This document shows, piece by piece, positions 1 through 64,000 of a stretch of DNA of 64,000 bases. How positions within the stretch are numbered: position 1 is the first letter of the stretch; each line of letters begins with the position of its first letter. The notes under the pieces were generated by a model, which made no database searches, was not told the origin of the DNA, and saw nothing but the letters and a program-made list of their open reading frames with translations. The translations under genes and the position numbers were made by a program. The stretch comes from Pseudomonas phage HPP-Temi, in sequence record PP968062.1; one strand, written 5' to 3'.

Positions 1-228
1 AGATCCAGATGTCTCCATTGATCTCTACGAATCGATGAGAGTTAAACTCTTTCTCTACCGCGCTACCAATACCTAACAATTCAGCCTCTCGTTTGTCAGA
101 GGACGCGTACAGGTTAAGGTTAGATTCAACCCCATCCCAAACGGTTAACTTACCTGACCTTTTAAAGCCCGGCATGAGTTCCTTCTGCTTGTAGAGAGAA
201 CCGTGATACAACAGCTCTGGTTTGTCCA
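1..228 (-). CDS. hypothetical protein, 3' end cut by window edge (MDKPELLYHGSLYKQ...)
   Basis: ATG at 228 reading leftward, AAGAGAA RBS-like upstream, open to position 1. Confidence 0.45.
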
Positions 229-293
229 TGGTGCGATTCTCTTAATAAACTCATACGATGGATGCCTTTTACGACATCCATCGCTAGAGAGCC

Positions 294-653
294 TTACAGA
301 GCCTTGTAGCTATCGTCCATGTCGATGGGGGAACCCATATGGAGTTGGAAGCGATCGAATAGGCTATCCATGTTCACTCGCAGTGCACGGATGTTCATGC
401 GATTGTCTTCCGGGCGGCCTTCGGATTCCCATACCTCATGTGCGATACCAGGAGCGACGTTATTCAGGTAATCCTGAACTTCGTCTTCTTCGAGCAACAG
501 AGTGCCTTGTAAACCGATACGAGAGATCAGCGCGTAATCACGTTGATTCGCTTTCTTAGAACCCTCACGTACCAGATAACTGGTGCCAGCGCCCGAACGG
601 CAACCAACGCCGTGGATTTCAACGATGTACTTATCGTGCCAAGTGTGATTCAT
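294..653 (-). CDS. hypothetical protein (contains HGVGCRSGAGTS motif)
   Basis: ORF track 294..668; second ATG preferred because GGAGAAG RBS lies 7 nt upstream. Confidence 0.5.
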   Translation of the reverse strand: MNHTWHDKYIVEIHGVGCRSGAGTSYLVREGSKKANQRDYALISRIGLQGTLLLEEDEVQDYLNNVAPGIAHEVWESEGRPEDNRMNIRALRVNMDSLFDRFQLHMGSPIDMDDSYKAL

Positions 654-668
654 GGAAATCTTCTCCAT

Positions 669-1217
669 TTATTCAACTCGTTTGTAATCAGCCGGAAGAT
701 GGTTACCTTCCCGTTTCATTACCAGGGGAACGGACAGAGTAACGCCGTCCGCCAGTTTCTCCAGAATGCGGTTAACCGCTGCTGCTTCCTGGAGGTTGGT
801 GCACGGCATTGCGATGGCGTCACCGTAGTACGGACTGTGGTTGATGCTGTCGCCGAACAGGCTATCGACGAAACCGTATTCCAGGCAATCTACAGTAGTC
901 ATGATAACGACAACGTTGTCATCACCAATCATACCGCTTTCGCGATCACCTACGATCTTCAAGCGTTGTTTCCACCCACGTTGGCAGATCCACACTTCAT
1001 GATAGCGGTAGGGGAACAGCGTTGCCCCGGTCATGGGATCGACTTCACTCACGAAGTACATGGTACCATAGGACGTATCACGGAAGATACCGCCGTCCTT
1101 GTGTTGCTCCCACACTTCTTCGAGACAGTGGGTGTGCTTGTTGATGAACTCGCCATCATTGTTCAGGGTTTCCACGATACCGTCACGGATACGGACAACG
1201 TGCAGGGTTTTGGTCAT
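669..1217 (-). CDS. hypothetical protein 182 aa
   Basis: long ORF in collinear minus-strand array, abuts neighbours. Confidence 0.6.
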   Translation of the reverse strand: MTKTLHVVRIRDGIVETLNNDGEFINKHTHCLEEVWEQHKDGGIFRDTSYGTMYFVSEVDPMTGATLFPYRYHEVWICQRGWKQRLKIVGDRESGMIGDDNVVVIMTTVDCLEYGFVDSLFGDSINHSPYYGDAIAMPCTNLQEAAAVNRILEKLADGVTLSVPLVMKREGNHLPADYKRVE

Positions 1218-1228
1218 GTTGTTTCCTC

Positions 1229-1675
1229 TTAATAGTTTCTGAAGCGTTCTTGGGTTACTTTCTCAGCCAGACGATCAATGACGTAGTTACGACCTACAGT
1301 GAACTGGAGTTTCTGAGGTCCGCTCAACTCTTCCCATTCGGTCAGATGAGGCAGATCCGAGACTTGATCGTATTGTGCTTTATTAAGCTTCGCGATCATC
1401 TCCCACACGTAAGGACCCCCGATAAACCAACGTAGACCCGTGAAGGTATCCCAGTCAGTCAGCTTCACGCCGTAGAGACTGAGATCAACTCCTGCTTCTT
1501 CTGCCATCTTACAGGTCTTTTTATAGGCATCGAATACCGCACGAAGGCGATGGTCGAAACCATCACCCTCGCACATTTCGATAGCTACGATCAACATCGG
1601 AAACGTATCACTGTAGAACTTGATTAGTTTCCGGTTTGCTGCCTCTTTAGCTTTCTGCTGTTGCGTCTTTGCCAT
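1229..1675 (-). CDS. hypothetical protein 148 aa
   Basis: ORF track; tight spacing with neighbours. Confidence 0.6.
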   Translation of the reverse strand: MAKTQQQKAKEAANRKLIKFYSDTFPMLIVAIEMCEGDGFDHRLRAVFDAYKKTCKMAEEAGVDLSLYGVKLTDWDTFTGLRWFIGGPYVWEMIAKLNKAQYDQVSDLPHLTEWEELSGPQKLQFTVGRNYVIDRLAEKVTQERFRNY

Positions 1676-2123
1676 TTTGAATTTCCCTGAACTCAGCGAA
1701 GAGTTCTTTTTGATTGTCGTAGTGACGGAAGGCTTTGTTCAGAACACTGATCGCACGCCCGAACATCTTGCGATCTTCACGAGAATGCTCTGACCAGGTC
1801 GGAATGCGACGACGTTTAACCTGCTCGTTGAGATGGCCAACCATATCCCAGAAGGCATAGGTGATCATCCAGTTGGCATGTTCATAGACCGAGTAGTTAT
1901 CCGGATTGACGTCACAGACATCTATCTGCAAACCTGCTTCCTTTGCATAAGCCATGATGCGCTTATGCTTAGTCAGCAACTGGGTCATTACGTCTTCGTT
2001 CGGAATCCCCTTACCAAAGAAGGTGTGGAGATTCTTTATCTGGAGCATGTAGCCGCGGTAACCTTTACTGAAAAAGGAATTCCGCATTTCAGAGCGAGTG
2101 CTACTTTTCTTTACCTCAATCAT
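1647..2123 (-). CDS. hypothetical protein ~159 aa
   Basis: ORF track 1647..2144; start moved to ATG preceded by GGAG, overlapping upstream stop (ATGA-type coupling). Confidence 0.5.
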   Translation of the reverse strand: MIEVKKSSTRSEMRNSFFSKGYRGYMLQIKNLHTFFGKGIPNEDVMTQLLTKHKRIMAYAKEAGLQIDVCDVNPDNYSVYEHANWMITYAFWDMVGHLNEQVKRRRIPTWSEHSREDRKMFGRAISVLNKAFRHYDNQKELFAEFREIQNGKDATAES

Positions 2124-2706
2124 CTTTACGCTCCACACGACCACCCAGGTTGTACTGGACCTTGAACTGCATCATCACCGGAGTGTTAGTCTGGGGACGC
2201 TCGGGGATCTCGTGATATTCACCGTCGAAACGAGTGAACGTCATTTCCCCTTGCAGCGCTTTGTAGATACTTGGCATGTAGTGAACATACCAGAGTTGAT
2301 CATCTTTCAGTGCATAATGACCGAAGCTATTTGTGTTGCGTGCATCGGTAACAACACGAATGTTCTTACCGAGTACATCACCGATGAACGCCAGATGATC
2401 ATCCAGTTCCATACCTTCAGCGGCATTGAACGTAGTGATGACTTCAGGTGCCAGGTACATCTCACGGAGAGTGTCATTGAGCGGATAGATCAGATGAGTC
2501 TCAACACCTTCCAACCACTTACCGAACTTACCCAGGTGATCCTGTTTGTCGGTACCAACCAATACTGTATCATCGTCATACGGCAGGGTAATCAGATCGT
2601 ACCCCTCGGCACGGGCACGTTGATGACCACAACCGTGGAAGTTGATACGCAACAGAGCCATGGCTTGAAGTTTGCCTCGGAGGGCTTCCAGAGTCACTCG
2701 TGACAT
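2116..2706 (-). CDS. hypothetical protein 196 aa
   Basis: ORF track. Confidence 0.6.
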   Translation of the reverse strand: MSRVTLEALRGKLQAMALLRINFHGCGHQRARAEGYDLITLPYDDDTVLVGTDKQDHLGKFGKWLEGVETHLIYPLNDTLREMYLAPEVITTFNAAEGMELDDHLAFIGDVLGKNIRVVTDARNTNSFGHYALKDDQLWYVHYMPSIYKALQGEMTFTRFDGEYHEIPERPQTNTPVMMQFKVQYNLGGRVERKDD

Positions 2707-2716
2707 TTTCTATTCC

Positions 2717-3178
2717 TCAGAATACCTTGTTAATGATGGCTGCGCGGAAGCGAGACCACTCAGTTTGACTAACTGCCAGGTGACGTTCTTTCGGACGCCA
2801 CAGGTGATCGCCACAATCGAGACCCAGGTAAAGCATGTTCGCTTTCCATTGGTTCCGATGGTTACGCAGAGTAGCAGACAGACTGAACTCGCACATGACT
2901 TCGTCAACATCCAGATGAACCAGAGTTTCACTGGTCATACCGCTCATACTGATGCCGAGTGCTTTACGCACCCGGATCAGATCTTCGGTCATCGTCCGCC
3001 ATGTCCGGATATGGGCATAGTACTCATCCGGAGTCATGCTGTTCTTGTAGTACAGGCCGCCCGGAGTCATTGCCATCCAATCCGGGAACTGCGAAACTAT
3101 GTAATACATCCAATCACTGTTGTGACGGAGTTCGTTCAGCTTTTCTTGGATCACGAGGTTAGTGGTTGCCTTAGCCAT
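2717..3178 (-). CDS. hypothetical protein, paralog of the next gene (shared FP.MM.TP.GL.YK motif)
   Basis: ORF track; N-terminal similarity to 3178..3633 product. Confidence 0.6.
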   Translation of the reverse strand: MAKATTNLVIQEKLNELRHNSDWMYYIVSQFPDWMAMTPGGLYYKNSMTPDEYYAHIRTWRTMTEDLIRVRKALGISMSGMTSETLVHLDVDEVMCEFSLSATLRNHRNQWKANMLYLGLDCGDHLWRPKERHLAVSQTEWSRFRAAIINKVF

Positions 3179-3633
3179 TAGACAGTTACCTCGCGCAGAT
3201 ACTCGATAACTGCTTCCTGGAATTCCAACCAGATAGCACGCATATCGACATCATCACGTTGACGAGCACGCCATACATCCGACTCACTCGGAAGCTCCAA
3301 GGCTTTGCAGATATCGCGCCATTGGTGCAGGTATTTACGAATACCAGCAGGAGTGTAAACTACCACCATCGCATCGACGGTAGCCAGTTTGACGAAAGCC
3401 TCGTCTTCGTTCGGCATACCACCCCAGCTAACATCGATCTCACGAACGAGATCGTTCAGTTCAGCCAGGCGATTGTGAAACTCGATCACACCTTCACGAC
3501 CCGGCTTGTAGTTCAGACCAGAAGGCATGGTGCGCATCATGGCCGGGAACAGTTCAGTCAGGACAGCGTAGTAACGTTCATCCTTGGCAAGTTCACGGAG
3601 TTTGTTTTCGAGCATGGAGTTAATCTTAGGCAT
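3178..3633 (-). CDS. hypothetical protein, paralog of 2717..3178
   Basis: ORF track; tandem duplicate. Confidence 0.6.
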   Translation of the reverse strand: MPKINSMLENKLRELAKDERYYAVLTELFPAMMRTMPSGLNYKPGREGVIEFHNRLAELNDLVREIDVSWGGMPNEDEAFVKLATVDAMVVVYTPAGIRKYLHQWRDICKALELPSESDVWRARQRDDVDMRAIWLEFQEAVIEYLREVTV

Positions 3634-3660
3634 TTCTATTTCCTCAGGGCTTGATGGAAT

Positions 3661-4182
3661 TTAAACGGTTGCAGGTTTTGGTTTGACGGACTTGATGATC
3701 TCGCTGTACGACATCCAGTTATAGTTGGTGAAGAACTCCGGATGATTTGCTTTCAGCCATTTAACGAACTTATCCAGTTCGACTTCCCGTACGATACCAT
3801 TACCATAGAGATCTCGACGGCATGGATGATCTTCGGGTATTTCAGCGCAATGTGCCTCGTGCATTTGTCGCAACAACTCCAACAAATTTTCTTTACGTCC
3901 AATCATGAACGTAAACACATGCACTGGATCCCAACCGGTCATAGTGGTCCATACGGATTTATTAGCTGTCAGGTTTTCGAGTTTAAGCTCTTTCACCTTA
4001 TCCATCAGTAGTTTACATTGAACAAGCATCCCTCGTAGCTGTTCTTCCGGATCTCCGTCAATAATCCAGTGAGAACCGCCAGGCATATAACCGCAGAAGG
4101 TGTAAAGGCTATCACGCAAATATGCATGACGACCGCGTTCCAAAGCTTCTGCTTTCTTTTGTTCCTTAGATTTAGCCATTTT
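3661..4182 (-). CDS. hypothetical protein ~173 aa
   Basis: ORF track 3661..4239; start moved downstream of upstream stop (MKMAKSKEQ). Confidence 0.5.
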   Translation of the reverse strand, partial: KMAKSKEQKKAEALERGRHAYLRDSLYTFCGYMPGGSHWIIDGDPEEQLRGMLVQCKLLMDKVKELKLENLTANKSVWTTMTGWDPVHVFTFMIGRKENLLELLRQMHEAHCAEIPEDHPCRRDLYGNGIVREVELDKFVKWLKANHPEFFTNYNWMSYSEIIKSVKPKPATV

Positions 4183-4615
4183 CATAACCCTCGTCAGATT
4201 TGTAAGTGCGTTCTGGACTGAACACGTACTTGATGTCATGAATCACCGCTGTGATATAGACCTGATATTCTTTTGAAATAGACTCCATCTGTTCTACAGT
4301 CACTTCTTCCAAAGACGAGATCTTGGCATAAGCGTCATCAAGAAGATCATCATCATTGCCGAACAACCATCCCCGGTCAGAGGAACTGATAACCGGATAA
4401 TGAACCCAGGTACGGATATAAGGCTTACCCAGATGGATCACCTGAATGACCTCATTGTGGGATTGACCTTTCTTTTTGTTCACGTACTTGACATGACGCT
4501 CAATGTACGCATAGATACCCGAGCAATGCTCGTTGGCGTAAGCGGCCAATTCGAAACCGTACTTATGGCCTACGTTGTTGGGATCACGACGCCATTGCGG
4601 AATGAAAGCTTTCAT
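4172..4615 (-). CDS. hypothetical protein ~147 aa
   Basis: ORF track 4172..4630; ATGA overlap with upstream stop. Confidence 0.5.
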   Translation of the reverse strand: MKAFIPQWRRDPNNVGHKYGFELAAYANEHCSGIYAYIERHVKYVNKKKGQSHNEVIQVIHLGKPYIRTWVHYPVISSSDRGWLFGNDDDLLDDAYAKISSLEEVTVEQMESISKEYQVYITAVIHDIKYVFSPERTYKSDEGYENG

Positions 4616-5127
4616 TTGAATTCGTACCATCCATAAATAGTCAGATCGAGGTCTTTCCAGAACAACTGGGAAAACTCCTCGAAGGTATCGGCATTCTCCA
4701 GTTCGTCCAACTCGACGTCAGGAGATTTAACGAAGCTCATCCCCGTCTCGGGATAAACGTCAGTGATGATGCGAGTGGTGTTGTCCGAATAGTCACGAGT
4801 GAACGTGGTTACGGAACGATCGGTGAACAGAGCGACACTGAGATCACCTTTATGGTTACCCAATTCGTCAGTTACAGCGTCGATGATATCGACATCGATA
4901 ATGTTGCCGCCGAAGTCGAGGATCTTCAGACGGTTACGAACCAGCTCACTGGCTACCCAATCATCGGATTTGATGACCAGGAGTTTAGCTACCTCGCCAT
5001 TGTAGGTAACCAGATCATCCGCACCTTCTACACGGAGGCTCCAGTCGAAACGGATGTCGGTATCCCCGACACCTTTGTCATGAGCGATGATGACGCCTTG
5101 TTTGCCATAAACTACGATGTGCTTCAT
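4612..5127 (-). CDS. hypothetical protein 171 aa
   Basis: ORF track. Confidence 0.6.
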   Translation of the reverse strand: MKHIVVYGKQGVIIAHDKGVGDTDIRFDWSLRVEGADDLVTYNGEVAKLLVIKSDDWVASELVRNRLKILDFGGNIIDVDIIDAVTDELGNHKGDLSVALFTDRSVTTFTRDYSDNTTRIITDVYPETGMSFVKSPDVELDELENADTFEEFSQLFWKDLDLTIYGWYEFK

Positions 5128-5144
5128 TTGTATATTCCTTTTGA

Positions 5145-5525
5145 TTAATTGAAACGACTAAATGCATTCCACCACTCTTCATCACGAATGTGAAGAGTCG
5201 TGCACAGATCGATGATCGCGTCGAAGAGCAGAACGGTTGTCGGATTCCGTCCAATGAACTCGCGCTGGAAAGAAGTGAAGATAGCGATGATGTTATCACC
5301 GTCTTCAGTATCGAACAGGATCTGGTCATGGACCAGTGCCATGTCGTAGAAGTCGACTTTATTCAGAGTTTCAAGAAGAACTTCAAGTCGCTTGAGAGCG
5401 GTGTTCAGCTCGAAAACGATGACCGGGTTGCAACCACGGTCTTTATGGTGATGCATGCGATGCTTGGAGATACGCTCTACGATCAAGCGAGGAAGACCTT
5501 GTACATCTACGAGTTTACCTTTCAT
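5145..5525 (-). CDS. hypothetical protein 126 aa
   Basis: ORF track; AAGGAAAA RBS. Confidence 0.6.
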   Translation of the reverse strand: MKGKLVDVQGLPRLIVERISKHRMHHHKDRGCNPVIVFELNTALKRLEVLLETLNKVDFYDMALVHDQILFDTEDGDNIIAIFTSFQREFIGRNPTTVLLFDAIIDLCTTLHIRDEEWWNAFSRFN

Positions 5526-5553
5526 TTTGATTTTCCTTTTTTGCGAAATAAAT

Positions 5554-5571
5554 GCCCTCCCGAAGGAGGGC
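5554..5571 (-). terminator. rho-independent terminator, GCCCUCC-UUCG-GGAGGGC followed by U-rich tract
   Basis: perfect 7-bp GC stem with CGAA loop on plus strand, followed on minus strand by ATTTATTT. Confidence 0.65.
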
Positions 5572-5580
5572 GATATGTTG

Positions 5581-6060
5581 TTACAGGTTGATGACGGTTA
5601 CGAACTCGAACACGCGGTTCAGCTCTTCGTCGCGGTACGCTTGACGGAAAGGCTTGCCCTCAACGCCGCAATACGGGAAGAACAGTTTGCGATGCTCGGT
5701 CTCACCGAACCAGAAGGTCGTGGTATTGGAATCGATGATCCCATGCGTAGCCACACCACGGATGTTCTGGAATACGTGAACCGCCTTCTCAGCGATCACA
5801 CGCAGTTCCACACCATGTTCGTTCATCATGGCCAGGATGTCCTCACGACTGTAGTCAGTACGCTCGGCATTGGTCATGATCTCGTGAACCAGAGAACGCT
5901 TCTCTTTGTCACCGAAGCAGATGCAAACCAACTGGACCAAAGAGCCTTCGATCTTGAGTTGGTTGATCGGCTTGAACAGAACGATGTTCTCGTACTTGAA
6001 ATCGTTGGTAACGATCAGAACGGAACTGTCGCGTACAGCGATACCCAGACTGTAAGTCAT
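5581..6060 (-). CDS. hypothetical protein 159 aa
   Basis: ORF track. Confidence 0.6.
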   Translation of the reverse strand: MTYSLGIAVRDSSVLIVTNDFKYENIVLFKPINQLKIEGSLVQLVCICFGDKEKRSLVHEIMTNAERTDYSREDILAMMNEHGVELRVIAEKAVHVFQNIRGVATHGIIDSNTTTFWFGETEHRKLFFPYCGVEGKPFRQAYRDEELNRVFEFVTVINL

Positions 6061-6064
6061 GTTT

Positions 6065-6424
6065 TTATTCCTCTTTAGAAATTGAAATGGTGGCTACCGC
6101 AGCGACCTCATGATCACGAAGGTAAACCAGTTTTACTTTGTAGTTACCAGCAGGCTGACCCATTGCTAGAAGCATTTTGGGTAGATCAGGCTGAGTGGAG
6201 ACATGCGCCAGCATCAACTGGGCAGTCTTGAAGTCTTGCCAACGGACCACTTCCTGTTGTTGGAAGGTAATAGCCCATACAGCAATCTTTTCCCCTTTCT
6301 TTCTAACGAACCACAGAAGGTCTTGATCGTCTTCGGTCGTGACCTTCATGTAGTACGGAGATTGAACGGGGAGCATCAGGTTACGAACATTATTCGCACC
6401 TGACGTATCCCAGTTGAATACCAT
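6065..6424 (-). CDS. hypothetical protein 119 aa
   Basis: ORF track. Confidence 0.6.
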   Translation of the reverse strand: MVFNWDTSGANNVRNLMLPVQSPYYMKVTTEDDQDLLWFVRKKGEKIAVWAITFQQQEVVRWQDFKTAQLMLAHVSTQPDLPKMLLAMGQPAGNYKVKLVYLRDHEVAAVATISISKEE

Positions 6425-6431
6425 GCTTACC

Positions 6432-6659
6432 TCACAGAGTCGGTAGCGGGAATGCCGGATTCACACGGATATCAGCTTCAGTCACGTAGACATAGCTGAT
6501 GGTGGTTTCATCACGACGGATACCGTACATCGCTGGAGCTTTGGCAGGATCAACTACCATGATGCGTCCCGGTTGTTCGGCTTCCATGTACACCTCACCC
6601 TTGCTATTCTTGATCTGGGTGTTGGTGATGATGTAAGTACTACACTTGAATTTCTTTTC
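6432..6659 (-). CDS. hypothetical protein ~75 aa
   Basis: ORF track 6432..6731 trimmed to ATG with TGAGGA RBS just after upstream TGA. Confidence 0.5.
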   Translation of the reverse strand, partial: EKKFKCSTYIITNTQIKNSKGEVYMEAEQPGRIMVVDPAKAPAMYGIRRDETTISYVYVTEADIRVNPAFPLPTL

Positions 6660-6669
6660 CATGTCGTCC

Positions 6670-7314
6670 TCAGTTGAGCCAGCTGTTGTCGGTATCAGCG
6701 AAACGTGCAGCTGAACGATGTGGATAACCAAACGGGATTTGTGGAAGGATGGGTTGATCGATCAAATGTGTCGGATACTCGGGTTCATCGGGGAAGTAGC
6801 CTTCCAGTGAATAGACGAGTTGAATGACACGAACACGATCGGAGTTCGGACCGTAGTAACGACCACAGTTCAAACCAACCCCGTGCATGAATTGATCGGA
6901 ATCGATCGGAATGAAGCGGTAGTAGTAGCGCAGGTTCAGTTGGCTGAGCAACACGTCGTTCAGGTAGTCTGCCCAGTCGCCAGCGCTGTACTGCTCACGT
7001 TCGTGCAGGTCAACCAGATCCAGTGCCAAGGCAGCGCCATTGAAGATCTTACGAACGTAGTCTTTCTCAGTCAGACCCATGGTAACCATTTCAGGTAACC
7101 CCATGCGACCGAGACCGATGGTGTAGCGAGCCTGGGGAATCTCATCAGCGCGACGCGTGTAAATCACGTAATCATCGCTACCGAATTGACTGTTGATGGT
7201 CTGAATGATTTCAGCCACCTTCTTCTCCAGTACATGCGACATTTCGAAAACCGGATTGCTCGGTTGAATAACCATACCGCCCTGAGTACCTGTCATATCG
7301 ACTACAGTGGACAT
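6670..7314 (-). CDS. hypothetical protein 214 aa
   Basis: ORF track. Confidence 0.6.
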   Translation of the reverse strand: MSTVVDMTGTQGGMVIQPSNPVFEMSHVLEKKVAEIIQTINSQFGSDDYVIYTRRADEIPQARYTIGLGRMGLPEMVTMGLTEKDYVRKIFNGAALALDLVDLHEREQYSAGDWADYLNDVLLSQLNLRYYYRFIPIDSDQFMHGVGLNCGRYYGPNSDRVRVIQLVYSLEGYFPDEPEYPTHLIDQPILPQIPFGYPHRSAARFADTDNSWLN

Positions 7315-7335
7315 ATTCTCTCCTAAGGGAATAAA

Positions 7336-7353
7336 GAGGACCCGAAGGCCCTC
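7336..7353 (-). terminator. stem-loop terminator, CGAA loop, one mismatch in stem
   Basis: GAGGACC-CGAA-GGCCCTC followed on minus strand by TTTATT. Confidence 0.5.
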
Positions 7354-7711
7354 AATTGAGTAACAGATAACCGTACTGAGTTTCTTTCACAGCTTTCCGA
7401 ATACGACCTTCAATCTGCTTAGCTTCAGATTGACTTGCAGGGAACTCCAGCAGTTCTAGATCGCTATTCTCAGGATCACCTTCCATCAACCGATTCATTT
7501 TAGGCCATGGACTAGCCTGGCCTTTGATTCGAGTGATGAGCTGGTCAACATCTTTAGAAACTGTTTTGCTTCGTCCCATAATGAACTTGCCAGTTCCCAG
7601 ATGGACCACACAGTACAGCCCACTCGTCACTATATCTTTACGCTTCCCCCTACCCCAGATAGTCGAAGACCATTTGTTGTATTGGGTTTCACCGTGGAAT
7701 GCCTGTTGCAT
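7352..7711 (-). CDS. small GIY-YIG nuclease-superfamily protein (YhbQ-like, no DNA-binding extension)
   Basis: SGLYCVVHLGTGKFIMGRS matches GIY...YIG spacing, later conserved R/E; 119 aa. Confidence 0.55.
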   Translation of the reverse strand: MQQAFHGETQYNKWSSTIWGRGKRKDIVTSGLYCVVHLGTGKFIMGRSKTVSKDVDQLITRIKGQASPWPKMNRLMEGDPENSDLELLEFPASQSEAKQIEGRIRKAVKETQYGYLLLN

Positions 7712-7725
7712 TTTCAGATCCTTGC

Positions 7726-7748
7726 TAAATGACTATTACATTTAGCAT
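7726..7748 (-). promoter_or_regulatory. 8-bp inverted repeat GCTAAATG-7nt-CATTTAGC just upstream of the GIY-YIG gene RBS
   Basis: perfect inverted repeat; no U-tract, so probably a regulatory hairpin or operator rather than a terminator. Confidence 0.35.
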
Positions 7749-7755
7749 CCCAGTA

Positions 7756-8280
7756 TTACTTGTGGTACTCTGGGTACAGGCGCCGGGATTCTCCGTTGTA
7801 TTCAATAACGATAGTTTCCAACTTGTTGAGAATCTCAGCCATCTTCAGGTATGCATCACGTCCCTCTTTGTGCTGGTCATACAAAGGATCGAATACACCG
7901 ATCGATTCCATTTCAGCATCGAGTTGAATGGCTTTGTCCAATGCCTCACAAGAGGTCATGAAGATCTGACGTCCTTCCATCGCCACTTTCAGTTGTATTT
8001 CGAGAATACGGTTGTAACCCTTACGGAAGAACTCTGGATTACCGTCATAACCTTTTGCAACCGCACGCCGGAAGAGTTCAACATCTACCGGAATATCGGT
8101 GGCGATACCGTTATGACTACCTACCACAAAACGACGACCACTGGAATCGGTTGCGTAGAACAGGCTGGTACCGTCCATTTCTTCTTGCAGGGTTAATACC
8201 CAGCCAGGTTGATAGATGACACCGGGGTTGTCGGTGGTGGACAGGGTGGTAGTGGTGAAGAACTGATCACCTACTTTCAT
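7756..8280 (-). CDS. hypothetical protein 174 aa
   Basis: ORF track. Confidence 0.6.
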   Translation of the reverse strand: MKVGDQFFTTTTLSTTDNPGVIYQPGWVLTLQEEMDGTSLFYATDSSGRRFVVGSHNGIATDIPVDVELFRRAVAKGYDGNPEFFRKGYNRILEIQLKVAMEGRQIFMTSCEALDKAIQLDAEMESIGVFDPLYDQHKEGRDAYLKMAEILNKLETIVIEYNGESRRLYPEYHK

Positions 8281-8319
8281 TTGGAGTTTCCTTTTAAATT
8301 GAGTTGAGAAAGTGGAGCG

Positions 8320-8589
8320 TCAGTAAATCACAAGCTGACGCCGAGTGGCATAGAACGAAACCGCTTCTGGATCTTTCTCCAGAACGACTTCATAGGTATC
8401 TTCGTTGACCTTACGGATGATCTTGAGATAATCACCCTTGTTGGCCATAACCAGACCAGGACCAGAATCACCGACGTTGGCGGTGATGTTTTCGAGAGCA
8501 GCAGCTTTTGCAGTCATGAGTTCAATCTTCTCCATATAGGGTTCAAGGAATTCAACAGCTTTACCAACAAGTTCGTGTAGAAAGCCCAT
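8320..8589 (-). CDS. hypothetical protein 89 aa
   Basis: ORF track. Confidence 0.55.
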   Translation of the reverse strand: MGFLHELVGKAVEFLEPYMEKIELMTAKAAALENITANVGDSGPGLVMANKGDYLKIIRKVNEDTYEVVLEKDPEAVSFYATRRQLVIY

Positions 8590-8591
8590 GG

Positions 8592-8891
8592 TTATTTACC
8601 GTAGTCGTTGAAGGTGTCTTCCATATCACTGAACGGAATGGTTTCGATTTGATCGTAGTTGTCACGGTTGATCACACGGAAACCACCTGCCGGGTTATCC
8701 GTATCCTCACAAATGATTTCCAGATCATCACCTTCGTTTGCATACTTGGTCTCAGTATAACCTTTTTCTCGATCAGTACGCGTGATGAAAATATCGCGAG
8801 CAGCTTGTAGGACCATCCCTTTTACGAGATCGTTCTTAGCCAAGTTCGCACTGAGTTTCATTGTATCGTTAATGAGGGCACTGAAGTTCAT
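8592..8891 (-). CDS. hypothetical acidic protein 99 aa
   Basis: ORF track. Confidence 0.55.
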   Translation of the reverse strand: MNFSALINDTMKLSANLAKNDLVKGMVLQAARDIFITRTDREKGYTETKYANEGDDLEIICEDTDNPAGGFRVINRDNYDQIETIPFSDMEDTFNDYGK

Positions 8892-8998
8892 TTCTTTTTA
8901 CCTTTTACTTTTTCGGTATCTACATCTTTACGCGTTCTCCACTTTTGATCGAGGATCGAGTTGATGATGTATTTTTGACGAGTTGGAACTGGTTGCAT
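8888..8998 (-). CDS. possible small basic ORF (~36 aa, MQPVPTRQKYIINS...)
   Basis: fills the 110-nt gap; its stop overlaps the downstream ATG (ATGA); weak RBS. Confidence 0.3.
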   Translation of the reverse strand: MQPVPTRQKYIINSILDQKWRTRKDVDTEKVKGKKK

Positions 8999-9000
8999 CG

Positions 9001-9357
9001 TTAACCCATTATGAGTTGTGAGATGGTGATATTCAAATCACGTTGGAAAAGATTTGCAGACGGATTGTCTAATTTGTGGTTAGCATGTGCACAAATCTCG
9101 TTAGTGTTGCGATCAACGAACACCGTCAGGAAACGTTTATCGCGTCCCTGGAAGATGCAGTTGACAACCATCAGACGATCGTCATTTTCACCGCCGCGCA
9201 TTTCAGCTACGTAGTCGATCTTGTCCGACATGGCCTCTACGAGCGCCTTGGTGATGTCGACGGTCTTCATGCCAGCTTCGTGTTGCCTTTTGTAATACTC
9301 GCGTATAACCGCTTCTGCCGCCGCGTTACGCGCCAGACGAATTAGTTCTTCAAGCAT
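9001..9357 (-). CDS. hypothetical protein ~118 aa
   Basis: ORF track 9001..9432 trimmed because its 5' part runs through a terminator hairpin; MLEEL start has TGGGGA RBS. Confidence 0.55.
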   Translation of the reverse strand: MLEELIRLARNAAAEAVIREYYKRQHEAGMKTVDITKALVEAMSDKIDYVAEMRGGENDDRLMVVNCIFQGRDKRFLTVFVDRNTNEICAHANHKLDNPSANLFQRDLNITISQLIMG

Positions 9358-9375
9358 GTGAAATCCCCAGGTTGA

Positions 9376-9414
9376 CATGTTTGTAATATAGTGTTCTAAA
9401 CACTTTGAATGCAA
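9376..9414 (-). promoter_or_regulatory. promoter-like element, family A variant: TTGCAT-18nt-TATATT with an embedded AGTGTT-TAG-AACACT palindrome
   Basis: minus strand reads TTGCATTCAAAGTGTTTAGAACACTATATTACAAACATG; sits between a terminator and the gene start. Confidence 0.5.
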
Positions 9415-9424
9415 CGGTATAAAC

Positions 9425-9443
9425 TCTCCCACTAGGGGAGAGC
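9425..9443 (-). terminator. stem-loop terminator (CTCTCCC / GGGAGAG) followed by TTTAT
   Basis: 7-bp stem, 5-nt loop, U-rich tail on minus strand. Confidence 0.55.
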
Positions 9444-9449
9444 TTATGT

Positions 9450-9890
9450 TTATTCTACCAACGAGAACTTGACACCGATGATCGGAGATTCCCGGTCGAT
9501 CTTGATCACAGCATGGCCAGTAATACCATCAACTTCGAAAGTGGTACCCCAACGCAGACCATCCATCTTGGATACCATTCCGAAACGGAAGATACCGTCG
9601 CGCCGGATTTCGATCGGATCATGTGCAGTAACCGGATGGAACAAAATGTTATCGCCTGAATCAACGTAAGCGATTTCTTCGATCACCAGCTTGCGAATGT
9701 CCTCATCACCACCACAGAGGGTGAAGATATTAAATGGAGAGTCCACTTTTACATAGCTGGAAAGAACCGAACCGATACCTTCGATATCAACACGGAAGAC
9801 CGGCATGCGCAGGTGTTGAGCAAAGTGCTTATCGCTCTTGCCCATTTGGTAAAGGGGAACGCGGGTGGAACCGGCGACTTGTGTAGTCAT
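9450..9890 (-). CDS. hypothetical protein 146 aa
   Basis: ORF track. Confidence 0.6.
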   Translation of the reverse strand: MTTQVAGSTRVPLYQMGKSDKHFAQHLRMPVFRVDIEGIGSVLSSYVKVDSPFNIFTLCGGDEDIRKLVIEEIAYVDSGDNILFHPVTAHDPIEIRRDGIFRFGMVSKMDGLRWGTTFEVDGITGHAVIKIDRESPIIGVKFSLVE

Positions 9891-10264
9891 CAGTATTCTC
9901 CGTATTTGTAATTGAAGTTAATAGGGTGGTCTAATCTTGACCTAACGATACGCTTGGTCTGATTCAGTGAAGCTTCGACAACATAGTAAAAGGCAGGCTG
10001 TTTCACCAAATCTTCTCGATAGCGATTGTCCAATATGACGGCATCATTGGAAACGTAGACATAAAATGGGGAGTCTAAATTTTCAATGATGACTGGATTC
10101 GAACACACGGGAGTAGTTCTTATTCCGTCATGTGAGTATCCAACTACTTCTACTTTCATTAAGTCATGGTTCCCAACATGAGGAACCATGACTATTACCA
10201 TTATCCACGCAAGTAAGATAGCGGTTAATTTTAGCAGAATGGATAACTCAACGAGAGTCCTATC
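9890..10264 (-). CDS. membrane protein ~124 aa (one TM)
   Basis: ORF track 9890..10366 trimmed to MDRTL start with GGAGAT RBS; hydrophobic helix ILLKLTAILLAWIMVIVMV. Confidence 0.5.
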   Translation of the reverse strand, partial: DRTLVELSILLKLTAILLAWIMVIVMVPHVGNHDLMKVEVVGYSHDGIRTTPVCSNPVIIENLDSPFYVYVSNDAVILDNRYREDLVKQPAFYYVVEASLNQTKRIVRSRLDHPINFNYKYGEY

Positions 10265-10281
10265 CATAAAGGATCTCCGAG

Positions 10282-10674
10282 TTAGATGGTCCTCCAATCG
10301 ATTATACTGTTTACACCCTTGATATCGAACTCCTCGAATTTGTAAGCACCGCCACCCCTCAGCCACACTTGGTGATAGCTGAAGTATTGGACATCCGCAT
10401 CAGCAGAGATCAGTTCGATCTCCAGATTAGTAAGGGATTTGTGGTAAGTAACCTCACCATTCCGGATAACCACATAGAACTGGTTCTTACCGTTACGCAG
10501 GCCGTGACAGTTACCTTTGTTCTTGATGGTAACCTTACGACCTACTTCGCCACGTATATGTAATACATTTACGACGAAGTGTTTCCTGATTCTTAGGGTG
10601 AAACGAACGGCCAGTACAGTGAGTGCCAGAAAGACGACTGTTACACCCAGATGCACCAAAGTTTCGGAAAGCAT
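10282..10674 (-). CDS. membrane protein 130 aa (N-terminal TM)
   Basis: ORF track; LVHLGVTVVFLALTVLAV. Confidence 0.55.
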   Translation of the reverse strand: MLSETLVHLGVTVVFLALTVLAVRFTLRIRKHFVVNVLHIRGEVGRKVTIKNKGNCHGLRNGKNQFYVVIRNGEVTYHKSLTNLEIELISADADVQYFSYHQVWLRGGGAYKFEEFDIKGVNSIIDWRTI

Positions 10675-10681
10675 GGCTACC

Positions 10682-10942
10682 TCATTGAATATTAAGTTGA
10701 CGAGTCAGACCGTGGTTGGAGGGGATCTCCACAATATCCAACTCGACATCGTCTTTCACTCGGTATACTCGTTCGAGTACACCACTCATATTACATTCAA
10801 AACGAAGACCAGAATCGGGATGAATACCGAGCGACACCCAGCTAGTGTCGTCGTCCAGCGAAAACGTAAACTTGTTTTGAGTTTCCGCCTTCTGTACCAG
10901 CCATTCGCCTTCACACTTAACCAACTTGGTGTTTGTATTCAT
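10682..10942 (-). CDS. hypothetical protein 86 aa
   Basis: ORF track. Confidence 0.55.
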   Translation of the reverse strand: MNTNTKLVKCEGEWLVQKAETQNKFTFSLDDDTSWVSLGIHPDSGLRFECNMSGVLERVYRVKDDVELDIVEIPSNHGLTRQLNIQ

Positions 10943-10944
10943 TA

Positions 10945-11367
10945 CTACTCTCCTGGGAGTTTCACGACCTTACTGACGTCATGACCATTGTCATGTATTT
11001 CGTCTGTCGTATGAGCTTGAAGATAAAGATAGGTAATTTGCACGGCTCGTCCGATGGAATCCGCCCAAACGCAAAGTGTTTTAGTTCGGTACTCTTGCTT
11101 CTCCCACGAATAGCGCTTCGGCTCTCGGTAGGTAAGCTCGATGTTCAAGGTAACGAATTGCTTCGATTCCTTTGCCGACTCGAACATTTTGAGATTGTCT
11201 TCCTCGCTTACCAACAGTTTATTGGCATCGATAAAGGATCCATAATAGCAAGTCCGACCACATAGCATTTGTTGCAAAGTGGCCTTTCCGTTGAAGCGAC
11301 GAGGTTTCAGTTCTACTCGCCAACTCCAATCCAAAAGGTTCTCGATTTGTTCTTCCAGGTTATCCAT
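10945..11367 (-). CDS. hypothetical protein 140 aa
   Basis: ORF track. Confidence 0.6.
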   Translation of the reverse strand: MDNLEEQIENLLDWSWRVELKPRRFNGKATLQQMLCGRTCYYGSFIDANKLLVSEEDNLKMFESAKESKQFVTLNIELTYREPKRYSWEKQEYRTKTLCVWADSIGRAVQITYLYLQAHTTDEIHDNGHDVSKVVKLPGE

Positions 11368-11717
11368 TATGGCATCTCGAATTGAACGGTGATAGTCGAC
11401 TTACCTTGCGAGTACTCGATGAACGGGTTAACGTAACCCAGACGCATGATCCATTGACGGAGTTCTTGGTAGTCAGCCATATTCCACGGCATACTACCCA
11501 TGCTAACCCGATAGACCAGACCTTTGGTCGGATCTTTGAGTCGCCAGTTCGCTGAATCCAGTACACCAGAGCGAATGATCATCCTGATTTGATCAACGAC
11601 GCAGTTTGCTTCGGGGTTAGCTTCTCGCACTATACGGAAAGCTTCAGATGCTTTACTCATGTTATCGAAGTTGACCACGAAGCTGTAGCCGTGGCCTTGC
11701 TTAACTTGCATTTTCAA
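11367..11717 (-). CDS. hypothetical protein 116 aa
   Basis: ORF track. Confidence 0.6.
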   Translation of the reverse strand: MKMQVKQGHGYSFVVNFDNMSKASEAFRIVREANPEANCVVDQIRMIIRSGVLDSANWRLKDPTKGLVYRVSMGSMPWNMADYQELRQWIMRLGYVNPFIEYSQGKSTITVQFEMP

Positions 11718-11741
11718 ATTCCTAAAGAAAAAGGTATAGAA

Positions 11742-11759
11742 AGGGGACCCGAAGGTCCC
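11742..11759 (-). terminator. terminator GGGGACC-UUCG-GGUCCCC
   Basis: perfect 7-bp stem with CGAA loop, T-rich flank on minus strand. Confidence 0.65.
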
Positions 11760-11765
11760 CTGTTA

Positions 11766-12239
11766 TCAGTTCAGAGAATCGCGATGAGCGTACTCGAAGG
11801 TATCGACATCTGCAACCATGTTGAACACAGCGATGATCGCGCTCATGGGTTTCTTACCCATGTTGAAATGCACGACGAAGCTGTCCTTGTAACACTCGAT
11901 GGAACGAATACCATAGACGACGTTGATGCGGTCGATCTGATTGCGAACAACCAGAACTTCTTCATCGGTCATATTCTCGATGTAATTCTCGATCAGCTGG
12001 AACACACGCTCATCACCCAGTATCAGATTTTTGCGCTCGACTTCCACCGGAGCGAAGGTCAGCAGATGAGGCATGAACTCCGGCAGGGCTTCCACGTTGA
12101 ACAACAGCTTGTCGTCCAGCAGAGGAGATGCACGATACAGATCGGACAGAACGATGTTACCGTTCACGATCTCGATCTTGTCTTCTTGAGCCAGTGCAGT
12201 AGCCAGACGACGATCAGCAGCGTTGTTAGAACCGAACAT
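11766..12239 (-). CDS. hypothetical protein 157 aa
   Basis: ORF track. Confidence 0.6.
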   Translation of the reverse strand: MFGSNNAADRRLATALAQEDKIEIVNGNIVLSDLYRASPLLDDKLLFNVEALPEFMPHLLTFAPVEVERKNLILGDERVFQLIENYIENMTDEEVLVVRNQIDRINVVYGIRSIECYKDSFVVHFNMGKKPMSAIIAVFNMVADVDTFEYAHRDSLN

Positions 12240-12283
12240 TGAAATTTCCTTTTAGTAAAGAGTCAGTAGATTAGGGACCTGGG

Positions 12284-12814
12284 TTAAGCTTCCCAGGTGT
12301 CTTTCCAGCGAGTTACAGGAAGTTGGAACGTCTCACAGAGTTTAGTTACTGCGCGATGTTCCAGATTGTTCTCCGGATGGAACGTGATGGGGCTCATGGA
12401 GCAACCCCAGTCAACACGACATCCGGTTTCTTTGTGAATCTCACTGAGGACAGTGTAAGAACCACCGCCATCATCATAACCCATTTTGTACGGGTTGACG
12501 CAGATCTGGGTATTGTGCTTCATCATGACTTTGTCGACTTCGATCGTCAGCAGCCGAACGAACTCGTCAGTCTTGGAGATGTCGTCTACCCAGAACTCCA
12601 GGAGAATCCACTTGCCACGTGGGTCATTATGACCGCCTTGGAAGAATACACTGAAACCTTGTTTTGCTTGATAGAACGGAGAGGACATCAGGTTACATGT
12701 AACAACCCGATGAACAGCTTCCCATACGCGCTCAGTGACGTAATCGCCGTAGAGTTCGATGCAGGGGCCACGACCGGGGAAGCTTTCTTTCGGTGCGAAT
12801 TTGAGTTCGAACAT
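12284..12814 (-). CDS. hypothetical protein ~176 aa
   Basis: ORF track 12284..12853 trimmed to ATG with GGGAG RBS after upstream stop. Confidence 0.55.
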   Translation of the reverse strand: MFELKFAPKESFPGRGPCIELYGDYVTERVWEAVHRVVTCNLMSSPFYQAKQGFSVFFQGGHNDPRGKWILLEFWVDDISKTDEFVRLLTIEVDKVMMKHNTQICVNPYKMGYDDGGGSYTVLSEIHKETGCRVDWGCSMSPITFHPENNLEHRAVTKLCETFQLPVTRWKDTWEA

Positions 12815-12816
12815 TT

Positions 12817-13209
12817 TTACACTCCCGATTGGTAGCGCTTGTAGCGAACCCACTGCCCATTACATGGACGTTGGAATTCGAGGGTATCCATCATGTGGTA
12901 ACCGAAGTGCTCGATGATCCACAGAGCCACTTGCTTGGAACGCTTCATGCCCATTTCACAATGGACAACGATGTTCTCGCCGTTACAGGCTTTCACCCAT
13001 TCGATGAGTTCAGCATTCCGAGCATTGACCGGGTTATCGAACCCATCGATCTCGAAGACGTTCACACCGGGATCGATACCGTAGTTATCCTTACGGTTAT
13101 ACTCGATACTGATCAGGTTGGTGCCGGGATTAACTGCGCAACCAACTGCGCGCGGCACATGGATGACGCCTTTACGTTTACGAGTAACCTTTACGGATAC
13201 GATGCTCAT
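12817..13209 (-). CDS. cysteine phosphatase of the dual-specificity/PTP superfamily (HCX5R P-loop)
   Basis: VHCEMGMKRS = HC-x5-R(S) signature; 130 aa. Confidence 0.65.
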   Translation of the reverse strand: MSIVSVKVTRKRKGVIHVPRAVGCAVNPGTNLISIEYNRKDNYGIDPGVNVFEIDGFDNPVNARNAELIEWVKACNGENIVVHCEMGMKRSKQVALWIIEHFGYHMMDTLEFQRPCNGQWVRYKRYQSGV

Positions 13210-13442
13210 TTGAAGTCTACCTCACGCAGTGCACGAATCAGTTTGTCTTTCGCTTCAACGCTGGAGCTCCAGCATTCCACGATGTCGTAACCATGCTCAT
13301 CTTTCTTCATGAAAGCGCGAGCATCTTGTCCCAGCTTGCCAGCAACGTGCATGTTGTAGGCCTGGAAACGCTCGGGGGTCATGGTGACCGGATCCAGGTG
13401 GATAGTGGTAACCATGTCGGACAGATTGTTATAAGTCATCAT
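13206..13442 (-). CDS. hypothetical protein ~78 aa
   Basis: ORF track 13206..13490 trimmed to MMTYNN start with AAGGAAA RBS. Confidence 0.5.
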   Translation of the reverse strand: MMTYNNLSDMVTTIHLDPVTMTPERFQAYNMHVAGKLGQDARAFMKKDEHGYDIVECWSSSVEAKDKLIRALREVDFK

Positions 13443-13455
13443 TTTGATTTCCTTT

Positions 13456-14070
13456 TTAAACAGTGATATCGCGTTTGTGAACACTAACAAAGGTCAGTTT
13501 GCTAGTGCGTTTGAGGATGTGTGCAGAGAGTACCTTCGAACCGTTGAAAACGTCGGTATCGAGGATCTCTTCTGGTGTTGCTTCCGATGCAGCAGCGCCG
13601 AGATACGCATTGAGGTGATTCGCCTGGAACCAGCTGCGAATGATCATCGCGTCTTCGATGTCTTCAACGAAGCGGATTTTAGTCGGATCTTCACTGGGAG
13701 CCAGGAAGAGACTCTTGCGGCCGTTCTCGAATTCGAGATAGAACTCTTCATGGAGATCGGTCTCACTGATCTCTCTTTCCTCTTCCAGGATTTCATGGTA
13801 TTTAACGCAACCATGTACCAGACCCAGATCGACTTCCGAATCACCATACCAAGTTGCCTTGGCAAGCTCCAGGAATTCCAGAGCATCGTTGAACAGCTTG
13901 AACACTACGCCGTAACGACGAGCATCCTCGACGCTGAAGTCTTTGGCCAGTTGGTTATGTACGATGAACACCGGACGGCTGTAGATGAAGTCTACATACA
14001 GACGGAGCTCACACGCAACGGGAATACCATCAACAGTATTCTCCAGGATCACTTCACGCAGTTGTTTCAT
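13456..14070 (-). CDS. hypothetical protein 204 aa
   Basis: ORF track. Confidence 0.6.
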   Translation of the reverse strand: MKQLREVILENTVDGIPVACELRLYVDFIYSRPVFIVHNQLAKDFSVEDARRYGVVFKLFNDALEFLELAKATWYGDSEVDLGLVHGCVKYHEILEEEREISETDLHEEFYLEFENGRKSLFLAPSEDPTKIRFVEDIEDAMIIRSWFQANHLNAYLGAAASEATPEEILDTDVFNGSKVLSAHILKRTSKLTFVSVHKRDITV

Positions 14071-14101
14071 TGTATCTTCCTTTTTACACGGGGTTGAATA
14101 T

Positions 14102-14142
14102 CACATTTGTAATATAGGGTTTTAAAAGGTTTAAATATAACC
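14102..14142 (-). promoter_or_regulatory. promoter-like element family A, copy 1 (degenerate palindrome + TATATTACAAATGTG)
   Basis: minus strand reads GGTTATATTTAAACCTTTTAAAACCCTATATTACAAATGTG. Confidence 0.45.
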
Positions 14143-14152
14143 TTCTATTTAT

Positions 14153-14194
14153 CACAGTTGTAATATAGGCTTTTAATGCCTTTAAATGTAAAAG
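14153..14194 (-). promoter_or_regulatory. promoter-like element family A, copy 2 (tandem with copy 1)
   Basis: minus strand reads CATTTAAAGGCATTAAAAGCCTATATTACAACTGTG. Confidence 0.45.
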
Positions 14195-14213
14195 AAAAAA
14201 AAAACGGCATAAC

Positions 14214-14233
14214 GCCTCTCCCGAAGGAGAGGC
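14214..14233 (-). terminator. terminator GCCUCUCC-UUCG-GGAGAGGC followed by U10
   Basis: 8-bp stem with CGAA loop, then a run of ten A on plus strand (U-tract on minus). Confidence 0.75.
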
Positions 14234-14241
14234 TATTATGT

Positions 14242-14625
14242 TTACTCGCCTTGACCTTCACCACCGGTTTCCGGAGGAGTGGTCTCGCCGCCTTCGCCAC
14301 CAGTACCGGGTTCTTCCGGACCTTCGGGCTCAGTGGTTTGTTCTTCAACGTAGAAGCTGACGAACATTTCGTTGCCGTTCTTGATTTCAACGGAAACGGA
14401 TTTCCAACCGGCGTCTTCGATGGCTTTCTTCAGAGCAGCTACAGAAGTATCAGCGATGTTCACGCCACGGAAGTGACGGTGTACAAAGTGTACTTTCTGC
14501 TCGGCGTCGTTCAGGAAGTCAACGGTACCCGGCAGGGACAGGTATTCGTTGATAGCATCTTCGTACTGAGCAATCTCAGCTTCGGACATTGCCTTGCCGG
14601 CTTCGTCCAGGGAATAAATCGCCAT
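14242..14625 (-). CDS. hypothetical protein ~127 aa with acidic G/E/P-rich C-terminal tail
   Basis: ORF track 14242..14679 (GTG start there) trimmed to ATG with GGAGAA RBS. Confidence 0.5.
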   Translation of the reverse strand: MAIYSLDEAGKAMSEAEIAQYEDAINEYLSLPGTVDFLNDAEQKVHFVHRHFRGVNIADTSVAALKKAIEDAGWKSVSVEIKNGNEMFVSFYVEEQTTEPEGPEEPGTGGEGGETTPPETGGEGQGE

Positions 14626-14675
14626 TGGTGATTCTCCATAGTCATGAACAGCGGTATTGCTGCACATAACATCGG

Positions 14676-15101
14676 TCACTTCACCGGAATAATTCCAAAT
14701 GCCAATTCCGTACGTACGCCAGTTTGCGCTTCAGTTACTTGTTCAACCTTAACACTCCATTCGGGTTCACCCACTAAGGTAACCTCTAGAATAGAATGCG
14801 TTTCCTCGTTAGCCATGTGATAGGCGGATGCTTCAGAGTGATAAATTTCGACATCGCGATCCCGACAGCAAAGAAACACAGACGACTGAGTCTCAGGGAA
14901 ATCTAGATAGACTTGTTTGAAGTCAGCGTATGCAATCATGTTGTTGCCTACGTAGTGCGTCATCCCAGCTAGGATCACGCGACGCTTTTCTTTCTTCTTA
15001 GGTTTCTCTTTCTTAGCTTCTTCGCCACGAGGTAGAGATAACCATACCAACCCAGCTAAGATCAGCAGGATAATGGCCGAGGTAGGAATAGTAAAAGGCA
15101 T
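14676..15101 (-). CDS. membrane protein 141 aa (N-terminal TM then K-rich segment)
   Basis: ORF track; AIILLILAGLVWLSL. Confidence 0.55.
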   Translation of the reverse strand: MPFTIPTSAIILLILAGLVWLSLPRGEEAKKEKPKKKEKRRVILAGMTHYVGNNMIAYADFKQVYLDFPETQSSVFLCCRDRDVEIYHSEASAYHMANEETHSILEVTLVGEPEWSVKVEQVTEAQTGVRTELAFGIIPVK

Positions 15102-15132
15102 GACACCACCTAAAAATTAAAAATGGCAGAAA

Positions 15133-15152
15133 GCTGTCCCCGAAGGGACAGC
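15133..15152 (-). terminator. terminator GCUGUCCC-UUCG-GGGACAGC
   Basis: perfect 8-bp stem with CGAA loop. Confidence 0.6.
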
Positions 15153-15162
15153 CTTATGTCGA

Positions 15163-15480
15163 TCAGTTGTTGACGGTAGCCCAGTAGGAAGCAGCCAGGT
15201 CAATCTCCAGAGCGTTCGGAGCAACTTCAACGGAAGTGGATTCACCAGCTTCGTTGACGATGAACTTCGGAGTCAGATGGAAGTCGTTCTGGATACCAGC
15301 CATGGTACCAGCGATAGCACGATCGATGAAGGTAGCTTGTACCTTAACAGCTTCGGCTTCGCGGTCCAGACCTTTCAGCAGATCTTCTTTTAGGTCTTCG
15401 CAATACTTGATTACGGAAGCGCCAGCAGCGGTCAGGTTTTCGTGTTGTTCGATTACGTTTTCTACAGGTTCCATTTTCAT
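15163..15480 (-). CDS. hypothetical protein 105 aa
   Basis: ORF track. Confidence 0.6.
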   Translation of the reverse strand: MKMEPVENVIEQHENLTAAGASVIKYCEDLKEDLLKGLDREAEAVKVQATFIDRAIAGTMAGIQNDFHLTPKFIVNEAGESTSVEVAPNALEIDLAASYWATVNN

Positions 15481-15507
15481 TTCCTAATTTTGAGAGAGAG
15501 GGTATAA

Positions 15508-15529
15508 CTGCGCACCCGAAGATGCGCAG
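15508..15529 (-). terminator. stem-loop (CTGCGCA / TGCGCAG, 8-nt loop containing CGAA)
   Basis: 7-bp stem immediately downstream of the SPFH gene stop. Confidence 0.45.
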
Positions 15530-15535
15530 CTTGTA

Positions 15536-16402
15536 TTACTTACCGAATACGCGATTGCTCAGACCTTGGGTACCCATTGCTTCGTAGGGTACGAAGATAG
15601 CACTACCGGTATTACCCAGATTGGTAGACATCTTCTCTTGTACTTCCAGAGCACGATAGGCCAGCAGCTTATCACTGATACCGGCAGCGACGATCTGGTT
15701 CTGGTCACGCAGAGTACGAGCTTTGGTCAGTTCAACTTCACGATCAGCTTCAGCCAGTTTCAGAGCGTTAGTGCGCTTGGTCATTTCAATGGCTTGCTGG
15801 TTGTTCTCGGTCTGAATAGCCAGTTCACGTTCAGCTTGTTTCTCGATAGCGTCGGTGATCACCTTCGGATATTCCAGTGCACCCAGGGTGACGTTGGAAA
15901 CTTCCAGAGGCGAATTCTTCATGGCGTCTTGCAGACGGGTCAGTAGATCAGCAGAGATCTTGTCGAAGTTGGCAGGGACTTCTTCAACTTTGTACTTGTT
16001 CAGTACGGAACGTGCAGTAGAACTTACAACGTCACGACCATAGATACCGTAGACCTGGTCCAGCGATACCATGTTGTCCACGACGGTGATCGAGTTGAAC
16101 ATGGCGTTGATGACTTGCTCGTTACCAGCAACGCGAGTACGGAAGCTCACGGTGAAGGTCAGGTCGAGTTTGTCAGCCATCTTCACGGTCAGACGTTCGT
16201 TCTTGGTCTGTACAGAACCGTCCAGCAGGATCAGCTGGTCACGACCGTAGACAGTCAGCTTACCGGGTTCGAGAACTTCCGGAGAGTAACCGTTAACAGT
16301 CAGCAGCTTACCTTTGTGCGCTGGAGGAATTACCTCAAACGAACAGCCGGTTACAGCCAGGGCGATCAGCAGAGCGAAGACGAGTTGGAAGTACTTTTTC
16401 AT
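15536..16402 (-). CDS. lipoprotein with SPFH/band-7 (prohibitin/HflK-like) domain
   Basis: signal peptide with lipobox LAVTGC; C-terminal half has SPFH-type heptad region (EKQAERELAIQTENNQQAIEMTKRTNALKLAEADREVELTKA). Confidence 0.6.
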   Translation of the reverse strand: MKKYFQLVFALLIALAVTGCSFEVIPPAHKGKLLTVNGYSPEVLEPGKLTVYGRDQLILLDGSVQTKNERLTVKMADKLDLTFTVSFRTRVAGNEQVINAMFNSITVVDNMVSLDQVYGIYGRDVVSSTARSVLNKYKVEEVPANFDKISADLLTRLQDAMKNSPLEVSNVTLGALEYPKVITDAIEKQAERELAIQTENNQQAIEMTKRTNALKLAEADREVELTKARTLRDQNQIVAAGISDKLLAYRALEVQEKMSTNLGNTGSAIFVPYEAMGTQGLSNRVFGK

Positions 16403-16749
16403 TGCGCGTTTTCCTGTTTGGATTTCTTGAGTTGTTCGTCGAAGGCGGATTGTGCACTCGACACATTATCCTGAGCCTTGGTAACTTTTTCCGGAATGGT
16501 CGACTGATCCACTACAGGAGCATCGAACCGAGTTACCAGAGCTTGTTTCACCGGAGTGGTGATCTGGAGCAGGGAGGATTGGAAGACGCCTACAATCGCC
16601 AGAGCGATCAGGAAGCGCTTACCACCACCCAGTTGTTTTACCCATTCTTTCTTGGAGAACAGAACGAAGCCTGCCGCAAGAACAGAGATCAGAGTCAGGA
16701 TAGCGTACAGAAACGGCGAACCGATAATAGCGATGTTCAGGTTGTGCAT
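16399..16749 (-). CDS. membrane protein 116 aa (two TM)
   Basis: ORF track; hydrophobic segments. Confidence 0.55.
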   Translation of the reverse strand: MHNLNIAIIGSPFLYAILTLISVLAAGFVLFSKKEWVKQLGGGKRFLIALAIVGVFQSSLLQITTPVKQALVTRFDAPVVDQSTIPEKVTKAQDNVSSAQSAFDEQLKKSKQENAQ

Positions 16750-16756
16750 GATTACC

Positions 16757-17101
16757 TCAGTTGTTGATATGGTCGAAGTATTGATCGGCTAAGTTCTTTC
16801 TTTCGTCAGAGAGAAGACTTACACCCACGGAGCGATCACTTGCGGATCGGCTTCTTTTCAGCTTCGAATCGTAGTTACGCGAGCAACGATAGTTACCGGT
16901 ACTCAGGAACCGAAGGGCCAGAAGGATACCTTCCGTAATTCCTTCATCGAACGCGTCTTGTTGCGCAGCGTCTTGGTAACGGAGCACGTTTTCACGGCTG
17001 AACGTCTCATGAGTATCTGCAAGCTCTTCGAGGAATAGACCATTTGCTCTTAACCACTCTTTATTTGGTGTTAAAGGTTTTTGCGTTTTCTCGGCACTCA
17101 C
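16757..17101 (-). CDS. hypothetical protein 114 aa
   Basis: ORF track. Confidence 0.55.
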   Translation of the reverse strand: MSAEKTQKPLTPNKEWLRANGLFLEELADTHETFSRENVLRYQDAAQQDAFDEGITEGILLALRFLSTGNYRCSRNYDSKLKRSRSASDRSVGVSLLSDERKNLADQYFDHINN

Positions 17102-17351
17102 GAATAGCCTCCGGAGTTAATTGTAGACGACCGTTCTGAGTTACCTGATTGACACAGTCTTCGTAGTGTTTGACCATAGCCAAACTAGCAGCCGCTTCAC
17201 GATCGAGCCTTGCTTGTTTATCGCTATTGCCCTGGATGATACCACCAATGATCCCCATGATCGCAAGAAGGATCATCGCTTCGATAATGGTGATCTCTGG
17301 CAACCAGCCCCAGATACGAAAACGTTTCCTTCTTTTGGTAGCGAGGTTCAT
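17061..17351 (-). CDS. small membrane protein whose N-terminal TM resembles a type IV pilin/pseudopilin helix
   Basis: EITIIEAMILLAIMGIIGGI resembles pilin FTLIELMIVIAIIGILAAI; periplasmic helical C-terminus. Confidence 0.45.
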   Translation of the reverse strand: MNLATKRRKRFRIWGWLPEITIIEAMILLAIMGIIGGIIQGNSDKQARLDREAAASLAMVKHYEDCVNQVTQNGRLQLTPEAIRECRENAKTFNTK

Positions 17352-17686
17352 TAGGTGTTTACCCCTGCGAATAGATCGACCGTGAGATCAGGATACCAAG
17401 GCGTGCTAGTCAGCTGGATCTTACCTTCGCTGTCATACACGTCCGCACCGGTTATCATGATCTGCCCATGAGTCTGGATGGCGTCGATTGCCTCTTTTGC
17501 GGAGAGTCTAGCAGTACGCATAAACAGGTCAGCCATATCGCGACCCTCGCCATTATAGTAGAGATCCTTGAATCCCTCATTAATGACGCTATCTACACGA
17601 TCACGAATTTCTTCCTGTAAGAGTTTAGTCTTGTTAGTTTGAAACTCGTTGGTGTAATACGGGTATTCTACTTCCGCTTCTTCCAT
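17351..17686 (-). CDS. hypothetical protein 111 aa, C-terminal ...GVNT tail family
   Basis: ORF track; ends FAGVNT. Confidence 0.55.
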   Translation of the reverse strand: MEEAEVEYPYYTNEFQTNKTKLLQEEIRDRVDSVINEGFKDLYYNGEGRDMADLFMRTARLSAKEAIDAIQTHGQIMITGADVYDSEGKIQLTSTPWYPDLTVDLFAGVNT

Positions 17687-17883
17687 ACGTTCACCTCAGT
17701 GATCGAACTACGTTTCATCCGATGTCTCAATGACGACGATGCTTTCTCTGTTGCCTCTGTCCAACCACCGCCATAGACGGTGTGGAATGCATTGATCTGT
17801 GTGTGCAGGTCATGGGTAGCCATAACCTTACCAAGTCCACGAGACTCGTAGTACTCGATCAAAGCGTTTGCTGGATCACTCAT
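17668..17883 (-). CDS. hypothetical protein 71 aa
   Basis: ORF track. Confidence 0.45.
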   Translation of the reverse strand: MSDPANALIEYYESRGLGKVMATHDLHTQINAFHTVYGGGWTEATEKASSSLRHRMKRSSITEVNVWKKRK

Positions 17884-17908
17884 GAGTTTACCCTGTCGTA
17901 GTGTCTAG

Positions 17909-18148
17909 TCACGAGTTGACGTCTTCATACCAGGACCTAGTCAGCTCCTGTTTAAGTTCAACGACAGCACCCATACCGCCAGTCAGGACCGCTGTTTCGA
18001 CGGCCAAGGCGACAGCGGATAGAGCATGATCGACGGCGTTTTCTATGGTTTCTTCACGTTTGGCATCGACACGAATGGCATTGATACCGATAAGTAACTG
18101 GGTGCGAGCTTTGATGTTAGCTTCGACGATTTCGGTTTGTTCCGACAT
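17909..18148 (-). CDS. hypothetical protein 79 aa, C-terminal ...EDVNS tail family
   Basis: ORF track. Confidence 0.55.
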   Translation of the reverse strand: MSEQTEIVEANIKARTQLLIGINAIRVDAKREETIENAVDHALSAVALAVETAVLTGGMGAVVELKQELTRSWYEDVNS

Positions 18149-18239
18149 TTCTAATATTTCCTATTTAGAGAAGTTTACACCTATCAGAGCTAAGCTGGTG
18201 ATGAAGTTACGGATCATGTTTCGTTGAAAATAGGGTGAT

Positions 18240-18581
18240 TCACGAGTTTACTCTATCGTAGTGATACGAATAGATAGAACTCGCAACATGACTAGCAGAA
18301 CCTGCATTTAAAGAATGGTTCTCAACCATCTTCACCGCACTCTGTGTGATGTCACCGACTTTGTAAGCAAACTCAGTCAGCCACTCTCGCACAGACCCTT
18401 CAGCTATACCAGTCTTGTCGACTACGTCAACTGTTGCTTTATCCAGAAGATCGTCCAACATGGCAACACCGACATTGATGATTGCTTTCTCAAGGTCGAT
18501 AACCACGGCAGAAAACTCCCCACTCACTCGGAGCAGGGAGTCGAGGTCAGGATCGTTCCAATCTAACGAAGGTTCCTTCAT
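18240..18581 (-). CDS. hypothetical acidic protein 113 aa, C-terminal ...DRVNS tail family
   Basis: ORF track. Confidence 0.55.
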   Translation of the reverse strand: MKEPSLDWNDPDLDSLLRVSGEFSAVVIDLEKAIINVGVAMLDDLLDKATVDVVDKTGIAEGSVREWLTEFAYKVGDITQSAVKMVENHSLNAGSASHVASSIYSYHYDRVNS

Positions 18582-18871
18582 TAGGTATTCACGGATTCGA
18601 AGTAAGTCTCGGACAGGCCAGACACACAGGTCAGGTTAACGCCGGGATCTTCCTCGTGGTCGGTGGAACCAGAGATGATGTCTTCGTAGTGATTCTCTAC
18701 CGCATCGAGAACGCCACCGACGGTATAGTCAATAGCAGCAGTAGCTGCACCAACCAGAACATCGTGACCATCATTGGTGTCATCTTTCGACAACTCCTTG
18801 ATTTTGTTCTTGAACAGCTCGATAGCTTCGTTACGTACTTCTACAGCAGCGCCAATCAGTTGAGTAGCCAT
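18581..18871 (-). CDS. hypothetical acidic protein 96 aa, C-terminal ...ESVNT tail family
   Basis: ORF track. Confidence 0.55.
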   Translation of the reverse strand: MATQLIGAAVEVRNEAIELFKNKIKELSKDDTNDGHDVLVGAATAAIDYTVGGVLDAVENHYEDIISGSTDHEEDPGVNLTCVSGLSETYFESVNT

Positions 18872-19371
18872 TAAGCTTCTCCTACAAGTTGTTTGGTTTT
18901 GAGACGCAGTTTGTGTTGCCGGTATTTCAGGATGGAGGATGCCTTGACCTTGCCTTCAATGATCCGCTTGGTTTCTTCGGTGGTAAAGTCAGCATCGATC
19001 TGATAGATGAAATGTTTCTCGTAGAAATGTTGGAATCCATTGAAACCATAATAACCACGAAGCAACTTCCCACCAGTCAGCCGACGCAGTTCCTTGATCA
19101 TTCCAGAACCAATGCCTTTCTTGCGTTGATCTGGCTTAACGTAGAACATGCAGATGTTCTGGCGACACACTTTGTACAAGATGTAACCAACCATCTCTCC
19201 GTTCGTATCATCAATCGCCATCACCACACGGTAACGACTCACGGTACCATTTTTCAGAATGGACTTGACGTAACGACAGAGCGAACCGGAATGTTCATAA
19301 AGTTTATTCTCAACTATCAAACGTAGAGTCATCCTCACGAGGACGGGTGTTTCGATGATACTGTAGTTCAT
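18871..19371 (-). CDS. GNAT-family N-acetyltransferase
   Basis: VGYILYKV...MFYVKPDQRKKGIGSGMIKEL matches GNAT motifs A/B. Confidence 0.7.
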   Translation of the reverse strand: MNYSIIETPVLVRMTLRLIVENKLYEHSGSLCRYVKSILKNGTVSRYRVVMAIDDTNGEMVGYILYKVCRQNICMFYVKPDQRKKGIGSGMIKELRRLTGGKLLRGYYGFNGFQHFYEKHFIYQIDADFTTEETKRIIEGKVKASSILKYRQHKLRLKTKQLVGEA

Positions 19372-19739
19372 CAGCTGTTTACCAACTTGAAGTAATCGAC
19401 AACACCTTCCGAGATATCGATCGCTTCGACATCTTCAGCGGCGAAAGGAATCCAGTTACCACCCGCTTCTACTGCCTCAGCTTTCTCTTCCTCACCTACC
19501 TTTGGGGAAAGAGTAAAACCCGGACAGTCCGGATGACCACCTTCAATGATACCCAGAACACCAGAGATGATTTCATCTGCCAGCGCTGCATTCGGGTTAA
19601 CGTAGGCTTCGAACTTACCCTGCTCAGCTTCAGAGAGGATTTCATCACGTTTACCTTTTACCGCACCAACAAAGAGATCACGTACTTCACTGAAAGTGGC
19701 AGCACGTGGTTCACCGTTACCTTCGAAATATACTGTCAT
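19371..19739 (-). CDS. hypothetical protein 122 aa, C-terminal ...KLVNS tail family
   Basis: ORF track. Confidence 0.55.
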   Translation of the reverse strand: MTVYFEGNGEPRAATFSEVRDLFVGAVKGKRDEILSEAEQGKFEAYVNPNAALADEIISGVLGIIEGGHPDCPGFTLSPKVGEEEKAEAVEAGGNWIPFAAEDVEAIDISEGVVDYFKLVNS

Positions 19740-20158
19740 GGCAGTTCAACCGCTATAGTTAGATCTTCTTTGAATTGCTCGAACTCCTCATCGGTTAACT
19801 GACGAGAAGAGGTCATGCAACGACCGGGATATTGATACCAGGTAATACAGACATCTTTCCAGATCAATGCAACTTCATCCAACCCTGGAAGGCGGAATGT
19901 CTCAAGTACGTCAGTCTTCAGGGTGGGTCCACCAGGATACGGGTTCAGTCGTTCGTGATCAACTTTACTGATCTCTTTGAGAAGATCATAGAGAGGACCA
20001 TTGGAGACAATAACCCAATTGGAGGCCAGGGCAATATCCTCTTCAGGAATGCTTGCCCAGTGCTCGCGCTCGCAGTCGTCCATATCCTCATCAAGCGGTT
20101 TCCCACCGATCAAGGAATAGGCATGTTGTGCAACTTCAACCAGCCTCATGTTTTTCAT
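19736..20158 (-). CDS. hypothetical protein 140 aa
   Basis: ORF track. Confidence 0.6.
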   Translation of the reverse strand: MKNMRLVEVAQHAYSLIGGKPLDEDMDDCEREHWASIPEEDIALASNWVIVSNGPLYDLLKEISKVDHERLNPYPGGPTLKTDVLETFRLPGLDEVALIWKDVCITWYQYPGRCMTSSRQLTDEEFEQFKEDLTIAVELP

Positions 20159-20499
20159 AGCTTGATCCTGATTTTGGTTATACCACAGCTGTGTTCACCA
20201 AACTCGACTTTCTTCCAACCGGAAGCTTTCAGGCGAGCAAGGACTTCTTTCTTAACGGCAGGTGCAATCTCGTCTTTATGTTCAACGACGATTTCATAGT
20301 TCTTGACGTAATGGAAGTTGTTGTAACCCGGTAGGTTCTCAAGCATCTTGGTGCGGATGCTGACACAGACTTCATCAGCTTGTCGGACAATCAACATTTC
20401 GATGATTTCAGCACGAGTCGGAATCGTGGTATTGCCAACTTCTTTCTGGAGAGTCAAGATCGCATTCGCCAGTTGTTCCTTAGATATACCGAGAGTCAT
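20155..20499 (-). CDS. hypothetical protein 114 aa
   Basis: ORF track. Confidence 0.6.
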   Translation of the reverse strand: MTLGISKEQLANAILTLQKEVGNTTIPTRAEIIEMLIVRQADEVCVSIRTKMLENLPGYNNFHYVKNYEIVVEHKDEIAPAVKKEVLARLKASGWKKVEFGEHSCGITKIRIKL

Positions 20500-20939
20500 C
20501 GTACAAGTTCTCCAACAGTCAAGAAGACTTTAATGAGAGTTTCAGTTTCGGTTGCATCGTGGGGATTCTGGACATCGAGTACCTCCACGAAATAACCATG
20601 TTTACCGATAGCTTCTTTTACAGAGTTCTTCAGGTCTTTCGGAAGGATATGCATGACCTGTACTTCGAACCAGGCTGCTCCTTCTTTGTTGTACTTGATG
20701 TTTTCGTAGTTACCACCGTAGCTATCCAGTTCCATTTCCTGACGCAGATCCCGAAGAATCTGAGTGGTCATGTATTGGACATAGTGACGATAGAAGCTAT
20801 CATGTTGTTCGATTAAAACAGTTTTGTCCCGAGTGAAACGAAGTACTTCCCGTTCGTTCAGGGGGATGATCCCACCGTTACTCACCGAAGCGCACTTGCT
20901 TGAGGAGAGCCAGGGTAGCCACTTCCAGTAGTTCGTCAT
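20496..20939 (-). CDS. hypothetical protein ~147 aa
   Basis: ORF track 20496..20951; overlaps the upstream gene by ~60 nt, start uncertain. Confidence 0.45.
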   Translation of the reverse strand: MTNYWKWLPWLSSSKCASVSNGGIIPLNEREVLRFTRDKTVLIEQHDSFYRHYVQYMTTQILRDLRQEMELDSYGGNYENIKYNKEGAAWFEVQVMHILPKDLKNSVKEAIGKHGYFVEVLDVQNPHDATETETLIKVFLTVGELVR

Positions 20940-21462
20940 CTTCAACCTCAATATCTCTCAGTAGCATCATTCCGTCCCATTCGAAGCAACGGTCTTTAAG
21001 GGCAGCGTTAACGCTACTCGGAATCATCAGGTAGACATCGTACTCTTCGCCATCATCATCCAGTTGTCCCAAGCTATGCATCGTGACATCACCCATTTTA
21101 GGGATTGGAGTCATTCGATGAACACCAGGGGTATTGGTGACTTTGATGAAGGTCTTGATGTCCTGAGTGAACTCCATTGATTCACTAATAGCCTTATCCA
21201 AGAAGGTCTCATCCGTCAGATTGACCAGACTGAAACGACCTTGCGGGATATAACGCGTACAGTTGGAATTGCAATACGTCTGGACGATAGGAGTAACAGC
21301 TAGTTCCCATCCAGTTTCATTCTCTGGGCTTGGCATCCAAGACCCATGAATGATTGCGATCTTGTTACCCAATGATACCACCTCGGATAGGCTCTTGATC
21401 TTGGAAGGAAATCCGTACAGTGGGAAGCAGTTCGCCAGCACGTTCTTCCCAACCAATCTCAA
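20878..21462 (-). CDS. hypothetical protein 194 aa
   Basis: ORF track. Confidence 0.6.
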   Translation of the reverse strand: MRLVGKNVLANCFPLYGFPSKIKSLSEVVSLGNKIAIIHGSWMPSPENETGWELAVTPIVQTYCNSNCTRYIPQGRFSLVNLTDETFLDKAISESMEFTQDIKTFIKVTNTPGVHRMTPIPKMGDVTMHSLGQLDDDGEEYDVYLMIPSSVNAALKDRCFEWDGMMLLRDIEVEDDELLEVATLALLKQVRFGE

Positions 21463-21539
21463 GACTGCGAATACGCTTTGCGATATCGGGATTGGAAGCG
21501 AGAATAGACTTGCCGCCGTTTACGAGAACTTGAAGACGG

Positions 21540-21710
21540 TCACCGGAACGACTGGACATTTGCAGCTACCTCTTGACAGGAGAGTGGATATTTAATGCAT
21601 TGCTCAGCTTGCCGTTCAGCATGCTTCTTACTGTAGATACAGCCAATGATCATCAATGCAATTACTGAAATGATCATCAGCCAAATTGATTGTTTCCTCT
21701 TATGCGTCAT
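21540..21710 (-). CDS. possible small membrane protein (~56 aa, MTHKRKQSIWLMIISVIALMIIGCIY...)
   Basis: ORF track 21540..21851 runs through the terminator/promoter; ATG with AAGGAA RBS 20 nt downstream of the promoter element. Confidence 0.4.
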   Translation of the reverse strand: MTHKRKQSIWLMIISVIALMIIGCIYSKKHAERQAEQCIKYPLSCQEVAANVQSFR

Positions 21711-21737
21711 TTGCATGTTCCTTGTGAATTTAGCTAA

Positions 21738-21772
21738 TACGTAATATAGATTTGAAAAAAATTTTAGTGTAC
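21738..21772 (-). promoter_or_regulatory. promoter-like element family B
   Basis: minus strand reads CTAAAATTTTTTTCAAATCTATATTACGTA immediately downstream of a terminator. Confidence 0.45.
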
Positions 21773-21775
21773 AAA

Positions 21776-21797
21776 GCCCTCTCCCGAAGGAGAGGGC
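21776..21797 (-). terminator. terminator GCCCUCUCC-UUCG-GGAGAGGGC
   Basis: perfect 9-bp stem with CGAA loop, U-rich tail on minus strand. Confidence 0.7.
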
Positions 21798-21804
21798 ATA
21801 TGTC

Positions 21805-22254
21805 TTATTTCTTTTCTGCCGGGTTGGGTACAGTAAACGGTTTAGGATCAAAACTCTTACTCATCCTGCAAGCAGAGAAAAGCCTTTCTGCGGCACGATC
21901 GGTAGCGGTCATCCCATTAAAGCCGTTATGGCCAAACTGTTTCCTATACCGCGTGATATCGACATGGAAGTTAACGATCTTGTCTTTGATATACCACAGC
22001 GCAGTAAGATTCGCAGTGATTTCGTACTCCATGGTTTTTGGCATATCTTTTGCTTTGTTCCATAGAGTCCAGTATGCCTTCTGAACGGCAATAGAAGCCT
22101 GATCGGAATTGGCGTTTTTCTCTTCGATCTGATTACCTACAACAATACTGGTTTGATATACCAGCGCGCAAACGTCATCGTTCAACGCGAGGTAATTATT
22201 CGCATTAACAGCGAAAGAGAAAAACATAAGAACGAAAGCAGCTACGTATTTCAT
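21805..22254 (-). CDS. secreted/periplasmic protein 149 aa
   Basis: N-terminal signal peptide MKYVAAFVLMFFSFAVNA. Confidence 0.6.
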   Translation of the reverse strand: MKYVAAFVLMFFSFAVNANNYLALNDDVCALVYQTSIVVGNQIEEKNANSDQASIAVQKAYWTLWNKAKDMPKTMEYEITANLTALWYIKDKIVNFHVDITRYRKQFGHNGFNGMTATDRAAERLFSACRMSKSFDPKPFTVPNPAEKK

Positions 22255-22268
22255 GGGATCTCCTTAAT

Positions 22269-22724
22269 TTAGAGGGCGCGCCCATTGATGGGACGAAGAT
22301 ATTCAAATTTGGTACCGATGGCTTTCTTACAATCGAGGTAAGTGGCACCACCGATAAAATCAGGATACTGACTGAGATTACCTTTTAGGTTAAGCCAATT
22401 AAGGCGGTAGGTTTTACTATAAAGGTTATTATGCAGGGTTGGTGAATAAACTGCAATGTAGTGGAATATTGCCCAACTAGTCGGATCTTTTGTTTCGTTG
22501 TTCAAAAGAACGGTAACGACCTGCTGTGAGAGATCACGAGCACTTACATTGCTTTCCATGTTGTCAATAGCGAGAGCAGTTGCGAAGATCTCAACTTTTT
22601 CACAAAGCTCTACATCGACCACACGGGTATCCCGCATGAAACCTTTGGGTGGTGGTGCAGCATTGGCTACACTCAACACCGCCAGCATTACAAAACCTAC
22701 AATAAGACGAGCGAACATATTCAT
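22269..22724 (-). CDS. secreted/periplasmic protein 151 aa
   Basis: signal peptide ending ...VANA-APPP. Confidence 0.6.
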   Translation of the reverse strand: MNMFARLIVGFVMLAVLSVANAAPPPKGFMRDTRVVDVELCEKVEIFATALAIDNMESNVSARDLSQQVVTVLLNNETKDPTSWAIFHYIAVYSPTLHNNLYSKTYRLNWLNLKGNLSQYPDFIGGATYLDCKKAIGTKFEYLRPINGRAL

Positions 22725-23077
22725 TTACTCCCTGCGAATTTGTAACCCACGTTAGCTTCACAACTTTCGATTATTGCCTGGACAATATCTTTATCAGGAT
22801 AACTCTTAGATATATTGCGACGAATGTCCATGACCAGAACTTGAGCATAGACCGCACCTGTACGAATGTCTTCGTTATCGGTGTTACCCATGCGCTTATT
22901 CAGGTAGGACATCGCTTGAAACTGATCTCCCCCGTTCCGAAAAATCTTGATAACATCACGGGACATGGACACAGCGATCTTACAGGATTTCTCGGTGATC
23001 AGTTGGTCTTTCTCTGCGAACGAAGGTTGGCAGCCAGTGAACAGCATGATCAGAAAAGCGAGTACGTAACGTTTCAT
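22721..23077 (-). CDS. lipoprotein 118 aa (two Cys in mature part)
   Basis: signal peptide with lipobox LFTGC. Confidence 0.6.
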   Translation of the reverse strand: MKRYVLAFLIMLFTGCQPSFAEKDQLITEKSCKIAVSMSRDVIKIFRNGGDQFQAMSYLNKRMGNTDNEDIRTGAVYAQVLVMDIRRNISKSYPDKDIVQAIIESCEANVGYKFAGSK

Positions 23078-23107
23078 CTTCTTAACCTCTTTGGTGTGTA
23101 TATCAAG

Positions 23108-23147
23108 TTTGTAATATAGCCTTTAAAAGGCTTTAAATGTTAAATTG
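23108..23147 (-). promoter_or_regulatory. promoter-like element family A (perfect palindrome AGCCTTTTAAAGGCT + TATATTACAAACTTG)
   Basis: minus strand reads CATTTAAAGCCTTTTAAAGGCTATATTACAAACTTG. Confidence 0.5.
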
Positions 23148-23162
23148 AAAAGGACATAAAGC

Positions 23163-23178
23163 CCTCCCCGAAGGGAGG
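23163..23178 (-). terminator. terminator CCCUCC-UUCG-GGGAGG
   Basis: GC stem with CGAA loop between two genes. Confidence 0.55.
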
Positions 23179-23185
23179 ACCTCAT

Positions 23186-23458
23186 TCAGAGAGCGTAAGA
23201 CTCAACGATAGGGCCAACTAGGTAGCCCACCCATATAGCCATTACACACGGCATTGCAAAATCATGCATGTCCATCCAACGCTTGAACCACTTGGGAGAA
23301 CGCTTGAACACCCACTTCCAAATATCTCGCGCTTTGAATTGGATATACACGTAGAACCAGATGGAGACACCGATGAACAGAAATATTGCAGCCTTCTCAT
23401 GGTAAGCCGAGATGTAAGCTGTAATGATGCCAACGATGATCGCTAGGTAGTATTGCAT
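23186..23458 (-). CDS. small membrane protein 90 aa (2-3 TM)
   Basis: ORF track; hydrophobic. Confidence 0.55.
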   Translation of the reverse strand: MQYYLAIIVGIITAYISAYHEKAAIFLFIGVSIWFYVYIQFKARDIWKWVFKRSPKWFKRWMDMHDFAMPCVMAIWVGYLVGPIVESYAL

Positions 23459-24063
23459 TATACCTCCAGTTTGGCGAGCGCTTCATCCAGGAACATTTTG
23501 AACACATCTCGTACAACCGGATGCGCTTTCGTCATCCGATTATAGAGATCGAGTTTCTCGTTGAGGAACACCGGAGCAAACTTCGGAGAGTCTTCAACAA
23601 TAACGTAGACGTTAGTCAGAGACTCGATCAGTTTACAGGTTTGCGTGATATCGCAGCACGACTCCAGTTGGGTGTGGTAAGTATCAATACGAACTTTGCG
23701 CGGAGCATCGAAGTTCGGTTGAGTCAAACCTTTCACAAGCCTGGTGATATAAGGAGTGAAGTGAACCAATACATCTTCAATGGTCCAACTACTATCCTCA
23801 ACAATGTCATGAAGCCACAAAGCAGCTTGCTCACCGGGTCCCAGGCCGAATACCTTGGCGATGGTAGCGGAGTTGTGTAAGTGGGTCCATACAGGCAAAC
23901 CAGAGCCTTTACGACGCTCTCCTGATCCGATCGTGTAACCTACCCCAATAGCGGCTGCCAACTCTACAGTATGGTGCCCTTTCCATAGCGGAAGCACGTT
24001 CGCTGGAAGGCGAGTATCCAAGATAGCTTTAACTTGCTGATATGCTTCTGCTACTACGTCCAT
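23458..24063 (-). CDS. HD-domain phosphohydrolase, Rel/SpoT-hydrolase-like (small alarmone hydrolase candidate)
   Basis: H..E..........HD..ED pattern: HHTVELAAAIG ... LWLHDIVEDS; 201 aa single domain. Confidence 0.55.
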   Translation of the reverse strand: MDVVAEAYQQVKAILDTRLPANVLPLWKGHHTVELAAAIGVGYTIGSGERRKGSGLPVWTHLHNSATIAKVFGLGPGEQAALWLHDIVEDSSWTIEDVLVHFTPYITRLVKGLTQPNFDAPRKVRIDTYHTQLESCCDITQTCKLIESLTNVYVIVEDSPKFAPVFLNEKLDLYNRMTKAHPVVRDVFKMFLDEALAKLEV

Positions 24064-24099
24064 AACTTACTCCAGGGTGAATAAAATTTCGGTTTTCCC

Positions 24100-24579
24100 T
24101 TAATTGGGGAAAAGGATATGCTCATTGGGATCAATAAAGAAACCACAATTGACGAGGATAACATCCATCCAGGTTTTAGTCTGGAGGATACCTACCTCAT
24201 GTGCATCTACTAGATCAATGAGATCCAGTGGATCGAATGAACCGTAATACGTAGGTCCATCTTCCAGCTGGAATTGGTAGAAGCGGAGTCTCGATGTGTC
24301 CTCTTCATCCAACGGATCAAGAGTATCATCTGCATCTTCATCGTCGTCATCCAAACCTAGCATCAGATCTAGTACGTGTTCACGATAAAGGAAACGCTGC
24401 CCACTTTCTACAGTGAACATATGCTTCTTACCTGCAACTGGGATACGGCGTTTGAATTGAGGTTCTGCAATGAAAGCACGATAGCTTTCTTCCAGACCAT
24501 CAGCTCGACCACAGGCCAGCGTTGAGGAACGGATAGCGGTTAACATCACTGCTTCCAAGATTGGATGCATCTCAATCAT
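24100..24579 (-). CDS. hypothetical protein 159 aa with poly-acidic stretch (DDDDEDADDTLDPLDEED)
   Basis: ORF track. Confidence 0.55.
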   Translation of the reverse strand: MIEMHPILEAVMLTAIRSSTLACGRADGLEESYRAFIAEPQFKRRIPVAGKKHMFTVESGQRFLYREHVLDLMLGLDDDDEDADDTLDPLDEEDTSRLRFYQFQLEDGPTYYGSFDPLDLIDLVDAHEVGILQTKTWMDVILVNCGFFIDPNEHILFPN

Positions 24580-24607
24580 TGCTGCCTCCTATTGACAGGT
24601 TGATGAT

Positions 24608-24648
24608 CACTTACATGATGTAGATCTAAGATAATTTTTAACAAAAAG
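24608..24648 (-). promoter_or_regulatory. promoter-like element family B
   Basis: minus strand reads GTTAAAAATTATCTTAGATCTACATCATGTAAG after a terminator. Confidence 0.45.
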
Positions 24649-24663
24649 AAAAACGATAAAAGT

Positions 24664-24683
24664 CCCTCTCCCGAAGGAGAGGG
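24664..24683 (-). terminator. terminator CCCUCUCC-UUCG-GGAGAGGG
   Basis: 8-bp stem with CGAA loop, TTTTATCGTTTTTC on minus strand. Confidence 0.7.
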
Positions 24684-24694
24684 CTTTATATCAC

Positions 24695-25087
24695 TTAGGC
24701 TTTCGGTGCGTCGCAGTTCTGCGCGATATTACGAAGAACTTCTTTCAGGAGAGCACGCATCCAACCTTCGGAACGAATACCTTGACGGTACTTATGTATG
24801 ATGGTTATCCGCCCGATAGCATCCTTATCGAACTCGTATTCGATCCAGCTGGTTTCTTTATTACGAGTAACCGTCACATTGATAATGAAGCGATCAGGAG
24901 CTTCCGATTTCCAGTCAATGCGAACATCGACTTTGTGATCATCAGGACCTTCGGCGTTCTCTACGATGTACGGAAGTTTCTCCGGGGTTACCTTGTCCAG
25001 GATGAATTGGAACAGGGCAATAGCCACTGCATCGTATTCAACATGGTACAGCTCATTACGACGGAGACGGTGAAATTCCTGATCCAT
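24695..25087 (-). CDS. hypothetical protein 130 aa
   Basis: ORF track. Confidence 0.6.
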   Translation of the reverse strand: MDQEFHRLRRNELYHVEYDAVAIALFQFILDKVTPEKLPYIVENAEGPDDHKVDVRIDWKSEAPDRFIINVTVTRNKETSWIEYEFDKDAIGRITIIHKYRQGIRSEGWMRALLKEVLRNIAQNCDAPKA

Positions 25088-25096
25088 ACCTGTTCC

Positions 25097-25435
25097 TTAG
25101 CGAGTAACGTACTCGGCCCACTTGATGAGAGTTTCAGCTGCTTCACGATAGAGCTCTGCCGATTCGATGCAACCCCGCGTACCGAAATGCAGGATGACTA
25201 CACCACCGTCATGCACGAATGCATCAAAGTGGAGAATCCCCGGACCCGTACCAACAGCGAACGTCCAGGTCTTTACAGTTTCATCAGCACTGGTGTCACC
25301 GATGATGACCTGAGTACCGTTGCAAAAGTGAGTTCGAGTTTCACTCAAGCAATTCGGATTGGTCGTGATCGTATCGGTTACGACCGTGATGATGGTTTTC
25401 TTCCACAACTCTTGGTAACGCTTATCAACGTCCAT
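25097..25435 (-). CDS. hypothetical protein 112 aa
   Basis: ORF track. Confidence 0.6.
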   Translation of the reverse strand: MDVDKRYQELWKKTIITVVTDTITTNPNCLSETRTHFCNGTQVIIGDTSADETVKTWTFAVGTGPGILHFDAFVHDGGVVILHFGTRGCIESAELYREAAETLIKWAEYVTR

Positions 25436-25450
25436 TGACTACCCTCCTTA

Positions 25451-25852
25451 TTACTTGATGCTCGGCATGATCGGTTTGCCATTCTGATCACAGTGGGAAG
25501 AACAGTAAGCAACTGCCTCAGTGAACAGGCTGTTGACTTCCTCCATGTCGGAGATGATGTCATCGGACATCGTACCGCCAACCAGCTGGAAGTCAACACC
25601 GCCAGGAACACCGTAGCTGTATTCCTGAGTGATGTGCCAGATACGATCAGAGACCGTAACTTCAGCACGTACCATGCTCAGACGACGATCGACCGATTCG
25701 TGGTGGAAGGTGACAGTCGCGTCACCGACTTCTACCGTGGGGAGAGCATTGGCAGCTTCACGACGGAAGGAGTTGTTGTAGTAAACGAAGATGGCTTCTG
25801 CTACACGTTGCAGAATGGTGATATGTACACTGGTTTGAATTTCAGCGTTCAT
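25451..25852 (-). CDS. hypothetical protein 133 aa
   Basis: ORF track. Confidence 0.6.
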   Translation of the reverse strand: MNAEIQTSVHITILQRVAEAIFVYYNNSFRREAANALPTVEVGDATVTFHHESVDRRLSMVRAEVTVSDRIWHITQEYSYGVPGGVDFQLVGGTMSDDIISDMEEVNSLFTEAVAYCSSHCDQNGKPIMPSIK

Positions 25853-25916
25853 GAGAATTCCTCTATTGATTATCGATGGTCTTCTTTACGTATTTGAATG
25901 ATAGTCTTTCGAATAT

Positions 25917-25953
25917 CATATTTGTAATGTAGGCTTTTAAAACGTTTAAATAC
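25917..25953 (-). promoter_or_regulatory. promoter-like element family A variant (TACATTACAAATATG)
   Basis: minus strand reads GTATTTAAACGTTTTAAAAGCCTACATTACAAATATG. Confidence 0.45.
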
Positions 25954-25973
25954 AAAAAAAAAGAAATAAACAT

Positions 25974-25991
25974 GGGGAGCCGAAGCTCCCC
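25974..25991 (-). terminator. terminator GGGGAGC-UUCG-GCUCCCC followed by U9
   Basis: perfect 7-bp stem with CGAA loop; ATGTTTATTTCTTTTTTTTT on minus strand. Confidence 0.75.
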
Positions 25992-25996
25992 TATGC

Positions 25997-26557
25997 TTAG
26001 ATAGAACGACACAGGGTAGAATCGAGATTCTGGGTGGATTCCAGGAACACCGAACGCAGATCGATGCCCCAACCACTAATGGCTTCAGCAGCCTCGGGCC
26101 AATATTCGGTACCAAGAGGACTCTCGAAGGCGAAACGAGGGCCGTCGAGATCACGCAGAGTGAACTTGTTAGCATCAATCAGTTCCAGGTGTTGTACCAG
26201 AATGTGGTAGATCACTTGACACAGAATCGACTTACCACGGTGATTACCACCCAGAACCGCGATACGGAGTTCTTTGCTCCACAGTGGATTGATGGCATTG
26301 TTTACCGGGGGAGATACCTTAGTACCACACGGATGAATAGCGTGCTCACTGACAGTCAGATGATAGCCATCAGCCTTGAATCCACTCAAGATTACAGCGG
26401 AATCGAGATCACCATAGTCTTCACGACCATTGTGTATTACTTCGTGGTTAAGACCAAGAGAGGTAAACCCATTAGAAAGCATATTCCGGATAGCCAGGCT
26501 GGTTGCAGGGTCATCAGTGAGAACGAGGATTTGGTTACGTACGTGGTTATACAGCAT
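25997..26557 (-). CDS. hypothetical protein ~186 aa (alternative GTG start at 26644 would give 215 aa)
   Basis: ORF track 25997..26644; ATG with AAGGAAAAA RBS chosen. Confidence 0.5.
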   Translation of the reverse strand: MLYNHVRNQILVLTDDPATSLAIRNMLSNGFTSLGLNHEVIHNGREDYGDLDSAVILSGFKADGYHLTVSEHAIHPCGTKVSPPVNNAINPLWSKELRIAVLGGNHRGKSILCQVIYHILVQHLELIDANKFTLRDLDGPRFAFESPLGTEYWPEAAEAISGWGIDLRSVFLESTQNLDSTLCRSI

Positions 26558-26732
26558 TTTGTTTTTCCTTGATTTCGTTAAAGGTCTTTTCGTAGAGGGG
26601 TGCAGTGAGATGGCTTTCAGGGAACACGGGTGCTCCACTTCCACCTCTTACCCAACGGATGTAGGTAGTGGGGTCAAACAGATTACTGCGATTGATTTTT
26701 ACTGGTCATTGAAATATCCTAGTGGATATAAA

Positions 26733-26750
26733 GCCCAGCCTAAGCTGGGC
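26733..26750 (-). terminator. terminator GCCCAGC-UUAG-GCUGGGC
   Basis: perfect 7-bp stem, TTTATATCC on minus strand. Confidence 0.55.
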
Positions 26751-26760
26751 ATTTATGTTA

Positions 26761-26862
26761 TCAGATCCAGTCTTCCTCTTTGGTGATGATACCATCGTAT
26801 TCATCAGAAGAAACACCTTCACCAACACCGATGTAGTCTTCCCAAGAATCAGAAACCTTCAT
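26761..26862 (-). CDS. possible small acidic ORF (33 aa, MKVSDSWEDYIGVGEGVSSDEYDGIITKEEDWI)
   Basis: GAGAGA RBS, fills gap, terminator follows its stop; not in the 60-aa-cutoff track. Confidence 0.35.
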   Translation of the reverse strand: MKVSDSWEDYIGVGEGVSSDEYDGIITKEEDWI

Positions 26863-26871
26863 AGTCGTCTC

Positions 26872-27264
26872 TCATATAACTTTCCTTACACGGATGGTCA
26901 GTGTTGCGCCATCGTCACTCTTGAAACGGAACAGAGCGGTACCCGGTTCCCAAATCGAAGGAATGACTTTGACGACCCAGTTACGAGCCTTTTTACGGCT
27001 GCGTATATAATGGTCGAGTGCACTGCTAAGCTGCTCCGACCAATGATACTTCTCGAAGTGAGCGATTACCTGGAGGACGTACTCCTTATCACCAACGAAA
27101 GTAGCACGATCGTTCATGTAGTTGGGGATACCAACAGTGAAGACAGCGTGAAGGTGTTGACAAGCGGAAAGGAGCATACCTATTATAACCTCTGGAGAGT
27201 TTGACTGATGATTTCTATACCGAGCCAGCAACCACTTAAAAAAGCAATCCAGAACCATGTCCAA
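26872..27264 (-). CDS. hypothetical protein 130 aa
   Basis: ORF track. Confidence 0.55.
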   Translation of the reverse strand: MDMVLDCFFKWLLARYRNHQSNSPEVIIGMLLSACQHLHAVFTVGIPNYMNDRATFVGDKEYVLQVIAHFEKYHWSEQLSSALDHYIRSRKKARNWVVKVIPSIWEPGTALFRFKSDDGATLTIRVRKVI

Positions 27265-27435
27265 GGAGAAACCCCTTCGAACAAATTAAACCGTTCTCTT
27301 GGAATAAACTCGACTTGAGGGTCAATTACTCTTTGACTAGGTGGTATAGTGCGAACGATGGGGTCAACCTTTATTTGGATTGGTTCTTTAGCTATCGGCG
27401 GTACCGGTACTAAGGATTGGATATCGCGATAGATA

Positions 27436-28005
27436 TCACGGACGTCCGTAACTCTGGTCGGCGTCTTCGATGAGCTCTGCGTAGTAGTTCGGGTTTCCCA
27501 CGATAGCCTTGTAGGGGGCCTGGACGTACGCCTTGTAGTACTCTTCATCATAGGCAATCCTTGTGTTGATGTCCCCGTTAAAGAGACGATAGGGCTGGGC
27601 ACCGATCTTCTCCGCAAAGGCTCGAACACGAGCAATGGTTACAGGATAACCTTCAAGGCGCTTACGATCGATGGAGTAAAGAACACTCACATCGTAATTG
27701 AAGAAACTGTTAGTAAGAGTGTAACCCTTATCAACAGCTTCATCATAAGTCTTTTCCAGATAGTCCAGTTTGTTATTGACCACAGTGGCCCATTGATTGA
27801 TCCGGAAGTCTTCTTCCTTGATCAAACGAGGAGCATGTTCAATACGACCCTGGGTTTCTGGTTGAATATCGTGAGCGTCCAACCAATGTTTGGCATCGTT
27901 CAGACGCTCGGGGATTACTTGCGGACCCATCGGGGTACTGGCACAGAACTCTTCTATGAATTGTTCTAGTAAACCTTTTCTAGTCAGTTGCTCAAGGATC
28001 TTCAT
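27436..28005 (-). CDS. hypothetical protein ~189 aa
   Basis: ORF track 27436..28029 (TTG) trimmed to ATG overlapping upstream stop (ATGA). Confidence 0.55.
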   Translation of the reverse strand: MKILEQLTRKGLLEQFIEEFCASTPMGPQVIPERLNDAKHWLDAHDIQPETQGRIEHAPRLIKEEDFRINQWATVVNNKLDYLEKTYDEAVDKGYTLTNSFFNYDVSVLYSIDRKRLEGYPVTIARVRAFAEKIGAQPYRLFNGDINTRIAYDEEYYKAYVQAPYKAIVGNPNYYAELIEDADQSYGRP

Positions 28006-28562
28006 TTGAAACGCTCCAGGAAAGTCCAACGTTCGTAAGGGCTGTAAACACGCAGACCAGGATTGGTGATCAGTTCGAGTTGGCCGCCTTCTACGTAAGG
28101 ACGCATAGCCAGTACGAAGTCCTCTTCCGCTCCACGGCAGTTGAGATCAACGTCAGGATCGAAGGTGAAGTCTTCTTTGACGAGGGCGATCATCATATTA
28201 CCTTTCAGATCACTGCCGCTATAGACAGGACGAGGGAACAGAACGATCATCTCACCAGCTTTGTAGTCTTTACGACCAGCAGTCATGGTTTCGAACAGAG
28301 TCTCGGTACGGTCACGCAGGTCTTCCACAGTAGTGGGAAGATGGCGACCACGCAAGAACTTAAGACCGAGATCATGGCGATACACGGTAACTACGTCCGG
28401 GTTGAAGTCGAGCTCTTCCGGAGTAGCATCTTCATAACACGCATGCTTGAAGTCTTCAGTCAGACCACACTTACGAACGATGTCAAAAACATCAGTCGGT
28501 TGCAGTGGAGTCTCTTTACGTTTTTCCAGAGGAGATACAGACAGATCAGGAGTTTCGGACAT
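28002..28562 (-). CDS. hypothetical protein 186 aa
   Basis: ORF track. Confidence 0.6.
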   Translation of the reverse strand: MSETPDLSVSPLEKRKETPLQPTDVFDIVRKCGLTEDFKHACYEDATPEELDFNPDVVTVYRHDLGLKFLRGRHLPTTVEDLRDRTETLFETMTAGRKDYKAGEMIVLFPRPVYSGSDLKGNMMIALVKEDFTFDPDVDLNCRGAEEDFVLAMRPYVEGGQLELITNPGLRVYSPYERWTFLERFK

Positions 28563-28614
28563 TTGAGTTTCCTAGTTAAGGTTGATAACACATTATCAGA
28601 GAACTGAGTACTTT

Positions 28615-29067
28615 CTAGTCAGTCCTTCTAAAGGCTTCTTTCCATCCCCGTTTCCAATTGTACTTCGGTGATGAGATCTTAGCGAAGCCATCATCGCTCA
28701 TGAAAATGAAGTGATCACGTTCAACGATCTTTACAATCGCATCAGGAGTATCGGCGTTAGCACGAATACATTCCTTAGCCTGCTTAACGTAGTTACCCCA
28801 TTCATCGATGTAACCTTCTTTGATTTCGTCTACTCGTCCAATCCACATACGAGGAGCGAATAGATAACGGAACCAACCGATGAACAGAATGTAGGATAAC
28901 CACACACCCAGTAACAGAGTACAGAACCACAGAGCGGTAAAGAACGTATGTCCGTCACAGGGAGAAGCTGTGGTCAATTCATGCCAACCACGACGAATCC
29001 AACTGATAGGATTCCACCAGACGATCTCCGCTTTAGGTTGACTGGCGTAACGATGGAATAAGGACAT
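28615..29067 (-). CDS. membrane protein 150 aa (two TM)
   Basis: FFTALWFCTLLLGVWLSYILFIGWF. Confidence 0.55.
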   Translation of the reverse strand: MSLFHRYASQPKAEIVWWNPISWIRRGWHELTTASPCDGHTFFTALWFCTLLLGVWLSYILFIGWFRYLFAPRMWIGRVDEIKEGYIDEWGNYVKQAKECIRANADTPDAIVKIVERDHFIFMSDDGFAKISSPKYNWKRGWKEAFRRTD

Positions 29068-29069
29068 AT

Positions 29070-29351
29070 TTAATCCTTCACGTCGAGAATGGTTTCCCAG
29101 GATTTGTCAGTCTTCAGCTGAATCTTGATTTGGTGCGTATACATCGAGTCCGAATATTTCCTGAATACACTTTTCAGAATGTGTTGCCACCAAGGCATGT
29201 AACGACTGTAACTGACAGTGAAATACTGGTTAGGATCGTAAGCTTCTAGAGCTTTACGAATCGTTTCGGCAAAGAAAGCAAACGCATACACGTTGTTATT
29301 ATACAACAGAGCTGCAATAGCTTTCTTAGGGCCGACGAGGTTTACCTTCAT
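29070..29351 (-). CDS. hypothetical protein 93 aa
   Basis: ORF track. Confidence 0.5.
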   Translation of the reverse strand: MKVNLVGPKKAIAALLYNNNVYAFAFFAETIRKALEAYDPNQYFTVSYSRYMPWWQHILKSVFRKYSDSMYTHQIKIQLKTDKSWETILDVKD

Positions 29352-29730
29352 GGAAAATGTCCATCACGTCAATGGTGGTACTATACTCAACACGAGCATA
29401 CCCAGGTTCTTCGAAGATGACGATGTTGAATTGACCGTCACGCCAAACAAACTTGAAGTAGTTACGAACTGCACTAATCAGGTCTTCTTGGAACTCAGGA
29501 TGGGCGTGTTCTGCCCGGATGAGTCGACAGATCTTCCAGAGAGCGTTGTCGAACTTGTAGTAGACTCGCCGCCCTTCTTCGCCCATCTCTTCCGACAGAA
29601 TACCGACAGTCTGAAGAATAGGAGAGAGTACAGGATCACTCTTCCAGTTAGTTAGCAGGTAGAGTTCCTCACTATCAAGAGCGCGAGCCAGAAACTTTAG
29701 AGCTTGAGACATGTGGTCACCTTTTAACAA
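29326..29730 (-). CDS. hypothetical protein 134 aa
   Basis: ORF track. Confidence 0.6.
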   Translation of the reverse strand: MLKGDHMSQALKFLARALDSEELYLLTNWKSDPVLSPILQTVGILSEEMGEEGRRVYYKFDNALWKICRLIRAEHAHPEFQEDLISAVRNYFKFVWRDGQFNIVIFEEPGYARVEYSTTIDVMDIFHEGKPRRP

Positions 29731-29739
29731 AAAATAAAT

Positions 29740-29757
29740 GGGGAGCCGAAGCTCCCC
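29740..29757 (-). terminator. terminator GGGGAGC-UUCG-GCUCCCC
   Basis: perfect stem with CGAA loop, TTTATTTTTTG on minus strand. Confidence 0.7.
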
Positions 29758-29763
29758 TTTATG

Positions 29764-31128
29764 TCACTCAGCCGAAGCTTGCGCTTCTTTAGCAGCGGCT
29801 TTCTCTTCCTCTTTTTCCTTCTTGAGCAAGTAGCTGTTCGATATGGATTTCCAGGAGAGTACACGTTGGTTGGACTTGAAGACCAGACCTTCGCGGTAGC
29901 CACGTTTGTTCTTGAACGCGGACGGACCTTCAGCCATTGCCAGGACATCTTTAACAGAGGTCTCAGCGGTAGGCTTCCAGGCCGGATCGAATACCGGTAC
30001 GTATTTCAGGCCGAGTTCTTTCACGATGGAACGTGCTTCAGCCGGCAGTAGTTCACGATTGCCATCTTCGTAGACGTTGAACACGAAGTAATCGTAATCG
30101 GCTACTTCTTCAAAGTTATCCTGAATGGACGGGCCAATCAGTTCACCCTGTACGGAGATGTAGCGACCAGTGGTGGCCTGGAAGTTGCGCAGACGTTCGA
30201 TGATCTGCTGTTGATTGGTAACACGTACGAAGTTGTTGTCTTCGATAGCAGTACCTTTTGTCCACAGGGGCCAGATGATACCGTTACGAAGTTTACCTTC
30301 CGGAGTAATCCAGGTCTTCTTGCGGAATACGTTACGGTTACGGATCAGGAAGTTGCCGACCCAGTAACGCAGTTGTTGCAGGAAGCCCCACTTCTCACCA
30401 CCCATACCCAGCTCGTAGTTACGCGAGCAAACGCCAGTACGAACACCTTTATCTTCTACGCAGAACACGGTCATGGAGCTACCATCGAGTTTGTAGGTAA
30501 CTTCCATGTCATCGCCGGCTTCTTTTAGGGTATTGAAAGCAACGGTTTTGTTCTGGATACGATCTTGGTCAGACTTGGTCAGCATTACAGGCCAGGGCTT
30601 CAGCGCGCCACCCAGATCACCAATCAGCTTGACAGCTAGCTTGACGATCCACGGAGCGTTACGTGCAGCGTGAGCTTTCGGTACCATCGGAGGAGCAGAC
30701 TCGTATTTCAGGATACCCAGCTTCAGAGTCAGGTTAGTATCAACCGGCTCGTCTTTGAACTCTTCCGGAATAGGAACCAACAGACCCTGGGACAGCTCTT
30801 TGCGAAGCTTGATGGTTTTCAGACGATGATAGTTCTTACCATCTACACGACGGTTATCGGAACGACGAGCTTCCAGGAAACCGAACAGTGGGATGTTGTC
30901 CAGCGGAAGCAGAGAGTCGATCTCGCAATAGATAGCACGATCGCCTTTCTTGTACTCACCGAGTTTTACGCACAGTTGCCAACCACCAACAATTGCCAGT
31001 TCCAACGCGTCTGCGTTCGGGTGCTTGACTACGTCGTCGATTTCAACGATACGTGCCAGCTTACGAGTTTCTTCTACAACGCCGAAGCCTTCGCGGATCG
31101 GTTTGAGTTCTTCCATTTCGAGAGTCAT
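29764..31128 (-). CDS. ATP-dependent RNA ligase, Rnl family with N-terminal OB-like domain (DraRnl/NgrRnl-like) and Lys/Glu-rich C-terminal tail
   Basis: nucleotidyltransferase motif I TYKLDGSS (KxDG); 454 aa. Confidence 0.7.
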   Translation of the reverse strand: MTLEMEELKPIREGFGVVEETRKLARIVEIDDVVKHPNADALELAIVGGWQLCVKLGEYKKGDRAIYCEIDSLLPLDNIPLFGFLEARRSDNRRVDGKNYHRLKTIKLRKELSQGLLVPIPEEFKDEPVDTNLTLKLGILKYESAPPMVPKAHAARNAPWIVKLAVKLIGDLGGALKPWPVMLTKSDQDRIQNKTVAFNTLKEAGDDMEVTYKLDGSSMTVFCVEDKGVRTGVCSRNYELGMGGEKWGFLQQLRYWVGNFLIRNRNVFRKKTWITPEGKLRNGIIWPLWTKGTAIEDNNFVRVTNQQQIIERLRNFQATTGRYISVQGELIGPSIQDNFEEVADYDYFVFNVYEDGNRELLPAEARSIVKELGLKYVPVFDPAWKPTAETSVKDVLAMAEGPSAFKNKRGYREGLVFKSNQRVLSWKSISNSYLLKKEKEEEKAAAKEAQASAE

Positions 31129-31207
31129 TTCAGTTTCCTTATTAACAAGGTTTATGTTTTTCTTTCTTCTGTCTACATAACTGAACGAGTCCAGTCGAAT
31201 TTTCCTA

Positions 31208-31606
31208 TTAGGTATTTACACCCCAGTTGTAGTCGTAGTAGGTTTCACAGAAGGTCTTACCTGCGGTATACTTCATGGTGCAGTTGTTGGAATCAACCAG
31301 AGTCGCTAAGTCTTCGAACGGTACAGGGTGACCACTCATCGGAGAGATGATCGTGTAACCGTTGTAGCGCAGATGATCAACCAGAGCAACCATACCAGTT
31401 TCCAAACCGACATTGTAGATGCGGTTTTCTTTCGGAGTCTCAACGATGTACTGTTCACCAGCAGGAATGTCAGTGATCAGACTACGATCGTCATCGGTAC
31501 GAGCTACATCGGCCATGGTCCGACTGATTTCCCAGCAGAACTCATTGAGTACGGGGTTGGATTCTTGCCATTCTTTCTTTTCTTGCAGACGCTGTTCGCA
31601 GGACAT
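31208..31606 (-). CDS. hypothetical protein ~133 aa, C-terminal ...WGVNT tail family
   Basis: ORF track 31208..31762 trimmed to ATG with GAGGT RBS downstream of the promoter element. Confidence 0.55.
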   Translation of the reverse strand: MSCEQRLQEKKEWQESNPVLNEFCWEISRTMADVARTDDDRSLITDIPAGEQYIVETPKENRIYNVGLETGMVALVDHLRYNGYTIISPMSGHPVPFEDLATLVDSNNCTMKYTAGKTFCETYYDYNWGVNT

Positions 31607-31635
31607 TGTAATTACCTCGTTGTGGATGCAAATAA

Positions 31636-31670
31636 GTAATATAGATCTGAAAAAAATTTTATTGACATAA
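31636..31670 (-). promoter_or_regulatory. promoter-like element family B
   Basis: minus strand reads GTCAATAAAATTTTTTTCAGATCTATATTACTT immediately after a terminator. Confidence 0.45.
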
Positions 31671-31671
31671 A

Positions 31672-31689
31672 GGGGAGCCGAAGCTCCCC
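31672..31689 (-). terminator. terminator GGGGAGC-UUCG-GCUCCCC
   Basis: perfect 7-bp stem with CGAA loop, TTTATG flank. Confidence 0.65.
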
Positions 31690-31697
31690 CATGTCTA

Positions 31698-33464
31698 TTA
31701 CAGAGATGCAGCAATCCGTTCCCGGATCTTAGCCATCGTGTCGTGTTTGTAGAACTCACCATTCTTGAAGAACAGTTTCAGTTCACCCGATTCGGTTTCC
31801 AAAGCATCCCAACTAAGGTCAGCTTCTTGTTCCAGAACGAACTTACCATCTTCGGTCTTCACTACATGCAGGAAACCTTTAGCCGACTTCTTGGAAGAAG
31901 CAGCTTTAGGATCTTTGTACAGCTCAACGAACTCGTCTTCGATCTGAACAGCAGTAGCTTTGACAGCCATGCCGAAAGTATCGCGAGTGTTGTACTGATA
32001 GGTGAAGCTACCGATACCAAGAACTACGTTGCTAGAAGCGAAGCCTTTACGTTCCAGGCGAGACATGATCTGCTCGGTACGGTCTACAGTGATCGAGTCA
32101 CCATAGATCAGGCCAACGTATTCGTTCAGGCACTTGAAGCCTTTACTGTTCTCAGTACCACCGAAGGAGTCCCACAGGACTTCAATTGCACCGCGTACTT
32201 CCACCTCAGGGATTTCAGTCTCAGAGAGGAAGTTAGACAGACTGACAGCGAGGTCGTTGATCTCGTAGTACTTACCACCTACGCTAACAACTTCGTAACC
32301 AGCGTACTCAATGGAACCGTATTCGGCAATGTGTTTCTCGAAATCAACACGATCAGCGAATTTAATCGGATAAGCCATGTAGCCAGTGATGACTTTAACC
32401 GGATCACCAGAGTCAGGACGAACAACAACTTTCGCCAGACCCAGCTCGTTCTTCAGACGACTTTCGATTTCTGCACGGATGCTCGGGAGAACATCAGAGA
32501 TAACACCCCAGAAGTCGAAGGAATCACAGACCAGCGAAATAATGCCTTCCGGGACTTTCTGAAGAATGATCTCCAGGATGTAGTCACGTTCAGCTTCCAA
32601 CCGCAGTTGGTCATGTAGTTCCGGAGTGATCACAGTACCTTCCTCTTGGAGGAAGTTGATCTTCATTTGCAGACGGTACAGGATGTTGGTTGTGGCGACA
32701 GCGTGTTCAGTTGCAGTAACTGATGCACCCAACAATTCAGTATCACTGTTAGCACCGTAATACATCTCAGCGTAATCGAGAGCCGGGATGGTATCGGTAC
32801 CAGCGAAGCTAGTCAGGTGAGCTGTACCAGAACGCATTGCATCTTCAGGACCACTCATACCACGGAAGCTGAAGTCGTGTGCCTGGAACTTGACGTGCTC
32901 ACGGTTATCGCAGGTGCGGTCAGCGTAGTGGTTCAGTACACGCTGATACTCAGCTGCAATAGTTGCGTTACAGATCATCTTCCAGTTGTAGGCACTGACG
33001 ATGGTTTCCAGGTAGTTCACCAGCCAGTAGTGATCATCGTCATCCAGGCTGTTGTAAACCACAAAGGTAGGTACGCCAACATCTACACGTTCGCCTTCGT
33101 CAATAGCCAGCACCGTCAGAGGCAGGTAGCCCAGAGCATGCAGCTTGTACAGACACTCGTGTTTGATAACGCCTTTACCGCACATGTTGTCGAAACGACG
33201 AGCAGCGCGTTTAACAGCGATTTCACGAGGCAGATTGAAGAAGGTACGATCCCACAGTTCTACCAGTTCGTGCCAGGTACCTTGCAGACCGAAGTTAACG
33301 ACTTTGTTGTCGTAGAACGCAGAACAAGACTTCGACCGCAGGAACTGCTTAGCAGAACGCGGGGTGAAGTTTGCATACTTACGTTCAGTACCTTTCGGAT
33401 ACAGAGCGCCATGGCCAGGTTTATAGCAGTCAGTAGCAGTTGCTGCATAGAGAGCATTAGACAT
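31698..33464 (-). CDS. nadV: nicotinamide phosphoribosyltransferase family enzyme (NadV/NAMPT-like; possibly a nicotinamide ADP-ribose transferase 'Namat')
   Basis: TDCYK, NFGLQ, YWLVNYLET, HDFSFRGMS, AHLTSFAGTDT, VVRPDSGDP all align with NAMPT blocks; ~60-aa insertion after RPDSGDP. Confidence 0.8.
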   Translation of the reverse strand: MSNALYAATATDCYKPGHGALYPKGTERKYANFTPRSAKQFLRSKSCSAFYDNKVVNFGLQGTWHELVELWDRTFFNLPREIAVKRAARRFDNMCGKGVIKHECLYKLHALGYLPLTVLAIDEGERVDVGVPTFVVYNSLDDDDHYWLVNYLETIVSAYNWKMICNATIAAEYQRVLNHYADRTCDNREHVKFQAHDFSFRGMSGPEDAMRSGTAHLTSFAGTDTIPALDYAEMYYGANSDTELLGASVTATEHAVATTNILYRLQMKINFLQEEGTVITPELHDQLRLEAERDYILEIILQKVPEGIISLVCDSFDFWGVISDVLPSIRAEIESRLKNELGLAKVVVRPDSGDPVKVITGYMAYPIKFADRVDFEKHIAEYGSIEYAGYEVVSVGGKYYEINDLAVSLSNFLSETEIPEVEVRGAIEVLWDSFGGTENSKGFKCLNEYVGLIYGDSITVDRTEQIMSRLERKGFASSNVVLGIGSFTYQYNTRDTFGMAVKATAVQIEDEFVELYKDPKAASSKKSAKGFLHVVKTEDGKFVLEQEADLSWDALETESGELKLFFKNGEFYKHDTMAKIRERIAASL

Positions 33465-33480
33465 ATTTTTGATCCTCGGA

Positions 33481-34368
33481 TTAGAAAACAGAATGGGAGA
33501 AGAATTTCGGGTCACGTACACCATCATGCCGATAATCATTTACAGCGTTAGGATGATAGGTGTTAGTGGTCTGGATATAATCGTAGTATTCGTTCAGTTC
33601 GTCGAAACCCTTGGAGAAAATACCATGGGTTACAAACAGACCCAGTTGATCTACGATGCACTGCTCGTGGATAACCTTAGCAAGTTCAATGAACGTGCGG
33701 CCACCATCACAGATGTCATCGATAACCATCAACTTAGCTAGTCGAGGAACTTCATGGGCATTCAACAGCGACGTGTGGGTGATCTTACCAGTCGACAGTT
33801 CACGGTTCTTACAAGCGTACAGTACGCCAGCAGCACCGATCTCTTTCGCAATGGCTTCGGTCTTTTTACGTGCACCTTCATCAGGGGCAACCAACCACCA
33901 GTCACTCGGATTTTCCAGAAGTTGCCCTTCGACACACACCCAGCTTTTGATGATATCTGCTTGGGTAATCTCGCGGCAATTGTTGATGAGTGGCAGCGAC
34001 ACATTACTGTGAGGATCGTACAGGCATACAGACGTAGCGTCCAATGCATTGATCAAACCAGTCATCACACTAATCGACAGAGGTTCACCTTCATCGCAAA
34101 CACGATCTTGTCGTGCGTACGGCAGATAACCAATAACCAAGTGTATTTCAGGACGAATACGCTGGCGACGAATAGCGTCGAATACCAGGAACAGTTCCAT
34201 GATATCGTCACTATTACGAAGCCAAGCATTGATTATGAATCGTTCGCCTTTCTTTCTGAGATCTTTCAGAGGGATCTTGATACCGATCTCACCGCCAGGG
34301 AATTTAAAGGGTTGACAATCGTAGTGATCTGCCAAGCCGTTACCGTGAAGCTGAGTAATTCGAATCAT
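33481..34368 (-). CDS. prs: ribose-phosphate pyrophosphokinase homolog (Prs-like; candidate ADPR-pyrophosphokinase 'Adps')
   Basis: YLPYARQDR and VIDDICDGGRT match Prs signatures; ribose-5-P loop (DLHA.Q.QGFF) replaced by DPHSNVSLPL and DTGGT by DGGRT. Confidence 0.75.
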   Translation of the reverse strand: MIRITQLHGNGLADHYDCQPFKFPGGEIGIKIPLKDLRKKGERFIINAWLRNSDDIMELFLVFDAIRRQRIRPEIHLVIGYLPYARQDRVCDEGEPLSISVMTGLINALDATSVCLYDPHSNVSLPLINNCREITQADIIKSWVCVEGQLLENPSDWWLVAPDEGARKKTEAIAKEIGAAGVLYACKNRELSTGKITHTSLLNAHEVPRLAKLMVIDDICDGGRTFIELAKVIHEQCIVDQLGLFVTHGIFSKGFDELNEYYDYIQTTNTYHPNAVNDYRHDGVRDPKFFSHSVF

Positions 34369-34393
34369 TTATTTTTCCTTTAGGAAAGAAGTT

Positions 34394-34409
34394 GGGGACC
34401 GAAGTCCCC
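34394..34409 (-). terminator. terminator GGGGAC-UUCG-GUCCCC
   Basis: 6-bp stem with CGAA loop, TTCTTTCCTAAAGG flank. Confidence 0.55.
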
Positions 34410-34416
34410 GTTCGGG

Positions 34417-35670
34417 TTAGCCCTTGACGCAAACAATCTGACGCAGGGTGTGGACGATCTCAATGAGGTCATCCTGAGCAGCCATTACGTCTTCAATGTT
34501 CTTATAAGCCTTTGGAGTCTCGTCGATCACGTCAATGTCTTTCCGGCATTCTACACCGGCAGTATCACGAGCATGATCTTCAAGAGTGAAAGTCTTAGCG
34601 GCTTGGGTTCGGGACATGACACGTCCTGCTCCGTGCGAACACGAACAGAAGGACTCGCGGTTCCCTTTACCTTTCACGATGAAGCTCTTAGCGCCCATCG
34701 ATCCAGGGATAATACCGTACATGCCTTCATCTGCACGCACAGCGCCTTTACGAGTTACGGATACTTTCGCACCGAAGTGGTTCTCGAACGACACGTAGTT
34801 GTGGTGACAGTTTACAGCAGTAAGGCTAGTGTTGATAGGCCGACCCATGTAGTCAGCCACAGCCTCGATTGTTGCACGCATCATGATCGTACGGTTGAGA
34901 GCAGCGTAACGCTGTGCCCAATGTACAGCCTCGATGTAGTCGCTGTAGTACTTGGTACCTTCCGGCAGATAAGCGAGGTCCTGATCAGGCAGATTGATGT
35001 GGTAAAGCCGCATCTCCTCTTTTGCTTTCTCGATAAAGTACCGACCAATTGCGTTACCGATTCCACGAGAACCCGAATGGAGCATGATCCAAACTCGATC
35101 TTGTTCATCCAGACAGATTTCTACGAAGTGGTTACCAGTACCGAGAGTACCTGCGTGGTTGAAAGCACGGTTAGCAGCCTTACCCAGTTTCGGGTGTTTA
35201 GCCACGATGAGCTTCAGTTCCTCTTCAAGCTTCTTAACCTGAGCTTGGAGCTCCGGTTCGAGTTTCTTGTAAACGAGGTTGAAGTCACTCCATGCGCCAC
35301 GATCATTCGGTCCGCCATTGTCAGTACGACCATGAGGGATCCGAGACTCAATACGGTAACGCAGATGTTGCAAGCCACGAGTCATGTCGTTAGCTGTCAG
35401 ATCAGTCAACTGTGCTGCCATTCCACAGCCAATGTCAACCCCTACCGCAGACGGAATGATTGCACCCCGCGTAGCGATTACGGAACCGATGGTTGCACCG
35501 GTACCAAGGTGGACATCAGGCATTACAGCCAGATGCTTATAAATGAACGGGAGTCCCGCAATGTTCTTCAGCTGACGTTTTGCATCAGCTTCAACAGGGA
35601 CGCCTTTAACCCAAGCTTTAATTGGGAATTCATTTTGTTCGTTCAGCATAACGTATTTTTGAGTAGTCAT
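34417..35670 (-). CDS. rtcB: RtcB-family RNA 3'-phosphate/2',3'-cyclic phosphate ligase
   Basis: NHAGTLGTGNHF, HSGSRGIGN, AVNCHHN, SHGAGR blocks typical of RtcB; 417 aa. Confidence 0.85.
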   Translation of the reverse strand: MTTQKYVMLNEQNEFPIKAWVKGVPVEADAKRQLKNIAGLPFIYKHLAVMPDVHLGTGATIGSVIATRGAIIPSAVGVDIGCGMAAQLTDLTANDMTRGLQHLRYRIESRIPHGRTDNGGPNDRGAWSDFNLVYKKLEPELQAQVKKLEEELKLIVAKHPKLGKAANRAFNHAGTLGTGNHFVEICLDEQDRVWIMLHSGSRGIGNAIGRYFIEKAKEEMRLYHINLPDQDLAYLPEGTKYYSDYIEAVHWAQRYAALNRTIMMRATIEAVADYMGRPINTSLTAVNCHHNYVSFENHFGAKVSVTRKGAVRADEGMYGIIPGSMGAKSFIVKGKGNRESFCSCSHGAGRVMSRTQAAKTFTLEDHARDTAGVECRKDIDVIDETPKAYKNIEDVMAAQDDLIEIVHTLRQIVCVKG

Positions 35671-35749
35671 TGTAGACGCTCCGAGAGTTTTAAGGTTTAG
35701 GAATTCAACGAGTTAACGTTGTGCCAAGGTCGGGATCGCAGAATTCCAT

Positions 35750-35778
35750 GGACAGGTAGAGTAATGTCATGCCTGTCC
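35750..35778 (-). other. long-loop hairpin (7-bp stem GGACAGG/CCTGTCC, 15-nt loop) in a 136-nt intergenic region, flanked by GAATTC sites
   Basis: seen directly; no U-tract. Confidence 0.3.
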
Positions 35779-35806
35779 GTATTAGATAAGACTTTTGAGT
35801 AAATTG

Positions 35807-36391
35807 TCATCGGTCCGATTCAACGGACATAGATAACTCTTTATGTTTTCTTCGCCTTTCGACATCGGCGAACCAAGGTCTTACACTGAGCCACATTGCA
35901 GGCCAACTAAGAATAGCAGCTATAGCCATCCATACTGCGCTGAGTAATACCCATGCATCGTTACCATCATCAACATCGCGTGGAGCTATGTCTAGTTGAT
36001 AACCGGTTCCAACGGGGACATGGTGATATGTGTAATCACCGAGCTTGGTTTCGTATACGAAGGGAACACCTTTCATTTTCCCTTCCCAACGACCCTTTAG
36101 CTCGGTATAAACACCGTTCTTGTACTTGTGAGATTCTTCCCATTTCCAGGTCAGTACAACCTGGGTCTTACGTTTGGTAACGTAGTCAGAGAAGAATGAG
36201 TTGTAGACTGCACCACCCATAAATGCTAAGCAGATTAGGTAGAGTACCACACAACGCAGTTTAACCCACTTGGAGATTGGTACATACGGCTCTTGTTTCA
36301 TGGTTATCGTACAGCCGGTTGCGTTTGCATAACCCAAGGGATTCCTTGTGGCCATTGCATATATTGCAGCTGCCTCCGGAGTTATATTCAT
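35807..36391 (-). CDS. membrane protein 194 aa (at least two TM)
   Basis: ORF track; ATGA overlap with upstream gene. Confidence 0.55.
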   Translation of the reverse strand: MNITPEAAAIYAMATRNPLGYANATGCTITMKQEPYVPISKWVKLRCVVLYLICLAFMGGAVYNSFFSDYVTKRKTQVVLTWKWEESHKYKNGVYTELKGRWEGKMKGVPFVYETKLGDYTYHHVPVGTGYQLDIAPRDVDDGNDAWVLLSAVWMAIAAILSWPAMWLSVRPWFADVERRRKHKELSMSVESDR

Positions 36392-37215
36392 TTAGGATTC
36401 CCATGGATAAGCTGGAACGTGTCGAACTTGTATTGATCAACGAAGTACCATGCGAGTTCACTCAGCTTAAAGATATCCGGACGTTCGTATTCACCGAAGT
36501 CGGGTTTCTCTTTAGCCAAATGGAAATCGATGAAACGGTCCAATACAGGACAACGATCGATCAAGTCTTGTTCAGTGGAACCTACCTTACAGTTGACCAG
36601 TTCCTGAATACGTTTGTACAGGGTAGGATCAGACAGAATCGGTAGGAGTTCATGGAATACCATCGGTGGATGTTCACGACTAGTCTCAACCCACAATGCT
36701 GCTAACAGTGGACGGAGAGCATAGAAGTATTTCTTCATGCGGACTTTCTCATCCGACAGCCAACGCATCTTGGTTTGCTTGGCCATGGAGATATAGTGCA
36801 TGAAGCTCGATTCGGGAATGAAGTGCTTGATAGCGTAATCACGAATCAGTTTGTAATCCCACTCGATCTTACGGTAAACGATCGGGGAGTTCAACCATTC
36901 CAACAGAGTCGGGTTAGACTTGTAAGCCAGTTGAAGTGTCTTGGTGATACTCCAACCAGCCAGATCGAGTTCCTTGGAAACCATCTCTTCGATGGTGTCA
37001 CGACCTTCGTTATCAACCCGGACATAATGGCTCGGATGGTTAACGTAGATGAAGCGAACATCGTAGTCGCTATTAGTAGAAGCGAAACCCCAACCACGAC
37101 TACCGGACTCACAGGCGTAAATGATCTTTACACCATACTTCTGTTCGATACGAGTTAACTCGGCGTCTATAACTGCACGCATCTCATCACTAACAGGGTG
37201 ACGTGGATCCATCAT
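36388..37215 (-). CDS. pol-beta superfamily nucleotidyltransferase, RlaP-like (RNA-repair-associated family)
   Basis: YACESGSRGWGFASTNSDYDVRF = GS(x9-10)D.D NTase motif; 275 aa. Confidence 0.6.
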   Translation of the reverse strand: MMDPRHPVSDEMRAVIDAELTRIEQKYGVKIIYACESGSRGWGFASTNSDYDVRFIYVNHPSHYVRVDNEGRDTIEEMVSKELDLAGWSITKTLQLAYKSNPTLLEWLNSPIVYRKIEWDYKLIRDYAIKHFIPESSFMHYISMAKQTKMRWLSDEKVRMKKYFYALRPLLAALWVETSREHPPMVFHELLPILSDPTLYKRIQELVNCKVGSTEQDLIDRCPVLDRFIDFHLAKEKPDFGEYERPDIFKLSELAWYFVDQYKFDTFQLIHGNPK

Positions 37216-37619
37216 TTACCTACCTTTTCAAGTTTGAGTTTCTCTTCATTGCCCGTGTCCAAATACATGAACATCGAATTTCCCAGTAGGTTGTAATACA
37301 TCCAACCTTCCTTAACCACTTGATCGCCATACGTCAGAGGAATGTTCAATTCGTAAATGGCGTCATAAGGGATGACTACAGGATCTTTGTCAGGCTTGTT
37401 GAGGATGAGTGCATCGTCAGTAAGCTCAAGCCATTGCTTACGACTGATGACCCCAAGACCGATACTGAATTCGCTACCTGGGTCTTTCCCATTGAAAATA
37501 CCACAACGGACAGCAGGGTCAACGCGGTCACCAGCGATACAGATTTTCAACGGTTCGGGATTCACACCCATGAGTTCAACAACCAGTTCCAGTTGACGCT
37601 TGAGTTCAATCTTGTTCAC
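37212..37619 (-). CDS. hypothetical protein 135 aa
   Basis: ORF track. Confidence 0.6.
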   Translation of the reverse strand: MNKIELKRQLELVVELMGVNPEPLKICIAGDRVDPAVRCGIFNGKDPGSEFSIGLGVISRKQWLELTDDALILNKPDKDPVVIPYDAIYELNIPLTYGDQVVKEGWMYYNLLGNSMFMYLDTGNEEKLKLEKVGK

Positions 37620-38224
37620 AGTGTAAATTCCTTCGTGTTGTATTGACGTGCAGAGTCAGTCCACCATGTAGGTGTCTGTGCGTAGTAGTACTCACCAAAG
37701 ATACAAGTGGCTAAGGTTTTATCCAAAGCTTCCTGATAAGACAGCTCGCCATCTTTAGTAGCGAAGTGAACCATGTTGTTGAAGCAGGTGATAATGTCAG
37801 CGTTTTCTTTTGTGGAGAAAACAACAGTACCCTTGGCTCCCACTTCGGAATGGATCATCGAGCTCCACGGACGAACACCGCGATCAGTGACCAGATAGAT
37901 ATCTTGTACAGCTGATACGGAAAAGAACGTACGAAGAAGGTTGCTGTAATCGGGTAGGTCTTGCTCGAACAGAATATCGAGGATCTTACAGACCTTATCG
38001 ATCTTCTTCATTTTCTCGGTGTAACGTGCACCGCCATCATTCTCAGTGCAACCGATATTGAAGATGATACTGTAAATGGATTCCACAAGCTTACAGCATT
38101 TGTAGACGTACGGAGTTCCCTTTACTTTAGGAGTCCATACGAAAAGATTGCTCTTTCCTGGATTAGGTTGCTTGAACTGATGGATGCGGTACGGAATACC
38201 TTTTTCAAACAGCAAGAAGTCCAT
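37616..38224 (-). CDS. hypothetical protein ~203 aa
   Basis: ORF track 37616..38383 trimmed (5' part translates a terminator hairpin); ATG with GGAGAA RBS. Confidence 0.55.
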   Translation of the reverse strand: MDFLLFEKGIPYRIHQFKQPNPGKSNLFVWTPKVKGTPYVYKCCKLVESIYSIIFNIGCTENDGGARYTEKMKKIDKVCKILDILFEQDLPDYSNLLRTFFSVSAVQDIYLVTDRGVRPWSSMIHSEVGAKGTVVFSTKENADIITCFNNMVHFATKDGELSYQEALDKTLATCIFGEYYYAQTPTWWTDSARQYNTKEFTL

Positions 38225-38252
38225 TATTTTCTCCAAAGGAAATAAGGAAATA

Positions 38253-38274
38253 AAGCCTCCCCGAAGGGAGGCTT
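38253..38274 (-). terminator. terminator AAGCCUCCC-UUCG-GGGAGGCUU
   Basis: 9-bp stem with CGAA loop, TTTATTTCC flank. Confidence 0.7.
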
Positions 38275-38282
38275 TTATGTTG

Positions 38283-38543
38283 CTAACGATGCCCTTCGTG
38301 AGTATCGAACTCCAGATCCAATACCACGTTGGTGAATTCCTCCAGCGTACCTTCATCGAAGATACGAGGTTCACTGTCGTCACGATGCATCATACCGACA
38401 GGAGTCTGGTCCCGAAACACCATTAACAAGTCGTGTTTTACCACGACATGGTGATCTTCCCCTACGGAAAGATCTTGGATACGCTGCCAGCGGCTGCGCA
38501 GTAAGCTGCAAGCGACCCATACGGATTTCAAACGTTCAGCCAT
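38283..38543 (-). CDS. hypothetical protein 86 aa
   Basis: ORF track. Confidence 0.55.
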   Translation of the reverse strand: MAERLKSVWVACSLLRSRWQRIQDLSVGEDHHVVVKHDLLMVFRDQTPVGMMHRDDSEPRIFDEGTLEEFTNVVLDLEFDTHEGHR

Positions 38544-38574
38544 TGTATTGCCCTCTTGGTTATTGAATTCATGT

Positions 38575-38606
38575 TGGTGATATAGGGCTAAGATACGTTA
38601 GAATAT
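38575..38606 (-). promoter_or_regulatory. promoter-like element, family B variant (TATCTTAGCCCTATATCACC)
   Basis: follows a terminator, precedes the gene at 38543. Confidence 0.35.
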
Positions 38607-38608
38607 AA

Positions 38609-38626
38609 AGCCTCCCCGAAGGGAGG
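38609..38626 (-). terminator. terminator GCCUCCC-UUCG-GGGAGGC
   Basis: perfect 7-bp stem with CGAA loop, TTTATATTC flank. Confidence 0.65.
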
Positions 38627-38634
38627 CGTTTATG

Positions 38635-40068
38635 TTAAACAGCAACTTTACCAGCAATGTGCGGATGGAACTGGTAATCCAGGATCTCGTAATCTTCACG
38701 AGTAATATCCAGGAACGGCTTACCTTTGGCCTCAGGCTTGAAGCGGATGGTAGGAGTAGGATAAGTATTGCGGGAACGTTGCAGTGTAACTTGTTCTTCA
38801 TGGTTACTGTAGATATGGCAATCGCCACCAGTCCAGATGAACTCTTCTGCTACCATGTTAAACTGATTCGCCAACTGATGAGTCATCAACGAATAGAACG
38901 TGATGTTGAACGGATTCCCAAGGAAGTTATCGGAAGATCTTTGATAGAGCTGACAGCTGATCCCACGGGAAGGAGCTTTATGCTCATCCAACCAAGCTAC
39001 TACAGCCTCATCAGTAGCGGCCGCATCACCACGCCAAATCCTCAGATGGGCTTTGACTTGTTCTGCGTTACCGAACGGAGGTTGACCACGAGTAGTTCCA
39101 CCACTGTGTTGGTCGTGATAAGCATCCTCTTCGAATTGGCTTTGATCCAGAGCCTGCACTCTTTCGTCTACGGTCAGCTTACGAGTCCAGAACTGAATGA
39201 AGGCATGACACGGAGGCAATGCTTGATCTTCAACCAGACGAGGATCCCAGGCGCAGATGATAAGACGACGACTATCTGGGTTATGTTTAAGTTGCCACAG
39301 AAGTTCTTGAACCTGATCCACACGGCGACGGATAACACATTCATCTTTCGTGTAGTCTTCGCCAGGTACGTCAACTACGAACTTAAAGCCGCGCTTCTCG
39401 TAATTAGCCCAGTCTACTTTAGGAATGATACGAACATCATCGATATCACGCCAGGTTTTACCATAGACCGGACCAAGATCACCGCCAACTAAACGGAAGG
39501 CAGACAACAGACCATCGCTGTCTTTAATCACGATCTTTGCATCACCGATGACAATACGATATACACGTAGAGCCATTCCATAGTAGTCGAATGCATCGGG
39601 ACCAGGACCGAAACGACTTACATCGGCCCACGTCTTCAGATTAATTAGAAGTAGTGCCGGTTTGTCCTGTTCAGGATCAATCCACTTCCAATCGATATCA
39701 CCGATCTCATTGCTGAAATGCATCTCAAACGGAATGTTCTTGAACTTCTTCTGAACAGCTGTAGTCAGCCATTCGTCGGAAACGCGTTCGAATACTTCGG
39801 TACCCGGTTTAACCCATTCGTTCCAGATGGTGACGTTCTTGCTCAGGAGATATTCTAGGCGAGTGTCACCAGACTTCATCCAGTTGAGTTCTTCTTCAAC
39901 GGAAGGCAAGTGGATCTTCTTGGTGGTTACTACCGGAAGGTTTCCGTTACGGAGATCATAACGGAACTGCCTACCGAACAGAGAGGTCGTACCAGTGCCG
40001 GTACGATCCCCTTTGAATACACCGTACTTCTGTGTATCTTCCAGTAACTGTAGGTATTGATGCATCAA
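38635..40068 (-). CDS. thyA: thymidylate synthase (ThyA)-family enzyme with three large insertions (477 aa vs ~265-290 typical); dUMP-specific (Asn retained)
   Basis: GDRTGTGT, DLGPVYGKTWR, NPDSRRLIICAWDP, PPCHAFIQF, SCQLYQRSSDNFLGNPFN, WTGGDCHIYSNH all collinear with E. coli ThyA. Confidence 0.8.
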   Translation of the reverse strand: MMHQYLQLLEDTQKYGVFKGDRTGTGTTSLFGRQFRYDLRNGNLPVVTTKKIHLPSVEEELNWMKSGDTRLEYLLSKNVTIWNEWVKPGTEVFERVSDEWLTTAVQKKFKNIPFEMHFSNEIGDIDWKWIDPEQDKPALLLINLKTWADVSRFGPGPDAFDYYGMALRVYRIVIGDAKIVIKDSDGLLSAFRLVGGDLGPVYGKTWRDIDDVRIIPKVDWANYEKRGFKFVVDVPGEDYTKDECVIRRRVDQVQELLWQLKHNPDSRRLIICAWDPRLVEDQALPPCHAFIQFWTRKLTVDERVQALDQSQFEEDAYHDQHSGGTTRGQPPFGNAEQVKAHLRIWRGDAAATDEAVVAWLDEHKAPSRGISCQLYQRSSDNFLGNPFNITFYSLMTHQLANQFNMVAEEFIWTGGDCHIYSNHEEQVTLQRSRNTYPTPTIRFKPEAKGKPFLDITREDYEILDYQFHPHIAGKVAV

Positions 40069-40403
40069 ACACCCCCGTCGTTAGAGGCTACTACCAGATC
40101 ACCCGGAAGACCCAGAGCTTTATGAGTGGCTGCTTCAACAGCTTTCAAGAGAGTCTCCATGTTGTTGGTAGGATGTCCGAGGTGAGGGTCAGTGAGGAAA
40201 CCGATCTCGAACTTTTGGGGTACCTGATCGATAGCTCCGAAATCTACATCGGGACTATTAACCGGATAACCGAGATGGATACCTTTGATCACTTTACGGT
40301 CATGACCGATAGCAATGAAATCCATAGTGGCGCGGTTATGGACTACTGCCCAGGCACCAGTGGATTGCAGTAGGTTACGAGTTACGATTTCAGAAATTGC
40401 CAT
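40065..40403 (-). CDS. hypothetical protein 112 aa
   Basis: ORF track; ATGA overlap. Confidence 0.55.
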   Translation of the reverse strand: MAISEIVTRNLLQSTGAWAVVHNRATMDFIAIGHDRKVIKGIHLGYPVNSPDVDFGAIDQVPQKFEIGFLTDPHLGHPTNNMETLLKAVEAATHKALGLPGDLVVASNDGGV

Positions 40404-40788
40404 CTTCTACCACCTTCATGAACTTTGCGGTTACTTGGAGAACGATACCAGATTCGGCTCGGTCAGTGTCGCCATCGGATACGTAATGGATCTTACCGGC
40501 GTCTACCCAAACACGGGCGCCGTTAAGAGGGAAACCATCGGTAGCCATGTAATGGACTTCAGTGAAATCACCAACACTGTTCTCAGTGCGGGCTACACCC
40601 ATCAGGTGATCAACACCCATACTGGGAAGACCCATACCAGCGTTGTCGAAAGCCTTCACTTCAGTGAGACCCGTGATGTAATAACCACGACCGAGTGCAA
40701 CGGACATCTCGTAGTTATTAAAGGGAGTCAGGATATACCTGACTTCGTTGTCTTGAGGAAGCTTGATTGCATTACCCATTTTAAGCAC
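40390..40788 (-). CDS. hypothetical protein 132 aa
   Basis: ORF track. Confidence 0.55.
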   Translation of the reverse strand: MLKMGNAIKLPQDNEVRYILTPFNNYEMSVALGRGYYITGLTEVKAFDNAGMGLPSMGVDHLMGVARTENSVGDFTEVHYMATDGFPLNGARVWVDAGKIHYVSDGDTDRAESGIVLQVTAKFMKVVEDGNF

Positions 40789-41086
40789 CTTTGAATTTTA
40801 CAGCTTGGCCACTGAAAATGAATTCGTAGTTATCGGCATGCTTCCGTTCAGTCAGAAGCCGCGCCGAGTTACTGAATTCATCGTATTTAACAACAGCGAT
40901 GATCATGTTGTTACGTTTGTCGTAATACTGGATGGTGTTGTCATCGGTCTCGATGGAACCGAGATCAATAACTTCCTCACCATGTTTGATGGAAGTCAAT
41001 GCACGACGAACAGGAGTAACGCCGAAGTCGACTTTGTATTTAGCCAACGCATCGTCTGCGGTGCTTTCAACTACGTAACTAATCAT
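40781..41086 (-). CDS. hypothetical protein 101 aa
   Basis: ORF track. Confidence 0.55.
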   Translation of the reverse strand: MISYVVESTADDALAKYKVDFGVTPVRRALTSIKHGEEVIDLGSIETDDNTIQYYDKRNNMIIAVVKYDEFSNSARLLTERKHADNYEFIFSGQAVKFKGA

Positions 41087-41349
41087 TTCTTTACCTCAGG
41101 GTCGTAGGACTTGGGAATACCAGCTGCCTCGTAGAAGTGATCCCAATAGGGACTTTCATCGCGACGATGCATATTGAAATTCTGGTAATCCGTACAGATG
41201 ACATTAAAGCCATTAGCTGTAACCTCAATCACCGGCATGTTACCAGTGTGAGTATTGTCGATGATGAAGTTGATGTTGTTGTTTTGCTTATACTTCAGAT
41301 CGAATTCCCGCTTACGTTCAGCAGGACTGTAACTAACCAAGGAAGCCAT
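41083..41349 (-). CDS. hypothetical protein 88 aa
   Basis: ORF track. Confidence 0.55.
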   Translation of the reverse strand: MASLVSYSPAERKREFDLKYKQNNNINFIIDNTHTGNMPVIEVTANGFNVICTDYQNFNMHRRDESPYWDHFYEAAGIPKSYDPEVKK

Positions 41350-41351
41350 GT

Positions 41352-42101
41352 TTATTCCTCAAGACGGAGTTTCCAGAACCCGCCTTCCTCTTTCCACGTT
41401 TCACGAATAGCGTTGTCAGTACGTTGGCCGTCCTTAAACAGCTTCTCTACATTGGACGGGTGAGTATAGTTGTACAACGCAATTGCGAATTGAGCTACGG
41501 CTACACGAGCTGGAATAACACCAGTACCCGTACCCATCAGACAGCCGAGTACACGGAAGGAGTTTTTCTTACCGTACCATTCACAGCCAGCAATGCCGTC
41601 CAGGGCTGCCTTAGAGGCCAGATAAGGAACATCTGAACCTTTGGGTAACCTACGAGGAACACGCATTGTAGGAGTGTACAAGAGCGTTGCAGTGATGCCA
41701 TTAAGCTTAGTGAACTGTACGCATGCACAAACACCTACGTTTAGTTCACCGTTGTGGAAACGATTGATATCGTGTACCACGTTCTTCTGCATGTTTACAA
41801 AACGAGCAGCCAGTGCTCCGTCATAACCACCGGTCATATGCCCGTACGAGTTACCCGCAGTCATGTAGTAGTCGAAGTCATCCGCGATGTCTTCAAGATC
41901 ATCAAGGGAACCATGGAATACTTTTAGATCATGTCCAAGGTCCTTGACGAAATCGGAAATGGCGATGAGCTCTTGGAACTCTTCATAGCTGGGGGTGCAA
42001 AATACGAACTCCAATGGTTTTCGTCCGACATCCGACAAACTAAGAGTAATGCCGTCGGCAATCTCTTTGTGGATACGGGACATTACGAGTGGAGATGTCA
42101 T
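41352..42101 (-). CDS. macro-domain protein (ADP-ribose / Appr-1''-p binding or hydrolase)
   Basis: YMTAGNSYGHMTGGYDGALA resembles macro signature N-A-A-N-x-x-L-x-G-G-G-V-D-G-A-I. Confidence 0.55.
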   Translation of the reverse strand: MTSPLVMSRIHKEIADGITLSLSDVGRKPLEFVFCTPSYEEFQELIAISDFVKDLGHDLKVFHGSLDDLEDIADDFDYYMTAGNSYGHMTGGYDGALAARFVNMQKNVVHDINRFHNGELNVGVCACVQFTKLNGITATLLYTPTMRVPRRLPKGSDVPYLASKAALDGIAGCEWYGKKNSFRVLGCLMGTGTGVIPARVAVAQFAIALYNYTHPSNVEKLFKDGQRTDNAIRETWKEEGGFWKLRLEE

Positions 42102-42132
42102 TTTTATACCTCACGACAAAAAGAAAATAGAT

Positions 42133-42152
42133 GGAGCTCCCGAAGGAGCCCC
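42133..42152 (-). terminator. weaker stem-loop with CGAA loop followed by U-rich tract
   Basis: GCTCC-CGAA-GGAGC core; ATCTATTTTCTTTTTG on minus strand. Confidence 0.5.
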
Positions 42153-42185
42153 GGTGCGCTGACCTTTACGATCAACTACATAATA

Positions 42186-42434
42186 TTACAGTGAAACACA
42201 CGACATTTCGCGACGAATGTTTTTACTACTGAACTTGTATTCTAGGACTACGCCAGATTGGGTGCGAGTAACTTTAACCTCGGTTCCGTTTGCCGCAGCC
42301 GTATCTTGGATAGCACCTACTGCTTTCCAGCAGGAATCGATGCTTTCCATTTTGGTAGCGGTTTCAGAAGCGCCTCCAGCGTAGACACCGGAGACGATAG
42401 TGCTGCTGAGTAGAAGTGCACCTGCAAGACTCAT
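42186..42434 (-). CDS. small secreted protein 82 aa
   Basis: signal peptide MSLAGALLLSSTIVSGVYA. Confidence 0.55.
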   Translation of the reverse strand: MSLAGALLLSSTIVSGVYAGGASETATKMESIDSCWKAVGAIQDTAAANGTEVKVTRTQSGVVLEYKFSSKNIRREMSCVSL

Positions 42435-43231
42435 TATTTCTTACCTCCTTTAATTACGGTGAGCTTCGGCTTACCTTTATAACGAGATGGGCCAACATTG
42501 ATCGGCGTACCCGGAAGATCGCCAAAGTCGAGAAGGGGTTTATCAACAACCTTCAACTCGGGAGCCTTCTTAGTCGGACTAACTTCCACGCCAGGTTGGT
42601 TAGCAATGAAATCTTCAGCTTCTTCCAGCTCTTTTAGTTTCCGAGTATTTGAACGTTCGGAAACATAAGACAAGAACTGCGAGAACATATCGTCGTCATT
42701 GCTAACCATGTGCTGTACATGTTCGAGCGCTTTCTCTACAGGAACGTCAGTAATTCCCTTCTCTGCCAACCAAGCCATTACATCAACGATATCGATACTT
42801 ACAGTGCCAGGGGCACCATTGGCAATATCACGGAAGGGATGGACATACGTCGGATTCTCCGCATCAAACAGAATCCGATCGACATTAGGGAACGGAGAGA
42901 ATACGCTTGCATTCTCAGAGATCTGTACATTAACACCAATGAAAGAATGCCACGGTAGATGCAGACGGGTAGGCATACCCGAGAAAGCAATCTCACCATA
43001 GAAGCAATCGCCCGAATAATCAATGTGACGGCAAGCATTTACCGACAGATTGAGAACGATGGTACCATTAGTGGCGTTGAAATCTTTCGAACGCATCATG
43101 ATTTTACGGAGCGGTTCAGCCAGATAGCCAACATCGATAACACAATCGAAACGATACATGTTGTTATCGGCGTTCCAGCTGTAATACGCTTCGATCAGTT
43201 TTTGGTTCAGAGCGGAAGTAAGCTTGAGCAT
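42434..43231 (-). CDS. hypothetical protein 265 aa with Lys-rich C-terminus
   Basis: ORF track. Confidence 0.6.
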   Translation of the reverse strand: MLKLTSALNQKLIEAYYSWNADNNMYRFDCVIDVGYLAEPLRKIMMRSKDFNATNGTIVLNLSVNACRHIDYSGDCFYGEIAFSGMPTRLHLPWHSFIGVNVQISENASVFSPFPNVDRILFDAENPTYVHPFRDIANGAPGTVSIDIVDVMAWLAEKGITDVPVEKALEHVQHMVSNDDDMFSQFLSYVSERSNTRKLKELEEAEDFIANQPGVEVSPTKKAPELKVVDKPLLDFGDLPGTPINVGPSRYKGKPKLTVIKGGKK

Positions 43232-43245
43232 TTTGAGTCTCCAGA

Positions 43246-43680
43246 TTAAGGGAATCGTTCAGCGATAGTGGTGATCAGTTTCTTCTCTTTATTAAAGGAA
43301 GACATGTGATCCCGGTATTTCTTGAAGTAACCCACATCTTCAGGGCCAGTTGCCAATTTGGGATTGGCCGAGAGGATATGATGGATCTGGGTACCCGTAT
43401 AGACACTGATAGTCCAGGTCTTGGATTCCGAGATGATTTTCTTTACAGCAGTTTCTGATTCTTCGCTATCCTCAATGAGGTAAGCATCGATCGATTGTCC
43501 AACAGCTCGACTGAATTCATCGAGTGCACTCAGATCACCTTTAGGGAGACCAGCGTGCATTTCTTTGAGTTCTTTCAGAGTCTTTGGCACTACACCCGGA
43601 ACCCAACGATTGGTGATAACACCGTTATCATCGAGCTCATGTCGAGGATGCAGTTCACCGGGTTTTTGAAATGGGTACAT
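43246..43680 (-). CDS. hypothetical protein 144 aa
   Basis: ORF track. Confidence 0.6.
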   Translation of the reverse strand: MYPFQKPGELHPRHELDDNGVITNRWVPGVVPKTLKELKEMHAGLPKGDLSALDEFSRAVGQSIDAYLIEDSEESETAVKKIISESKTWTISVYTGTQIHHILSANPKLATGPEDVGYFKKYRDHMSSFNKEKKLITTIAERFP

Positions 43681-43687
43681 AGCAACC

Positions 43688-44221
43688 TCAGCTGAAGAAG
43701 GACTTTACACCACTCCACAGACGGGAGTACCACGGAACCTTATGTTTATCGACAACAATTTCGCTATGGTAACGATTCGTACCACCCGGTTCACGGAGAT
43801 CTTTCAACCATTGTTCTTCGGAACCGACGTAACCATTCTCAACGGCCAACTGATAAGCGGATTTATGGTCGACAGCCGCCGCTTGTTCTTGCAGTTGACC
43901 AGTTGGGTAGCTAACTGGGTAAAGGTCTTCGCGATCCAAGCGTTCGAACACGTCGTTAATTAACAAAGTGATATCGAGATCGAGCTTTTCCAGATCTTTG
44001 TCGAAATCAGATGCATCGCGATGAATGACTGGTGCCTCAGGAGTTACCCGTGGACGGCCATTGAAAGAGAAGCAATCGTAACGACAGCTTACTCGATTGA
44101 ATACTTCGCTGAACAGGAGTAGTCCCCGGCAACGCTGAGCTTGCAGAGCTACCAAGCGTTGTTTCTTCAGTTCCTTATAGAACTGCCAATTAGTAAAAGA
44201 CTCAGCCGATATAAAAGACAC
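43688..44221 (-). CDS. hypothetical protein 177 aa
   Basis: ORF track. Confidence 0.6.
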   Translation of the reverse strand: MSFISAESFTNWQFYKELKKQRLVALQAQRCRGLLLFSEVFNRVSCRYDCFSFNGRPRVTPEAPVIHRDASDFDKDLEKLDLDITLLINDVFERLDREDLYPVSYPTGQLQEQAAAVDHKSAYQLAVENGYVGSEEQWLKDLREPGGTNRYHSEIVVDKHKVPWYSRLWSGVKSFFS

Positions 44222-44255
44222 TGTATTTTCCTCGTTGGTGTTGGTATGGCTTCAA

Positions 44256-44294
44256 ACACATGATGTAGATCTGAGATATTTTTTAGCGTATGCT
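44256..44294 (-). promoter_or_regulatory. promoter-like element family B
   Basis: minus strand reads GCTAAAAAATATCTCAGATCTACATCATGTG after a terminator. Confidence 0.45.
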
Positions 44295-44315
44295 AAAAAA
44301 GAAAGACGACATAAA

Positions 44316-44335
44316 GCCCTCCCCGAAGGGAGGGC
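44316..44335 (-). terminator. terminator GCCCUCCC-UUCG-GGGAGGGC
   Basis: perfect 8-bp stem with CGAA loop, TTTATGTCGTCTTTCTTTTTT flank. Confidence 0.75.
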
Positions 44336-44346
44336 CAAATGTACCA

Positions 44347-44718
44347 TTACCTAATCACGACCATTTTGCCGTAATCTTCAGACATGCATGAATCAAACGA
44401 TGCCATGTATGCGTCTCGCGGACTATCTTTACTGACGTAGATATCACGAACGTCTTGGATAGCTTTGGGCAGGATTTTGTAAAGAACGTTATCTTTGTCC
44501 TTCACACCGTATCCCTTTAGGGCAGAGAGGTTCTGTTTCCATTTTGCGATGGGTTCAGAACGGCCGCGGGCTTCTGCGGTAGCATGGGCAGCTAGTGCCA
44601 GTGCTTCACAGTAAACCTCATCGACACGCACCTCTGTTGTAGCTTTAGCTTGCAGCGGAACCATTAAGGCTACCACTACAACCATCAGCCGCATTACGTG
44701 TGTTAAACATTGCATCAC
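44347..44718 (-). CDS. secreted protein 123 aa, distant paralog of the lipoprotein at 22721..23077
   Basis: signal peptide; shared C...D.R.I..S...D.......SC pattern. Confidence 0.55.
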   Translation of the reverse strand: MMQCLTHVMRLMVVVVALMVPLQAKATTEVRVDEVYCEALALAAHATAEARGRSEPIAKWKQNLSALKGYGVKDKDNVLYKILPKAIQDVRDIYVSKDSPRDAYMASFDSCMSEDYGKMVVIR

Positions 44719-44773
44719 GTTGGTACCTTTGGTTGTTAGGTCAGAATATAATACACTGTAGCGTATCTTATCC

Positions 44774-45268
44774 TTACTTAGGATGGGCTTCGTTCACATC
44801 GATAAGAACTATGGAATACACCTTAGTCCCTTCAGGAGTTCCATCGGTAGCGAACTCAATGAACGTATTTTCATCCCCGAATACAACCCCGGAGTTATTA
44901 CTCTCGAAATATTCTTTAACATGAGCAACCATCGAATGGATGGCATGATCAGTTAGAATACCTCGACCATTAGTCCCGTAGAGTTGACTCACCGTTTCAT
45001 AAACGATGTGGCCAGGATCACTGTAACCAGCTACATCGGCAGTAACCATGAACTTGATTTGTTCAGGACTTACCTTAGCTTCGGAATTGACCCACTCGCA
45101 ATTGCTGTTGAACCATTCAACGAACTGAGTATACAACTGAGTACCCTTCTCGATAGAGATGGTATTAGCCTCAGTGTGTTGTTGCATGAAAGCGATCAGT
45201 TTGTGATACTGAATGACAGCAGAACTGAACGTGTGACCATACGAAAAATGGCTCTTTGTCACGGTCAT
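44774..45268 (-). CDS. hypothetical protein 164 aa
   Basis: ORF track; AGGAGAG RBS. Confidence 0.6.
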   Translation of the reverse strand: MTVTKSHFSYGHTFSSAVIQYHKLIAFMQQHTEANTISIEKGTQLYTQFVEWFNSNCEWVNSEAKVSPEQIKFMVTADVAGYSDPGHIVYETVSQLYGTNGRGILTDHAIHSMVAHVKEYFESNNSGVVFGDENTFIEFATDGTPEGTKVYSIVLIDVNEAHPK

Positions 45269-45276
45269 AGGCTCTC

Positions 45277-45441
45277 CTAGGGTTTGCGGTTAACTTTACG
45301 CTTCAAAGCATCGATTGTGCTTTGTTGGCGCTGGATTGTCTTTCGCGAGTCACCTAACAGCTTTACGATGTCTGCGAATTGAATTACCAGGTCGTCTAAA
45401 CGCTGCTCTAATTGAGCTATACGTTCGTTCTTATCACCCAT
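45277..45441 (-). CDS. small coiled-coil protein 54 aa (MGDKNERIAQLEQRLDDLVIQFADIVKLL...)
   Basis: not in track (<60 aa); TAATG coupling to upstream gene; heptad pattern. Confidence 0.45.
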   Translation of the reverse strand: MGDKNERIAQLEQRLDDLVIQFADIVKLLGDSRKTIQRQQSTIDALKRKVNRKP

Positions 45442-45890
45442 TAAAGTTTACCTTTGTATTGGGAATCACCATGATGGGTATTGTTCCGGAATAGCAAGGC
45501 CGGATCAGGTTCCCTGTTTGCGATAATCAAGTTGAACTCCATCGTGAAACGGTTTTTCATATACCGCTCGGCGACTTCGACAACATAAGTATCATCATCG
45601 GCGTTGATTTTTACAACGGCTACTTTCTTGGGAATGCTGTTACGTAGCTTATCCCAAACTTCGAATTCCAGATTACCCTCATACTTAGCCATAGTCGGGA
45701 TTGTCTTGAATTCAAATACGTTCAAGCCGTCCGGTGTGAATACAGCTACCGGTACAAGCCAGAATACTTCATCAGGTTTCAGGTTGCCATCACGGGAATA
45801 GAAGAACTGTTTAAGGTTCCCTCTTACTCCTTGGTACATCGGGATAATGACGCGTTGTGCCGACATTATAATTGCTCCGATCCTTGCCAT
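45441..45890 (-). CDS. hypothetical protein 149 aa
   Basis: ORF track. Confidence 0.6.
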   Translation of the reverse strand: MARIGAIIMSAQRVIIPMYQGVRGNLKQFFYSRDGNLKPDEVFWLVPVAVFTPDGLNVFEFKTIPTMAKYEGNLEFEVWDKLRNSIPKKVAVVKINADDDTYVVEVAERYMKNRFTMEFNLIIANREPDPALLFRNNTHHGDSQYKGKL

Positions 45891-46261
45891 TTACGTTTGG
45901 TCGTATCCTGACTAATCTTCAGACGAAGTTTAAAGTTAGGTATGTTCCATCGCGTAATAGGCTTTTTCCAATAGATACGTTTCTTATCAAGTTCAACATG
46001 TAACTCTACTAAGACCCGGTTTCGTTTTTCTTCGAAGATGGTGAAACAGATATGTCTAGGTTTCTCTAGCCATGTCTCTTTGTAAAACTTAATTGTGTCT
46101 GCATCTTTTTGTTTATCACCACTAACAATCCACTCGATATCAGCGTCCGTAAACTCCAGTGCTTCGATGCCATGTTTCAACAATGACTTAAAGCGTTCTG
46201 AGTAAGTTCCACGGAAGTAATAATCGAGGTCTACAAACACGGTATTTAATCGAGTACTCAT
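45866..46261 (-). CDS. hypothetical protein 131 aa
   Basis: ORF track. Confidence 0.55.
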   Translation of the reverse strand: MSTRLNTVFVDLDYYFRGTYSERFKSLLKHGIEALEFTDADIEWIVSGDKQKDADTIKFYKETWLEKPRHICFTIFEEKRNRVLVELHVELDKKRIYWKKPITRWNIPNFKLRLKISQDTTKRKWQGSEQL

Positions 46262-46264
46262 ATA

Positions 46265-46295
46265 TCCTCAGATTGTAATAATCTACAGGATTGGT
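46265..46295 (-). promoter_or_regulatory. promoter-like element, family B variant (CCTGTAGATTATTACAATCTG)
   Basis: follows a terminator with U-tract, 10 nt upstream of a GAGGA RBS. Confidence 0.35.
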
Positions 46296-46319
46296 TAGTA
46301 AAATAAAAAATGGCATAAA

Positions 46320-46337
46320 GCCTCCCGTTAGGGAAGC
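46320..46337 (-). terminator. terminator (GCUUCCC-UAAC-GGGAGGC with a G-U pair) + U-tract; stop codon of upstream gene lies in the loop
   Basis: TTTATGCCATTTTTTATTTTAC on minus strand. Confidence 0.55.
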
Positions 46338-46660
46338 CGTACGCCAGGGGGTGTTTGAATGTGGATAAACCGCTTTCTCAACCCAGGAAGGAAGAAAGGG
46401 TCACCTGCAAAACGGCCGGTTACAGAGTTGTAACGGAACCAGTAGCGTTTGAACTTGAAGCAACGTCTACATCCTGGTTCAGCTTGAATAGTCACTAACC
46501 ATTCATCATCGAAAAGGTCATCCATCTCGACGGTGATTGAGTAAGCATTATCTATACGCCCTTTACGGTCCCGGACTGTAATACAATCCGAGAGGTTTCC
46601 GTATTTGAAGATGACATGTTCGAAATTGTTATCTAGTCTAAGTGGGATCGTTAGTTCCAT
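46328..46660 (-). CDS. hypothetical protein ~110 aa
   Basis: ORF track 46328..46756 (TTG) trimmed to MELTIPL start after upstream stop. Confidence 0.5.
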   Translation of the reverse strand: MELTIPLRLDNNFEHVIFKYGNLSDCITVRDRKGRIDNAYSITVEMDDLFDDEWLVTIQAEPGCRRCFKFKRYWFRYNSVTGRFAGDPFFLPGLRKRFIHIQTPPGVRLP

Positions 46661-46988
46661 CTTCAACCTCCAACTCGAATGTAACCGAGATATAGCGAGA
46701 ACGATAGTTAGGACTAACGAACGTTTCAAAATGGTTCGACCCATATTGAAGTTCAACGTAGGCTACAACAATACCTTGCTGATCACGAGGTGTAATGTAG
46801 ATGGTATCAACTAACCCATCCACATTCTTCGAACGATTAACAGACCAACGGAATTCGTCAGTCTGCTGATTCTTGGATAGGATCTCTATCCCAGTGATCA
46901 CTTGGGGTAATGTGAGATCCAGGTTTTCTACAAAGAGGGATTTGAGTTTCCCTCGATATACAGAGAAAAGATCGATATGCGTTTGCAT
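46638..46988 (-). CDS. hypothetical protein 116 aa
   Basis: ORF track; GAGGA RBS. Confidence 0.55.
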   Translation of the reverse strand: MQTHIDLFSVYRGKLKSLFVENLDLTLPQVITGIEILSKNQQTDEFRWSVNRSKNVDGLVDTIYITPRDQQGIVVAYVELQYGSNHFETFVSPNYRSRYISVTFELEVEDGTNDPT

Positions 46989-47017
46989 GGCTGAGTCCTC
47001 AATAACTTATTATAGTG

Positions 47018-47033
47018 CCCAGCCGTAGCTGGG
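47018..47033 (-). terminator. short stem-loop CCCAGC-UACG-GCUGGG
   Basis: 6-bp stem between convergent gene ends; weak U-tract. Confidence 0.4.
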
Positions 47034-47034
47034 G

Positions 47035-47217
47035 TTATTCTTGTGCAGCAGCGATCCATTCGTGCATTCGGTTAGTGGTGAAGTACCCACAACGCGAATG
47101 ACGGATTTTTCGTTTAAACTCTTTTACTGCTTTTTGTTTCAGTTTTTCCGTGGGAGAATTCTTGTAAGCTGTAATGAAGCACGTGTAGGCATCCCACGCT
47201 TTGTCACGTTTGTTCAT
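47035..47217 (-). CDS. small basic protein 60 aa
   Basis: ORF track. Confidence 0.45.
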   Translation of the reverse strand: MNKRDKAWDAYTCFITAYKNSPTEKLKQKAVKEFKRKIRHSRCGYFTTNRMHEWIAAAQE

Positions 47218-47232
47218 TTTACGGCACTGGCG

Positions 47233-47427
47233 CTAGCTGTAACAGGTATAGCGATAAGGTCTATCTTTAACCTTAATCTCACACTCGTCGTCAGCAGACG
47301 TAATGTATTTCGGATAGGTCTCGTTGATTGGAATATCGACAGCATCTTTGAAAGCCATGCTGCCGATTAGAGCTTGTGCTGCTGCTCTGCCCAGATCACC
47401 GGTACCAACGATAAGTACGTCTCTCAT
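47233..47427 (-). CDS. 64-aa ORF beginning with a Rossmann-type GxGxxG N-terminus (VLIVGTGDLGRAAAQAL), possibly a gene fragment
   Basis: ORF track; too short for a Rossmann-fold enzyme. Confidence 0.4.
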   Translation of the reverse strand: MRDVLIVGTGDLGRAAAQALIGSMAFKDAVDIPINETYPKYITSADDECEIKVKDRPYRYTCYS

Positions 47428-47813
47428 AGCGTGCCCCCCATGGCTACGCTAACGTAGTGATTCATGAGCGGTGCTTTGAAGTACATGTTGTTGCCCTTCA
47501 TTTTGTTTTTGAATTGCTCAATGATGAGACGCTCGTCTTCACCGTTGGATTCGACCAGATACATCCGAAGATCGTAAACCCACTTCAGGATAGCATCTTG
47601 GTCTTTTTCTTTCTTATGTCGCTTTTTACCGATACGCTTCTTCAGGAAGATTGCACTACGACGAACCTTGAATATCTGGATTGGTTGACCCGTGTAGACG
47701 TTACCGTCAGCATCGGTCACTTTCATCCCAGCTACAACCTCGCTCATGTAGTAGTCATTGTGCATGGCGATACGTTGATGCATATTAGCCATTGCTTCTT
47801 TGTGATCGTACAT
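47424..47813 (-). CDS. hypothetical protein 129 aa with KKR-rich segment
   Basis: ORF track. Confidence 0.55.
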   Translation of the reverse strand: MYDHKEAMANMHQRIAMHNDYYMSEVVAGMKVTDADGNVYTGQPIQIFKVRRSAIFLKKRIGKKRHKKEKDQDAILKWVYDLRMYLVESNGEDERLIIEQFKNKMKGNNMYFKAPLMNHYVSVAMGGTL

Positions 47814-47899
47814 TCCTATTTTCCTTTGATGCCATAAACAACATATTACCCCAACCGATCAGGAAGGAGTAATATGCCATTTCGGTTTGAGGGTGTTGC

Positions 47900-48388
47900 T
47901 TACAAATTTGCTTCCCAGGGCGACAGTTCTGGTCGACCCTTGCCAAGCTCATGCAGTTGTTTCCTAACTGCAAAACGCGCTCGACTATACCATAGGTACA
48001 CATTTTCAGGCATAAACGTCGACAATTCTTTCGCTAGAATAATCGCATGACGTTGTGCCATGAAGTTATCTTGCTCAAACAAACAGTCGATTACACGCTT
48101 GGTTACGTCAGTGTTACGATGCCAATGGCGAAGCTCACGAGAGATGATATCGTAGTTACGGTTGTCACCGATACTCTCTATCAAATACGTTACGAACTCT
48201 CTACCGAACCCAGACTGGATGTCAGTCAAGAAGTCAATCAGAGCGATAGACTCCTTCATCTTACTGGGATTAAACAGCTTACGTTTAGGATCACAGCGTT
48301 GCAGTCTAAACCACATTGCTTGTGTACCTTCACGATGAACTGGATGTACTTGACGAAATCCCCACCACGTCTTAATTAAACCGATCAT
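47900..48388 (-). CDS. hypothetical protein 162 aa
   Basis: ORF track; GTGAGG RBS. Confidence 0.6.
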   Translation of the reverse strand: MIGLIKTWWGFRQVHPVHREGTQAMWFRLQRCDPKRKLFNPSKMKESIALIDFLTDIQSGFGREFVTYLIESIGDNRNYDIISRELRHWHRNTDVTKRVIDCLFEQDNFMAQRHAIILAKELSTFMPENVYLWYSRARFAVRKQLHELGKGRPELSPWEANL

Positions 48389-48407
48389 CAGGACCTCACG
48401 GAATAAA

Positions 48408-48427
48408 GCCCTCCCTGAAGGGAGAGC
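48408..48427 (-). terminator. terminator (GCUCUCCC-UUCA-GGGAGGGC with one G-U) followed by TTTATTCC
   Basis: stem-loop between two genes. Confidence 0.55.
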
Positions 48428-48432
48428 TATTC

Positions 48433-48642
48433 TTATTTGGAAGCACGGGCAAGGTTGTAGTCCGCATGGAAGTTAGCGTCAGCCAGCTTCCACTCAAACG
48501 TACGATCTACGGGTTTGCTATAGAAGCCAGCACGCCGAGCTTTTGCTTGCACGATAGGATCAACTACATGGACACGGGCAATGAAGAGTATCACCCAAAA
48601 TATCCGTTTAGCTATTACCTTAACCAATCGCAGCTTGTTCAT
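48433..48642 (-). CDS. small membrane protein 69 aa
   Basis: RIFWVILFIARVHVV hydrophobic. Confidence 0.5.
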   Translation of the reverse strand: MNKLRLVKVIAKRIFWVILFIARVHVVDPIVQAKARRAGFYSKPVDRTFEWKLADANFHADYNLARASK

Positions 48643-48673
48643 TGTTAGGACCTCGATCGACGACGGAATAAGA

Positions 48674-48928
48674 TTACCGCAGCGCTTTCAACGCTTGCTG
48701 GTGTTCCCATACCATGGTCCGGTATTCGAGTTCCAGATCCAGGCGATCATCATTGGAAATAGATACGCCTTCAACGTAGCCCACGACTTTGTTCTTGCGA
48801 ACAGTCAGGCCCCACTGATCGATACGGTTCAGGAAGGCTTTAACATCTTTACGATGCTGTTCTTCCAGGTTGGCGATACGGATTGCATTGATGTGGTTAC
48901 GGAACCAGGTGACGAGTTTGGCAAACAT
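48674..48928 (-). CDS. hypothetical protein 84 aa
   Basis: ORF track. Confidence 0.55.
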   Translation of the reverse strand: MFAKLVTWFRNHINAIRIANLEEQHRKDVKAFLNRIDQWGLTVRKNKVVGYVEGVSISNDDRLDLELEYRTMVWEHQQALKALR

Positions 48929-48945
48929 TGGAGTCTCCTCGGGAA

Positions 48946-51535
<2,590 letters not shown>

Positions 51536-51556
51536 AAAAGAAATCTCCAGAGATTA

Positions 51557-51594
51557 TACATTTTGATAATGTAGATCTAAGAAAAAATAAAAAG
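51557..51594 (-). promoter_or_regulatory. promoter-like element family B
   Basis: minus strand reads TTTTTATTTTTTCTTAGATCTACATTATCAAAATG after a terminator. Confidence 0.45.
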
Positions 51595-51603
51595 AAAGCG
51601 AAT

Positions 51604-51625
51604 GCTCCTACCCGAAGGTAGGAGC
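51604..51625 (-). terminator. terminator GCUCCUACC-UUCG-GGUAGGAGC
   Basis: perfect 9-bp stem with CGAA loop, ATTCGCTTTCTTTTTATTTTTT flank. Confidence 0.7.
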
Positions 51626-51633
51626 AATATGCC

Positions 51634-52095
51634 TTAGCGCTTGACGCGGAACTTGGAGTCGTAGAGTGCTTGGAACTCTTTGATCTTTTCCCGTTGGGTC
51701 GGAGTCTCAGTCGCGTTGCTGAAGAACTCGTCAGCGAATTCTTTCTTCTTGCGAACTTCACAACCGAACAGTTCCAGACCGATCATGTCCAACTGGTTCT
51801 TGAAATGACCCAGTTCACTCATGCCGGTTTGATCCGGCTTGGAGACTTCCTTCACGCCAGCAGGCTTGATGCGGTAGTCTTGTACTTCAGCGTAACGGAT
51901 ATCCTTGGAAGGAACCGGACGAGGACCAGCTTTCTTTTTCTTCACTCGCTTGGGGATCACCGGCATGGGAAGATCCGTTTTCGGAGCCTTCGCCGGTTCG
52001 ACCTTTTGTTTTTCTTGCTTGGGTGCCGGTACAGTTGCGATCGGACCCTGAGCCGCGATGAGGTCTTTGAGCGAGTTGAATTTTACGCGTGCCAT
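51634..52095 (-). CDS. basic Lys/Pro-rich protein 153 aa (possible nucleic-acid-binding)
   Basis: ORF track; AGGAGAA RBS. Confidence 0.6.
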   Translation of the reverse strand: MARVKFNSLKDLIAAQGPIATVPAPKQEKQKVEPAKAPKTDLPMPVIPKRVKKKKAGPRPVPSKDIRYAEVQDYRIKPAGVKEVSKPDQTGMSELGHFKNQLDMIGLELFGCEVRKKKEFADEFFSNATETPTQREKIKEFQALYDSKFRVKR

Positions 52096-52126
52096 GCTTG
52101 TATTCTCCTATTGGTGGTTTGTAATT

Positions 52127-52168
52127 CACATTTGTAATATAGCCTTTAAAAGGCTTTAAATGTAAACC
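52127..52168 (-). promoter_or_regulatory. promoter-like element family A (perfect palindrome AGCCTTTTAAAGGCT + TATATTACAAATGTG)
   Basis: minus strand reads GTTTACATTTAAAGCCTTTTAAAGGCTATATTACAAATGTG, ~30 nt upstream of the ATG. Confidence 0.5.
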
Positions 52169-52184
52169 TAACCACCTCGACAAG

Positions 52185-52829
52185 TTATACCCGTGGCAGA
52201 ATAACCTTATCTGCCTGTTTCATGTACTTACCACCACGATCAGCATAGGACGTTTCACAGTCTTGGTCGAGATCATGGAATACCAACTGCAACACGCCTT
52301 CATGCGCATAGAACACGTTAGGACGGTTAGTTGTATTCTGGAACTCAAACGTGATGTGTCCTTCCCAACCCGGTTCGATCGGAGTGCACAGGCAATTCCA
52401 GCCGGCGCGAGCGATGGTTGATTTACCGATACACATTGCGATTACATTCCGAGGCATACGGACGTACTCTTTCGAGTGAGTCAGCAGGAATCCGCCCGGA
52501 GGAACCACAACCTTGTCACCGTAAACAGTGTCGAACAGATCTGGACTGATGTTCTTGTAATCCAGTACAGGATGTTCAAGTTCTTTACCTGTTACCCAAG
52601 CTTTAAAACGTTGCCAGAAAGTGAACTTAGGTAGAGGCTTGAATACTTTAAACTCAGTACCTGCACGAAGATCATAACCACCAGAAGACAGTCCATAGGA
52701 AGCGATACGCTTACCTTGACTATCTTCCTTTACGGACATACCGTGGAAAGGTTCGATCATGGGACCATGAGCACCAACCATTGCGCCTTCGCAATATTCA
52801 CGGATTGTTTTATCAGAAAGAACGGTCAT
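52185..52829 (-). CDS. dcd: dCTP deaminase (Dcd) family
   Basis: SSGGYDLRAG, GKSTIARAGW, EPGWEGHITFE blocks. Confidence 0.8.
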   Translation of the reverse strand: MTVLSDKTIREYCEGAMVGAHGPMIEPFHGMSVKEDSQGKRIASYGLSSGGYDLRAGTEFKVFKPLPKFTFWQRFKAWVTGKELEHPVLDYKNISPDLFDTVYGDKVVVPPGGFLLTHSKEYVRMPRNVIAMCIGKSTIARAGWNCLCTPIEPGWEGHITFEFQNTTNRPNVFYAHEGVLQLVFHDLDQDCETSYADRGGKYMKQADKVILPRV

Positions 52830-52875
52830 TTTAATTTACCTGTTGGAGACGTACACTATTAGCGTGGTCAGTAAA

Positions 52876-53559
52876 TCAACACTCGACCAGAGTCTCTTCG
52901 TCTGATTTATCGGTCAGACTTGCGACATATTGCTTCAGAGCAGCTGCACGATCTTGCTCTTGTTTACGCAGGTCATACGGACCATTTTCTTTTACCATGT
53001 ATTCACGGAATTGCATTACGCCTTGAACATAACCTTCCGGGAGAACAGTAGTCAGACTATCGGCAGTTACTTTACGGGTGCGAATAGCCTTACCAGTTTC
53101 AAGAACATGGTGGATACGAATTAGCTGACGGTTGGTGTCAATACGTTCCGATACACACGGGAAGTAAACGGGATCTTCACCCTGCTTACTATTACCCATG
53201 TCCACTTCAGCGTATAATGTCTTACCATGATTAGCTTCAAAGAAAGCACGGGCTTCCTTGATGCGAATGGTGCGGAGCTTTTCACCTTCGCGTACCAGCT
53301 TTTGATGAGCTGGTTGCAGATGAGGGTTCATCTTTCGAACATGACGACGAATCAAACGGGTATCGTAACGAGAAGAAGCGTTAGCCATAGCAACAAGATT
53401 GTTATATGCTTCGATGGACATGATAACTTGTTGCGGATCATTATTGCGCTGCATGGGAATCTCCGTTAGTGGTAAAGTAATGTTTCTTAAGGTGGTCCGG
53501 ATTAAACTCTGCTTTACGGAATTCATATTTCTCAGCGAGTTTAATGATTGGATTTTCAT
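52876..53559 (-). CDS. hypothetical protein 227 aa (start uncertain; an overlapping 53441..53755 ORF competes)
   Basis: ORF track. Confidence 0.5.
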   Translation of the reverse strand: MKIQSLNSLRNMNSVKQSLIRTTLRNITLPLTEIPMQRNNDPQQVIMSIEAYNNLVAMANASSRYDTRLIRRHVRKMNPHLQPAHQKLVREGEKLRTIRIKEARAFFEANHGKTLYAEVDMGNSKQGEDPVYFPCVSERIDTNRQLIRIHHVLETGKAIRTRKVTADSLTTVLPEGYVQGVMQFREYMVKENGPYDLRKQEQDRAAALKQYVASLTDKSDEETLVEC

Positions 53560-53609
53560 CTCCTTTCATTGACAGTTTGAGTTTCCGACGAACCCAATCC
53601 TCAGATGCT

Positions 53610-54032
53610 TTAATTGTCACGGCTTTTCTCCAATTGATAGGTGGGAGCTCTCTTTCCAAAGATACTTCTCCGGCAAACGAAGCATCCACAACGAGTGCCC
53701 GTCGGTTCCGACCCATCGCACGAAAGAGCTTGTTGCAGCAGACGTTCATAACCACCTTCTATGTCATTACCCATTAAGGCTTCTTCAGCCAGGACTAGTT
53801 CGATATTGGCAAGCATCATCTGGTCATCCATTGGACGACGATGGTTGTCATGCCACTGGACCGGAGCTTTAGCCGAGTCCAGGATCTCTTTGATCTTACC
53901 CAGTGAATAGGTTTCACCAGTGTTTCGATGAAGTTGCTTGTGGAACTCAAGCGGATCGATAGGGGAGTGTTTGAATATAACTCCTTTAATCGAAGTCAAG
54001 GAGTCGGGGATCTTTTGGGTGATGGATTGCAT
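53610..54032 (-). CDS. hypothetical protein 140 aa with C-terminal CGCFVC pair
   Basis: ORF track; AAGAGA RBS. Confidence 0.5.
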   Translation of the reverse strand: MQSITQKIPDSLTSIKGVIFKHSPIDPLEFHKQLHRNTGETYSLGKIKEILDSAKAPVQWHDNHRRPMDDQMMLANIELVLAEEALMGNDIEGGYERLLQQALSCDGSEPTGTRCGCFVCRRSIFGKRAPTYQLEKSRDN

Positions 54033-54642
54033 GCCAGTTAATCTCTTCGTAGGGATAGTCCAATTCGTAACGATCTAAGAATTGGATTACCCATTCCAGA
54101 ACGTCATCGTAGTAGAGGTTCTTACGAATAGGAACATTCGCATTAACACTCAAACGAACAGCTGTGTTGGTGCCACCATTTACAATCTCGTTCTCACGCT
54201 TACCTTTCGGTTCAGCGTAATAGAAGATACCAGAAACCAACTCAGCCAGGGTGTGTCCATGGATCTGGAAAACATTTCGAGTATGGAGCGCTTTACCGTA
54301 GTCATCTAACCCAGCAAAGCTACCACGAGCCAACGCGGCCATGCTAGCCGCTGTAGTCCACGTATCAGTGAACTGTGATGCATCTATAAAGAAGTCATTG
54401 TCACGGATACGATAGAAGCTACTACCTCTACCACTAGCAAGGTATATACGGGCCCCTACCTCGCTATAGGAGCGAGATTGCCTCGCCCCGTACCAACCAG
54501 CCCTGTCTGAATCGAACGCATCGCCAGAGCTTATAGCCCAGCCATAATCGGTTAGAGTACGGCCAAGCCTGATCATTACTTCCAGCACCCATTCAGGAAC
54601 CTTTCGTGACCCAACGATAGCCATGTATCCTCTAGCCTGCAT
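53986..54642 (-). CDS. SLOG/DprA-like Rossmann-fold protein
   Basis: N-terminal MAIVGSRKVPEW...GWAISSGDAFDSDRAG resembles DprA/LOG/YpsA nucleotide-binding fold. Confidence 0.5.
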   Translation of the reverse strand: MQARGYMAIVGSRKVPEWVLEVMIRLGRTLTDYGWAISSGDAFDSDRAGWYGARQSRSYSEVGARIYLASGRGSSFYRIRDNDFFIDASQFTDTWTTAASMAALARGSFAGLDDYGKALHTRNVFQIHGHTLAELVSGIFYYAEPKGKRENEIVNGGTNTAVRLSVNANVPIRKNLYYDDVLEWVIQFLDRYELDYPYEEINWHAIHHPKDPRLLDFD

Positions 54643-55108
54643 AACGACTCCTAGAAGGATCCCAGTTGATGGCTGCCAGTTCTTGAGGAGTCCAGGTATC
54701 TTTAGGCTTGGTAATCGAGAGGAGATCTAGTGTAACGTTGCGTTCTCCAACACGTGTTCCCAATTCCTTAACACGGATCTTAGTACGATCATCCAGATAA
54801 ACCGAAAGGACCTTAACTGGGATAACCACGTATTCGTCATAACGAAGATAGGCTACCTGACCACCGTGCAACCCAACGAATTGTTTGACGGCTTGTTTCT
54901 CACGAGCATATTCACGACGAGCTTCCGCTACTTCACGCATGTGTTTATCACGCAACCAGGTATTACGCTTACGTGCATGTTTGTAGAGAGAATCAGCCTT
55001 ATCTGGACAACCAGCTTCCTCAGTGCCGATACGAGCATAAGCGAGGAGTTCCTCAAATGCGTTCGTACTCAGCACAACGATTGATTCGTCTTTGTTCTTG
55101 TCGGTCAT
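54632..55108 (-). CDS. hypothetical protein 158 aa
   Basis: ORF track. Confidence 0.6.
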   Translation of the reverse strand: MTDKNKDESIVVLSTNAFEELLAYARIGTEEAGCPDKADSLYKHARKRNTWLRDKHMREVAEARREYAREKQAVKQFVGLHGGQVAYLRYDEYVVIPVKVLSVYLDDRTKIRVKELGTRVGERNVTLDLLSITKPKDTWTPQELAAINWDPSRSRYAG

Positions 55109-55111
55109 TTT

Positions 55112-55849
55112 TTAATGCCTCGGGATTCTATAGTAGTCAGGACCTGCTTGGTTATAGACGTAGTGATTGTGGTCTTTATCGTTAGGACCAGGGAATCGTT
55201 CCTGTGGATTACGATACGGGATCAATGCACGTCTTGCTGTGGCAAATACAGTTTCCTTGTGACGAGCTTTGTATTCACTGAGAACACGGGTCATGGTAAT
55301 ACAGGGCTTACATAACCCGCAGTGTTTATCACCAACCGGTGTCTCACATATCCAGATGTCGTTCAGTACTCTCTTATCCAACTCACGAAGGATATCGACT
55401 TTGTTCATACCGAGAAGAGGGAACTCAACTGGGATAGGGTCGTTAACACAGGCCACCTTTTGCAGATTGTACCAGGCGTCTTCGATGTAGCGTAGGTGGG
55501 ATCCGAAGTATGCACCGTCGTCAGCCACATAGCCGATTACGAGCTTACTATGTCTCGCTGAATCAGCAATAGCTAACGCACCAAACAACCAGGGTGCAAC
55601 TTGACCCCACTTGGTGTTATCACCTGTAAGCTGCGTACTCTTCAAACGTTCATATTGAGCTTGAACTTTATGCGGATAGAACCCAGCAAACTTCTCAAGG
55701 ATCACTTGACGCTGCTTAAGTTCTTGTGTCATCTTTTCTTCTTGTTGACCAGCATTGATGTACATGACATCCACCGGACCTTCTTGAAGAAGCTGTTGGA
55801 GCATGTAGGTGGAATCCAAACCACCAGAAAAGAGAATCAATGGGTTCAT
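55112..55849 (-). CDS. queC: 7-cyano-7-deazaguanine (preQ0) synthase QueC
   Basis: PP-loop LILFSGGLDST; C-terminal zinc cluster CETPVGDKHCGLCKPC; 245 aa. Confidence 0.85.
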   Translation of the reverse strand: MNPLILFSGGLDSTYMLQQLLQEGPVDVMYINAGQQEEKMTQELKQRQVILEKFAGFYPHKVQAQYERLKSTQLTGDNTKWGQVAPWLFGALAIADSARHSKLVIGYVADDGAYFGSHLRYIEDAWYNLQKVACVNDPIPVEFPLLGMNKVDILRELDKRVLNDIWICETPVGDKHCGLCKPCITMTRVLSEYKARHKETVFATARRALIPYRNPQERFPGPNDKDHNHYVYNQAGPDYYRIPRH

Positions 55850-55876
55850 CGCTATTTCCAAAAAAGAAATAAAAAA

Positions 55877-55892
55877 GGGAGCCGAAGCTCCC
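55877..55892 (-). terminator. terminator GGGAGC-UUCG-GCUCCC
   Basis: GC stem with CGAA loop, TTTTTTATTTCTTTTTTGG flank. Confidence 0.7.
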
Positions 55893-55900
55893 CGTTTTAG

Positions 55901-56062
55901 TTACAGCTTGTTTACTTCTTTTCGAACACCGGCTTTAGCCTGTGCACGTTCGATCCGATGGCACTTCACCTTTGCCCATTTGCAGGAAGTGAAGTAACGC
56001 ATTGGACGACGGCTCCAGAACTCTTTGGTCCATTGGTGTTTCGAATGATTGCTACGCGACAT
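55901..56062 (-). CDS. possible small basic Cys/His protein (~53 aa, MSRSNHSKHQWTKEFWSRRPMRYFTSCKWAKVKCH...)
   Basis: strong AAGGAGG RBS; not in track (<60 aa); coordinates approximate. Confidence 0.4.
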   Translation of the reverse strand: MSRSNHSKHQWTKEFWSRRPMRYFTSCKWAKVKCHRIERAQAKAGVRKEVNKL

Positions 56063-56133
56063 GAGAGTGCCTCCTTTGGCTCTACGTTAATAAAGCCAGG
56101 AAACACTTGGTTGTAAACAGGCATGTTAAGACC

Positions 56134-56559
56134 TCATTGCTTTTTAATTACGATCGATTGAATACAGTGAGATTCATCAAAGAAATTCCCACTCCAGTTC
56201 ATACGGTACTCGAATCCATCTGGCAGCTGATCGATATGCAAGAACTTGGATGCCTTAGCGGCCAGAATCTTAGCAGCCATGGTTATAGCAAAACCATAAC
56301 CTGCACCTTCATTGTTCACTGCTTCAAGGAACAGGAAGTCACCTGCACGTTTGAAGTCGATCTTGAGCTCATCGCCCATCTCATTCATGACCGGACTATC
56401 ATTGTGCATGATAGTCCACTGACCATTCCGTTCTTCGAGATGGACGAACATGTCACCTTTGCCACGACCGATGTTTTTGAGCACTACATCTTTAAGCTCA
56501 ATATCCAAGCCATTGAGGGTGACAGTAACGAGTTGCTTTTGTTGCTTCTTCTTTGCCAT
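56134..56559 (-). CDS. hypothetical protein 141 aa
   Basis: ORF track; TAATG coupling. Confidence 0.6.
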   Translation of the reverse strand: MAKKKQQKQLVTVTLNGLDIELKDVVLKNIGRGKGDMFVHLEERNGQWTIMHNDSPVMNEMGDELKIDFKRAGDFLFLEAVNNEGAGYGFAITMAAKILAAKASKFLHIDQLPDGFEYRMNWSGNFFDESHCIQSIVIKKQ

Positions 56560-56873
56560 TAGTAATATCTCCGAGCGCGGATCGGAAGAGTCCCTTCAAG
56601 GTAGCGACGTTGGAATGAACCGCCTCTAACTGTGATGTCGTTCTTCCTTTGTACAGACAAATGGAAAGGTCGATGTCCGTGTGCAGAACACTTAGAGCTG
56701 TATCGACGAATCCAAGGAGCCTTTCTTTTTGACTGGCACTCAAGCCGATATCTAAGGCCACAGGTTTCATAGAGTAGATCATGGAGTACACCTACCAGAG
56801 CATCACGAAGTTCGAGGGTTTTGTGATTATACGATTTCACTACTTGCAAGAGATCAATCGTTTCAGTCAACAT
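56559..56873 (-). CDS. hypothetical protein 104 aa with Arg-rich, Cys/His-containing C-terminal half
   Basis: TAATG coupling at both ends supports this frame over the overlapping 56498..56791 ORF. Confidence 0.5.
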   Translation of the reverse strand: MLTETIDLLQVVKSYNHKTLELRDALVGVLHDLLYETCGLRYRLECQSKRKAPWIRRYSSKCSAHGHRPFHLSVQRKNDITVRGGSFQRRYLEGTLPIRARRYY

Positions 56874-57337
56874 TAATACAGTCCTTCTGAGAACAATTCA
56901 TCACGAGTGCAGTGTTCAGGGAAACGAAGTTGACCAGTCTTCTTGACTTGCTCCAGTGCATCAGAGCGAGTCCAGAATACACCGTACTGATCGATGAAGC
57001 CTTGTTCGTAATCATCGCCTGCATACGCTCTGAGTGCGTCCATACCGATCAAATCGATTTGGGCATTCATGGATGCACAGTAATGACGAGAACCCGTTAC
57101 AATGTAATCTTTGTAACGGTTAGCTGCACAGACGATGTAACGAGTCTTGTTGTACTTATCCCAACGCCAACCCGTAAAACCATCTTCATCGTTCTCAATC
57201 CAGCAACGTTCGTTAATGGTTTCCTTATGTTTGCGTACAGCTGCTTCGATGATCTTGAGACGAATCTCAATTGGTACGATCGCCAGGGTGGCTTTTACCT
57301 CGCCCCATGCGCATTCGAATTCATCACTGTGTGCCAT
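56873..57337 (-). CDS. hypothetical protein 154 aa
   Basis: ORF track. Confidence 0.6.
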   Translation of the reverse strand: MAHSDEFECAWGEVKATLAIVPIEIRLKIIEAAVRKHKETINERCWIENDEDGFTGWRWDKYNKTRYIVCAANRYKDYIVTGSRHYCASMNAQIDLIGMDALRAYAGDDYEQGFIDQYGVFWTRSDALEQVKKTGQLRFPEHCTRDELFSEGLY

Positions 57338-57630
57338 TAGGACTTAACCTTCAGAATGATTCGCCATTGATACTCATTGTGACCGATCTGTTGGTTAGAC
57401 AGTTCGACCATATCCCAGCCAGCTTTTTCAAGTTCAGCGGATAGCTTCCGACGCTCGTCCGCTCTTTCGGGAGCCTGACCAGCCATCATGAAAATATAGC
57501 GATCGCCGTTGAAAGCTTCTCTCACGGTTCTATCACAGCGAAGCTTCATGGAGAGTTCCATCGAAAACGATGTGTACGCGGCGGATTCTTTGCTGGTTAC
57601 TGCTTCTACTTCTTTTGCGCTACGAAACAT
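57337..57630 (-). CDS. hypothetical protein 97 aa
   Basis: ORF track. Confidence 0.55.
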   Translation of the reverse strand: MFRSAKEVEAVTSKESAAYTSFSMELSMKLRCDRTVREAFNGDRYIFMMAGQAPERADERRKLSAELEKAGWDMVELSNQQIGHNEYQWRIILKVKS

Positions 57631-57639
57631 ATTTGCTCC

Positions 57640-58740
57640 TTAGAAACCAATACGGTTTGCTTTACGGGGAGAACTAGCTGCATCAGTGTTCAATGCTTCA
57701 GCCAGAGTGAAGTTATTACCAACGAAATCCACAGGCTCAAGACCGTTAGCAATACGAGCATCGTTTGCTTGTTCAGCCGTAAGGGTCTTAAAGGTGAGGA
57801 TATCGAAAGCACGTCCAGGACGAACCAGAGCCTCGTCAACATCACGAAGAGTTGGGAGGTTAGTAGAGATGATGATCTTGGTTTTGGTAGACACAAGACC
57901 AGCAGTCGCATTCAACAGACCTGCCATATTACTGTTACCATCCTCGCGCTTGGCAACCATCTTATCAGAGTCTTCAGTAATAATCAGCGAGTTATCCTCG
58001 ACACCACGAATAAAGCTGGTGAGATCACCATGACTCAGTACGGAGTCTTGGTCAGCCAGATAGACGTTGCGATCTTCATAACCACGAGCACGGACCATCT
58101 CGTTGATGAAGTTCGACTTACCAGTACCAGGCGGACCAATCAACAGAAGTACGTTGGCCTCAGATGCTGCAAACTCAGCCCAGGTTTCAGCCGGAGAACG
58201 ATCCAGGAACGGATACATATCCATCAGCTTCTCGTTGTAATCACGAGTAGCGATTACTTCACTCCATGCATAGAGTTCGTCTTTCTGGCGATTCAACCGG
58301 ATACGCTTGATGCTTGGCGGTTTGGTCTGATCGAATACCGATTCGAACATCTCTTTAAACTTGGTAGAGAAGTCTTCAGTAGAGTAGATAGAGAAACCAT
58401 GGCAGGTCGCTTCCTCCATACCCTCGATAAGGAAACCGAGAATACCTTCGTCGTCCAACAACGCCCAACCACCACTGATACCAAATGCATGGAGATTGAA
58501 CTTGGCGATGACCTTGTCCTTAATCTCCCGTATGCGTTCTTTGATGTACACTTCACGATCTACACCGAACGTGTAATAGATGCGAAGTTTCTCACTGGCT
58601 GATTCCAGACCTTGTTCGTTAAGAGTGAAATGGTAAGCGCTGTAACGGTTACCTGCCTGGATTGCCTTCATGCACAGATGAGTATAACGCTCAATCCAAT
58701 ATTGCTGGTTAGGATTAAGTTTAGGGCCACGATAAGACAT
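57640..58740 (-). CDS. AAA+ ATPase
   Basis: Walker A LLLIGPPGTGKS, ITEDSD Walker-B-like, sensor-2-like VRPGRAF; 366 aa. Confidence 0.7.
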   Translation of the reverse strand: MSYRGPKLNPNQQYWIERYTHLCMKAIQAGNRYSAYHFTLNEQGLESASEKLRIYYTFGVDREVYIKERIREIKDKVIAKFNLHAFGISGGWALLDDEGILGFLIEGMEEATCHGFSIYSTEDFSTKFKEMFESVFDQTKPPSIKRIRLNRQKDELYAWSEVIATRDYNEKLMDMYPFLDRSPAETWAEFAASEANVLLLIGPPGTGKSNFINEMVRARGYEDRNVYLADQDSVLSHGDLTSFIRGVEDNSLIITEDSDKMVAKREDGNSNMAGLLNATAGLVSTKTKIIISTNLPTLRDVDEALVRPGRAFDILTFKTLTAEQANDARIANGLEPVDFVGNNFTLAEALNTDAASSPRKANRIGF

Positions 58741-58772
58741 TTGATTTTCCTTTTAATGAGAGATGGCATAAA

Positions 58773-58788
58773 GCTCCCCGAAGGGAGC
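58773..58788 (-). terminator. terminator GCUCCC-UUCG-GGGAGC
   Basis: 6-bp stem with CGAA loop, TTTATGCC flank. Confidence 0.55.
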
Positions 58789-58794
58789 AGTATG

Positions 58795-59154
58795 TTAGTC
58801 AGGTTTCTTAGCGACTACTAGACGAGACCACTTTGTAGAGGAGTTACCTTCACCTTCAACATTGAAGATTCGGTCCTGGCTATTAGGTGGCATGCGACCA
58901 GTAATACTACTGAGGTCTTTAATAATGAAACCAGCTTCGCCCAGATCTTTAATAAGTTTGGTGATTACGTCGGAATCAGTAATGTGACCCATTACGTGGA
59001 ACTGGAAAGTACTACGACCGTTAACCAGTCGATGACCAGCCTTTACCTTATTGGAATCGGCCATGTCTGCTTCAAGAGCAGCTATAACACCTGCGGAGTC
59101 GACATCATCGGCTTTGACGATATCAACCAGGTCCTCAAACTTAGGGAATGCCAT
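58795..59154 (-). CDS. hypothetical protein 119 aa
   Basis: ORF track. Confidence 0.6.
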   Translation of the reverse strand: MAFPKFEDLVDIVKADDVDSAGVIAALEADMADSNKVKAGHRLVNGRSTFQFHVMGHITDSDVITKLIKDLGEAGFIIKDLSSITGRMPPNSQDRIFNVEGEGNSSTKWSRLVVAKKPD

Positions 59155-59183
59155 AATGCACCTTCTTGTGTATAGACATATCG

Positions 59184-59600
59184 TTAAGCAGTTTTGGGGA
59201 TACGACCGATGCTGATGCTACGGAGCATGCCATAAACACGTCCATTAGCCAGATCCATTTTACCATTACAGAAACGATCGGTCTTGACTTCCCAACCGAT
59301 ACCTTGAAGGAACTTAGCAACAGCTGCACTACGAGAAATGCCTGCTTCACAATGAACGATTAGAGTTTCACCATCGGGAACCTTATCAATGAAGGTAAGG
59401 ATCTTATCGGCATGAACGTAATCGAACATCTGATAGCGATTGTCCACGTAGTCTTCGACATCATCAAAGATCAACACGAGGATGTCTTTATGTTCACGAA
59501 CGAACTTCACCTCTTGTCCAGGACAACGGATAGAGATGATGTAGCTTTCTTCGGTTAGAGCCTGAGCAGCTAAACGAGAATAGAACTTAACCTTCTTCAT
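59184..59600 (-). CDS. cysteine phosphatase, dual-specificity-phosphatase-like (HCX5R)
   Basis: LIVHCEAGISRSAAV signature; ORF track 59184..59681 trimmed to MKKVKF start (ATGA overlap). Confidence 0.6.
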   Translation of the reverse strand: MKKVKFYSRLAAQALTEESYIISIRCPGQEVKFVREHKDILVLIFDDVEDYVDNRYQMFDYVHADKILTFIDKVPDGETLIVHCEAGISRSAAVAKFLQGIGWEVKTDRFCNGKMDLANGRVYGMLRSISIGRIPKTA

Positions 59601-60403
59601 ACGTCTACCTTTCGATGTAACATCAGACGAGTCCAGGAAGCCGAACCCTGACCAGTAACAGCTGTGGATACACCGCTCCAACCTTGCTCACTGAGCTCAG
59701 CGTGGAGCTCATGCATTACCTCGACGTGGATAACGCCATTAATACCGAACTCGTAAACCAGGTGTTGTTTCTTTTGACGGACAGCATGTTGACCAGCAGC
59801 TCGCACCTTCTCGGCGTTCTGCCATTCGTACGTACGAAGCATAGTCAGAACATCGTCTTTGGTGAGGATGGTGAATCCTTCAAAGAAGTCAGGTCTGATA
59901 CCTTTATTCAGCTGCTTGCTAACGGAGACATCGACTGCCTCGCTAGCCGGTATATCTAGGATAGGAGAACTGGGTTTAATGCCTTCTTCAGCGACTCGGA
60001 GAATAGAAGGATGTACATAACCATCAGTAATGGTTCCTTCTTTCTTGACTACAAAACCAGCTCGGCGTGAATCATCGTAACGTAGTTCACACGGTATGAG
60101 TTCCATCACCCATTCACCAACCCAAGCTGGGTAATCCATGTCACTGGATACAACCGCTGACTGACTTGTACGCATGATGATCTGATTGTAAGCAAGTTTG
60201 ACAAAGAAGCGAATATCGTCTTTGTCACTGTTGAACAGGAATGCCTTTCGATGGTTACGGGTAAGGTTTACACCACTCAGATCGTGAGTGACATAGAAAC
60301 GTTGTCGCTCACTGTCATCTAGAATTTGACTGAAGCAGATCACATAGAAAGCGTTGGGGTCTAGGCCTTTTAGAAGGTCAAGACCCTTTTCATTGAAACT
60401 CAT
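59597..60403 (-). CDS. hypothetical protein 268 aa (first gene of the leftward array)
   Basis: ORF track; AAAGGAGAA RBS. Confidence 0.6.
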   Translation of the reverse strand: MSFNEKGLDLLKGLDPNAFYVICFSQILDDSERQRFYVTHDLSGVNLTRNHRKAFLFNSDKDDIRFFVKLAYNQIIMRTSQSAVVSSDMDYPAWVGEWVMELIPCELRYDDSRRAGFVVKKEGTITDGYVHPSILRVAEEGIKPSSPILDIPASEAVDVSVSKQLNKGIRPDFFEGFTILTKDDVLTMLRTYEWQNAEKVRAAGQHAVRQKKQHLVYEFGINGVIHVEVMHELHAELSEQGWSGVSTAVTGQGSASWTRLMLHRKVDV

Positions 60404-60435
60404 TTTTATTCTCCTTTAGAAGAAAGATGTTCACT

Positions 60436-60472
60436 CAGGTAATATAGATGTAAGATATTTTTTATTGGGCAA
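60436..60472 (-). promoter_or_regulatory. promoter-like element family B (no terminator upstream; start of leftward transcription unit)
   Basis: minus strand reads CCAATAAAAAATATCTTACATCTATATTACCTG. Confidence 0.45.
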
Positions 60473-60508
60473 TCTTATGAATTTCTTTTCAAACAGAGGA
60501 TTCCTAAT

Positions 60509-60655
60509 ATGTTTGAGATAATGCTAAACATCGGAACCGGTGGGAAGGACCTTAACTTTCCAGATTCAGGTCCAGGTCCCAAAAAAATTAATACAATGCG
60601 GGCAAGTAATAACGCTATTGTCTGGCGTCCTATTCTCGAAGTTGTTGGTAGTTAA
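60509..60655 (+). CDS. possible small plus-strand ORF (48 aa, MFEIMLNIGTGGKDLNFPDSGPGPKK...)
   Basis: AGAGGA RBS 9 nt upstream; stop followed 8 nt later by a perfect hairpin. Confidence 0.3.
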   Translation: MFEIMLNIGTGGKDLNFPDSGPGPKKINTMRASNNAIVWRPILEVVGS

Positions 60656-60663
60656 CGACATAA

Positions 60664-60682
60664 GCCCGGCTCAAGGCCGGGC
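60664..60682. other. perfect 7-bp GC hairpin GCCCGGC-TCAAG-GCCGGGC in the divergent intergenic region (possible bidirectional terminator or small-RNA 3' end)
   Basis: seen directly; weak U-tracts on both strands. Confidence 0.4.
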
Positions 60683-60763
60683 GTTATGCCTGCTTGGATT
60701 AGATAGTCCTAGCATCGTCGTCAAGGCACCGTAGTTAGATACTCGTCTTTGCTCCCGCAAATA

Positions 60764-60784
60764 CTTTAACGTATCATGTTAAAG
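60764..60784. promoter_or_regulatory. inverted repeat CTTTAAC-GTATCAT-GTTAAAG in divergent control region
   Basis: perfect 7-bp arms; possible operator. Confidence 0.3.
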
Positions 60785-60830
60785 AATCGGCTGGATCACC
60801 CCCTTAAAGTGCAGCGCTATGCGCGACTGC

Positions 60831-60855
60831 CTTGACTATATCATTACAACAAGTG
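60831..60855 (+). promoter_or_regulatory. plus-strand promoter-like element TTGACTATATCATTACAACAAGTG upstream of the helicase gene
   Basis: contains TATATCATTACAA, related to the minus-strand TATATTACAAA core; ~65 nt upstream of the ATG. Confidence 0.35.
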
Positions 60856-60920
60856 TATTCTTTTTCTAAATCTTACACGAAGGCCAATTCTATGAATTTA
60901 CCCCATAAGGATACAACTCC

Positions 60921-63035
60921 ATGTTAGACTCATTCCGCTCTCTGTTTGGTGGACTAACAGTTAAGGAAACTGAAACAGAGATCATCATCTCTGGAGTGAG
61001 AGGTTTTGATATTGTCCGTGATATCAGTAAGCACTGGAAGACATCCAAGATTACAACTAACCTTTTCAACTCGATCAACAGAAACTCTCTGAGCTTCTAT
61101 AAGTTCTTTGCTCCTGAAGTAATGTACATGTTGGAGAACATCGTCTACTATCGTTCTCGTTACACTTCGGTGAAAATGATTGCAGCGATCAAAGATGCTC
61201 TACTCCAAAACACTTGGTTAGCCTCTACTAAAGTAGTAGATAAGAACTCCGTACCAGGACGTTTGAACTTTGCTAATCTGACTCGACTCAAATTCGATCC
61301 GAAACCGTATCAATTAGAGTATTTCAAGAACTATACCTATCGACTAGATCAATACAATCTAAATGGCGATTTAATTGCCGCGGCGGCCGGTACGGGTAAG
61401 ACATATCTTACTTCAGCTATTGCTGAGATGCTTGATGCAGAACTCATTGTTGTAATGTGTCCTAAGAATGCTCTGGATCTTGTCTGGTTAGATTCTCTAA
61501 AAGAGATGTTTCATAAGCCGCAAACAGTTTGGCACACCTTCGAACCCAATATGTCTTATAAAGGGCAACGTTGGATTGTTTGCCATTATGATGCAATGGA
61601 TAAAGTTGTAGAGCTTCTGAGAAATCGTAATGTGGTTGGGACTAAACGTACTGTGACGATTCTTGATGAATCACACAACATGAACGACCCGAACTCAACA
61701 CGGACTAAACTTTATCAACTGATCGTTAAGATGGTTGGTTCTCGTAACAACTTGCTGGCTTCCGGTACTCCGGTTAAAGCTCTGGGCGTAGAACTGATCA
61801 ACCTGCTTCGTATTGTGGATCCTCTGTTCACTCCTCAAGTAGAAGAACGTTTCCGGAAGATGTATGGTAAAGAGGCTTCTAAAGGTCTCGACATTATCCG
61901 ACATCGTCTGGGTCTGGTTTCTTACAAAGTAGAGAAACAAGAACTCGATCTGCAACCTCCGATCATGCGTCCTTATCCCATCAAGATTCCGAATGGAGAT
62001 GACTTCACTCTTCCTACTATCCGCAAGGTGATGGAGGAATTCATTCGTGAACGCTGGGCTTATTATAAGAAGCGGAGACCTGAAGATGACAAGTTCTGGA
62101 ACGAACTCTGTAACCTCCACAGAAAGACCCTCCGAACCTCAGAGCAAGAACGTGCCTTCAAGTCCTACTTGGATTTGGTCAAGTATGTTCAACAGATCCC
62201 TGATCCGCGCTTTGCAGGAGAGGAAATCAAAGCAACGAACCAATACGAGAAATTAGTATTTGGTCCGTCGTTGCCGAAACATTTGATTCATCAATTCCGT
62301 GATGTCAAATCGATTATCAAGTATACCAACCTGAAGATCCAAGGTGAATGCCTAGGTCGTGTACTGGGTGGTAAACGAATCGAATGTCACGTTGCAATGG
62401 TTCCGTATGTCGACTGGGTAGGGATTACTGAATCCACTCACAAGAAGACAATCATGTTCACTAGCTTTGTAGAGGCGGTAGAGCTCGCTGACGCACATTG
62501 CGTTAAGTTGGGTATGAAGCCATTAGCTGTGTACGGAAAGACCACCAACGAGCTTGCAGGCATCGTTAAACGGTTTGATTCCAGTAAGGAACTGAATCCA
62601 CTCAACGCTACTTATGCTTCTCTGTCCACTGCTGTCCGTCTAACCATGGCTGACACACTAATCCTGCTGAATAGTCCATTCCGTGCTTACATTCTGGAGC
62701 AGGCTATTTCCCGTGCTTATCGCTTGGGTCAGGATTCTCAAGTTGTTGTTTACCAGTGCACACTCGATACTGGAGAGATCCCTAACATTTCTACTCGTTC
62801 GGCTGATATCCTTAAATGGAGTCAGGATCAGGTAGAGGCTATCATGGGTATCAAGTCTCCGTTTGAAATCGGTGAGGCAATGGAAGACTATGGTGATCAG
62901 ACAGAGTTTGACGAGAACAAAGTAATGCACCGCGTTCTTCAGAAAGCGTTTGAACAATTCGATATTGAGATTTCGTTGGCTGACTTCGAGATCCCACCTA
63001 AACCCAAATCTAATGTTCCCGCTTATCTGCGGTGA
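60921..63035 (+). CDS. SNF2-family DNA-dependent ATPase/helicase
   Basis: Walker A AAAGTGKT, DExH box ILDESHNM, motif VI EQAISRAYRLGQ; 704 aa; AAGGA RBS. Confidence 0.8.
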   Translation: MLDSFRSLFGGLTVKETETEIIISGVRGFDIVRDISKHWKTSKITTNLFNSINRNSLSFYKFFAPEVMYMLENIVYYRSRYTSVKMIAAIKDALLQNTWLASTKVVDKNSVPGRLNFANLTRLKFDPKPYQLEYFKNYTYRLDQYNLNGDLIAAAAGTGKTYLTSAIAEMLDAELIVVMCPKNALDLVWLDSLKEMFHKPQTVWHTFEPNMSYKGQRWIVCHYDAMDKVVELLRNRNVVGTKRTVTILDESHNMNDPNSTRTKLYQLIVKMVGSRNNLLASGTPVKALGVELINLLRIVDPLFTPQVEERFRKMYGKEASKGLDIIRHRLGLVSYKVEKQELDLQPPIMRPYPIKIPNGDDFTLPTIRKVMEEFIRERWAYYKKRRPEDDKFWNELCNLHRKTLRTSEQERAFKSYLDLVKYVQQIPDPRFAGEEIKATNQYEKLVFGPSLPKHLIHQFRDVKSIIKYTNLKIQGECLGRVLGGKRIECHVAMVPYVDWVGITESTHKKTIMFTSFVEAVELADAHCVKLGMKPLAVYGKTTNELAGIVKRFDSSKELNPLNATYASLSTAVRLTMADTLILLNSPFRAYILEQAISRAYRLGQDSQVVVYQCTLDTGEIPNISTRSADILKWSQDQVEAIMGIKSPFEIGEAMEDYGDQTEFDENKVMHRVLQKAFEQFDIEISLADFEIPPKPKSNVPAYLR

Positions 63036-63047
63036 TTGGAGTTAACA

Positions 63048-63437
63048 ATGAGTGATACAAACAAGGGCATGATTGCCGCTATCAACAAATACCTGCAAAA
63101 GGTTGAAGACCTGATTAAAGGTGGCGGTTCTGGTGGCAGTGGTGGTGCAGCGGCCATCATCTACGAGAGTACGACGGTACAGGCAGGCGGAACTATGACG
63201 TATGATCTTGTTCCTTTGATCCCAGCTGGTTCAGAGGTACCCCGCGCAGCGTCTGTCGAAGTAAAGATTAGAGATACTGTAACCGGTTCTCTCACCAAAG
63301 ATTGCTACATCGACGCATCTGCTGTATTAACCTGGGGTATTAAAGATGATGGTACGTTAGTTATTGCTAACCCGTCGTCTGCCACTGTTGAATACATTGT
63401 CATTGTCAGAGCACCCCATAAGAAAATCGTACCTTAA
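63048..63437 (+). CDS. hypothetical protein ~129 aa with Gly/Ser linker (GGGSGGSGGAAA), possibly structural
   Basis: ORF track 63036..63437 (TTG) trimmed to ATG with GGAG RBS. Confidence 0.55.
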   Translation: MSDTNKGMIAAINKYLQKVEDLIKGGGSGGSGGAAAIIYESTTVQAGGTMTYDLVPLIPAGSEVPRAASVEVKIRDTVTGSLTKDCYIDASAVLTWGIKDDGTLVIANPSSATVEYIVIVRAPHKKIVP

Positions 63438-63449
63438 TAGGAGCTTGAA

Positions 63450-64000
63450 ATGGCATATGCTAACCCTGACAAACAACCTGGGGCCTATCCTAGTACCCAG
63501 GTTGTAAAATGGACATTTGATTCTAATGTCGCTACTAATGGTGTCGCGTATTCTGTTAATGGTTTACCGCCAGTCGTTTCTGAGTATATCGCTTACGATT
63601 CTTTAAGCCCACCTACTCCATTCATTGCCGTTACCCAAGATGGTAACGGCAACGTTGTTTACGATGGTGGTTTTCCAAAATTCATGAATCCACAGGCAGC
63701 AAACATTTCCATGACTCAGGGAGTTCTAGATTTCTCAGCTAGACTACAACCTGATGCAAACGGTCTAAACCTTTTCTACTATGAAGTAATTAACAATAAG
63801 ACTTACATTGTTAAAAGTGGAGATGTTCTTGTCTATGATCACTATGTGTTCGATGACGCATATTTTGGTTTAGACTGTACCGTTTATGATGAAACTGGTA
63901 ATAATCCTGTTAGATTTAGGGACTACAGTCCCGTAATCAAAGACAATGGTAACCCCGCTACTGCAACACATCCAGTTATGTGTGGAGAAAGGTCAGAATG
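63450..64000 (+). CDS. hypothetical protein, 3' end beyond window (MAYANPDKQPGAYPSTQVVKW...), possibly structural/tail-fiber-like
   Basis: ATG at 63450 after AGGAG; open to window end. Confidence 0.5.
   Translation, partial: MAYANPDKQPGAYPSTQVVKWTFDSNVATNGVAYSVNGLPPVVSEYIAYDSLSPPTPFIAVTQDGNGNVVYDGGFPKFMNPQAANISMTQGVLDFSARLQPDANGLNLFYYEVINNKTYIVKSGDVLVYDHYVFDDAYFGLDCTVYDETGNNPVRFRDYSPVIKDNGNPATATHPVMCGERSE

Follow-up and report, generated by a model that had tools for sequence, protein, structure and literature searches.

Hairpin terminators paired with probable phiKZ-type early promoters in a PA1C-like jumbo Pseudomonas phage

The 64 kb of DNA analysed here (hereafter the window) belong to a jumbo Pseudomonas phage of the phiKZ-like kind, with ~80-86% identity to PA1C and PS119XW; its lineage is PA1C/PS119XW-like and not that of phiKZ. 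Almost all genes in the window lie on the minus strand, and no Rfam family was found anywhere in it. Read on the minus strand, positions 14102-14233 lead from the stop codon of ORF 14242..14679 through a terminator hairpin and two tandem copies of a promoter-like motif to a Shine-Dalgarno sequence and an ATG. The hairpin folds as RNA at -20.8 kcal/mol (z = -5.8), can lengthen its stem through the flanks CAUAAU/GUUAUG, and is followed on its 3' side by a U10 run (14195-14204)—it is predicted to close the transcript of ORF 14242..14679. The upstream motif copy (copy 1) consists of TTTAAA (14181-14186), ATTAAAA (14171-14177), and the core TATATTAC (14160-14167); the downstream one (copy 2) consists of TTTAAA (14130-14135), a second TTTAAA (14121-14126), and a core at 14109-14116, 51 bp downstream of that of copy 1. 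The start predicted for copy 2 lies 32 nt 5' of the ATG at 14070. For the two copies a phiKZ A-type model is preferred by +24.4 and +28.2 bits, respectively. The terminator is unchanged in four relatives, the copy 1 core is 100% conserved in PA1C, BRkr, PS119XW, and phiHQ, and the terminator with its tandem promoters is ~97-100% identical in four relatives, versus ~80% for the flanking coding DNA. The tandem pair (14102-14189) would offer two starts serving one gene.

The same arrangement recurs across the window (Table 1). The joint pattern of the two families, TAYATYAY-N5-WG (TAYATYAYNNNNNWG), matches 14 times, against 2.0 expected by chance, and every match is on the minus strand; 14 matches were reached in 0 of 100 shuffles, and the individual A and B patterns are enriched too. 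The core is TAYATYAY at every site and exactly TATATTAC at eight of the 14, and W-G occupies positions 6-7 past the core in all of them, the G itself being the predicted start. Every site is on the gene strand and 12 or 13 of the 14 are intergenic; for most, the predicted start is 18-35 nt ahead of a start codon that bears a Shine-Dalgarno sequence, with distances of up to 83 nt for two. A strict TTCG-loop terminator lies 25-48 nt upstream of nine sites, and the terminator ahead of a tenth has a CTAGT loop. The repeated terminator and motif cassettes described in the initial annotation are therefore real, and all six A copies, six B copies, and two degenerate copies could be located. Some copies may be inactive, given the overlap of 4251 with coding sequence and the poor upstream half of 38577. 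The former site (4244..4280) scores -8.1 bits and is only 5 nt ahead of the longest start of ORF 3661..4239; the latter (38570..38606) is a hybrid that leans towards A at +10.8 bits and serves the 86-aa ORF 38283..38543, whose phiKZ orthologue, PHIKZ246.1, is behind an A-type promoter.

Table 1. Terminators, putative early promoters, and a conserved block in the window; core gives the position of the core.
Feature	Coordinates	Strand	Core	Details
Conserved GC-rich block with hairpin	60790..60850	+		ends in CTATATCATT; upstream of helicase ORF 60921..63035
B-type early promoter	60432..60468	-	60439	AATAAAAAATATCTTACATC-TATATTAC-N6-G; divergent intergenic region; for ORF 59597..60403
A-type early promoter, perfect dyad AGCCTTTTAAAGGCT	52127..52163	-	52134	serves ORF 51634..52095 (PHIKZ216 homologue)
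B-type early promoter	51559..51595	-	51566	29 nt past terminator 51603-51626
B-type early promoter	44253..44289	-	44260	48 nt past terminator 44316-44335; downstream ORF starts GTG 44221
Degenerate/hybrid early promoter	38570..38606	-	38577	core TATATCAC; 25 nt past terminator 38610-38627
Second copy of terminator GCCTCCCTTCGGGGAGGCTTTAT	38252..38275	-		pairs with 38610-38627 around one-gene module
B-type early promoter	31629..31665	-	31636	28 nt past terminator 31672-31689
A-type early promoter	25917..25953	-	25924	core TACATTAC; 42 nt past terminator 25974-25991
B-type early promoter	24608..24644	-	24615	41 nt past terminator 24664-24683
A-type early promoter, perfect dyad	23104..23140	-	23111	44 nt past terminator 23163-23178
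B-type early promoter	21734..21770	-	21741	27 nt past terminator 21776-21797
Intrinsic terminator hairpin	14214..14233	-		GCCTCTCC-UUCG-GGAGAGGC (GCCTCTCC-TTCG-GGAGAGGC as DNA)
A-type early promoter, upstream tandem copy (copy 1)	14153..14189	-	14160	predicted start G 14153
A-type early promoter, downstream tandem copy (copy 2)	14102..14138	-	14109	predicted start G 14102
A-type early promoter, variant dyad AGTGTTTAGAACACT	9376..9412	-	9383	CTAGT-loop terminator 9424-9442 precedes
Degenerate B-like site, uncertain promoter	4244..4280	-	4251	inside/overlapping end of ORF 4172..4630

The hairpins have the anatomy of intrinsic terminators, with a GC-rich stem and a U tract closing a transcription unit. 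With a strict definition (TTCG loop, at least six Watson-Crick pairs, T-rich tail), the minus strand holds 17 and the plus strand 0, compared to 0.01 in simulated sequences; relaxed criteria raise the count to ~21, and a few more have other loops. The earlier description as hairpin terminators is thus borne out, with the figure of about 25 being slightly high. A plus-strand element upstream of the helicase, TATATCATTACAA, had also been taken for a relative of the promoter motifs, but it sits in a GC-rich hairpin context conserved with phiKZ gp203 and fits neither family. The block there (60790..60850) has hardly changed in PA1C and upstream of phiKZ gp203, where its inner stem differs but still pairs; the element belongs to another class than the A and B promoters.

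The published "PhiKZ consensus early promoter", tatattaaaaaaaatttaagatgTATATTACAAATGTG (PMC12676376 supplement), has as its 3' end the 15-mer TATATTACAAATGTG singled out in the initial annotation, and the phiKZ genome carries the same pattern between genes and on their coding strand, at 13 sites of type A and 13 of type B; for these two reasons we assign the window motifs to the phiKZ-type early promoters. The 26 phiKZ sites counted here compare with 28-32 early promoters reported for that phage (PMC8244752, PMC10914365). One B-type phiKZ site is upstream of PHIKZ054 (gp054), whose primary transcription start site carries the early motif, and one A-type site is upstream of PHIKZ260 (gp260), a gene with a mapped primary start site. 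Early promoters of phiKZ and 201phi2-1 are conserved at -10, -20, and -30 (PMC11512511), and the same holds in the window: the TATATTAC core near -10 is identical to that of the phiKZ sites and the published consensus, A sites read TTYAAA-N4-TTTAAA-N3-core, and B sites have an A-tract followed by TYTYAG-ATC-core. Later papers, one supplementary table, and the sequence of phiKZ are the basis of this link; the primary source for the phiKZ early consensus is reportedly Ceyssens et al. 2014. That the motifs match an already described promoter had been missed in the initial annotation.

A homologue of gp178, a subunit of the phiKZ virion RNA polymerase, is encoded in all seven of the closest relatives at ~63% amino-acid identity to phiKZ; the virion polymerase genes fall outside the 64-kb window and are seen only in these relatives. 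By tblastn, only three of 13 promoter-proximal genes have phiKZ orthologues, hence conservation of promoter type at orthologous genes can be judged at very few loci. At 220781 an A-type promoter serves the phiKZ orthologue of ORF 51634..52095. Scanning IMG/VR with TTTAAANNNTATATTAC was uninformative, as most of the matches, which numbered at least 120, were due to chance in AT-rich viruses; with TATATTACAAATGTGA the scan returned 34 loci, among which the A-type upstream architecture occurred only at three sites of the phiPA3 contig and in a PA7 contig that is phiKZ-like. The three phiPA3 loci have no exact 200-mer in common with the window, and no highly identical record came up in the phage collection for the queries used.

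We therefore read each cassette as an intrinsic terminator followed by a phiKZ-type early promoter, with a probability of about 0.85. The motif and its strand bias, where it lies with respect to terminators and start codons, a conservation exceeding that of the neighbouring genes, and its identity to the element of phiKZ are direct observations; start sites and early timing in the window phage are predicted by analogy, and the virion RNA polymerase is the most likely reader. The promoter would comprise an AT-rich element at about -33 to -27 (TTYAAA in A, an A-tract in B) and a second one, TTTAAA in A and TYTYAG or TTTRAG in B, that occupies about -23 to -18. Three variable bases would separate the latter from the invariant core TAYATYAY, which lies at -14 to -7 and is mostly TATATTAC, and a further six bases would lead to a T-preceded G at +1. 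By homology with phiKZ, AR9, and phiR1-37, it would be recognised by an injected multisubunit virion RNA polymerase, requiring neither a host sigma factor nor new protein synthesis, and transcription would start at the G six bases past the core to give 5' UTRs of ~20-35 nt. In phiKZ and AR9, early transcripts are known to arise directly upon infection and to need neither the host polymerase nor newly made proteins. The upstream cUUCGg hairpin and U tract would halt the preceding unit, and we therefore propose that the short gene blocks form insulated units of early transcription.

Recognition by the host polymerase early in infection, with TATATT serving as the -10 element of a sigma-70 promoter, is very improbable. 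TATATT is one position off TATAAT, and the conserved G 8 nt downstream is in the normal range for a start site—a resemblance that leaves room for some recognition by Pseudomonas RNA polymerase. However, no TTGACA-like hexamer is present 16-18 bp from the -10, in agreement with the initial annotation, and of the seven A/B sites between 13000 and 32500 a sigma-70 consensus scan picks out none; sigma-70-like sites are not enriched in that interval either (16 found, 24.8 expected). Conservation in the motif reaches the AC at -8/-7, the -20/-30 elements, and +1, none of which sigma-70 needs, and phiKZ development is independent of host RNA polymerase (PMC7598289, PMC13282480). With motifs placed as promoters and without a sigma-70 -35, the phage-specified recognition suggested earlier remains the best explanation. 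Another mode of recognition, in which the A dyad extrudes as a DNA hairpin read by the polymerase as in the virion RNA polymerase promoters of coliphage N4, is the least probable of the alternatives. AGCCTT-TTA-AAGGCT could form, immediately upstream of the core, a stem of 6 bp capped by a 3-nt loop, but the DNA hairpins predicted have little stability (-1.4 to -4.8 kcal/mol, for the most part no more than shuffled sequences give) and occur in only half of the A copies; they are absent from B copies and phiKZ. N4-type promoters would each have a stable 5-7 bp hairpin with a 3-nt loop. Moreover, the phiKZ-type virion polymerase is multisubunit and unrelated to the N4 enzyme (PMC7598289). An operator function for the dyad, as a site for a dimeric phage or host DNA-binding protein regulating a subset of early promoters, is likewise improbable. 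The perfect 15-nt palindrome AGCCTTTTAAAGGCT, which had been attributed to family A, is found only at 52141 and 23118; the tandem copies (14102-14142 and 14153-14194) carry AGGCATTAAAAGCCT, which is imperfect, and AACCTTTTAAAACCC, which has no extended dyad. In four of the six A copies the 3-nt flanks around the second hexamer are complementary (GCC/GGC, GGC/GCC, GTG/CAC), and only 1 of 28 cross-pairings of these flanks is, which looks like compensatory maintenance. The extended dyad is nevertheless rare by the same test elsewhere, at one of 13 phiKZ A-type sites, none of three in phiPA3, and none of five in PA1C in register, with one PA1C site keeping it in a shifted register. Among PA1C-group orthologues, the counterpart of 14167 has lost one arm and that of 23118 the whole dyad (the PA1C orthologue of site 23104..23140 also has a degenerate core). 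An operator should keep its sequence and not symmetry alone, yet the window dyads show three different sequences, and the dyad sequence is conserved neither across copies nor across orthologues. The rest of the symmetry comes from the self-complementary TTTAAA: what is conserved upstream in A is TTYAAA-N4-TTTAAA at about -30 and -20, and the apparent palindrome would mainly be this repeated hexamer, with the core on the same helical face.

The two families had been treated as separate, but they have core, spacing, and start site in common: A and B are one promoter in two conserved flavours with the common core CTATATTAC-N6-G. Their differences lie in the -30 element, in the triplet at -17 to -15, and in how the initiation region reads, with the formulae TTYAAA-N4-TTTAAA-N3-TATATTAC-AAATGT-G-AT for A and A-tract-TYTYAG-ATC-TAYATYAY-N6-G for B. 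A mildly new point is that phiKZ and the window phage have both conserved A and B as discrete subtypes, which published consensuses blend. Position weight matrices built from phiKZ alone separate the window sites cleanly (A at +16 to +30 bits, B at -8 to -34, and one hybrid), and both subtypes have therefore been kept since the lineages diverged. Whether they are also functionally distinct early sub-classes, differing in strength, timing, shut-off, or virion-borne specificity factors, is a tentative idea that we consider possible and rather unlikely. The conserved initiation region AAATGTGAT in A is absent from B, and in phiKZ the genes behind B-type sites are gp054 (nuclear shell), gp068, and the gp121-123 block, with A-type sites mostly ahead of small hypothetical genes. 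Against this, published analyses pool A and B in one consensus, early primary start sites in phiKZ occur at both types, and the swap of the upstream half between types at PHIKZ246.1 and window ORF 38283..38543 suggests that they are interchangeable. A fuller version—two discrete classes since the split of phiKZ and PA1C-like phages, read or shut off differently, with some A dyads acting as binding sites—is somewhat more doubtful again; the different reading may, for example, be achieved by different virion-borne specificity factors or a repressor. A match between the upstream half of B-type sites and the "middle" motif of phiKZ (TACT and an A-repeat, PMC8244752) was also considered and dropped, as the regular-expression scan was too unspecific.

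Reading the cassettes as phiKZ-type early promoters behind terminators yields an early transcription-unit map of 64 kb with 13-14 promoters, predicted starts, and ~20 terminators. It carries the phiKZ early-promoter model over to the PA1C/PS119XW-like lineage, which helps annotation and engineering, for example for early payload expression as already done with the phiKZ consensus. The conceptual addition is small because the promoter class, the polymerase, and the terminator motif have already been described; possible merit lies in the two subtypes conserved across lineages and in the terminators as recombination substrates. On the latter point, the module 38281-38605 is flanked by direct terminator repeats and is missing from PA1C (the single clean indel examined), and to judge by this sequence arrangement repeated terminators may act as recombination substrates for the gain or loss of single early genes. 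Promoter-early/stem-loop composites (PeSLs) of T4-like phages mediate modular gene shuffling (PMC2839356, PMC4122927). As with PeSLs, the window has repeated cassettes of a terminator and an early promoter between small early genes; in contrast, PeSL promoters are sigma-70 early promoters, and those of the window are probably virion-polymerase promoters.

The closest parallels are found among phiKZ-related phages. Intrinsic terminators are described for phiKZ and 201phi2-1, with the phiKZ motif BCCYCCCCHWWDGGGRRGGBYTTATKYYGT (PMC10914365, PMC11512511) and a common conserved hairpin-plus-TTAT motif in phiKZ (PMC10914365). Like these, the predicted window terminators have a GC-rich stem of C and G tracts, a 4-nt loop, and a TTTAT-type tail, and their stems can be extended by flanks such as CATAA/TTATG; unlike them, the loop is nearly always UUCG closed by C-G. 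In phiKZ-related phages the early promoter is an extended AT-rich motif whose centre is near -10 and whose start is 6 nt downstream (PMC5312081, PMC7598289), the AR9 early consensus being AAATATATATTAT-N6-G (PMC5312081). The window sites resemble the AR9 and phiR1-37 promoters, which are read by a virion multisubunit RNA polymerase, in their AT-rich extended -10-like element ending in TATATTAY, in the G six bases on as the predicted start, and in occasional tandem copies; these phages differ in having other hosts, uracil-containing DNA (AR9), and -20/-30 elements that are not common to both. Compared to phiKZ, the core-abutting triplet is GSC/CCC in the window and CAG in phiKZ A-type sites, B-type sites of the window have TCTYAG at -20 where those of phiKZ have TTTRAG, and the extended dyad sets some window A copies apart. 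The likeness to phiKZ extends to the identical core TATATTAC, the N6-G spacing, the AT-rich -20/-30 elements, the two upstream flavours, and the placement of sites after conserved hairpin terminators, 20-40 nt ahead of early genes.

Judged by their sequence, the cassettes of terminator hairpin plus promoter motif that recur through the window are ordinary, already characterised phiKZ-type early promoters and terminators, carried by a relative of PA1C and PS119XW. The cassettes themselves, described in the initial annotation, are real and lie far beyond chance. Allowing up to three mismatches, the 15-nt family A motif of that annotation has 8 matches in the window against 1.95 expected, and its family B pattern has 9 against 3.6. 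Listing every TAYATYAY shows that A and B have this core in common, with T/A-G at positions 6-7 after it, and the joint pattern TAYATYAYNNNNNWG gives 14 matches, all of them on the minus strand, where 2 are expected; 14 is reached in 0 of 100 shuffles.

Strict terminators were defined by a TTCG loop, at least 6 Watson-Crick pairs and a T-rich tail; the minus strand has 17 of them and the plus strand 0 (0.01 in simulated sequence). Under relaxed criteria about 21 qualify; such hairpins are abundant, as had been claimed, with the earlier figure of about 25 slightly generous. Nine promoters lie 25-48 nt downstream of a strict TTCG-loop hairpin, the site at 9383 is preceded by a hairpin with a CTAGT loop, and in most cases 18-35 nt separate the predicted start from a start codon with a Shine-Dalgarno sequence. 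Terminator-like hairpins with other loops occur on the minus strand at 9424-9442 (CTCTCCC-CTAGT-GGGAGAG then TTTAT) and 26733-26750 (GCCCAGC-TTAG-GCTGGGC then TTTAT), so the terminator set exceeds the UUCG-loop census. An Rfam search of the window gave no family match.

Megablast of two window parts against a phage collection matched giant Pseudomonas phages only: most of the query aligns to PA1C, phiHQ, HHBS36_1, BRkr, PS119XW and phiLBG22 at about 80-86% identity, and phiKZ-like phages give weak matches within conserved genes. Because many genes of the syntenic PA1C region are also labelled 'similar to PHIKZ2xx', and the minus strand, on which the motifs are all read, carries nearly all long ORFs, the window is a stretch of a jumbo phage related to phiKZ; the genes of this region are small and for the most part hypothetical. 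This early-gene region is a mosaic in which gene parts or entire small genes are replaced; 13459-13793, 43707-44160 and other short gaps have no PA1C alignment even by sensitive blastn, with flanks 78-94% identical. The segment 17903-18240, also without alignment to PA1C, holds AATATTAGAAATGTC (18144-18158, minus strand), a degenerate A-like core with 3 mismatches that overlaps the annotated start (18148) of ORF 17909..18148.

Every phiKZ-related phage has a highly conserved, bioinformatically detectable AT-rich motif centred near -10 upstream of its early operons; it serves as the early promoter, and transcription from it has to be carried out by the injected virion RNA polymerase (PMC7598289). 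Transcription starts 6 nt downstream of the element in phiKZ and phiR1-37, and the AR9 early promoter is AAATATATATTAT-N6-G (PMC5312081). The 'PhiKZ consensus early promoter' in a 2025 preprint's supplementary table is tatattaaaaaaaatttaagatgTATATTACAAATGTG (PMC12676376). The 15-nt family A motif reappears, base for base, as the 3' end of this consensus, whose upstream half is similar to family B. Scanning the whole phiKZ genome (our loci L002 and L127-L131) with the window's pattern, and keeping gene-sense intergenic sites, yielded 13 A-type sites (GTATTYAAAsmATTTTAAACAG-TATATTAC-AAATGT-G-ATA) and 13 B-type sites (ACTAAAAAAAnTTTRAGATC-TATATTAC-TAAnnT-G), 26 in all against the 28-32 early promoters of published reports. 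One B-type site lies upstream of PHIKZ054, whose primary transcription start has the early motif according to the published account; upstream of PHIKZ260, which the PHIKZ054 paper shows as a primary-start example, the site is A-type.

The initial annotation rightly inferred a phage-specific recognition system. Host-type promoters are a poor description: a sigma-70 consensus scan of 13000-32500 gives 16 sites against 24.8 in shuffles, and the seven A/B sites of that range are not among them. A homologue of gp178, a subunit of the phiKZ virion RNA polymerase, is encoded by 7/7 closest relatives at about 63% identity. From this anatomy and homology, with the mechanism carried over from phiKZ and AR9, we consider it likely (probability about 0.85) that the promoters are read by the virion RNA polymerase. 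The injected multisubunit enzyme would recognise the core at -14 to -7 along with AT-rich elements that lie one and two turns of the helix further upstream, and begin transcription at the G six bases past the core, needing neither host sigma nor newly made protein; each unit would be insulated by the cUUCGg hairpin and U tract in front of it.

In the tandem cassette at 14102-14233 (see table), the hairpin folds as RNA at -20.8 kcal/mol (z = -5.8 against shuffles), and the promoter pair would supply two starts for ORF 13456..14070. In PA1C, BRkr, PS119XW and phiHQ the terminator and tandem-promoter block hardly varies, amid flanking genes about 80% identical, consistent with purifying selection.

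Features of the tandem cassette and of the helicase-upstream block (window coordinates)
Feature	Position	Strand	Relation
Stop codon of ORF 14242..14679		-	5' of hairpin 14214-14233
Terminator hairpin GCCTCTCC-TTCG-GGAGAGGC	14214-14233	-	
GTTATGCC then T10 run		-	3' of hairpin 14214-14233
Promoter copy 1, ACATTTAAAGGCATTAAAAGCC-TATATTAC-AACTGT-G	core 14160-14167	-	
Promoter copy 2, ATATTTAAACCTTTTAAAACCC-TATATTAC-AAATGT-G	core 14109-14116	-	51 bp past copy 1
Shine-Dalgarno AAGGAAG + ATG	ATG at 14070	-	after promoter copy 2
CTGGATCACCCCCTTAAAGTGCAG-hairpin-ACTGCCTTG-n-CTATATCATT block	60790-60850	+	upstream of ORF 60921..63035

The two families proposed initially reduce to a sub-typing of one class: with core, spacing and start site common to both, A and B do not stand apart as classes the way early and late promoters do. 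They are discrete subtypes all the same. With weight matrices built from phiKZ A and B sites only, core excluded, window A sites score +16 to +30 bits and B sites -8 to -34 bits; the single exception, 38577 (+10.8 bits), has a degenerate upstream half, and its gene's phiKZ orthologue, PHIKZ246.1 (69% amino-acid identity, conserved 5' UTR), has an A-type promoter. The PHIKZ216 orthologue retains an A-type promoter in both phages. Our literature search found no paper that splits the subtypes, and the published phiKZ consensus blends a B upstream half with an A downstream half. Among phiKZ genes, gp054 (nuclear shell), gp068 and the gp121-123 block have B-type sites in front of them; A-type sites stand mostly before small hypothetical genes. 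That the split has regulatory meaning is, in our view, rather doubtful.

The palindrome of family A had been proposed as the operator of a dimeric regulator. The perfect form, AGCCTTTTAAAGGCT, does exist, in two copies only (52141 and 23118), and is absent from where it had been placed. What A-type sites conserve upstream is TTYAAA-N4-TTTAAA, then three bases, then the core, and inverted repeats arise automatically because TTTAAA is self-complementary. An extended dyad, in which the three bases after the first hexamer complement the three abutting the core, is found in 4 of 6 window A copies (GCC/GGC twice, GGC/GCC, GTG/CAC) against 1 of 28 cross-pairings. It is rare elsewhere (phiKZ 1/13, phiPA3 0/3, PA1C 0/5 in register, one PA1C site retaining it in a shifted register), and in the PA1C group the orthologue of 14167 lacks one arm and that of 23118 has no dyad left. 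An operator is accordingly improbable, and an N4-like hairpin promoter, given DNA hairpins of only -1.4 to -4.8 kcal/mol, is more improbable still, to the point of being hardly credible. The dyad is a real, yet lineage-restricted and poorly conserved, embellishment.

The plus-strand TATATCATTACAA at 60837, upstream of the helicase, had been linked to the promoter families; this kinship finds no support. The element ends a GC-rich block of about 55 nt that has barely changed in PA1C or in front of gp203, the phiKZ orthologue of the helicase; the inner stem changes yet stays paired (GCGC-TAT-GCGC versus TGCG-TTTTA-CGCA), and TACCCCWTAAGGA just 5' of the helicase ATG is also conserved. It is ruled out as an A/B early promoter by the absence of -20/-30 AT elements and by the window and PA1C copies having no G at the proper distance past the core. 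In the divergent intergenic region nearby (60540-60690, plus strand), a 64-aa ORF (60540..60734) overlaps a plus-strand terminator-like hairpin at about 60663-60690 (CCCGGC-TCAA-GCCGGG then CGTTATG); PA1C has about 4 kb of virion structural genes there instead.

The anatomy of the window's promoters fits the early promoters of phiKZ and 201phi2-1, conserved at -10, -20 and -30 (PMC11512511), and its hairpins match the phiKZ terminator motif, a C/G-tract hairpin followed by TTAT (PMC10914365). Cassettes may also contribute to gene turnover: by blastn, window 38281-38605 on the minus strand, a promoter with an 86-aa gene (ORF 38283..38543, the PHIKZ246.1 orthologue), is absent from PA1C. Direct repeats of the terminator GCCTCCCTTCGGGGAGGCTTTAT flank this one-gene module (38252-38627), and PA1C has one GCCTCCCTTCGGGGAGGCTTTAT copy and no gene (locus L006, 21900-21960). 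In this one case examined, the clean indel is the product to be expected from recombination between terminator repeats, and it recalls the PeSL (promoter-early/stem-loop) cassettes of T4-like phages (PMC2839356, PMC4122927).

What the first reader, a model, noticed from the sequence alone, without database searches (positions are those of the whole stretch)
23458..24063. Stand-alone Rel/SpoT-type HD hydrolase: candidate small alarmone hydrolase
The H..E...(spacer)...HD..ED arrangement (HHTVELAAAIG ... LWLHDIVEDS) is the Rel/SpoT/Mesh1 hydrolase signature in a 201-aa single-domain protein. Phage-encoded alarmone hydrolases can degrade (p)ppGpp/(p)ppApp and counter toxSAS or stringent-response-based abortive infection.
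Basis: partly seen in the sequence, partly recalled or inferred. Interest (0 to 1): 0.6.

Follow-up and report, generated by a model that had tools for sequence, protein, structure and literature searches.

The report
Jumbo-phage small alarmone hydrolase, altered centre
This is a real, strongly conserved gene of a phiKZ-like jumbo Pseudomonas phage that encodes a stand-alone Rel/SpoT/MESH1-type hydrolase, a known kind of phage enzyme, although its small clade has changed four residues at the catalytic centre that are otherwise invariant.

Summary
The ORF is real: 201 aa, on the MINUS strand at 23458-24063, with a Shine-Dalgarno sequence and dN/dS of about 0.02 or less. It belongs to the RelA/SpoT-homologue (RSH) hydrolase fold. 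Pfam HD_4 is borderline for the single sequence, but a family profile hits human MESH1 at 3e-30 and Rel/SpoT at about 1e-28. An AlphaFold model (pLDDT 97) superposes on MESH1 (TM 0.74/0.83, rmsd 2.0 A), and only MESH1, SAH and Rel/SpoT structures rank at the top.

Its "H..E" (H30-E34) is not part of the signature; the metal histidine is H61.

Five of six RSH motifs are intact. In the sixth (HD5), the metal-binding Asp is Glu (E147).

The query, PS119XW, phiPA3 gp301 and two metagenomic relatives also replace H44, Q49 and Y58. Y58 is the scissile-phosphate contact in MESH1. These positions are canonical in phiKZ gp246 and in 80/80 IMG/VR viral homologues.

Phage SAHs are known and tested (SSU5 PaSpo neutralises toxSAS). 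Orthologues are already annotated as phosphohydrolases.

Verdict: a candidate SAH of a known kind with a variant catalytic centre. Activity, substrate and role are untested. Interest is modest.

The parts
23458..24063 (-). CDS of the 201-aa RSH-type HD hydrolase (SAH-like), 22.5 kDa, pI 6.05
   Evidence: ORF list and translation; PHROG 990 at 1e-22, HD_4, TIGR00691; AF2 pLDDT 97; Foldseek top hits are MESH1, SAH and SpoT structures; dN/dS about 0.02; mass and pI
24070..24073 (-). Shine-Dalgarno GGAG, 6 nt upstream of the ATG
   Evidence: Read directly from the sequence
23974..24063 (-). N-terminal extension (residues 1-30; extra helices 3-16 and 24-27).
   Evidence: About 50 residues precede the HD1 Arg, against a family median of 22. 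The extension is shared with phiKZ gp246 and phiPA3 gp301. Helices from the model. The H30/H31 columns are mostly gaps.
23881..23934 (-). Residues T44-H61: variant T44 and E49; HD1 R51 (base stacking) and K52; variant V58 (the MESH1 Y32 position); W59; HD2 H61 (metal ligand)
   Evidence: Alignments; residue roles from PMC9293644 and 10.1101/325266; codon coordinates
23794..23811 (-). HD3 H85-D86 (metal ligands) and HD4 E89-D90 (catalytic pair)
   Evidence: Conserved in 139-140 of 140 sequences and in 80/80; roles
23689..23700 (-). R122...R125, conserved basic residues. R122 aligns with MESH1 K97, which contacts the 5'-diphosphate.
23611..23634 (-). K144, then variant HD5 E147-S148 (Glu replaces the metal-binding Asp), then HD6 N151
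   Evidence: E at this position in 6 of 140 sequences, all in this clade; D in 134/140 and in 80/80 viral homologues
23186..23458 (-). Downstream 90-aa basic protein with several predicted membrane-spanning segments (Kyte-Doolittle). Its start overlaps the SAH stop (TAATG) and a GGAGG lies inside the SAH 3' end, which suggests translational coupling.
   Evidence: Conserved in HHBS36_1 and PS119XW, weakly in L006, and absent from phiPA3 and phiKZ.
24100..24579 (-). Upstream 159-aa acidic protein (pI 4.3) with no family match, probably in the same transcription unit
24664..24683 (-). Terminator-like GC-rich hairpin with a TTCG loop, upstream boundary of the putative three-gene unit
23156..23185 (-). 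Terminator-like 13-pair hairpin with a TTCG loop, directly after the 90-aa gene; downstream boundary of the unit

Best explanation
The gene encodes a cytoplasmic, single-domain RelA/SpoT-homologue hydrolase: a small alarmone hydrolase-like enzyme of a phiKZ-related (jumbo group 1) Pseudomonas phage.

Inferred mechanism, by homology with MESH1, RelH and Rel:
- One divalent metal (Mn2+ in relatives) is held by H61, H85, D86 and the carboxylate of E147.
- E89 and D90 activate the attacking water.
- R51 stacks on the purine base.
- N151, K52 and R122 hold the phosphates.
- The enzyme removes the pyrophosphate (or phosphate) esterified to the 3' (or 2') hydroxyl of a purine nucleotide: (p)ppGpp, (p)ppApp, or the pyrophosphorylated 3'-CCA end of tRNA.

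The inferred benefit to the phage is that alarmone- or toxSAS-mediated shutdown of translation and nucleotide supply is reversed during infection.

Shown here: the gene is real and under purifying selection, it has the RSH hydrolase fold, five of six RSH motifs are intact, and its clade has a specific variant catalytic centre.

Inferred only: metal binding through Glu, catalytic activity, substrate identity, and physiological role.
For: - Fold and family: PHROG 990 at 1e-22. Family profile against PDB: MESH1 3e-30, Lmo0812 3.5e-30, Rel/SpoT 1e-28, RelH, PaSAH. AF2 pLDDT 97, pTM 0.93. Foldseek top 50 are all RSH hydrolase domains, best hMESH1 with TM 0.74/0.83 and rmsd 2.0 A.
- Motifs: R51, H61, H85, D86, E89, D90 and N151 are invariant or nearly invariant in the family and are all present here. 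Motif roles are taken from PMC9293644 and 10.1101/325266.
- Selection: dN/dS is 0.02 against HHBS36_1 and 0.005 between HHBS36_1 and PS119XW. E147 is kept in all five clade members despite only 39% identity.
- Precedent: the phage SAHs SSU5 PaSpo and PVP-SE1 PbcSpo neutralise all tested toxSAS (PMC7229694). The query is 34% identical to PaSpo, E = 7e-15. MESH1 and ATfaRel remove the 3'-pyrophosphate from tRNA (10.1101/2021.04.30.441581).
- Context: an RNA-repair and NAD+-salvage block (RNA ligase, NAMPT-like plus Prs-like pair, RtcB, RlaP) lies 6-14 kb upstream on the same strand.
Against: - No activity was measured.
- The HD5 metal ligand is Glu, not Asp. The Tyr that contacts the scissile phosphate in MESH1 is Val. 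H44 and Q49 are also replaced. These positions are invariant in 80/80 viral homologues, so activity, metal preference or substrate may differ from canonical SAHs.
- Pfam HD_4 scores 26.3 bits, just below its 27.2-bit cut-off, for the single sequence.
- Immediate neighbours have no recognisable function, and no toxSAS or other RSH partner lies nearby.
- The counter-defence block is 6 kb or more away, separated by about a dozen ORFans, so guilt by association is weak.
Confidence: 0.6

Rival explanations
1. Same fold and chemistry, but a shifted substrate. The clade-specific remodelling (Y58V, D147E, H44T/S, Q49E/L) retunes the enzyme away from (p)ppGpp. Possible alternative substrates are pyrophosphorylated tRNA 3' ends only, (p)ppApp only, or a 2'/3'-phosphorylated cofactor such as NADPH, CoA or PAPS, as described for MESH1.
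For: - Four correlated replacements at positions that are invariant in 80/80 viral homologues and in at least 134 of 140 representatives. Two of them sit at the metal and scissile-phosphate site.
- The 5'-phosphate contact K52 is variable across the jumbo-phage clade: S in phiPA3, D in phiKZ, Y in P0005.
- MESH1 shows that the fold accepts NADPH, and the PDB holds a PAPS complex.
- SAHs act on tRNA 3'-pyrophosphate, and RtcB, RNA ligase and RlaP tRNA-repair genes lie nearby.
Against: - The base-stacking R51, N151 and the ED pair are unchanged.
- Canonical MESH1 and ATfaRel already handle all these substrates without such changes.
- There is no structural or biochemical data for any clade member.
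- The changes could be a neutral compensatory swap (the longer Glu filling space left by the lost Tyr).
Confidence: 0.22
2. A catalytically impaired pseudo-enzyme that binds and sequesters an alarmone or another nucleotide, or binds a host RSH partner, rather than hydrolysing anything.
For: Loss of the canonical Asp ligand and of the phosphate-contacting Tyr.
Against: - H61, H85, D86, E89, D90 and N151 are all retained under dN/dS of 0.02 or less.
- Glu is itself a common metal-binding side chain (general knowledge) and is invariant in the clade.
- A stoichiometric sponge would not need the ED catalytic pair.
Confidence: 0.08
3. A generic HD-superfamily phosphohydrolase unrelated to alarmones, for example a dNTPase, a 5'-nucleotidase or an HD-GYP-type phosphodiesterase. 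Relatives carry the database label 'metal-dependent phosphohydrolase'.
For: - Relatives are annotated only as 'metal-dependent phosphohydrolase' or 'phosphohydrolase'.
- The single-sequence HD_4 score is below the gathering threshold.
Against: - All significant PDB sequence and structure hits are RSH hydrolase domains. No dNTPase, YfbR or HD-GYP structure appears among the top 50.
- The RSH-specific HD1 Arg, HD4 Glu-Asp and HD6 Asn are present.
Confidence: 0.07

Closest known systems
Salmonella phage SSU5 SAH (PaSpo subfamily of RSH small alarmone hydrolases; Jimmy et al. 2020, PMC7229694)
   Same: A stand-alone, phage-encoded, single-domain RSH hydrolase of about 200 aa. 34% identity over 129 aa, E = 7e-15. 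It shares R-K, H, HD, ED, K...N and the C-terminal 'P.F..(V/I)(Y/F)L.EK' segment.
   Different: PaSpo has the canonical H, Q, Y and D at query positions 44, 49, 58 and 147, and lacks the roughly 30-residue N-terminal extension. PaSpo has been shown to neutralise five toxSAS; the query is untested. Subfamily membership could not be tested because the subfamily HMMs were not available.
Pseudomonas phage phiKZ gp246 and phiPA3 gp301 (uncharacterised orthologues in group 1 jumbo phages)
   Same: Same family and the same N-terminal extension of about 50 residues before the HD1 Arg. Same local features: G53 (query and phiKZ gp246), W59 and S148. Similar genome neighbourhood, with the gp248-like lipoprotein downstream. 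phiPA3 gp301 shares the variant T/S44, V/A58 and E147 signature.
   Different: phiKZ gp246 keeps the canonical H44, Q49, Y58 and D147, so the variant centre arose within the jumbo-phage clade. The overlapping 90-aa membrane-protein gene is absent from phiKZ and phiPA3. No published study of either protein was found.
Human and Drosophila MESH1 (HDDC3), PDB 3NR1, 5VXA, 3NQW
   Same: Best structural match: TM 0.74/0.83, rmsd 2.0 A over 172 columns. One-to-one correspondence of R24/K25, H35, H61/D62, E65/D66, K97 and N126 with query R51/K52, H61, H85/D86, E89/D90, R122 and N151.
   Different: About 19-20% identity. MESH1 D122 (metal ligand) corresponds to E147, and Y32 (scissile-phosphate contact) to V58. 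The MESH1 nicotinamide-binding residues W138, H141 and R142 are not conserved. MESH1 is a metazoan cytosolic enzyme.
Bacterial SAHs with structures: RelH (C. glutamicum 7QOC/7QOD, L. levettii 7QOE) and P. aeruginosa SAH (6YVC, 6Z3N)
   Same: Same fold, with TM about 0.7, and the same HD1-HD6 motif architecture.
   Different: Only 17-21% identity. The host P. aeruginosa SAH is a very weak sequence match (E about 1 by phmmer), so the phage gene is not a recent capture from the host. HD5 is D-K/R in RelH but E-S here.
Hydrolase domain of long RSHs (Rel, SpoT; e.g. RelSeq 1VJ7, A. baumannii SpoT 7QPR)
   Same: A homologous HD domain. The best single-sequence PDB hits are S. aureus Rel and A. baumannii SpoT, E about 2e-4.
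   Different: The query has no synthetase, TGS or ACT domains. It is a single domain, so it lacks the intramolecular regulation of long RSHs.

Membership tests
RSH hydrolase domain / small alarmone hydrolase (Pfam HD_4) | Significant match to the family profile (HD_4 / spoT_relA) | tested here: inconclusive
   The single sequence scores 26.3 bits against HD_4, below the 27.2-bit gathering cut-off, with E = 6.8e-6. TIGR00691 gives E = 1.6e-5 over the hydrolase part only. However, a 75-sequence profile of its own family hits MESH1 at 3e-30 and Rel/SpoT at 1e-28, and the close homologues P0001 and P0002 carry a precomputed PF13328 hit.
RSH hydrolase domain / small alarmone hydrolase (Pfam HD_4) | All-alpha HD fold superposable on MESH1, RelH or Rel hydrolase domains | tested here: met
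   AF2 pLDDT 97. The Foldseek PDB top 50 are all RSH hydrolases. hMESH1: TM 0.74/0.83, rmsd 2.0 A.
RSH hydrolase domain / small alarmone hydrolase (Pfam HD_4) | HD1: Arg that stacks on the purine base (RelSeq R44, MESH1 R24), followed by Lys | tested here: met
   R51 and K52. R is present in 136/140 and 80/80. Role from PMC9293644.
RSH hydrolase domain / small alarmone hydrolase (Pfam HD_4) | HD2: metal-binding His (MESH1 H35) | tested here: met
H61, present in 138/140.
RSH hydrolase domain / small alarmone hydrolase (Pfam HD_4) | HD3: His-Asp metal ligands | tested here: met
   H85 and D86, present in 140/140.
RSH hydrolase domain / small alarmone hydrolase (Pfam HD_4) | HD4: Glu-Asp catalytic pair | tested here: met
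   E89 (140/140) and D90 (139/140).
RSH hydrolase domain / small alarmone hydrolase (Pfam HD_4) | HD5: metal-binding Asp followed by Arg/Lys (or a hydrophobic residue in many SAHs) | tested here: not met
   The query has E147-S148. Asp is found in 134/140 representatives and 80/80 viral homologues; Glu occurs only in the query's own five-member clade. This is a conservative change that may still bind metal (inference).
RSH hydrolase domain / small alarmone hydrolase (Pfam HD_4) | HD6: Asn that contacts the base or phosphate (MESH1 N126) | tested here: met
   N151, present in 140/140.
RSH hydrolase domain / small alarmone hydrolase (Pfam HD_4) | Single-domain architecture (no synthetase, TGS or ACT domains), which separates SAHs from long RSHs | tested here: met
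   201 aa with one domain covering residues 31-200. Flanking ORFs are separate genes. There is no other RSH-like ORF in the window.
RSH hydrolase domain / small alarmone hydrolase (Pfam HD_4) | Mn2+-dependent hydrolysis of the 3'-pyrophosphate of (p)ppGpp or (p)ppApp | not testable with these tools
   Requires enzymology.
Phage anti-toxSAS SAH (functional class of SSU5 PaSpo and PVP-SE1 PbcSpo) | Neutralises toxSAS toxicity on co-expression | not testable with these tools
   Shown only for SSU5 and PVP-SE1 (PMC7229694).
PaSpo subfamily (Atkinson/Hauryliuk RSH classification) | Best match to the PaSpo subfamily HMM, or placement in the PaSpo clade | not tested
   The subfamily HMMs and reference tree were not available. 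The only evidence is pairwise similarity: 34% identity, E = 7e-15.

The most novel reading that the evidence does not exclude
A small sub-clade of jumbo-phage SAHs (this phage, the PA1C/PS119XW group, phiPA3 and two metagenomic relatives) has rebuilt the metal and scissile-phosphate centre: Asp to Glu at the metal ligand, loss of the phosphate-contacting Tyr, and two further replacements at invariant positions. The enzyme would consequently have a different substrate or metal preference from canonical alarmone hydrolases. One example would be a dedicated tRNA 3'-pyrophosphatase or 3'-phosphatase working alongside the phage's RtcB, RNA ligase and RlaP tRNA-repair genes. Another would be an enzyme for an as yet unrecognised 3'-phosphorylated immune nucleotide.
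Probability: 0.2. Interest if true: 0.55.

Novelty: new variant of a known kind. Interest (0 to 1): 0.32.

Why it matters
Phage-encoded alarmone hydrolases are a recognised but little-studied counter-measure against stringent-response and toxSAS (CapRel, FaRel, Tas1-type) growth arrest.

By established knowledge, phiKZ-like phages shield their DNA in a nucleus-like compartment but still depend on host cytoplasmic translation and nucleotide pools. That makes them natural targets of tRNA- or ATP-directed toxSAS. An SAH conserved across this group is therefore a plausible, testable anti-defence or host-takeover factor for phages used against P. aeruginosa.

The clade-specific Glu-for-Asp and Val-for-Tyr centre offers a natural experiment on how the RSH hydrolase site tolerates, or exploits, changes at a metal ligand. 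If the enzyme turns out to be a canonical (p)ppGpp hydrolase, the finding is ordinary.

Tried and rejected
2. A partner gene. The ten flanking ORFs were scanned against Pfam and PHROGs and none has a known function; only the gp248-like lipoprotein has a PHROG of unknown function. No second RSH-like ORF exists in the window and there are no tRNA genes.
3. A link to phage Paride, whose infection of dormant cells needs (p)ppGpp: rejected, because Paride is PA5oct-like and unrelated to phiKZ-like phages.
4. Prior prediction by Iyer et al. 2021. Their 'HD-alarmone PDEase' is listed for jumbo groups 2 and 3 only, and phiKZ-like phages are group 1. Their example accession is not the PA02 orthologue.
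5. A literature search for PHIKZ246 or gp246 function found nothing relevant. A search for CapRel together with phiKZ returned only two papers on unrelated anti-jumbo-phage immune systems, which were not read.
6. A search for more members of the variant clade. The word-index protein search found two. The exhaustive representative search found only three clusters at 50% identity. IMG/VR held more than 356 relatives, none above 41% identity and all 80 examined canonical.
7. The downstream 90-aa membrane protein as a conserved partner: rejected beyond the close clade.
8. Recent capture from the host: rejected, because the match to P. aeruginosa SAH is E about 1.
Full report
**Observation.** The coordinates 23458-24063 hold one uninterrupted ORF of 201 codons plus a stop, but it lies on the minus strand. 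The plus-strand reading of the same interval is broken by stops. The ORF has a GGAG Shine-Dalgarno sequence 6 nt upstream of its ATG (24070-24073). Its TAA stop overlaps the ATG of the next gene (TAATG). Against its orthologues in Pseudomonas phages HHBS36_1 and PS119XW it is only 77-79% identical in DNA but 90% identical in protein. Synonymous sites are saturated, and dN/dS is about 0.02 (0.005 between the two orthologues). It is therefore a real gene under strong purifying selection.

**Which genome.** The region is about 80% identical in DNA to HHBS36_1, phiLBG22 and PA1C, and 76% identical to PS119XW (genus Pawinskivirus), BRkr and phiHQ. All are P. aeruginosa phages of 300-306 kb. More distant orthologues of the protein are phiPA3 gp301 (39% identity, full length) and phiKZ gp246 (36% over residues 48-187). 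The window also encodes an NAD-dependent DNA ligase, which Iyer et al. describe as typical of group 1 (phiKZ-like) jumbo phages. That these phages build a nucleus-like compartment rests on established knowledge, not on a test here.

**Family assignment.**
- Single-sequence searches are weak but consistent. Pfam HD_4 gives E = 6.8e-6 and 26.3 bits, just below the 27.2-bit cut-off. TIGR00691 spoT_relA gives 1.6e-5. PHROG 990 'metal-dependent phosphohydrolase' gives 1e-22. Among PDB sequences, S. aureus Rel, A. baumannii SpoT and Drosophila and human MESH1 score E of about 1e-4 to 3e-3.
- An exhaustive HMMER search of 1.84 billion representatives found 2,618 relatives at E <= 1e-3, mostly single-domain proteins of 160-210 aa.
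- A 75-sequence profile of these relatives hits human MESH1 at 3e-30, Lmo0812 at 3.5e-30, Rel and SpoT N-terminal domains at about 1e-28, RelH, P. aeruginosa SAH, and the (p)ppApp hydrolase Aph1 at 4e-12.
- AlphaFold2 with that alignment gives pLDDT 97 and pTM 0.93, an all-helical domain.
- All of the top 50 Foldseek matches in the PDB are RSH hydrolase domains. The best is human MESH1 (TM 0.74/0.83, rmsd 2.0 A over 172 columns), followed by RelH, L. levettii SAH, SpoT and PaSAH.
- In the viral structure library the neighbours are phage HD/PDEase and '(p)ppGpp hydrolase' proteins.
- Only this one ORF in the window matches the family profile.

**Motifs.** The six RSH hydrolase motifs are defined in PMC9293644. 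The MESH1-NADPH complex (10.1101/325266) gives residue roles:
- The metal is held by H35, H61, D62 and D122.
- The scissile phosphate is contacted by Y32, residue 66 and N126.
- The base stacks on R24.
- K25 and K97 hold the 5'-diphosphate.

In a 140-sequence alignment the query maps as follows:

| Query residue | MESH1 equivalent | Motif |
|---|---|---|
| R51, K52 | R24, K25 | HD1 |
| H61 | H35 | HD2 |
| H85, D86 | H61, D62 | HD3 |
| E89, D90 | E65, D66 | HD4 |
| R122 | K97 | - |
| E147 | D122 | HD5 |
| N151 | N126 | HD6 |

Its 'H..E' (H30-E34) is wrong: those columns are gaps in about 129 of 140 sequences and the residues are not conserved even in phiPA3. The MESH1 sequence I recalled from memory for this alignment agrees with residues 8-169 of 3NR1 as printed.

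**The unexpected part.** Five sequences replace four positions that are otherwise nearly invariant. They are the query, P0001 (PS119XW group), P0002 (an ENA metagenome contig), P0003 (a Logan contig) and P0004 (phiPA3 gp301). The replacements are H44 to T/S, Q49 to E/L, Y58 to V/A/G, and D147 to E.
- phiKZ gp246 and P0005 belong to the same jumbo-phage clade. They share the roughly 50-residue N-terminal region, W59 and S148, but keep H, Q, Y and D.
- In 80 further viral homologues from IMG/VR these positions are H 80/80, Q or H 80/80, Y 80/80 and D 80/80.
- The alignment through residues 44-61 is ungapped and anchored by G48, R51, P57, W59 and H61. No alternative Asp lies near position 147.
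- E147 is invariant within the variant clade at 39% overall identity, and all other catalytic residues are retained.
- I therefore infer that the enzyme is still active. The longer Glu may take over metal binding while the lost Tyr makes room for it.
- Strictly, the HD5 motif as defined is not met. This is why I classify the protein as a variant of the known kind rather than a plain member.

**Context.** The gene sits in a long run of minus-strand genes.
- Two terminator-like hairpins with TTCG loops (24683-24664 and 23185-23156) bracket a possible three-gene unit. Its members are an acidic 159-aa ORFan (24100-24579), the hydrolase, and a basic 90-aa protein with several predicted membrane-spanning segments (23186-23458) whose start overlaps the hydrolase stop.
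- This trio is conserved in HHBS36_1 and PS119XW and partly in the metagenomic contig L006, but not in phiPA3 or phiKZ. It is therefore not a conserved functional module of the family.
- The gp248-like lipoprotein (22721-23077) is syntenic across phiKZ-like phages.
- None of the ten flanking proteins matches a family of known function.
- A block of repair and salvage genes lies 6-14 kb upstream on the same strand: RNA ligase, a NAMPT-like plus Prs-like pair, RtcB and an RlaP nucleotidyltransferase. This gives only loose support for a counter-defence setting.

**What is known.**
- Stand-alone phage SAHs were described by Jimmy et al. 2020. SSU5 SAH (PaSpo) and PVP-SE1 SAH (PbcSpo) neutralise all five tested toxSAS (PMC7229694). 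PaSpo is routinely co-expressed to tame CapRel (PMC9712102).
- MESH1 and ATfaRel restore aminoacylation of tRNA pyrophosphorylated by FaRel2 (10.1101/2021.04.30.441581).
- The query is 34% identical to PaSpo over 129 aa, E = 7e-15.
- Iyer et al. 2021 predicted 'HD-alarmone PDEases' as counter-nucleotide defences in jumbo phages of groups 2 and 3. phiKZ-like phages are group 1 and are not named there.
- GenBank records already label the orthologues 'metal-dependent phosphohydrolase', 'phosphohydrolase' or 'GTP pyrophosphokinase'.
- I found no study of phiKZ gp246 or phiPA3 gp301.

**Mechanism and rivals.**
- Most likely (0.6): a metal-dependent 3'-pyrophosphohydrolase acting on (p)ppGpp, (p)ppApp and/or pyrophosphorylated tRNA in the infected cell. 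It would keep translation and nucleotide supply running against the stringent response or toxSAS defences. The data cannot tell general host takeover from specific counter-defence.
- Shifted substrate or metal preference caused by the remodelled centre (0.22).
- A non-catalytic binder (0.08). This is disfavoured because the ED pair and three metal ligands are retained under strong constraint.
- A generic non-alarmone HD phosphohydrolase (0.07). This is disfavoured because all structural and profile neighbours are RSH hydrolases and the RSH-specific HD1, HD4 and HD6 motifs are present.

**Verdict.** The interpretation as a candidate phage SAH is supported at the level of family and fold. Function remains inferred. 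The kind is known and relatives are already annotated. The distinctive element is a clade-restricted variant catalytic centre. Interest is modest (0.32).

Noticed in passing
window 29764-37215, minus strand: A block of repair and salvage genes: RNA ligase (29764-31128), a NAMPT-like protein (31698-33539) directly next to a ribose-phosphate-pyrophosphokinase-like protein (33481-34368), RtcB tRNA ligase (34417-35670) and an RlaP-family nucleotidyltransferase (36388-37215). From my own knowledge, the NAMPT-like plus Prs-like pair has the architecture of the phage NAD+ reconstitution pathway NARP1.
   Followed up: partly
window 38635-40068, minus strand: A thymidylate-synthase-like ORF of 477 aa (TTG start) spans a PHROG profile of only 335 positions. 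This implies an insertion of about 150 aa whose nature was not examined.
   Followed up: no
window 21805-23077, minus strand: Three tandem genes for apparently exported proteins lie just downstream of the hydrolase unit. 22721-23077 has a lipobox-like LFTGC and is homologous to phiKZ gp248 and phiPA3 gp303 (PHROG 15284). 22269-22724 and 21805-22254 have N-terminal signal-peptide-like segments. Function is unknown.
   Followed up: partly
window 23156-23185 and 24664-24683: GC-rich hairpins with TTCG loops followed by T-rich tails. Six terminator-like sites were found in 2.6 kb against 2.1 expected from shuffles. They may be the transcript boundaries or processing sites typical of phiKZ-like phages.
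   Followed up: no
window 24093-24113, minus strand: A 7-bp inverted repeat, TTTTCCC...GGGAAAA, spans the stop codon of the upstream 159-aa gene, 30 nt before the hydrolase start codon.
   Followed up: no
window 34450-35700, plus strand: A 416-codon ORF runs antisense to RtcB. It is most likely a non-coding shadow ORF.
   Followed up: no
L004 (phiKZ gp246), L003 (phiPA3 gp301), P0005: The residue after the HD1 Arg is Lys in 124 of 140 family members and contacts the 5'-diphosphate in MESH1. Here it is K in the query, but D in phiKZ, S in phiPA3 and Y in P0005. The 5'-phosphate site therefore seems relaxed or altered across the whole jumbo-phage clade.
   Followed up: partly
L006 (ENA ERZ18242340 contig, 8761 bp): A metagenomic relative, 65% identical in the hydrolase, keeps the gene order (acidic protein, hydrolase, overlapping small membrane protein, gp248-like lipoprotein). 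It also carries two GNAT acetyltransferase-like genes further downstream.
   Followed up: no

Follow-up and report, generated by a model that had tools for sequence, protein, structure and literature searches.

A probable NARP1 operon for NAD+ reconstitution in the Pseudomonas jumbo phage HPP-Temi

Pseudomonas phage HPP-Temi carries two adjacent genes, coding for a Prs-like and a NAMPT-like protein, that very likely constitute a NARP1 operon composed of adps and namat, through which NAD+ would be rebuilt from ADP-ribose (ADPR) and nicotinamide. They are located in the 64-kb stretch of DNA analyzed here (the window), part of the ~300-kb genome of a phiKZ-like Pseudomonas jumbo phage with 94.9% DNA identity to PA1C. 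A preliminary description of the window had proposed a NARP1-type Namat and Adps pair rather than NadV and NatV. Our analyses bear this out, as the clamp motif of the NAMPT-like protein, the Adps residues of its partner, the failure of the Prs models, the catalogued PA1C orthologs and the lack of an NMN adenylyltransferase (NMNAT) in the window all agree with it. NARP1 of HPP-Temi is an ordinary copy of a system already known for the PA1C lineage, and as such it is not new.

Both the activities of the two enzymes and their role in counter-defence are inferred from experiments on homologs from SPbetaL1, Bas63, FADO, ICP1 and DyoEdafos. Host NADase immunity, with SIR2, TIR or SEFIR effectors as in Thoeris I, DSR1/2 and SIR2-HerA, would split NAD+ into ADPR and nicotinamide. 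Adps, which has a Prs fold, would then pyrophosphorylate ADPR at the 1'' hydroxyl of its distal ribose, with ATP as the donor of the beta-gamma pyrophosphate, yielding ADPR-pyrophosphate (ADPR-PP) and AMP. Namat, with its NAMPT fold and an adenine clamp that picks ADPR-PP over PRPP, would swap the pyrophosphate for nicotinamide and thereby form NAD+ directly, with neither an NMN intermediate nor an NMNAT. The restored NAD+ pool could serve the needs of the phage, including its own NAD-dependent DNA ligase; the LigA gene reported at positions 48946 to 50994 was confirmed.

Organization of the adps-namat locus

Both open reading frames (ORFs) are intact and lie on the minus strand in the order adps-namat (Table 1). 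The NAMPT-like ORF was listed as 31698 to 33539, and we reassigned its start to M26 at position 33464, where the protein begins with MSNALYAAT and GAGGA is found 8 nt upstream. This is also the annotated start of the PA1C and PS119XW counterparts, and it is almost certainly the true start of the 588-residue protein. The two genes probably form a single transcription unit, with adps first. Upstream neighbors code for RtcB and a membrane-like protein of 194 residues, and downstream are an ORFan of 132 residues and a small ORF. In Psa21, another phiKZ-like phage, the pair is kept as a unit and its neighbors are different. The RNA ligase gene of the window is followed by a hairpin (29740 to 29757) near-identical to the one past the namat stop (Table 1).

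Table 1. Position of the features of the NARP1 locus and of the macro-domain gene in the window.
Feature	Position	Strand	Basis or remark
adps (Prs-like, 295 aa)	33481..34368	-	gene 1 of the pair; phrog_619, Pribosyltran_N
namat (NAMPT-like, 588 aa)	31698..33464	-	gene 2 of the pair; phrog_448, NAPRTase and NAMPT_N
adps-namat spacer, 16 nt, with GAGGA ribosome-binding site	33465..33480	-	sequence reading
GC-rich UUCG-loop hairpin, GGGGACTTCGGTCCCC	34394..34409	-	between RtcB stop and adps start
GC-rich UUCG-loop hairpin, GGGGGAGCTTCGGCTCCC	31673..31690	-	7 nt past namat stop
Adps DPHS (aa 118-121), His120 equivalent to ICP1 His121	34006..34017	-	alignment
Adps Lys187 codon, equivalent to catalytic Lys162 (SPbetaL1) and Lys185 (ICP1)	33808..33810	-	alignments
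Adps DDICDGGRTF (aa 217-226), ribose-binding Asp pair and remodelled PP loop	33691..33720	-	alignment, ICP1 structures
Namat beta1-beta2 loop (aa 35-55), the region of the selectivity-clamp loop; exceeds that of SPbetaL1 by 9 aa	33300..33362	-	alignment
Namat insertion 1 (aa 259-292, ~34 aa), after TEHAVATTN	32589..32690	-	alignment, model
Namat insertion 2 (aa 362-418, ~57-58 aa), after RPDSGDPVKVITG	32211..32381	-	alignment; predicted small alpha/beta subdomain
Namat selectivity-clamp helix motif GSFTYQYNTRD (aa 485-495)	31980..32012	-	identical to SPbetaL1 Namat
Ymx7-like macro-domain protein, 249 aa, candidate accessory	41352..42101	-	Pfam matches of homologs, AF2 model

The Prs-like protein has the features of Adps

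The Prs-like protein matched the PHROG family 'ribose-phosphate pyrophosphokinase' with an E value of 6.5e-80, and the NAMPT-like protein matched 'nicotinamide phosphoribosyl transferase' with an E value of 2e-175, in addition to the Pfam families given in Table 1. Both family assignments are far above chance level. The Prs-like protein nevertheless cleared the cutoff of none of the Prs models, with 104.6 bits for TIGR01251 (cutoff, 113) and at most 90 bits for the NCBIfam Prs equivalog models (cutoffs of at least 296), which the E. coli Prs control cleared. An HMM derived from 13 Adps sequences of the literature, leaving out the HPP-Temi/PA1C lineage, gave 267.6 bits for the Prs-like protein versus 134.3 for E. 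coli Prs.

The motifs described earlier are all present in the protein: YARQDR is kept (aa 84), DPHSNVSLPL (aa 118) stands where E. coli Prs reads DLHAEQIQGFF, and DDICDGGRTF (aa 217) replaces DDMIDTGGTL. Such loops are no peculiarity of HPP-Temi, being typical of the Adps clade; [DE]xHS not followed by QGFF was found in all 15 aligned Adps sequences. The proposal that DGGRT denotes an altered sugar-phosphate substrate needs correction, as in the solved ICP1 Adps a PP loop of this type holds the phosphates of the ATP donor, and ADPR spans the former ADP and ribose-5-phosphate (R5P) sites.

Residues defined by the structures and mutagenesis of ICP1 Adps were located in the HPP-Temi protein. The catalytic Lys185 and the acceptor-site residues R87, H121, D161, D212 and D213 correspond to K187, R86, H120, D163, D217 and D218, and F18, I214 and F221 to F23, I219 and F226; all are kept. 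DDICDGGRTF aligns with D212, D213, I214, C215-S220 and F221 of ICP1 Adps. The context of Lys187, CKNRELSTGKI, fits the beta-hairpin catalytic-lysine motif K-x-R-[DNE]-x-x-T-G-x-I, and the published SPbetaL1 K162A and ICP1 K185A enzymes have lost activity. Of the two aromatic adenine contacts in ICP1 Adps, Phe18 is conserved (Phe23) and Phe92 is replaced by Cys91, in a variable column where the 15 aligned Adps proteins show C, M, F, A, E or D. The C-terminal alpha11-alpha12 filament/regulatory module of Prs is absent on the evidence of the sequence alone: the TIGR01251 match stops at position 273 of 309, and the tail cannot be aligned with that of E. coli Prs. These features support the assignment of the protein as a putative Adps and not a canonical Prs.

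The NAMPT-like protein has the features of Namat

The best PDB sequence match of the NAMPT-like protein was SPbetaL1 Namat (9W5W/9W5X, E = 3e-101), versus ~1e-45 for human NAMPT. Its AF2 model (pLDDT 92.7) had 9W5X as the top structural match, with a TM score of 0.93. Namat crystal structures outranked bacterial NadV and mammalian NAMPT in both sequence and structure matching.

In Namat, the clamp helix stacks on the adenine of ADPR-PP or NAD+. GSFTYQYNTRD in this helix has as its counterparts GGGLLQQLDRD in the PRPP-preferring KVP40 NadV and GAQTYQRNTRD in H. ducreyi NadV. Among 54 homologs, GS[YF] is kept in every one and GS[YF]TYQxNTRD in nearly all. Of the 21 residues that contact NAD+ in SPbetaL1 Namat, 19 are identical here, among them those of the catalytic core and, in the clamp, F392, Y396, T398, R399 and D400, and it is precisely at the clamp positions that KVP40 NadV departs from Namat. 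In the catalytic core, D13, Y15, F189, R192, D215, the TEH histidine, R306 and D308 of SPbetaL1 correspond to D12, Y14, F198, R201, D224, H254, R349 and D351.

The clamp loop, which provides an adenine-stacking residue, reads S-A-K39-Q-F, with Lys39 aligned with SPbetaL1 Arg40. The published rule calls for Arg, Lys or Tyr at the third position. By alignment, the HPP-Temi loop does not follow this pattern cleanly: the third residue, Lys, fits, the fourth is Gln instead of an aromatic residue, and the loop has 9 additional residues.

The preliminary description had pointed out an insertion of ~60 residues after RPDSGDP. It is real, although the description overlooked both insertion 1 and the longer beta1-beta2 loop (Table 1). 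Insertion 1 belongs to a predicted long helical hairpin (helices 254-274 and 281-303); it is missing from SPbetaL1 Namat and KVP40 NadV and comprises 25 to 41 residues in 54 long-form homologs. Insertion 2 ranges from 7 to 92 residues among homologs, with a mean conservation of 0.31 compared with 0.63 overall. Bas63 Namat also has an insertion at this site, and that of P0060 is ~130 residues long. The alignments indicate that it is a hypervariable site frequent in long-form Namats, and its presence does not set the HPP-Temi protein apart. In P0017, an intein is found within the adjacent RPD|SG motif. Altogether, the alignments support the identification of the NAMPT-like protein as a putative Namat whose adenine clamp for ADPR-PP appears intact.

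Comparison with catalogued and characterized NARP1 systems

The two proteins are nearly identical to catalogued NARP1 proteins of PA1C, with 292 of 295 residues conserved between Adps and MK599315_00291 (3 substitutions) and 582 of 588 between Namat and MK599315_00292 (6 substitutions). In the NARP1 discovery paper (Osterman et al. 2024), MK599315_00291 is listed in the Prs/Adps family with a 'Yes' for 'Namat within 10 genes' (Table S1), and MK599315_00292 is labelled 'Adps-associated' (Table S2). The supplementary tables also contain the PS119XW, BRkr and phiLBG22 orthologs, labelled in the same way. PA1C, PS119XW, BRkr, phiLBG22, phiHQ and HHBS36_1 all share the gene pair, its order and the neighboring RtcB gene with HPP-Temi; protein identity to the HPP-Temi pair is 99% for PA1C and 93 to 98% for the five others. 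PA1C differs in the counterpart of the downstream 132-residue ORF, which is only 70% identical.

The alignments with characterized Adps, Namat, Prs and NadV enzymes that the preliminary description had called for were performed, and the active-site residues side with Adps and Namat. The Escherichia phage Bas63 (JohannRWettstein), whose NARP1 was validated in vivo, has the same Adps-Namat order as HPP-Temi. Its Adps shares DPHSNV and, letter for letter, the CDGGRT PP loop, for an overall identity of 34%. Its Namat, likewise of the long type, carries an insertion behind RPDSGDP whose sequence cannot be aligned with that of HPP-Temi, and its clamp loop has Lys-Trp in place of Lys-Gln-Phe. For the Bacillus phage SPbetaL1, the source of the biochemical data and of the 9W5W/9W5X structures, identities are 43% for Namat and 25% for Adps. 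SPbetaL1 Namat is a short form (491 residues) with neither insertion and a shorter clamp loop, and SPbetaL1 Adps has SSFGGT where HPP-Temi has CDGGRT. The Adps of the Vibrio phage ICP1, solved in the apo form and with ADPR/ATP or ADPR-PP/AMP, is 30% identical to that of HPP-Temi. The two have in common the catalytic Lys, the acceptor Arg, His and three Asp residues, Phe18, the Phe after the PP loop and the lack of the C-terminal module of Prs. They differ in the PP loop (CDGAAS in ICP1) and at Phe92 and Phe223, which are Cys and Glu in HPP-Temi.

Other NAD+ salvage routes

NARP2 (KVP40 NadV and NatV) and the bacterial Prs and NadV enzymes share the PRPS and NAMPT folds and the aim of NAD+ supply with the HPP-Temi pair, and two other readings of the locus must be weighed. 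It is very improbable that the genes mediate conventional salvage, with the Prs-like protein making PRPP from R5P, the NAMPT-like protein making NMN from PRPP and nicotinamide, and host NadD, NadR or PncC completing NAD+. Public records and curated models do use the names 'ribose-phosphate pyrophosphokinase' and 'nicotinate/nicotinamide phosphoribosyltransferase', and Namat passes the NCBIfam 'nicotinate phosphoribosyltransferase' equivalog NF006629 with 441.5 bits for a cutoff of 405; since a Namat passes it, this model is nondiscriminating. Namat enzymes still form NMN from PRPP in vitro, and by analogy the HPP-Temi enzyme may make some NMN. However, the Prs-like protein falls under all Prs cutoffs and lacks QGFF, DTGGT and the C-terminal Prs elements, and the clamp specific for ADPR-PP use appears intact in its partner. 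Moreover, SPbetaL1 Adps assayed as a Prs gave no product (with R5P and ATP according to the published legend, PRPP and ATP according to the main text), and Bas63 NARP1 was reported to be functional in a pncC nadR double mutant.

The other reading, which we regard as extremely unlikely, is a NARP2-type system in which a NadV-like Nampt would work with a phage NatV encoded elsewhere in the genome, the Prs-like enzyme merely supplying PRPP. Jumbo phages have many unannotated proteins, and our direct search covered 64 kb of the ~300-kb genome. In this window, in agreement with the preliminary description, no nucleotidyltransferase ORF with an [HT]xGH motif was found, and ORFs of about 60 residues or more gave no Pfam match to CTP_transf_like. 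The genome-wide scan of Osterman et al. classified the PA1C and PS119XW Namats as 'Adps-associated' and found no phage with NARP1 and NARP2 together. Finally, the HPP-Temi protein has the Namat clamp motif in place of the Nampt-type GGGLLQ element of KVP40 NadV.

The main value of the NARP1 assignment is the right annotation of adps and namat. The phosphoribosyltransferase and pyrophosphokinase names persist in the public records of the HPP-Temi lineage and in those of about 1,500 further phage entries, and an NCBIfam equivalog accepts Namat under the nicotinate phosphoribosyltransferase name. Such names conceal a probable counter-defence function. Knowing that NARP1 is found in this group of P. 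aeruginosa jumbo phages should help predict host range on strains with NADase immunity (Thoeris I, DSR, SIR2-HerA, SEFIR), which bears on the choice of therapeutic phages.

A distant macro-domain gene

The macro domain proposed for the protein encoded at 41352 to 42101 was not detected by Pfam on the protein itself. Nevertheless, five of nine homologs matched Macro_2, and the AF2 model (pLDDT 85.3) had as its best PDB match 1NJR, the yeast Ymx7 ADP-ribose-1''-monophosphatase (E = 7e-8 over 245 columns). No macro-domain match was obtained for the genes flanking the pair (RtcB, the 194-residue ORF, the 132-residue ORFan and the small ORF). NARP1-AP is defined by a macro protein encoded at most two genes from the pair; here the macro gene is ~7 kb off.

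It is conceivable, though rather unlikely, that this unlinked protein serves in trans as an ADPR-1''-phosphate phosphatase, forming a split NARP1-AP that would rebuild NAD+ after aRES-type defence. This would supplement the NARP1 assignment and is not an alternative to it. The confidently predicted macro fold, with its match to a phosphatase of that specificity, points in this direction; homologs match PF14519, which along with two other Pfam families served to define NARP1-associated macro proteins, and 15% of NARP1 phages have such a phosphatase according to published data. On the other hand, published Adpp genes lie no more than two genes away and this one is roughly ten genes from the pair, the comparison with the characterized Gary Adpp was not significant (hhalign probability, 6.6%), and the GNSYGH motif of the HPP-Temi protein is found in no entry of the published Adpp table. 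Macro domains also have many other roles, e.g., de-ADP-ribosylation or the processing of by-products of RNA repair, and a cluster of RNA-repair genes is nearby. A phosphatase extending NARP1, minor possibility as it is, is the sole newly testable question raised by this locus. If it proved true, it would represent a macro subfamily distinct from the published Adpp proteins, which operon-based searches limited to two genes would miss. Lastly, the product of 53986 to 54642, previously called a SLOG protein, is better described as DprA-like (phrog_768, E = 2.6e-42).

Layout of the gene pair

The interval 31698-34368 contains two intact ORFs, both on the minus strand, and the family matches of their products bear out the earlier sighting of a NAMPT-like gene next to a Prs-like gene. 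We regard it as very probable that the pair is NARP1, the two-enzyme phage pathway in which Adps and Namat rebuild NAD+ from ADP-ribose (ADPR) and nicotinamide. Judged from their homologs, the products would be an ADPR-PP synthetase (Adps) and a nicotinamide ADPR transferase (Namat).

The namat ORF as listed opens at 33539, with homology from Met26 on. The Met26 ATG (33464) lies 16 nt past the stop codon of the Prs-like gene, with GAGGA 8 nt upstream, and related phages annotate the start at the same codon. On these grounds we placed the start at Met26, and the product therefore has 588 residues. The two genes look like a discrete unit, with adps transcribed first and namat second, which is the order of the characterized NARP1 operons.

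Near-identical GC-rich hairpins with a UUCG loop (GGGGAGCTTCGGCTCCCC type) follow successive minus-strand genes at 29740-29757, about 31672-31690 and 34394-34409. The second lies 7 nt beyond the namat stop codon and the third just upstream of adps, after the RtcB stop codon. Their probable role is to bound small transcription units, as terminators or as sites of RNA processing.

Features of the window considered in this analysis
Feature	Coordinates	Strand	Remarks
adps	33481-34368	minus	295 aa, upstream gene; Pribosyltran_N (Pfam); PHROG 619 'ribose-phosphate pyrophosphokinase', E=6.5e-80
namat	31698-33464	minus	588 aa, downstream gene; NAPRTase and NAMPT_N (Pfam); PHROG 448, E=2e-175
ORFan	31208-31606	minus	132 aa, directly downstream of namat
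RNA ligase	29764-31128	minus	PHA02142 OB domain; RNA repair
RtcB	34417-35670	minus	RNA-repair gene flanking the NARP1 pair
RlaP-family nucleotidyltransferase	36388-37215	minus	RNA repair
Thymidylate synthase	38635-40068	minus	477 aa
Ymx7-like macro-domain protein (predicted)	41352-42101	minus	249 aa; Pfam matches of homologs and predicted structure
NAD-dependent DNA ligase	48946-50994		
dCTP deaminase-like protein	52185-52829		
DprA-like (SLOG-type) protein	53986-54642		phrog_768
QueC-like protein	55112-55861		
HD_4 domain protein	23458-24063		Weak match
Dual-specificity phosphatase	59184-59681		Weak match

The Prs-like protein has the features of Adps

Whether the Prs-like protein belongs with Prs or with Adps was judged by reciprocal profile scoring, with E. 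coli Prs as the sole canonical Prs compared. It failed every NCBIfam Prs model, with 104.6 bits on TIGR01251 (cut-off, 113) and at most 90 bits on the Prs equivalog models (cut-offs of at least 296); the E. coli control passed with 422.7 and 532.6 bits. An HMM built from 13 Adps sequences of the table of Osterman et al. (2024), leaving out the window lineage, gave the window protein 267.6 bits versus 134.3 for E. coli Prs. The best matches in a PDB sequence search were ordinary Prs enzymes (E~1e-14).

The functional residues of Adps have been defined in a 2026 structural study of the ICP1 enzyme (PMC13586617). We took the ICP1 sequence from the phage record, applied the numbering of that study and aligned it to the window protein. 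F18, R87, H121 and D161 correspond to F23, R86, H120 and D163, the catalytic-site lysine K185 (also SPbetaL1 K162) to K187, and D212, D213 and F221 to D217, D218 and F226. The PP loop, C215-S220 in ICP1, reads CDGGRT, identical to that of Bas63 Adps, which has been validated in vivo. This comparison with a characterized Adps, proposed in the preliminary description, left F92 as the sole mismatch among the mapped residues; it is Cys91 in the window protein, in a column that varies across the family. By sequence, the C-terminal alpha11-12 module of Prs is absent, the TIGR01251 alignment ending at 273/309, and loss of this module is a signature of the Adps family (PMC13586617).

The preliminary description had also singled out odd loops in this protein and deduced an altered sugar-phosphate substrate from them. 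The loops are present as read but are not peculiar to it, as [DE]xHS without QGFF, APDxGAxK, KxR[DNE]xxTGxI and DD[IL]x[DS]xGGx[TS]F are common to 15/15 aligned Adps. The deduced outcome was right but the loop roles were not: in ICP1 Adps, the PP loop holds the ATP donor, and ADPR lies across the former ADP and R5P sites (PMC13586617).

The NAMPT-like protein resembles Namat

The best PDB sequence matches of the NAMPT-like protein were 9W5W and 9W5X (E~3e-101), the crystal structures of SPbetaL1 Namat, followed by H. ducreyi NadV (2.8e-93) and then mammalian NAMPT (~1e-45). The same crystals were the top structural matches (TM 0.93) of an AlphaFold2 model built with 54 homologs (pLDDT 92.7). 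Alignment with SPbetaL1 Namat and KVP40 NadV, another comparison suggested at the outset, sided with Namat. Nineteen of the 21 NAD+-contacting SPbetaL1 residues are identical, the exceptions being R40 (K39) and A362 (S457). The clamp motif, GSFTYQYNTRD (residues 485-495), is that of SPbetaL1 Namat, whereas KVP40 NadV, which prefers PRPP according to published experiments, has GGGLLQQLDRD at this site; H. ducreyi NadV has GAQTYQRNTRD. Only the variable clamp loop fits the Namat rule imperfectly. Lys, an allowed residue, stands third, but the fourth position has Gln in place of an aromatic, and the loop exceeds that of SPbetaL1 Namat by 9 residues; long-form relatives of the protein show the same pattern.

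Relative to SPbetaL1 Namat, the protein has two insertions. The first (~34 aa) follows TEHAVATTN and belongs to a predicted long helical hairpin; for the second (~57 aa), which follows RPDSGDPVKVITG, a small alpha/beta subdomain is predicted. The latter, initially estimated at ~60 aa, is real but not a peculiarity of this protein: long-form Namats (575-610 aa) are abundant, particularly in phages Psa21, D6, Phabio and BRkr and on contigs of ~300 kb, and Bas63 Namat has an insertion at the second site too. This is a hypervariable surface site, where the insertion is 7-92 aa long and poorly conserved among the 54 homologs. Two metagenomic Namat homologs are further enlarged. P0060 (656 aa) carries ~130 aa at the hypervariable site after RPDSGDP, and P0017 (902 aa) has an intein-like insertion inside the catalytic motif, between RPD and SG (RPD-CYSS...VSGN-SGNP).

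Alternative readings and relatives of the pair

A pair made of a canonical Prs and NadV is contradicted by the failure of the window protein on the Prs models and by the intact adenine clamp of Namat; moreover, Bas63 NARP1 has been published as active without host NMN-utilizing enzymes. NARP2, in which Nampt/NadV acts with an NMN adenylyltransferase (NMNAT, NatV), needs the latter enzyme. The KVP40 record has no NatV annotation within 20 kb of nadV; instead of using KVP40 NatV as a probe, we searched the window for the NMNAT motif and ran Pfam on all its ORFs from roughly 60 aa upward. Neither search revealed an NMNAT in the window, in line with the earlier reading of the 64 kb, and none is flagged for PA1C in the genome-wide survey of Osterman et al. 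That survey found NARP1 in 859 phages (4.3%) and NARP1 together with NARP2 in no phage. The initial preference for NARP1 over NadV plus NatV is thus upheld by the failed Prs models, the clamp, the lack of an NMNAT in the window and orthologs that have already been catalogued.

These orthologs belong to close relatives. The window region shares 94.9% DNA identity with Pseudomonas phage PA1C and 88-90% with PS119XW, phiHQ, BRkr, phiLBG22 and HHBS36_1, all of them, PA1C included, ~300-kb phiKZ-like P. aeruginosa jumbo phages; 292/295 residues of Adps and 582/588 of Namat are identical to the PA1C proteins. Supplementary Table 1 of Osterman et al. (Prs/Adps homologs) lists MK599315_00291 (PA1C), MN103543_00276 (PS119XW) and the BRkr and phiLBG22 orthologs, each marked 'Namat within 10 genes: Yes', and their Supplementary Table 2 gives MK599315_00292 and MN103543_00277 as 'Adps-associated' Namat. 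The window pair is the ordinary NARP1 of the PA1C/PS119XW group, already catalogued and not new.

Among the matches listed, public records name Adps 'ribose-phosphate pyrophosphokinase' and Namat 'nicotinate/nicotinamide phosphoribosyltransferase', and the score of the window Namat exceeds the cut-off set for NCBIfam equivalog NF006629 ('nicotinate phosphoribosyltransferase'). This naming is a systematic misannotation of NARP1.

A predicted macro-domain protein

A macro domain had been proposed for the 249-aa protein. Pfam and PDB searches with its own sequence did not detect one, but Macro_2 was found in 5/9 homologs and Macro in 2, and its model (pLDDT 85.3) best matched 1NJR, yeast Ymx7 'ADP-ribose-1''-monophosphatase' (E=7e-8 over 245 columns), with generic macro domains ranking next. 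The proposal therefore holds, and homologs and model identify a predicted Ymx7-like macro-domain protein. It has an invariant GNSYGHxTGGxDxA motif. In PA1C and Noxifer, the protein is annotated 'putative tail protein'.

The protein may take part in the processing of ADPR-1''-P. It is of relevance to NARP1 because Adpp, a macro-domain ADPR-1''-P phosphatase that enables NARP1 to overcome aRES defense, is found in 15% of NARP1 operons (2026 preprint, doi 10.64898/2026.01.28.702374). Homology to the characterized Gary Adpp was rejected, hhalign giving an in-register alignment with a probability of only 6.6%, and the table of the aRES paper contains no counterpart and no protein with the same motif. 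For these reasons we withhold the name Adpp. Published Adpp genes lie within two genes of NARP1, whereas the window gene is ~7 kb off, and its action in trans with the pair seems unlikely.

Neighborhood and other genes

The RNA-repair genes around NARP1 may serve to counter anticodon nucleases. A fixed linkage of NARP1 with RNA repair was rejected, as Adps-Namat occupies a different neighborhood in phage Psa21; what is conserved as a unit is thus the pair alone and not the cluster. The 132-aa ORF has one homolog in 5.8 billion proteins, its PA1C counterpart, with 70% identity versus 99% for the flanking NARP1 proteins, and is a fast-evolving gene. An accessory such as RyDEP or Adpp was considered for it and rejected, with no match in Pfam, PHROG or NCBIfam.

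The NAD-dependent DNA ligase (LigA) was confirmed and represents an obvious phage need for NAD+. The protein previously called SLOG is DprA-like by its PHROG match; DprA belongs to the SLOG superfamily. The Pfam match of the thymidylate synthase is split, with some ~140 additional residues within the first half, and this long form is also present in PA1C and Psa21.
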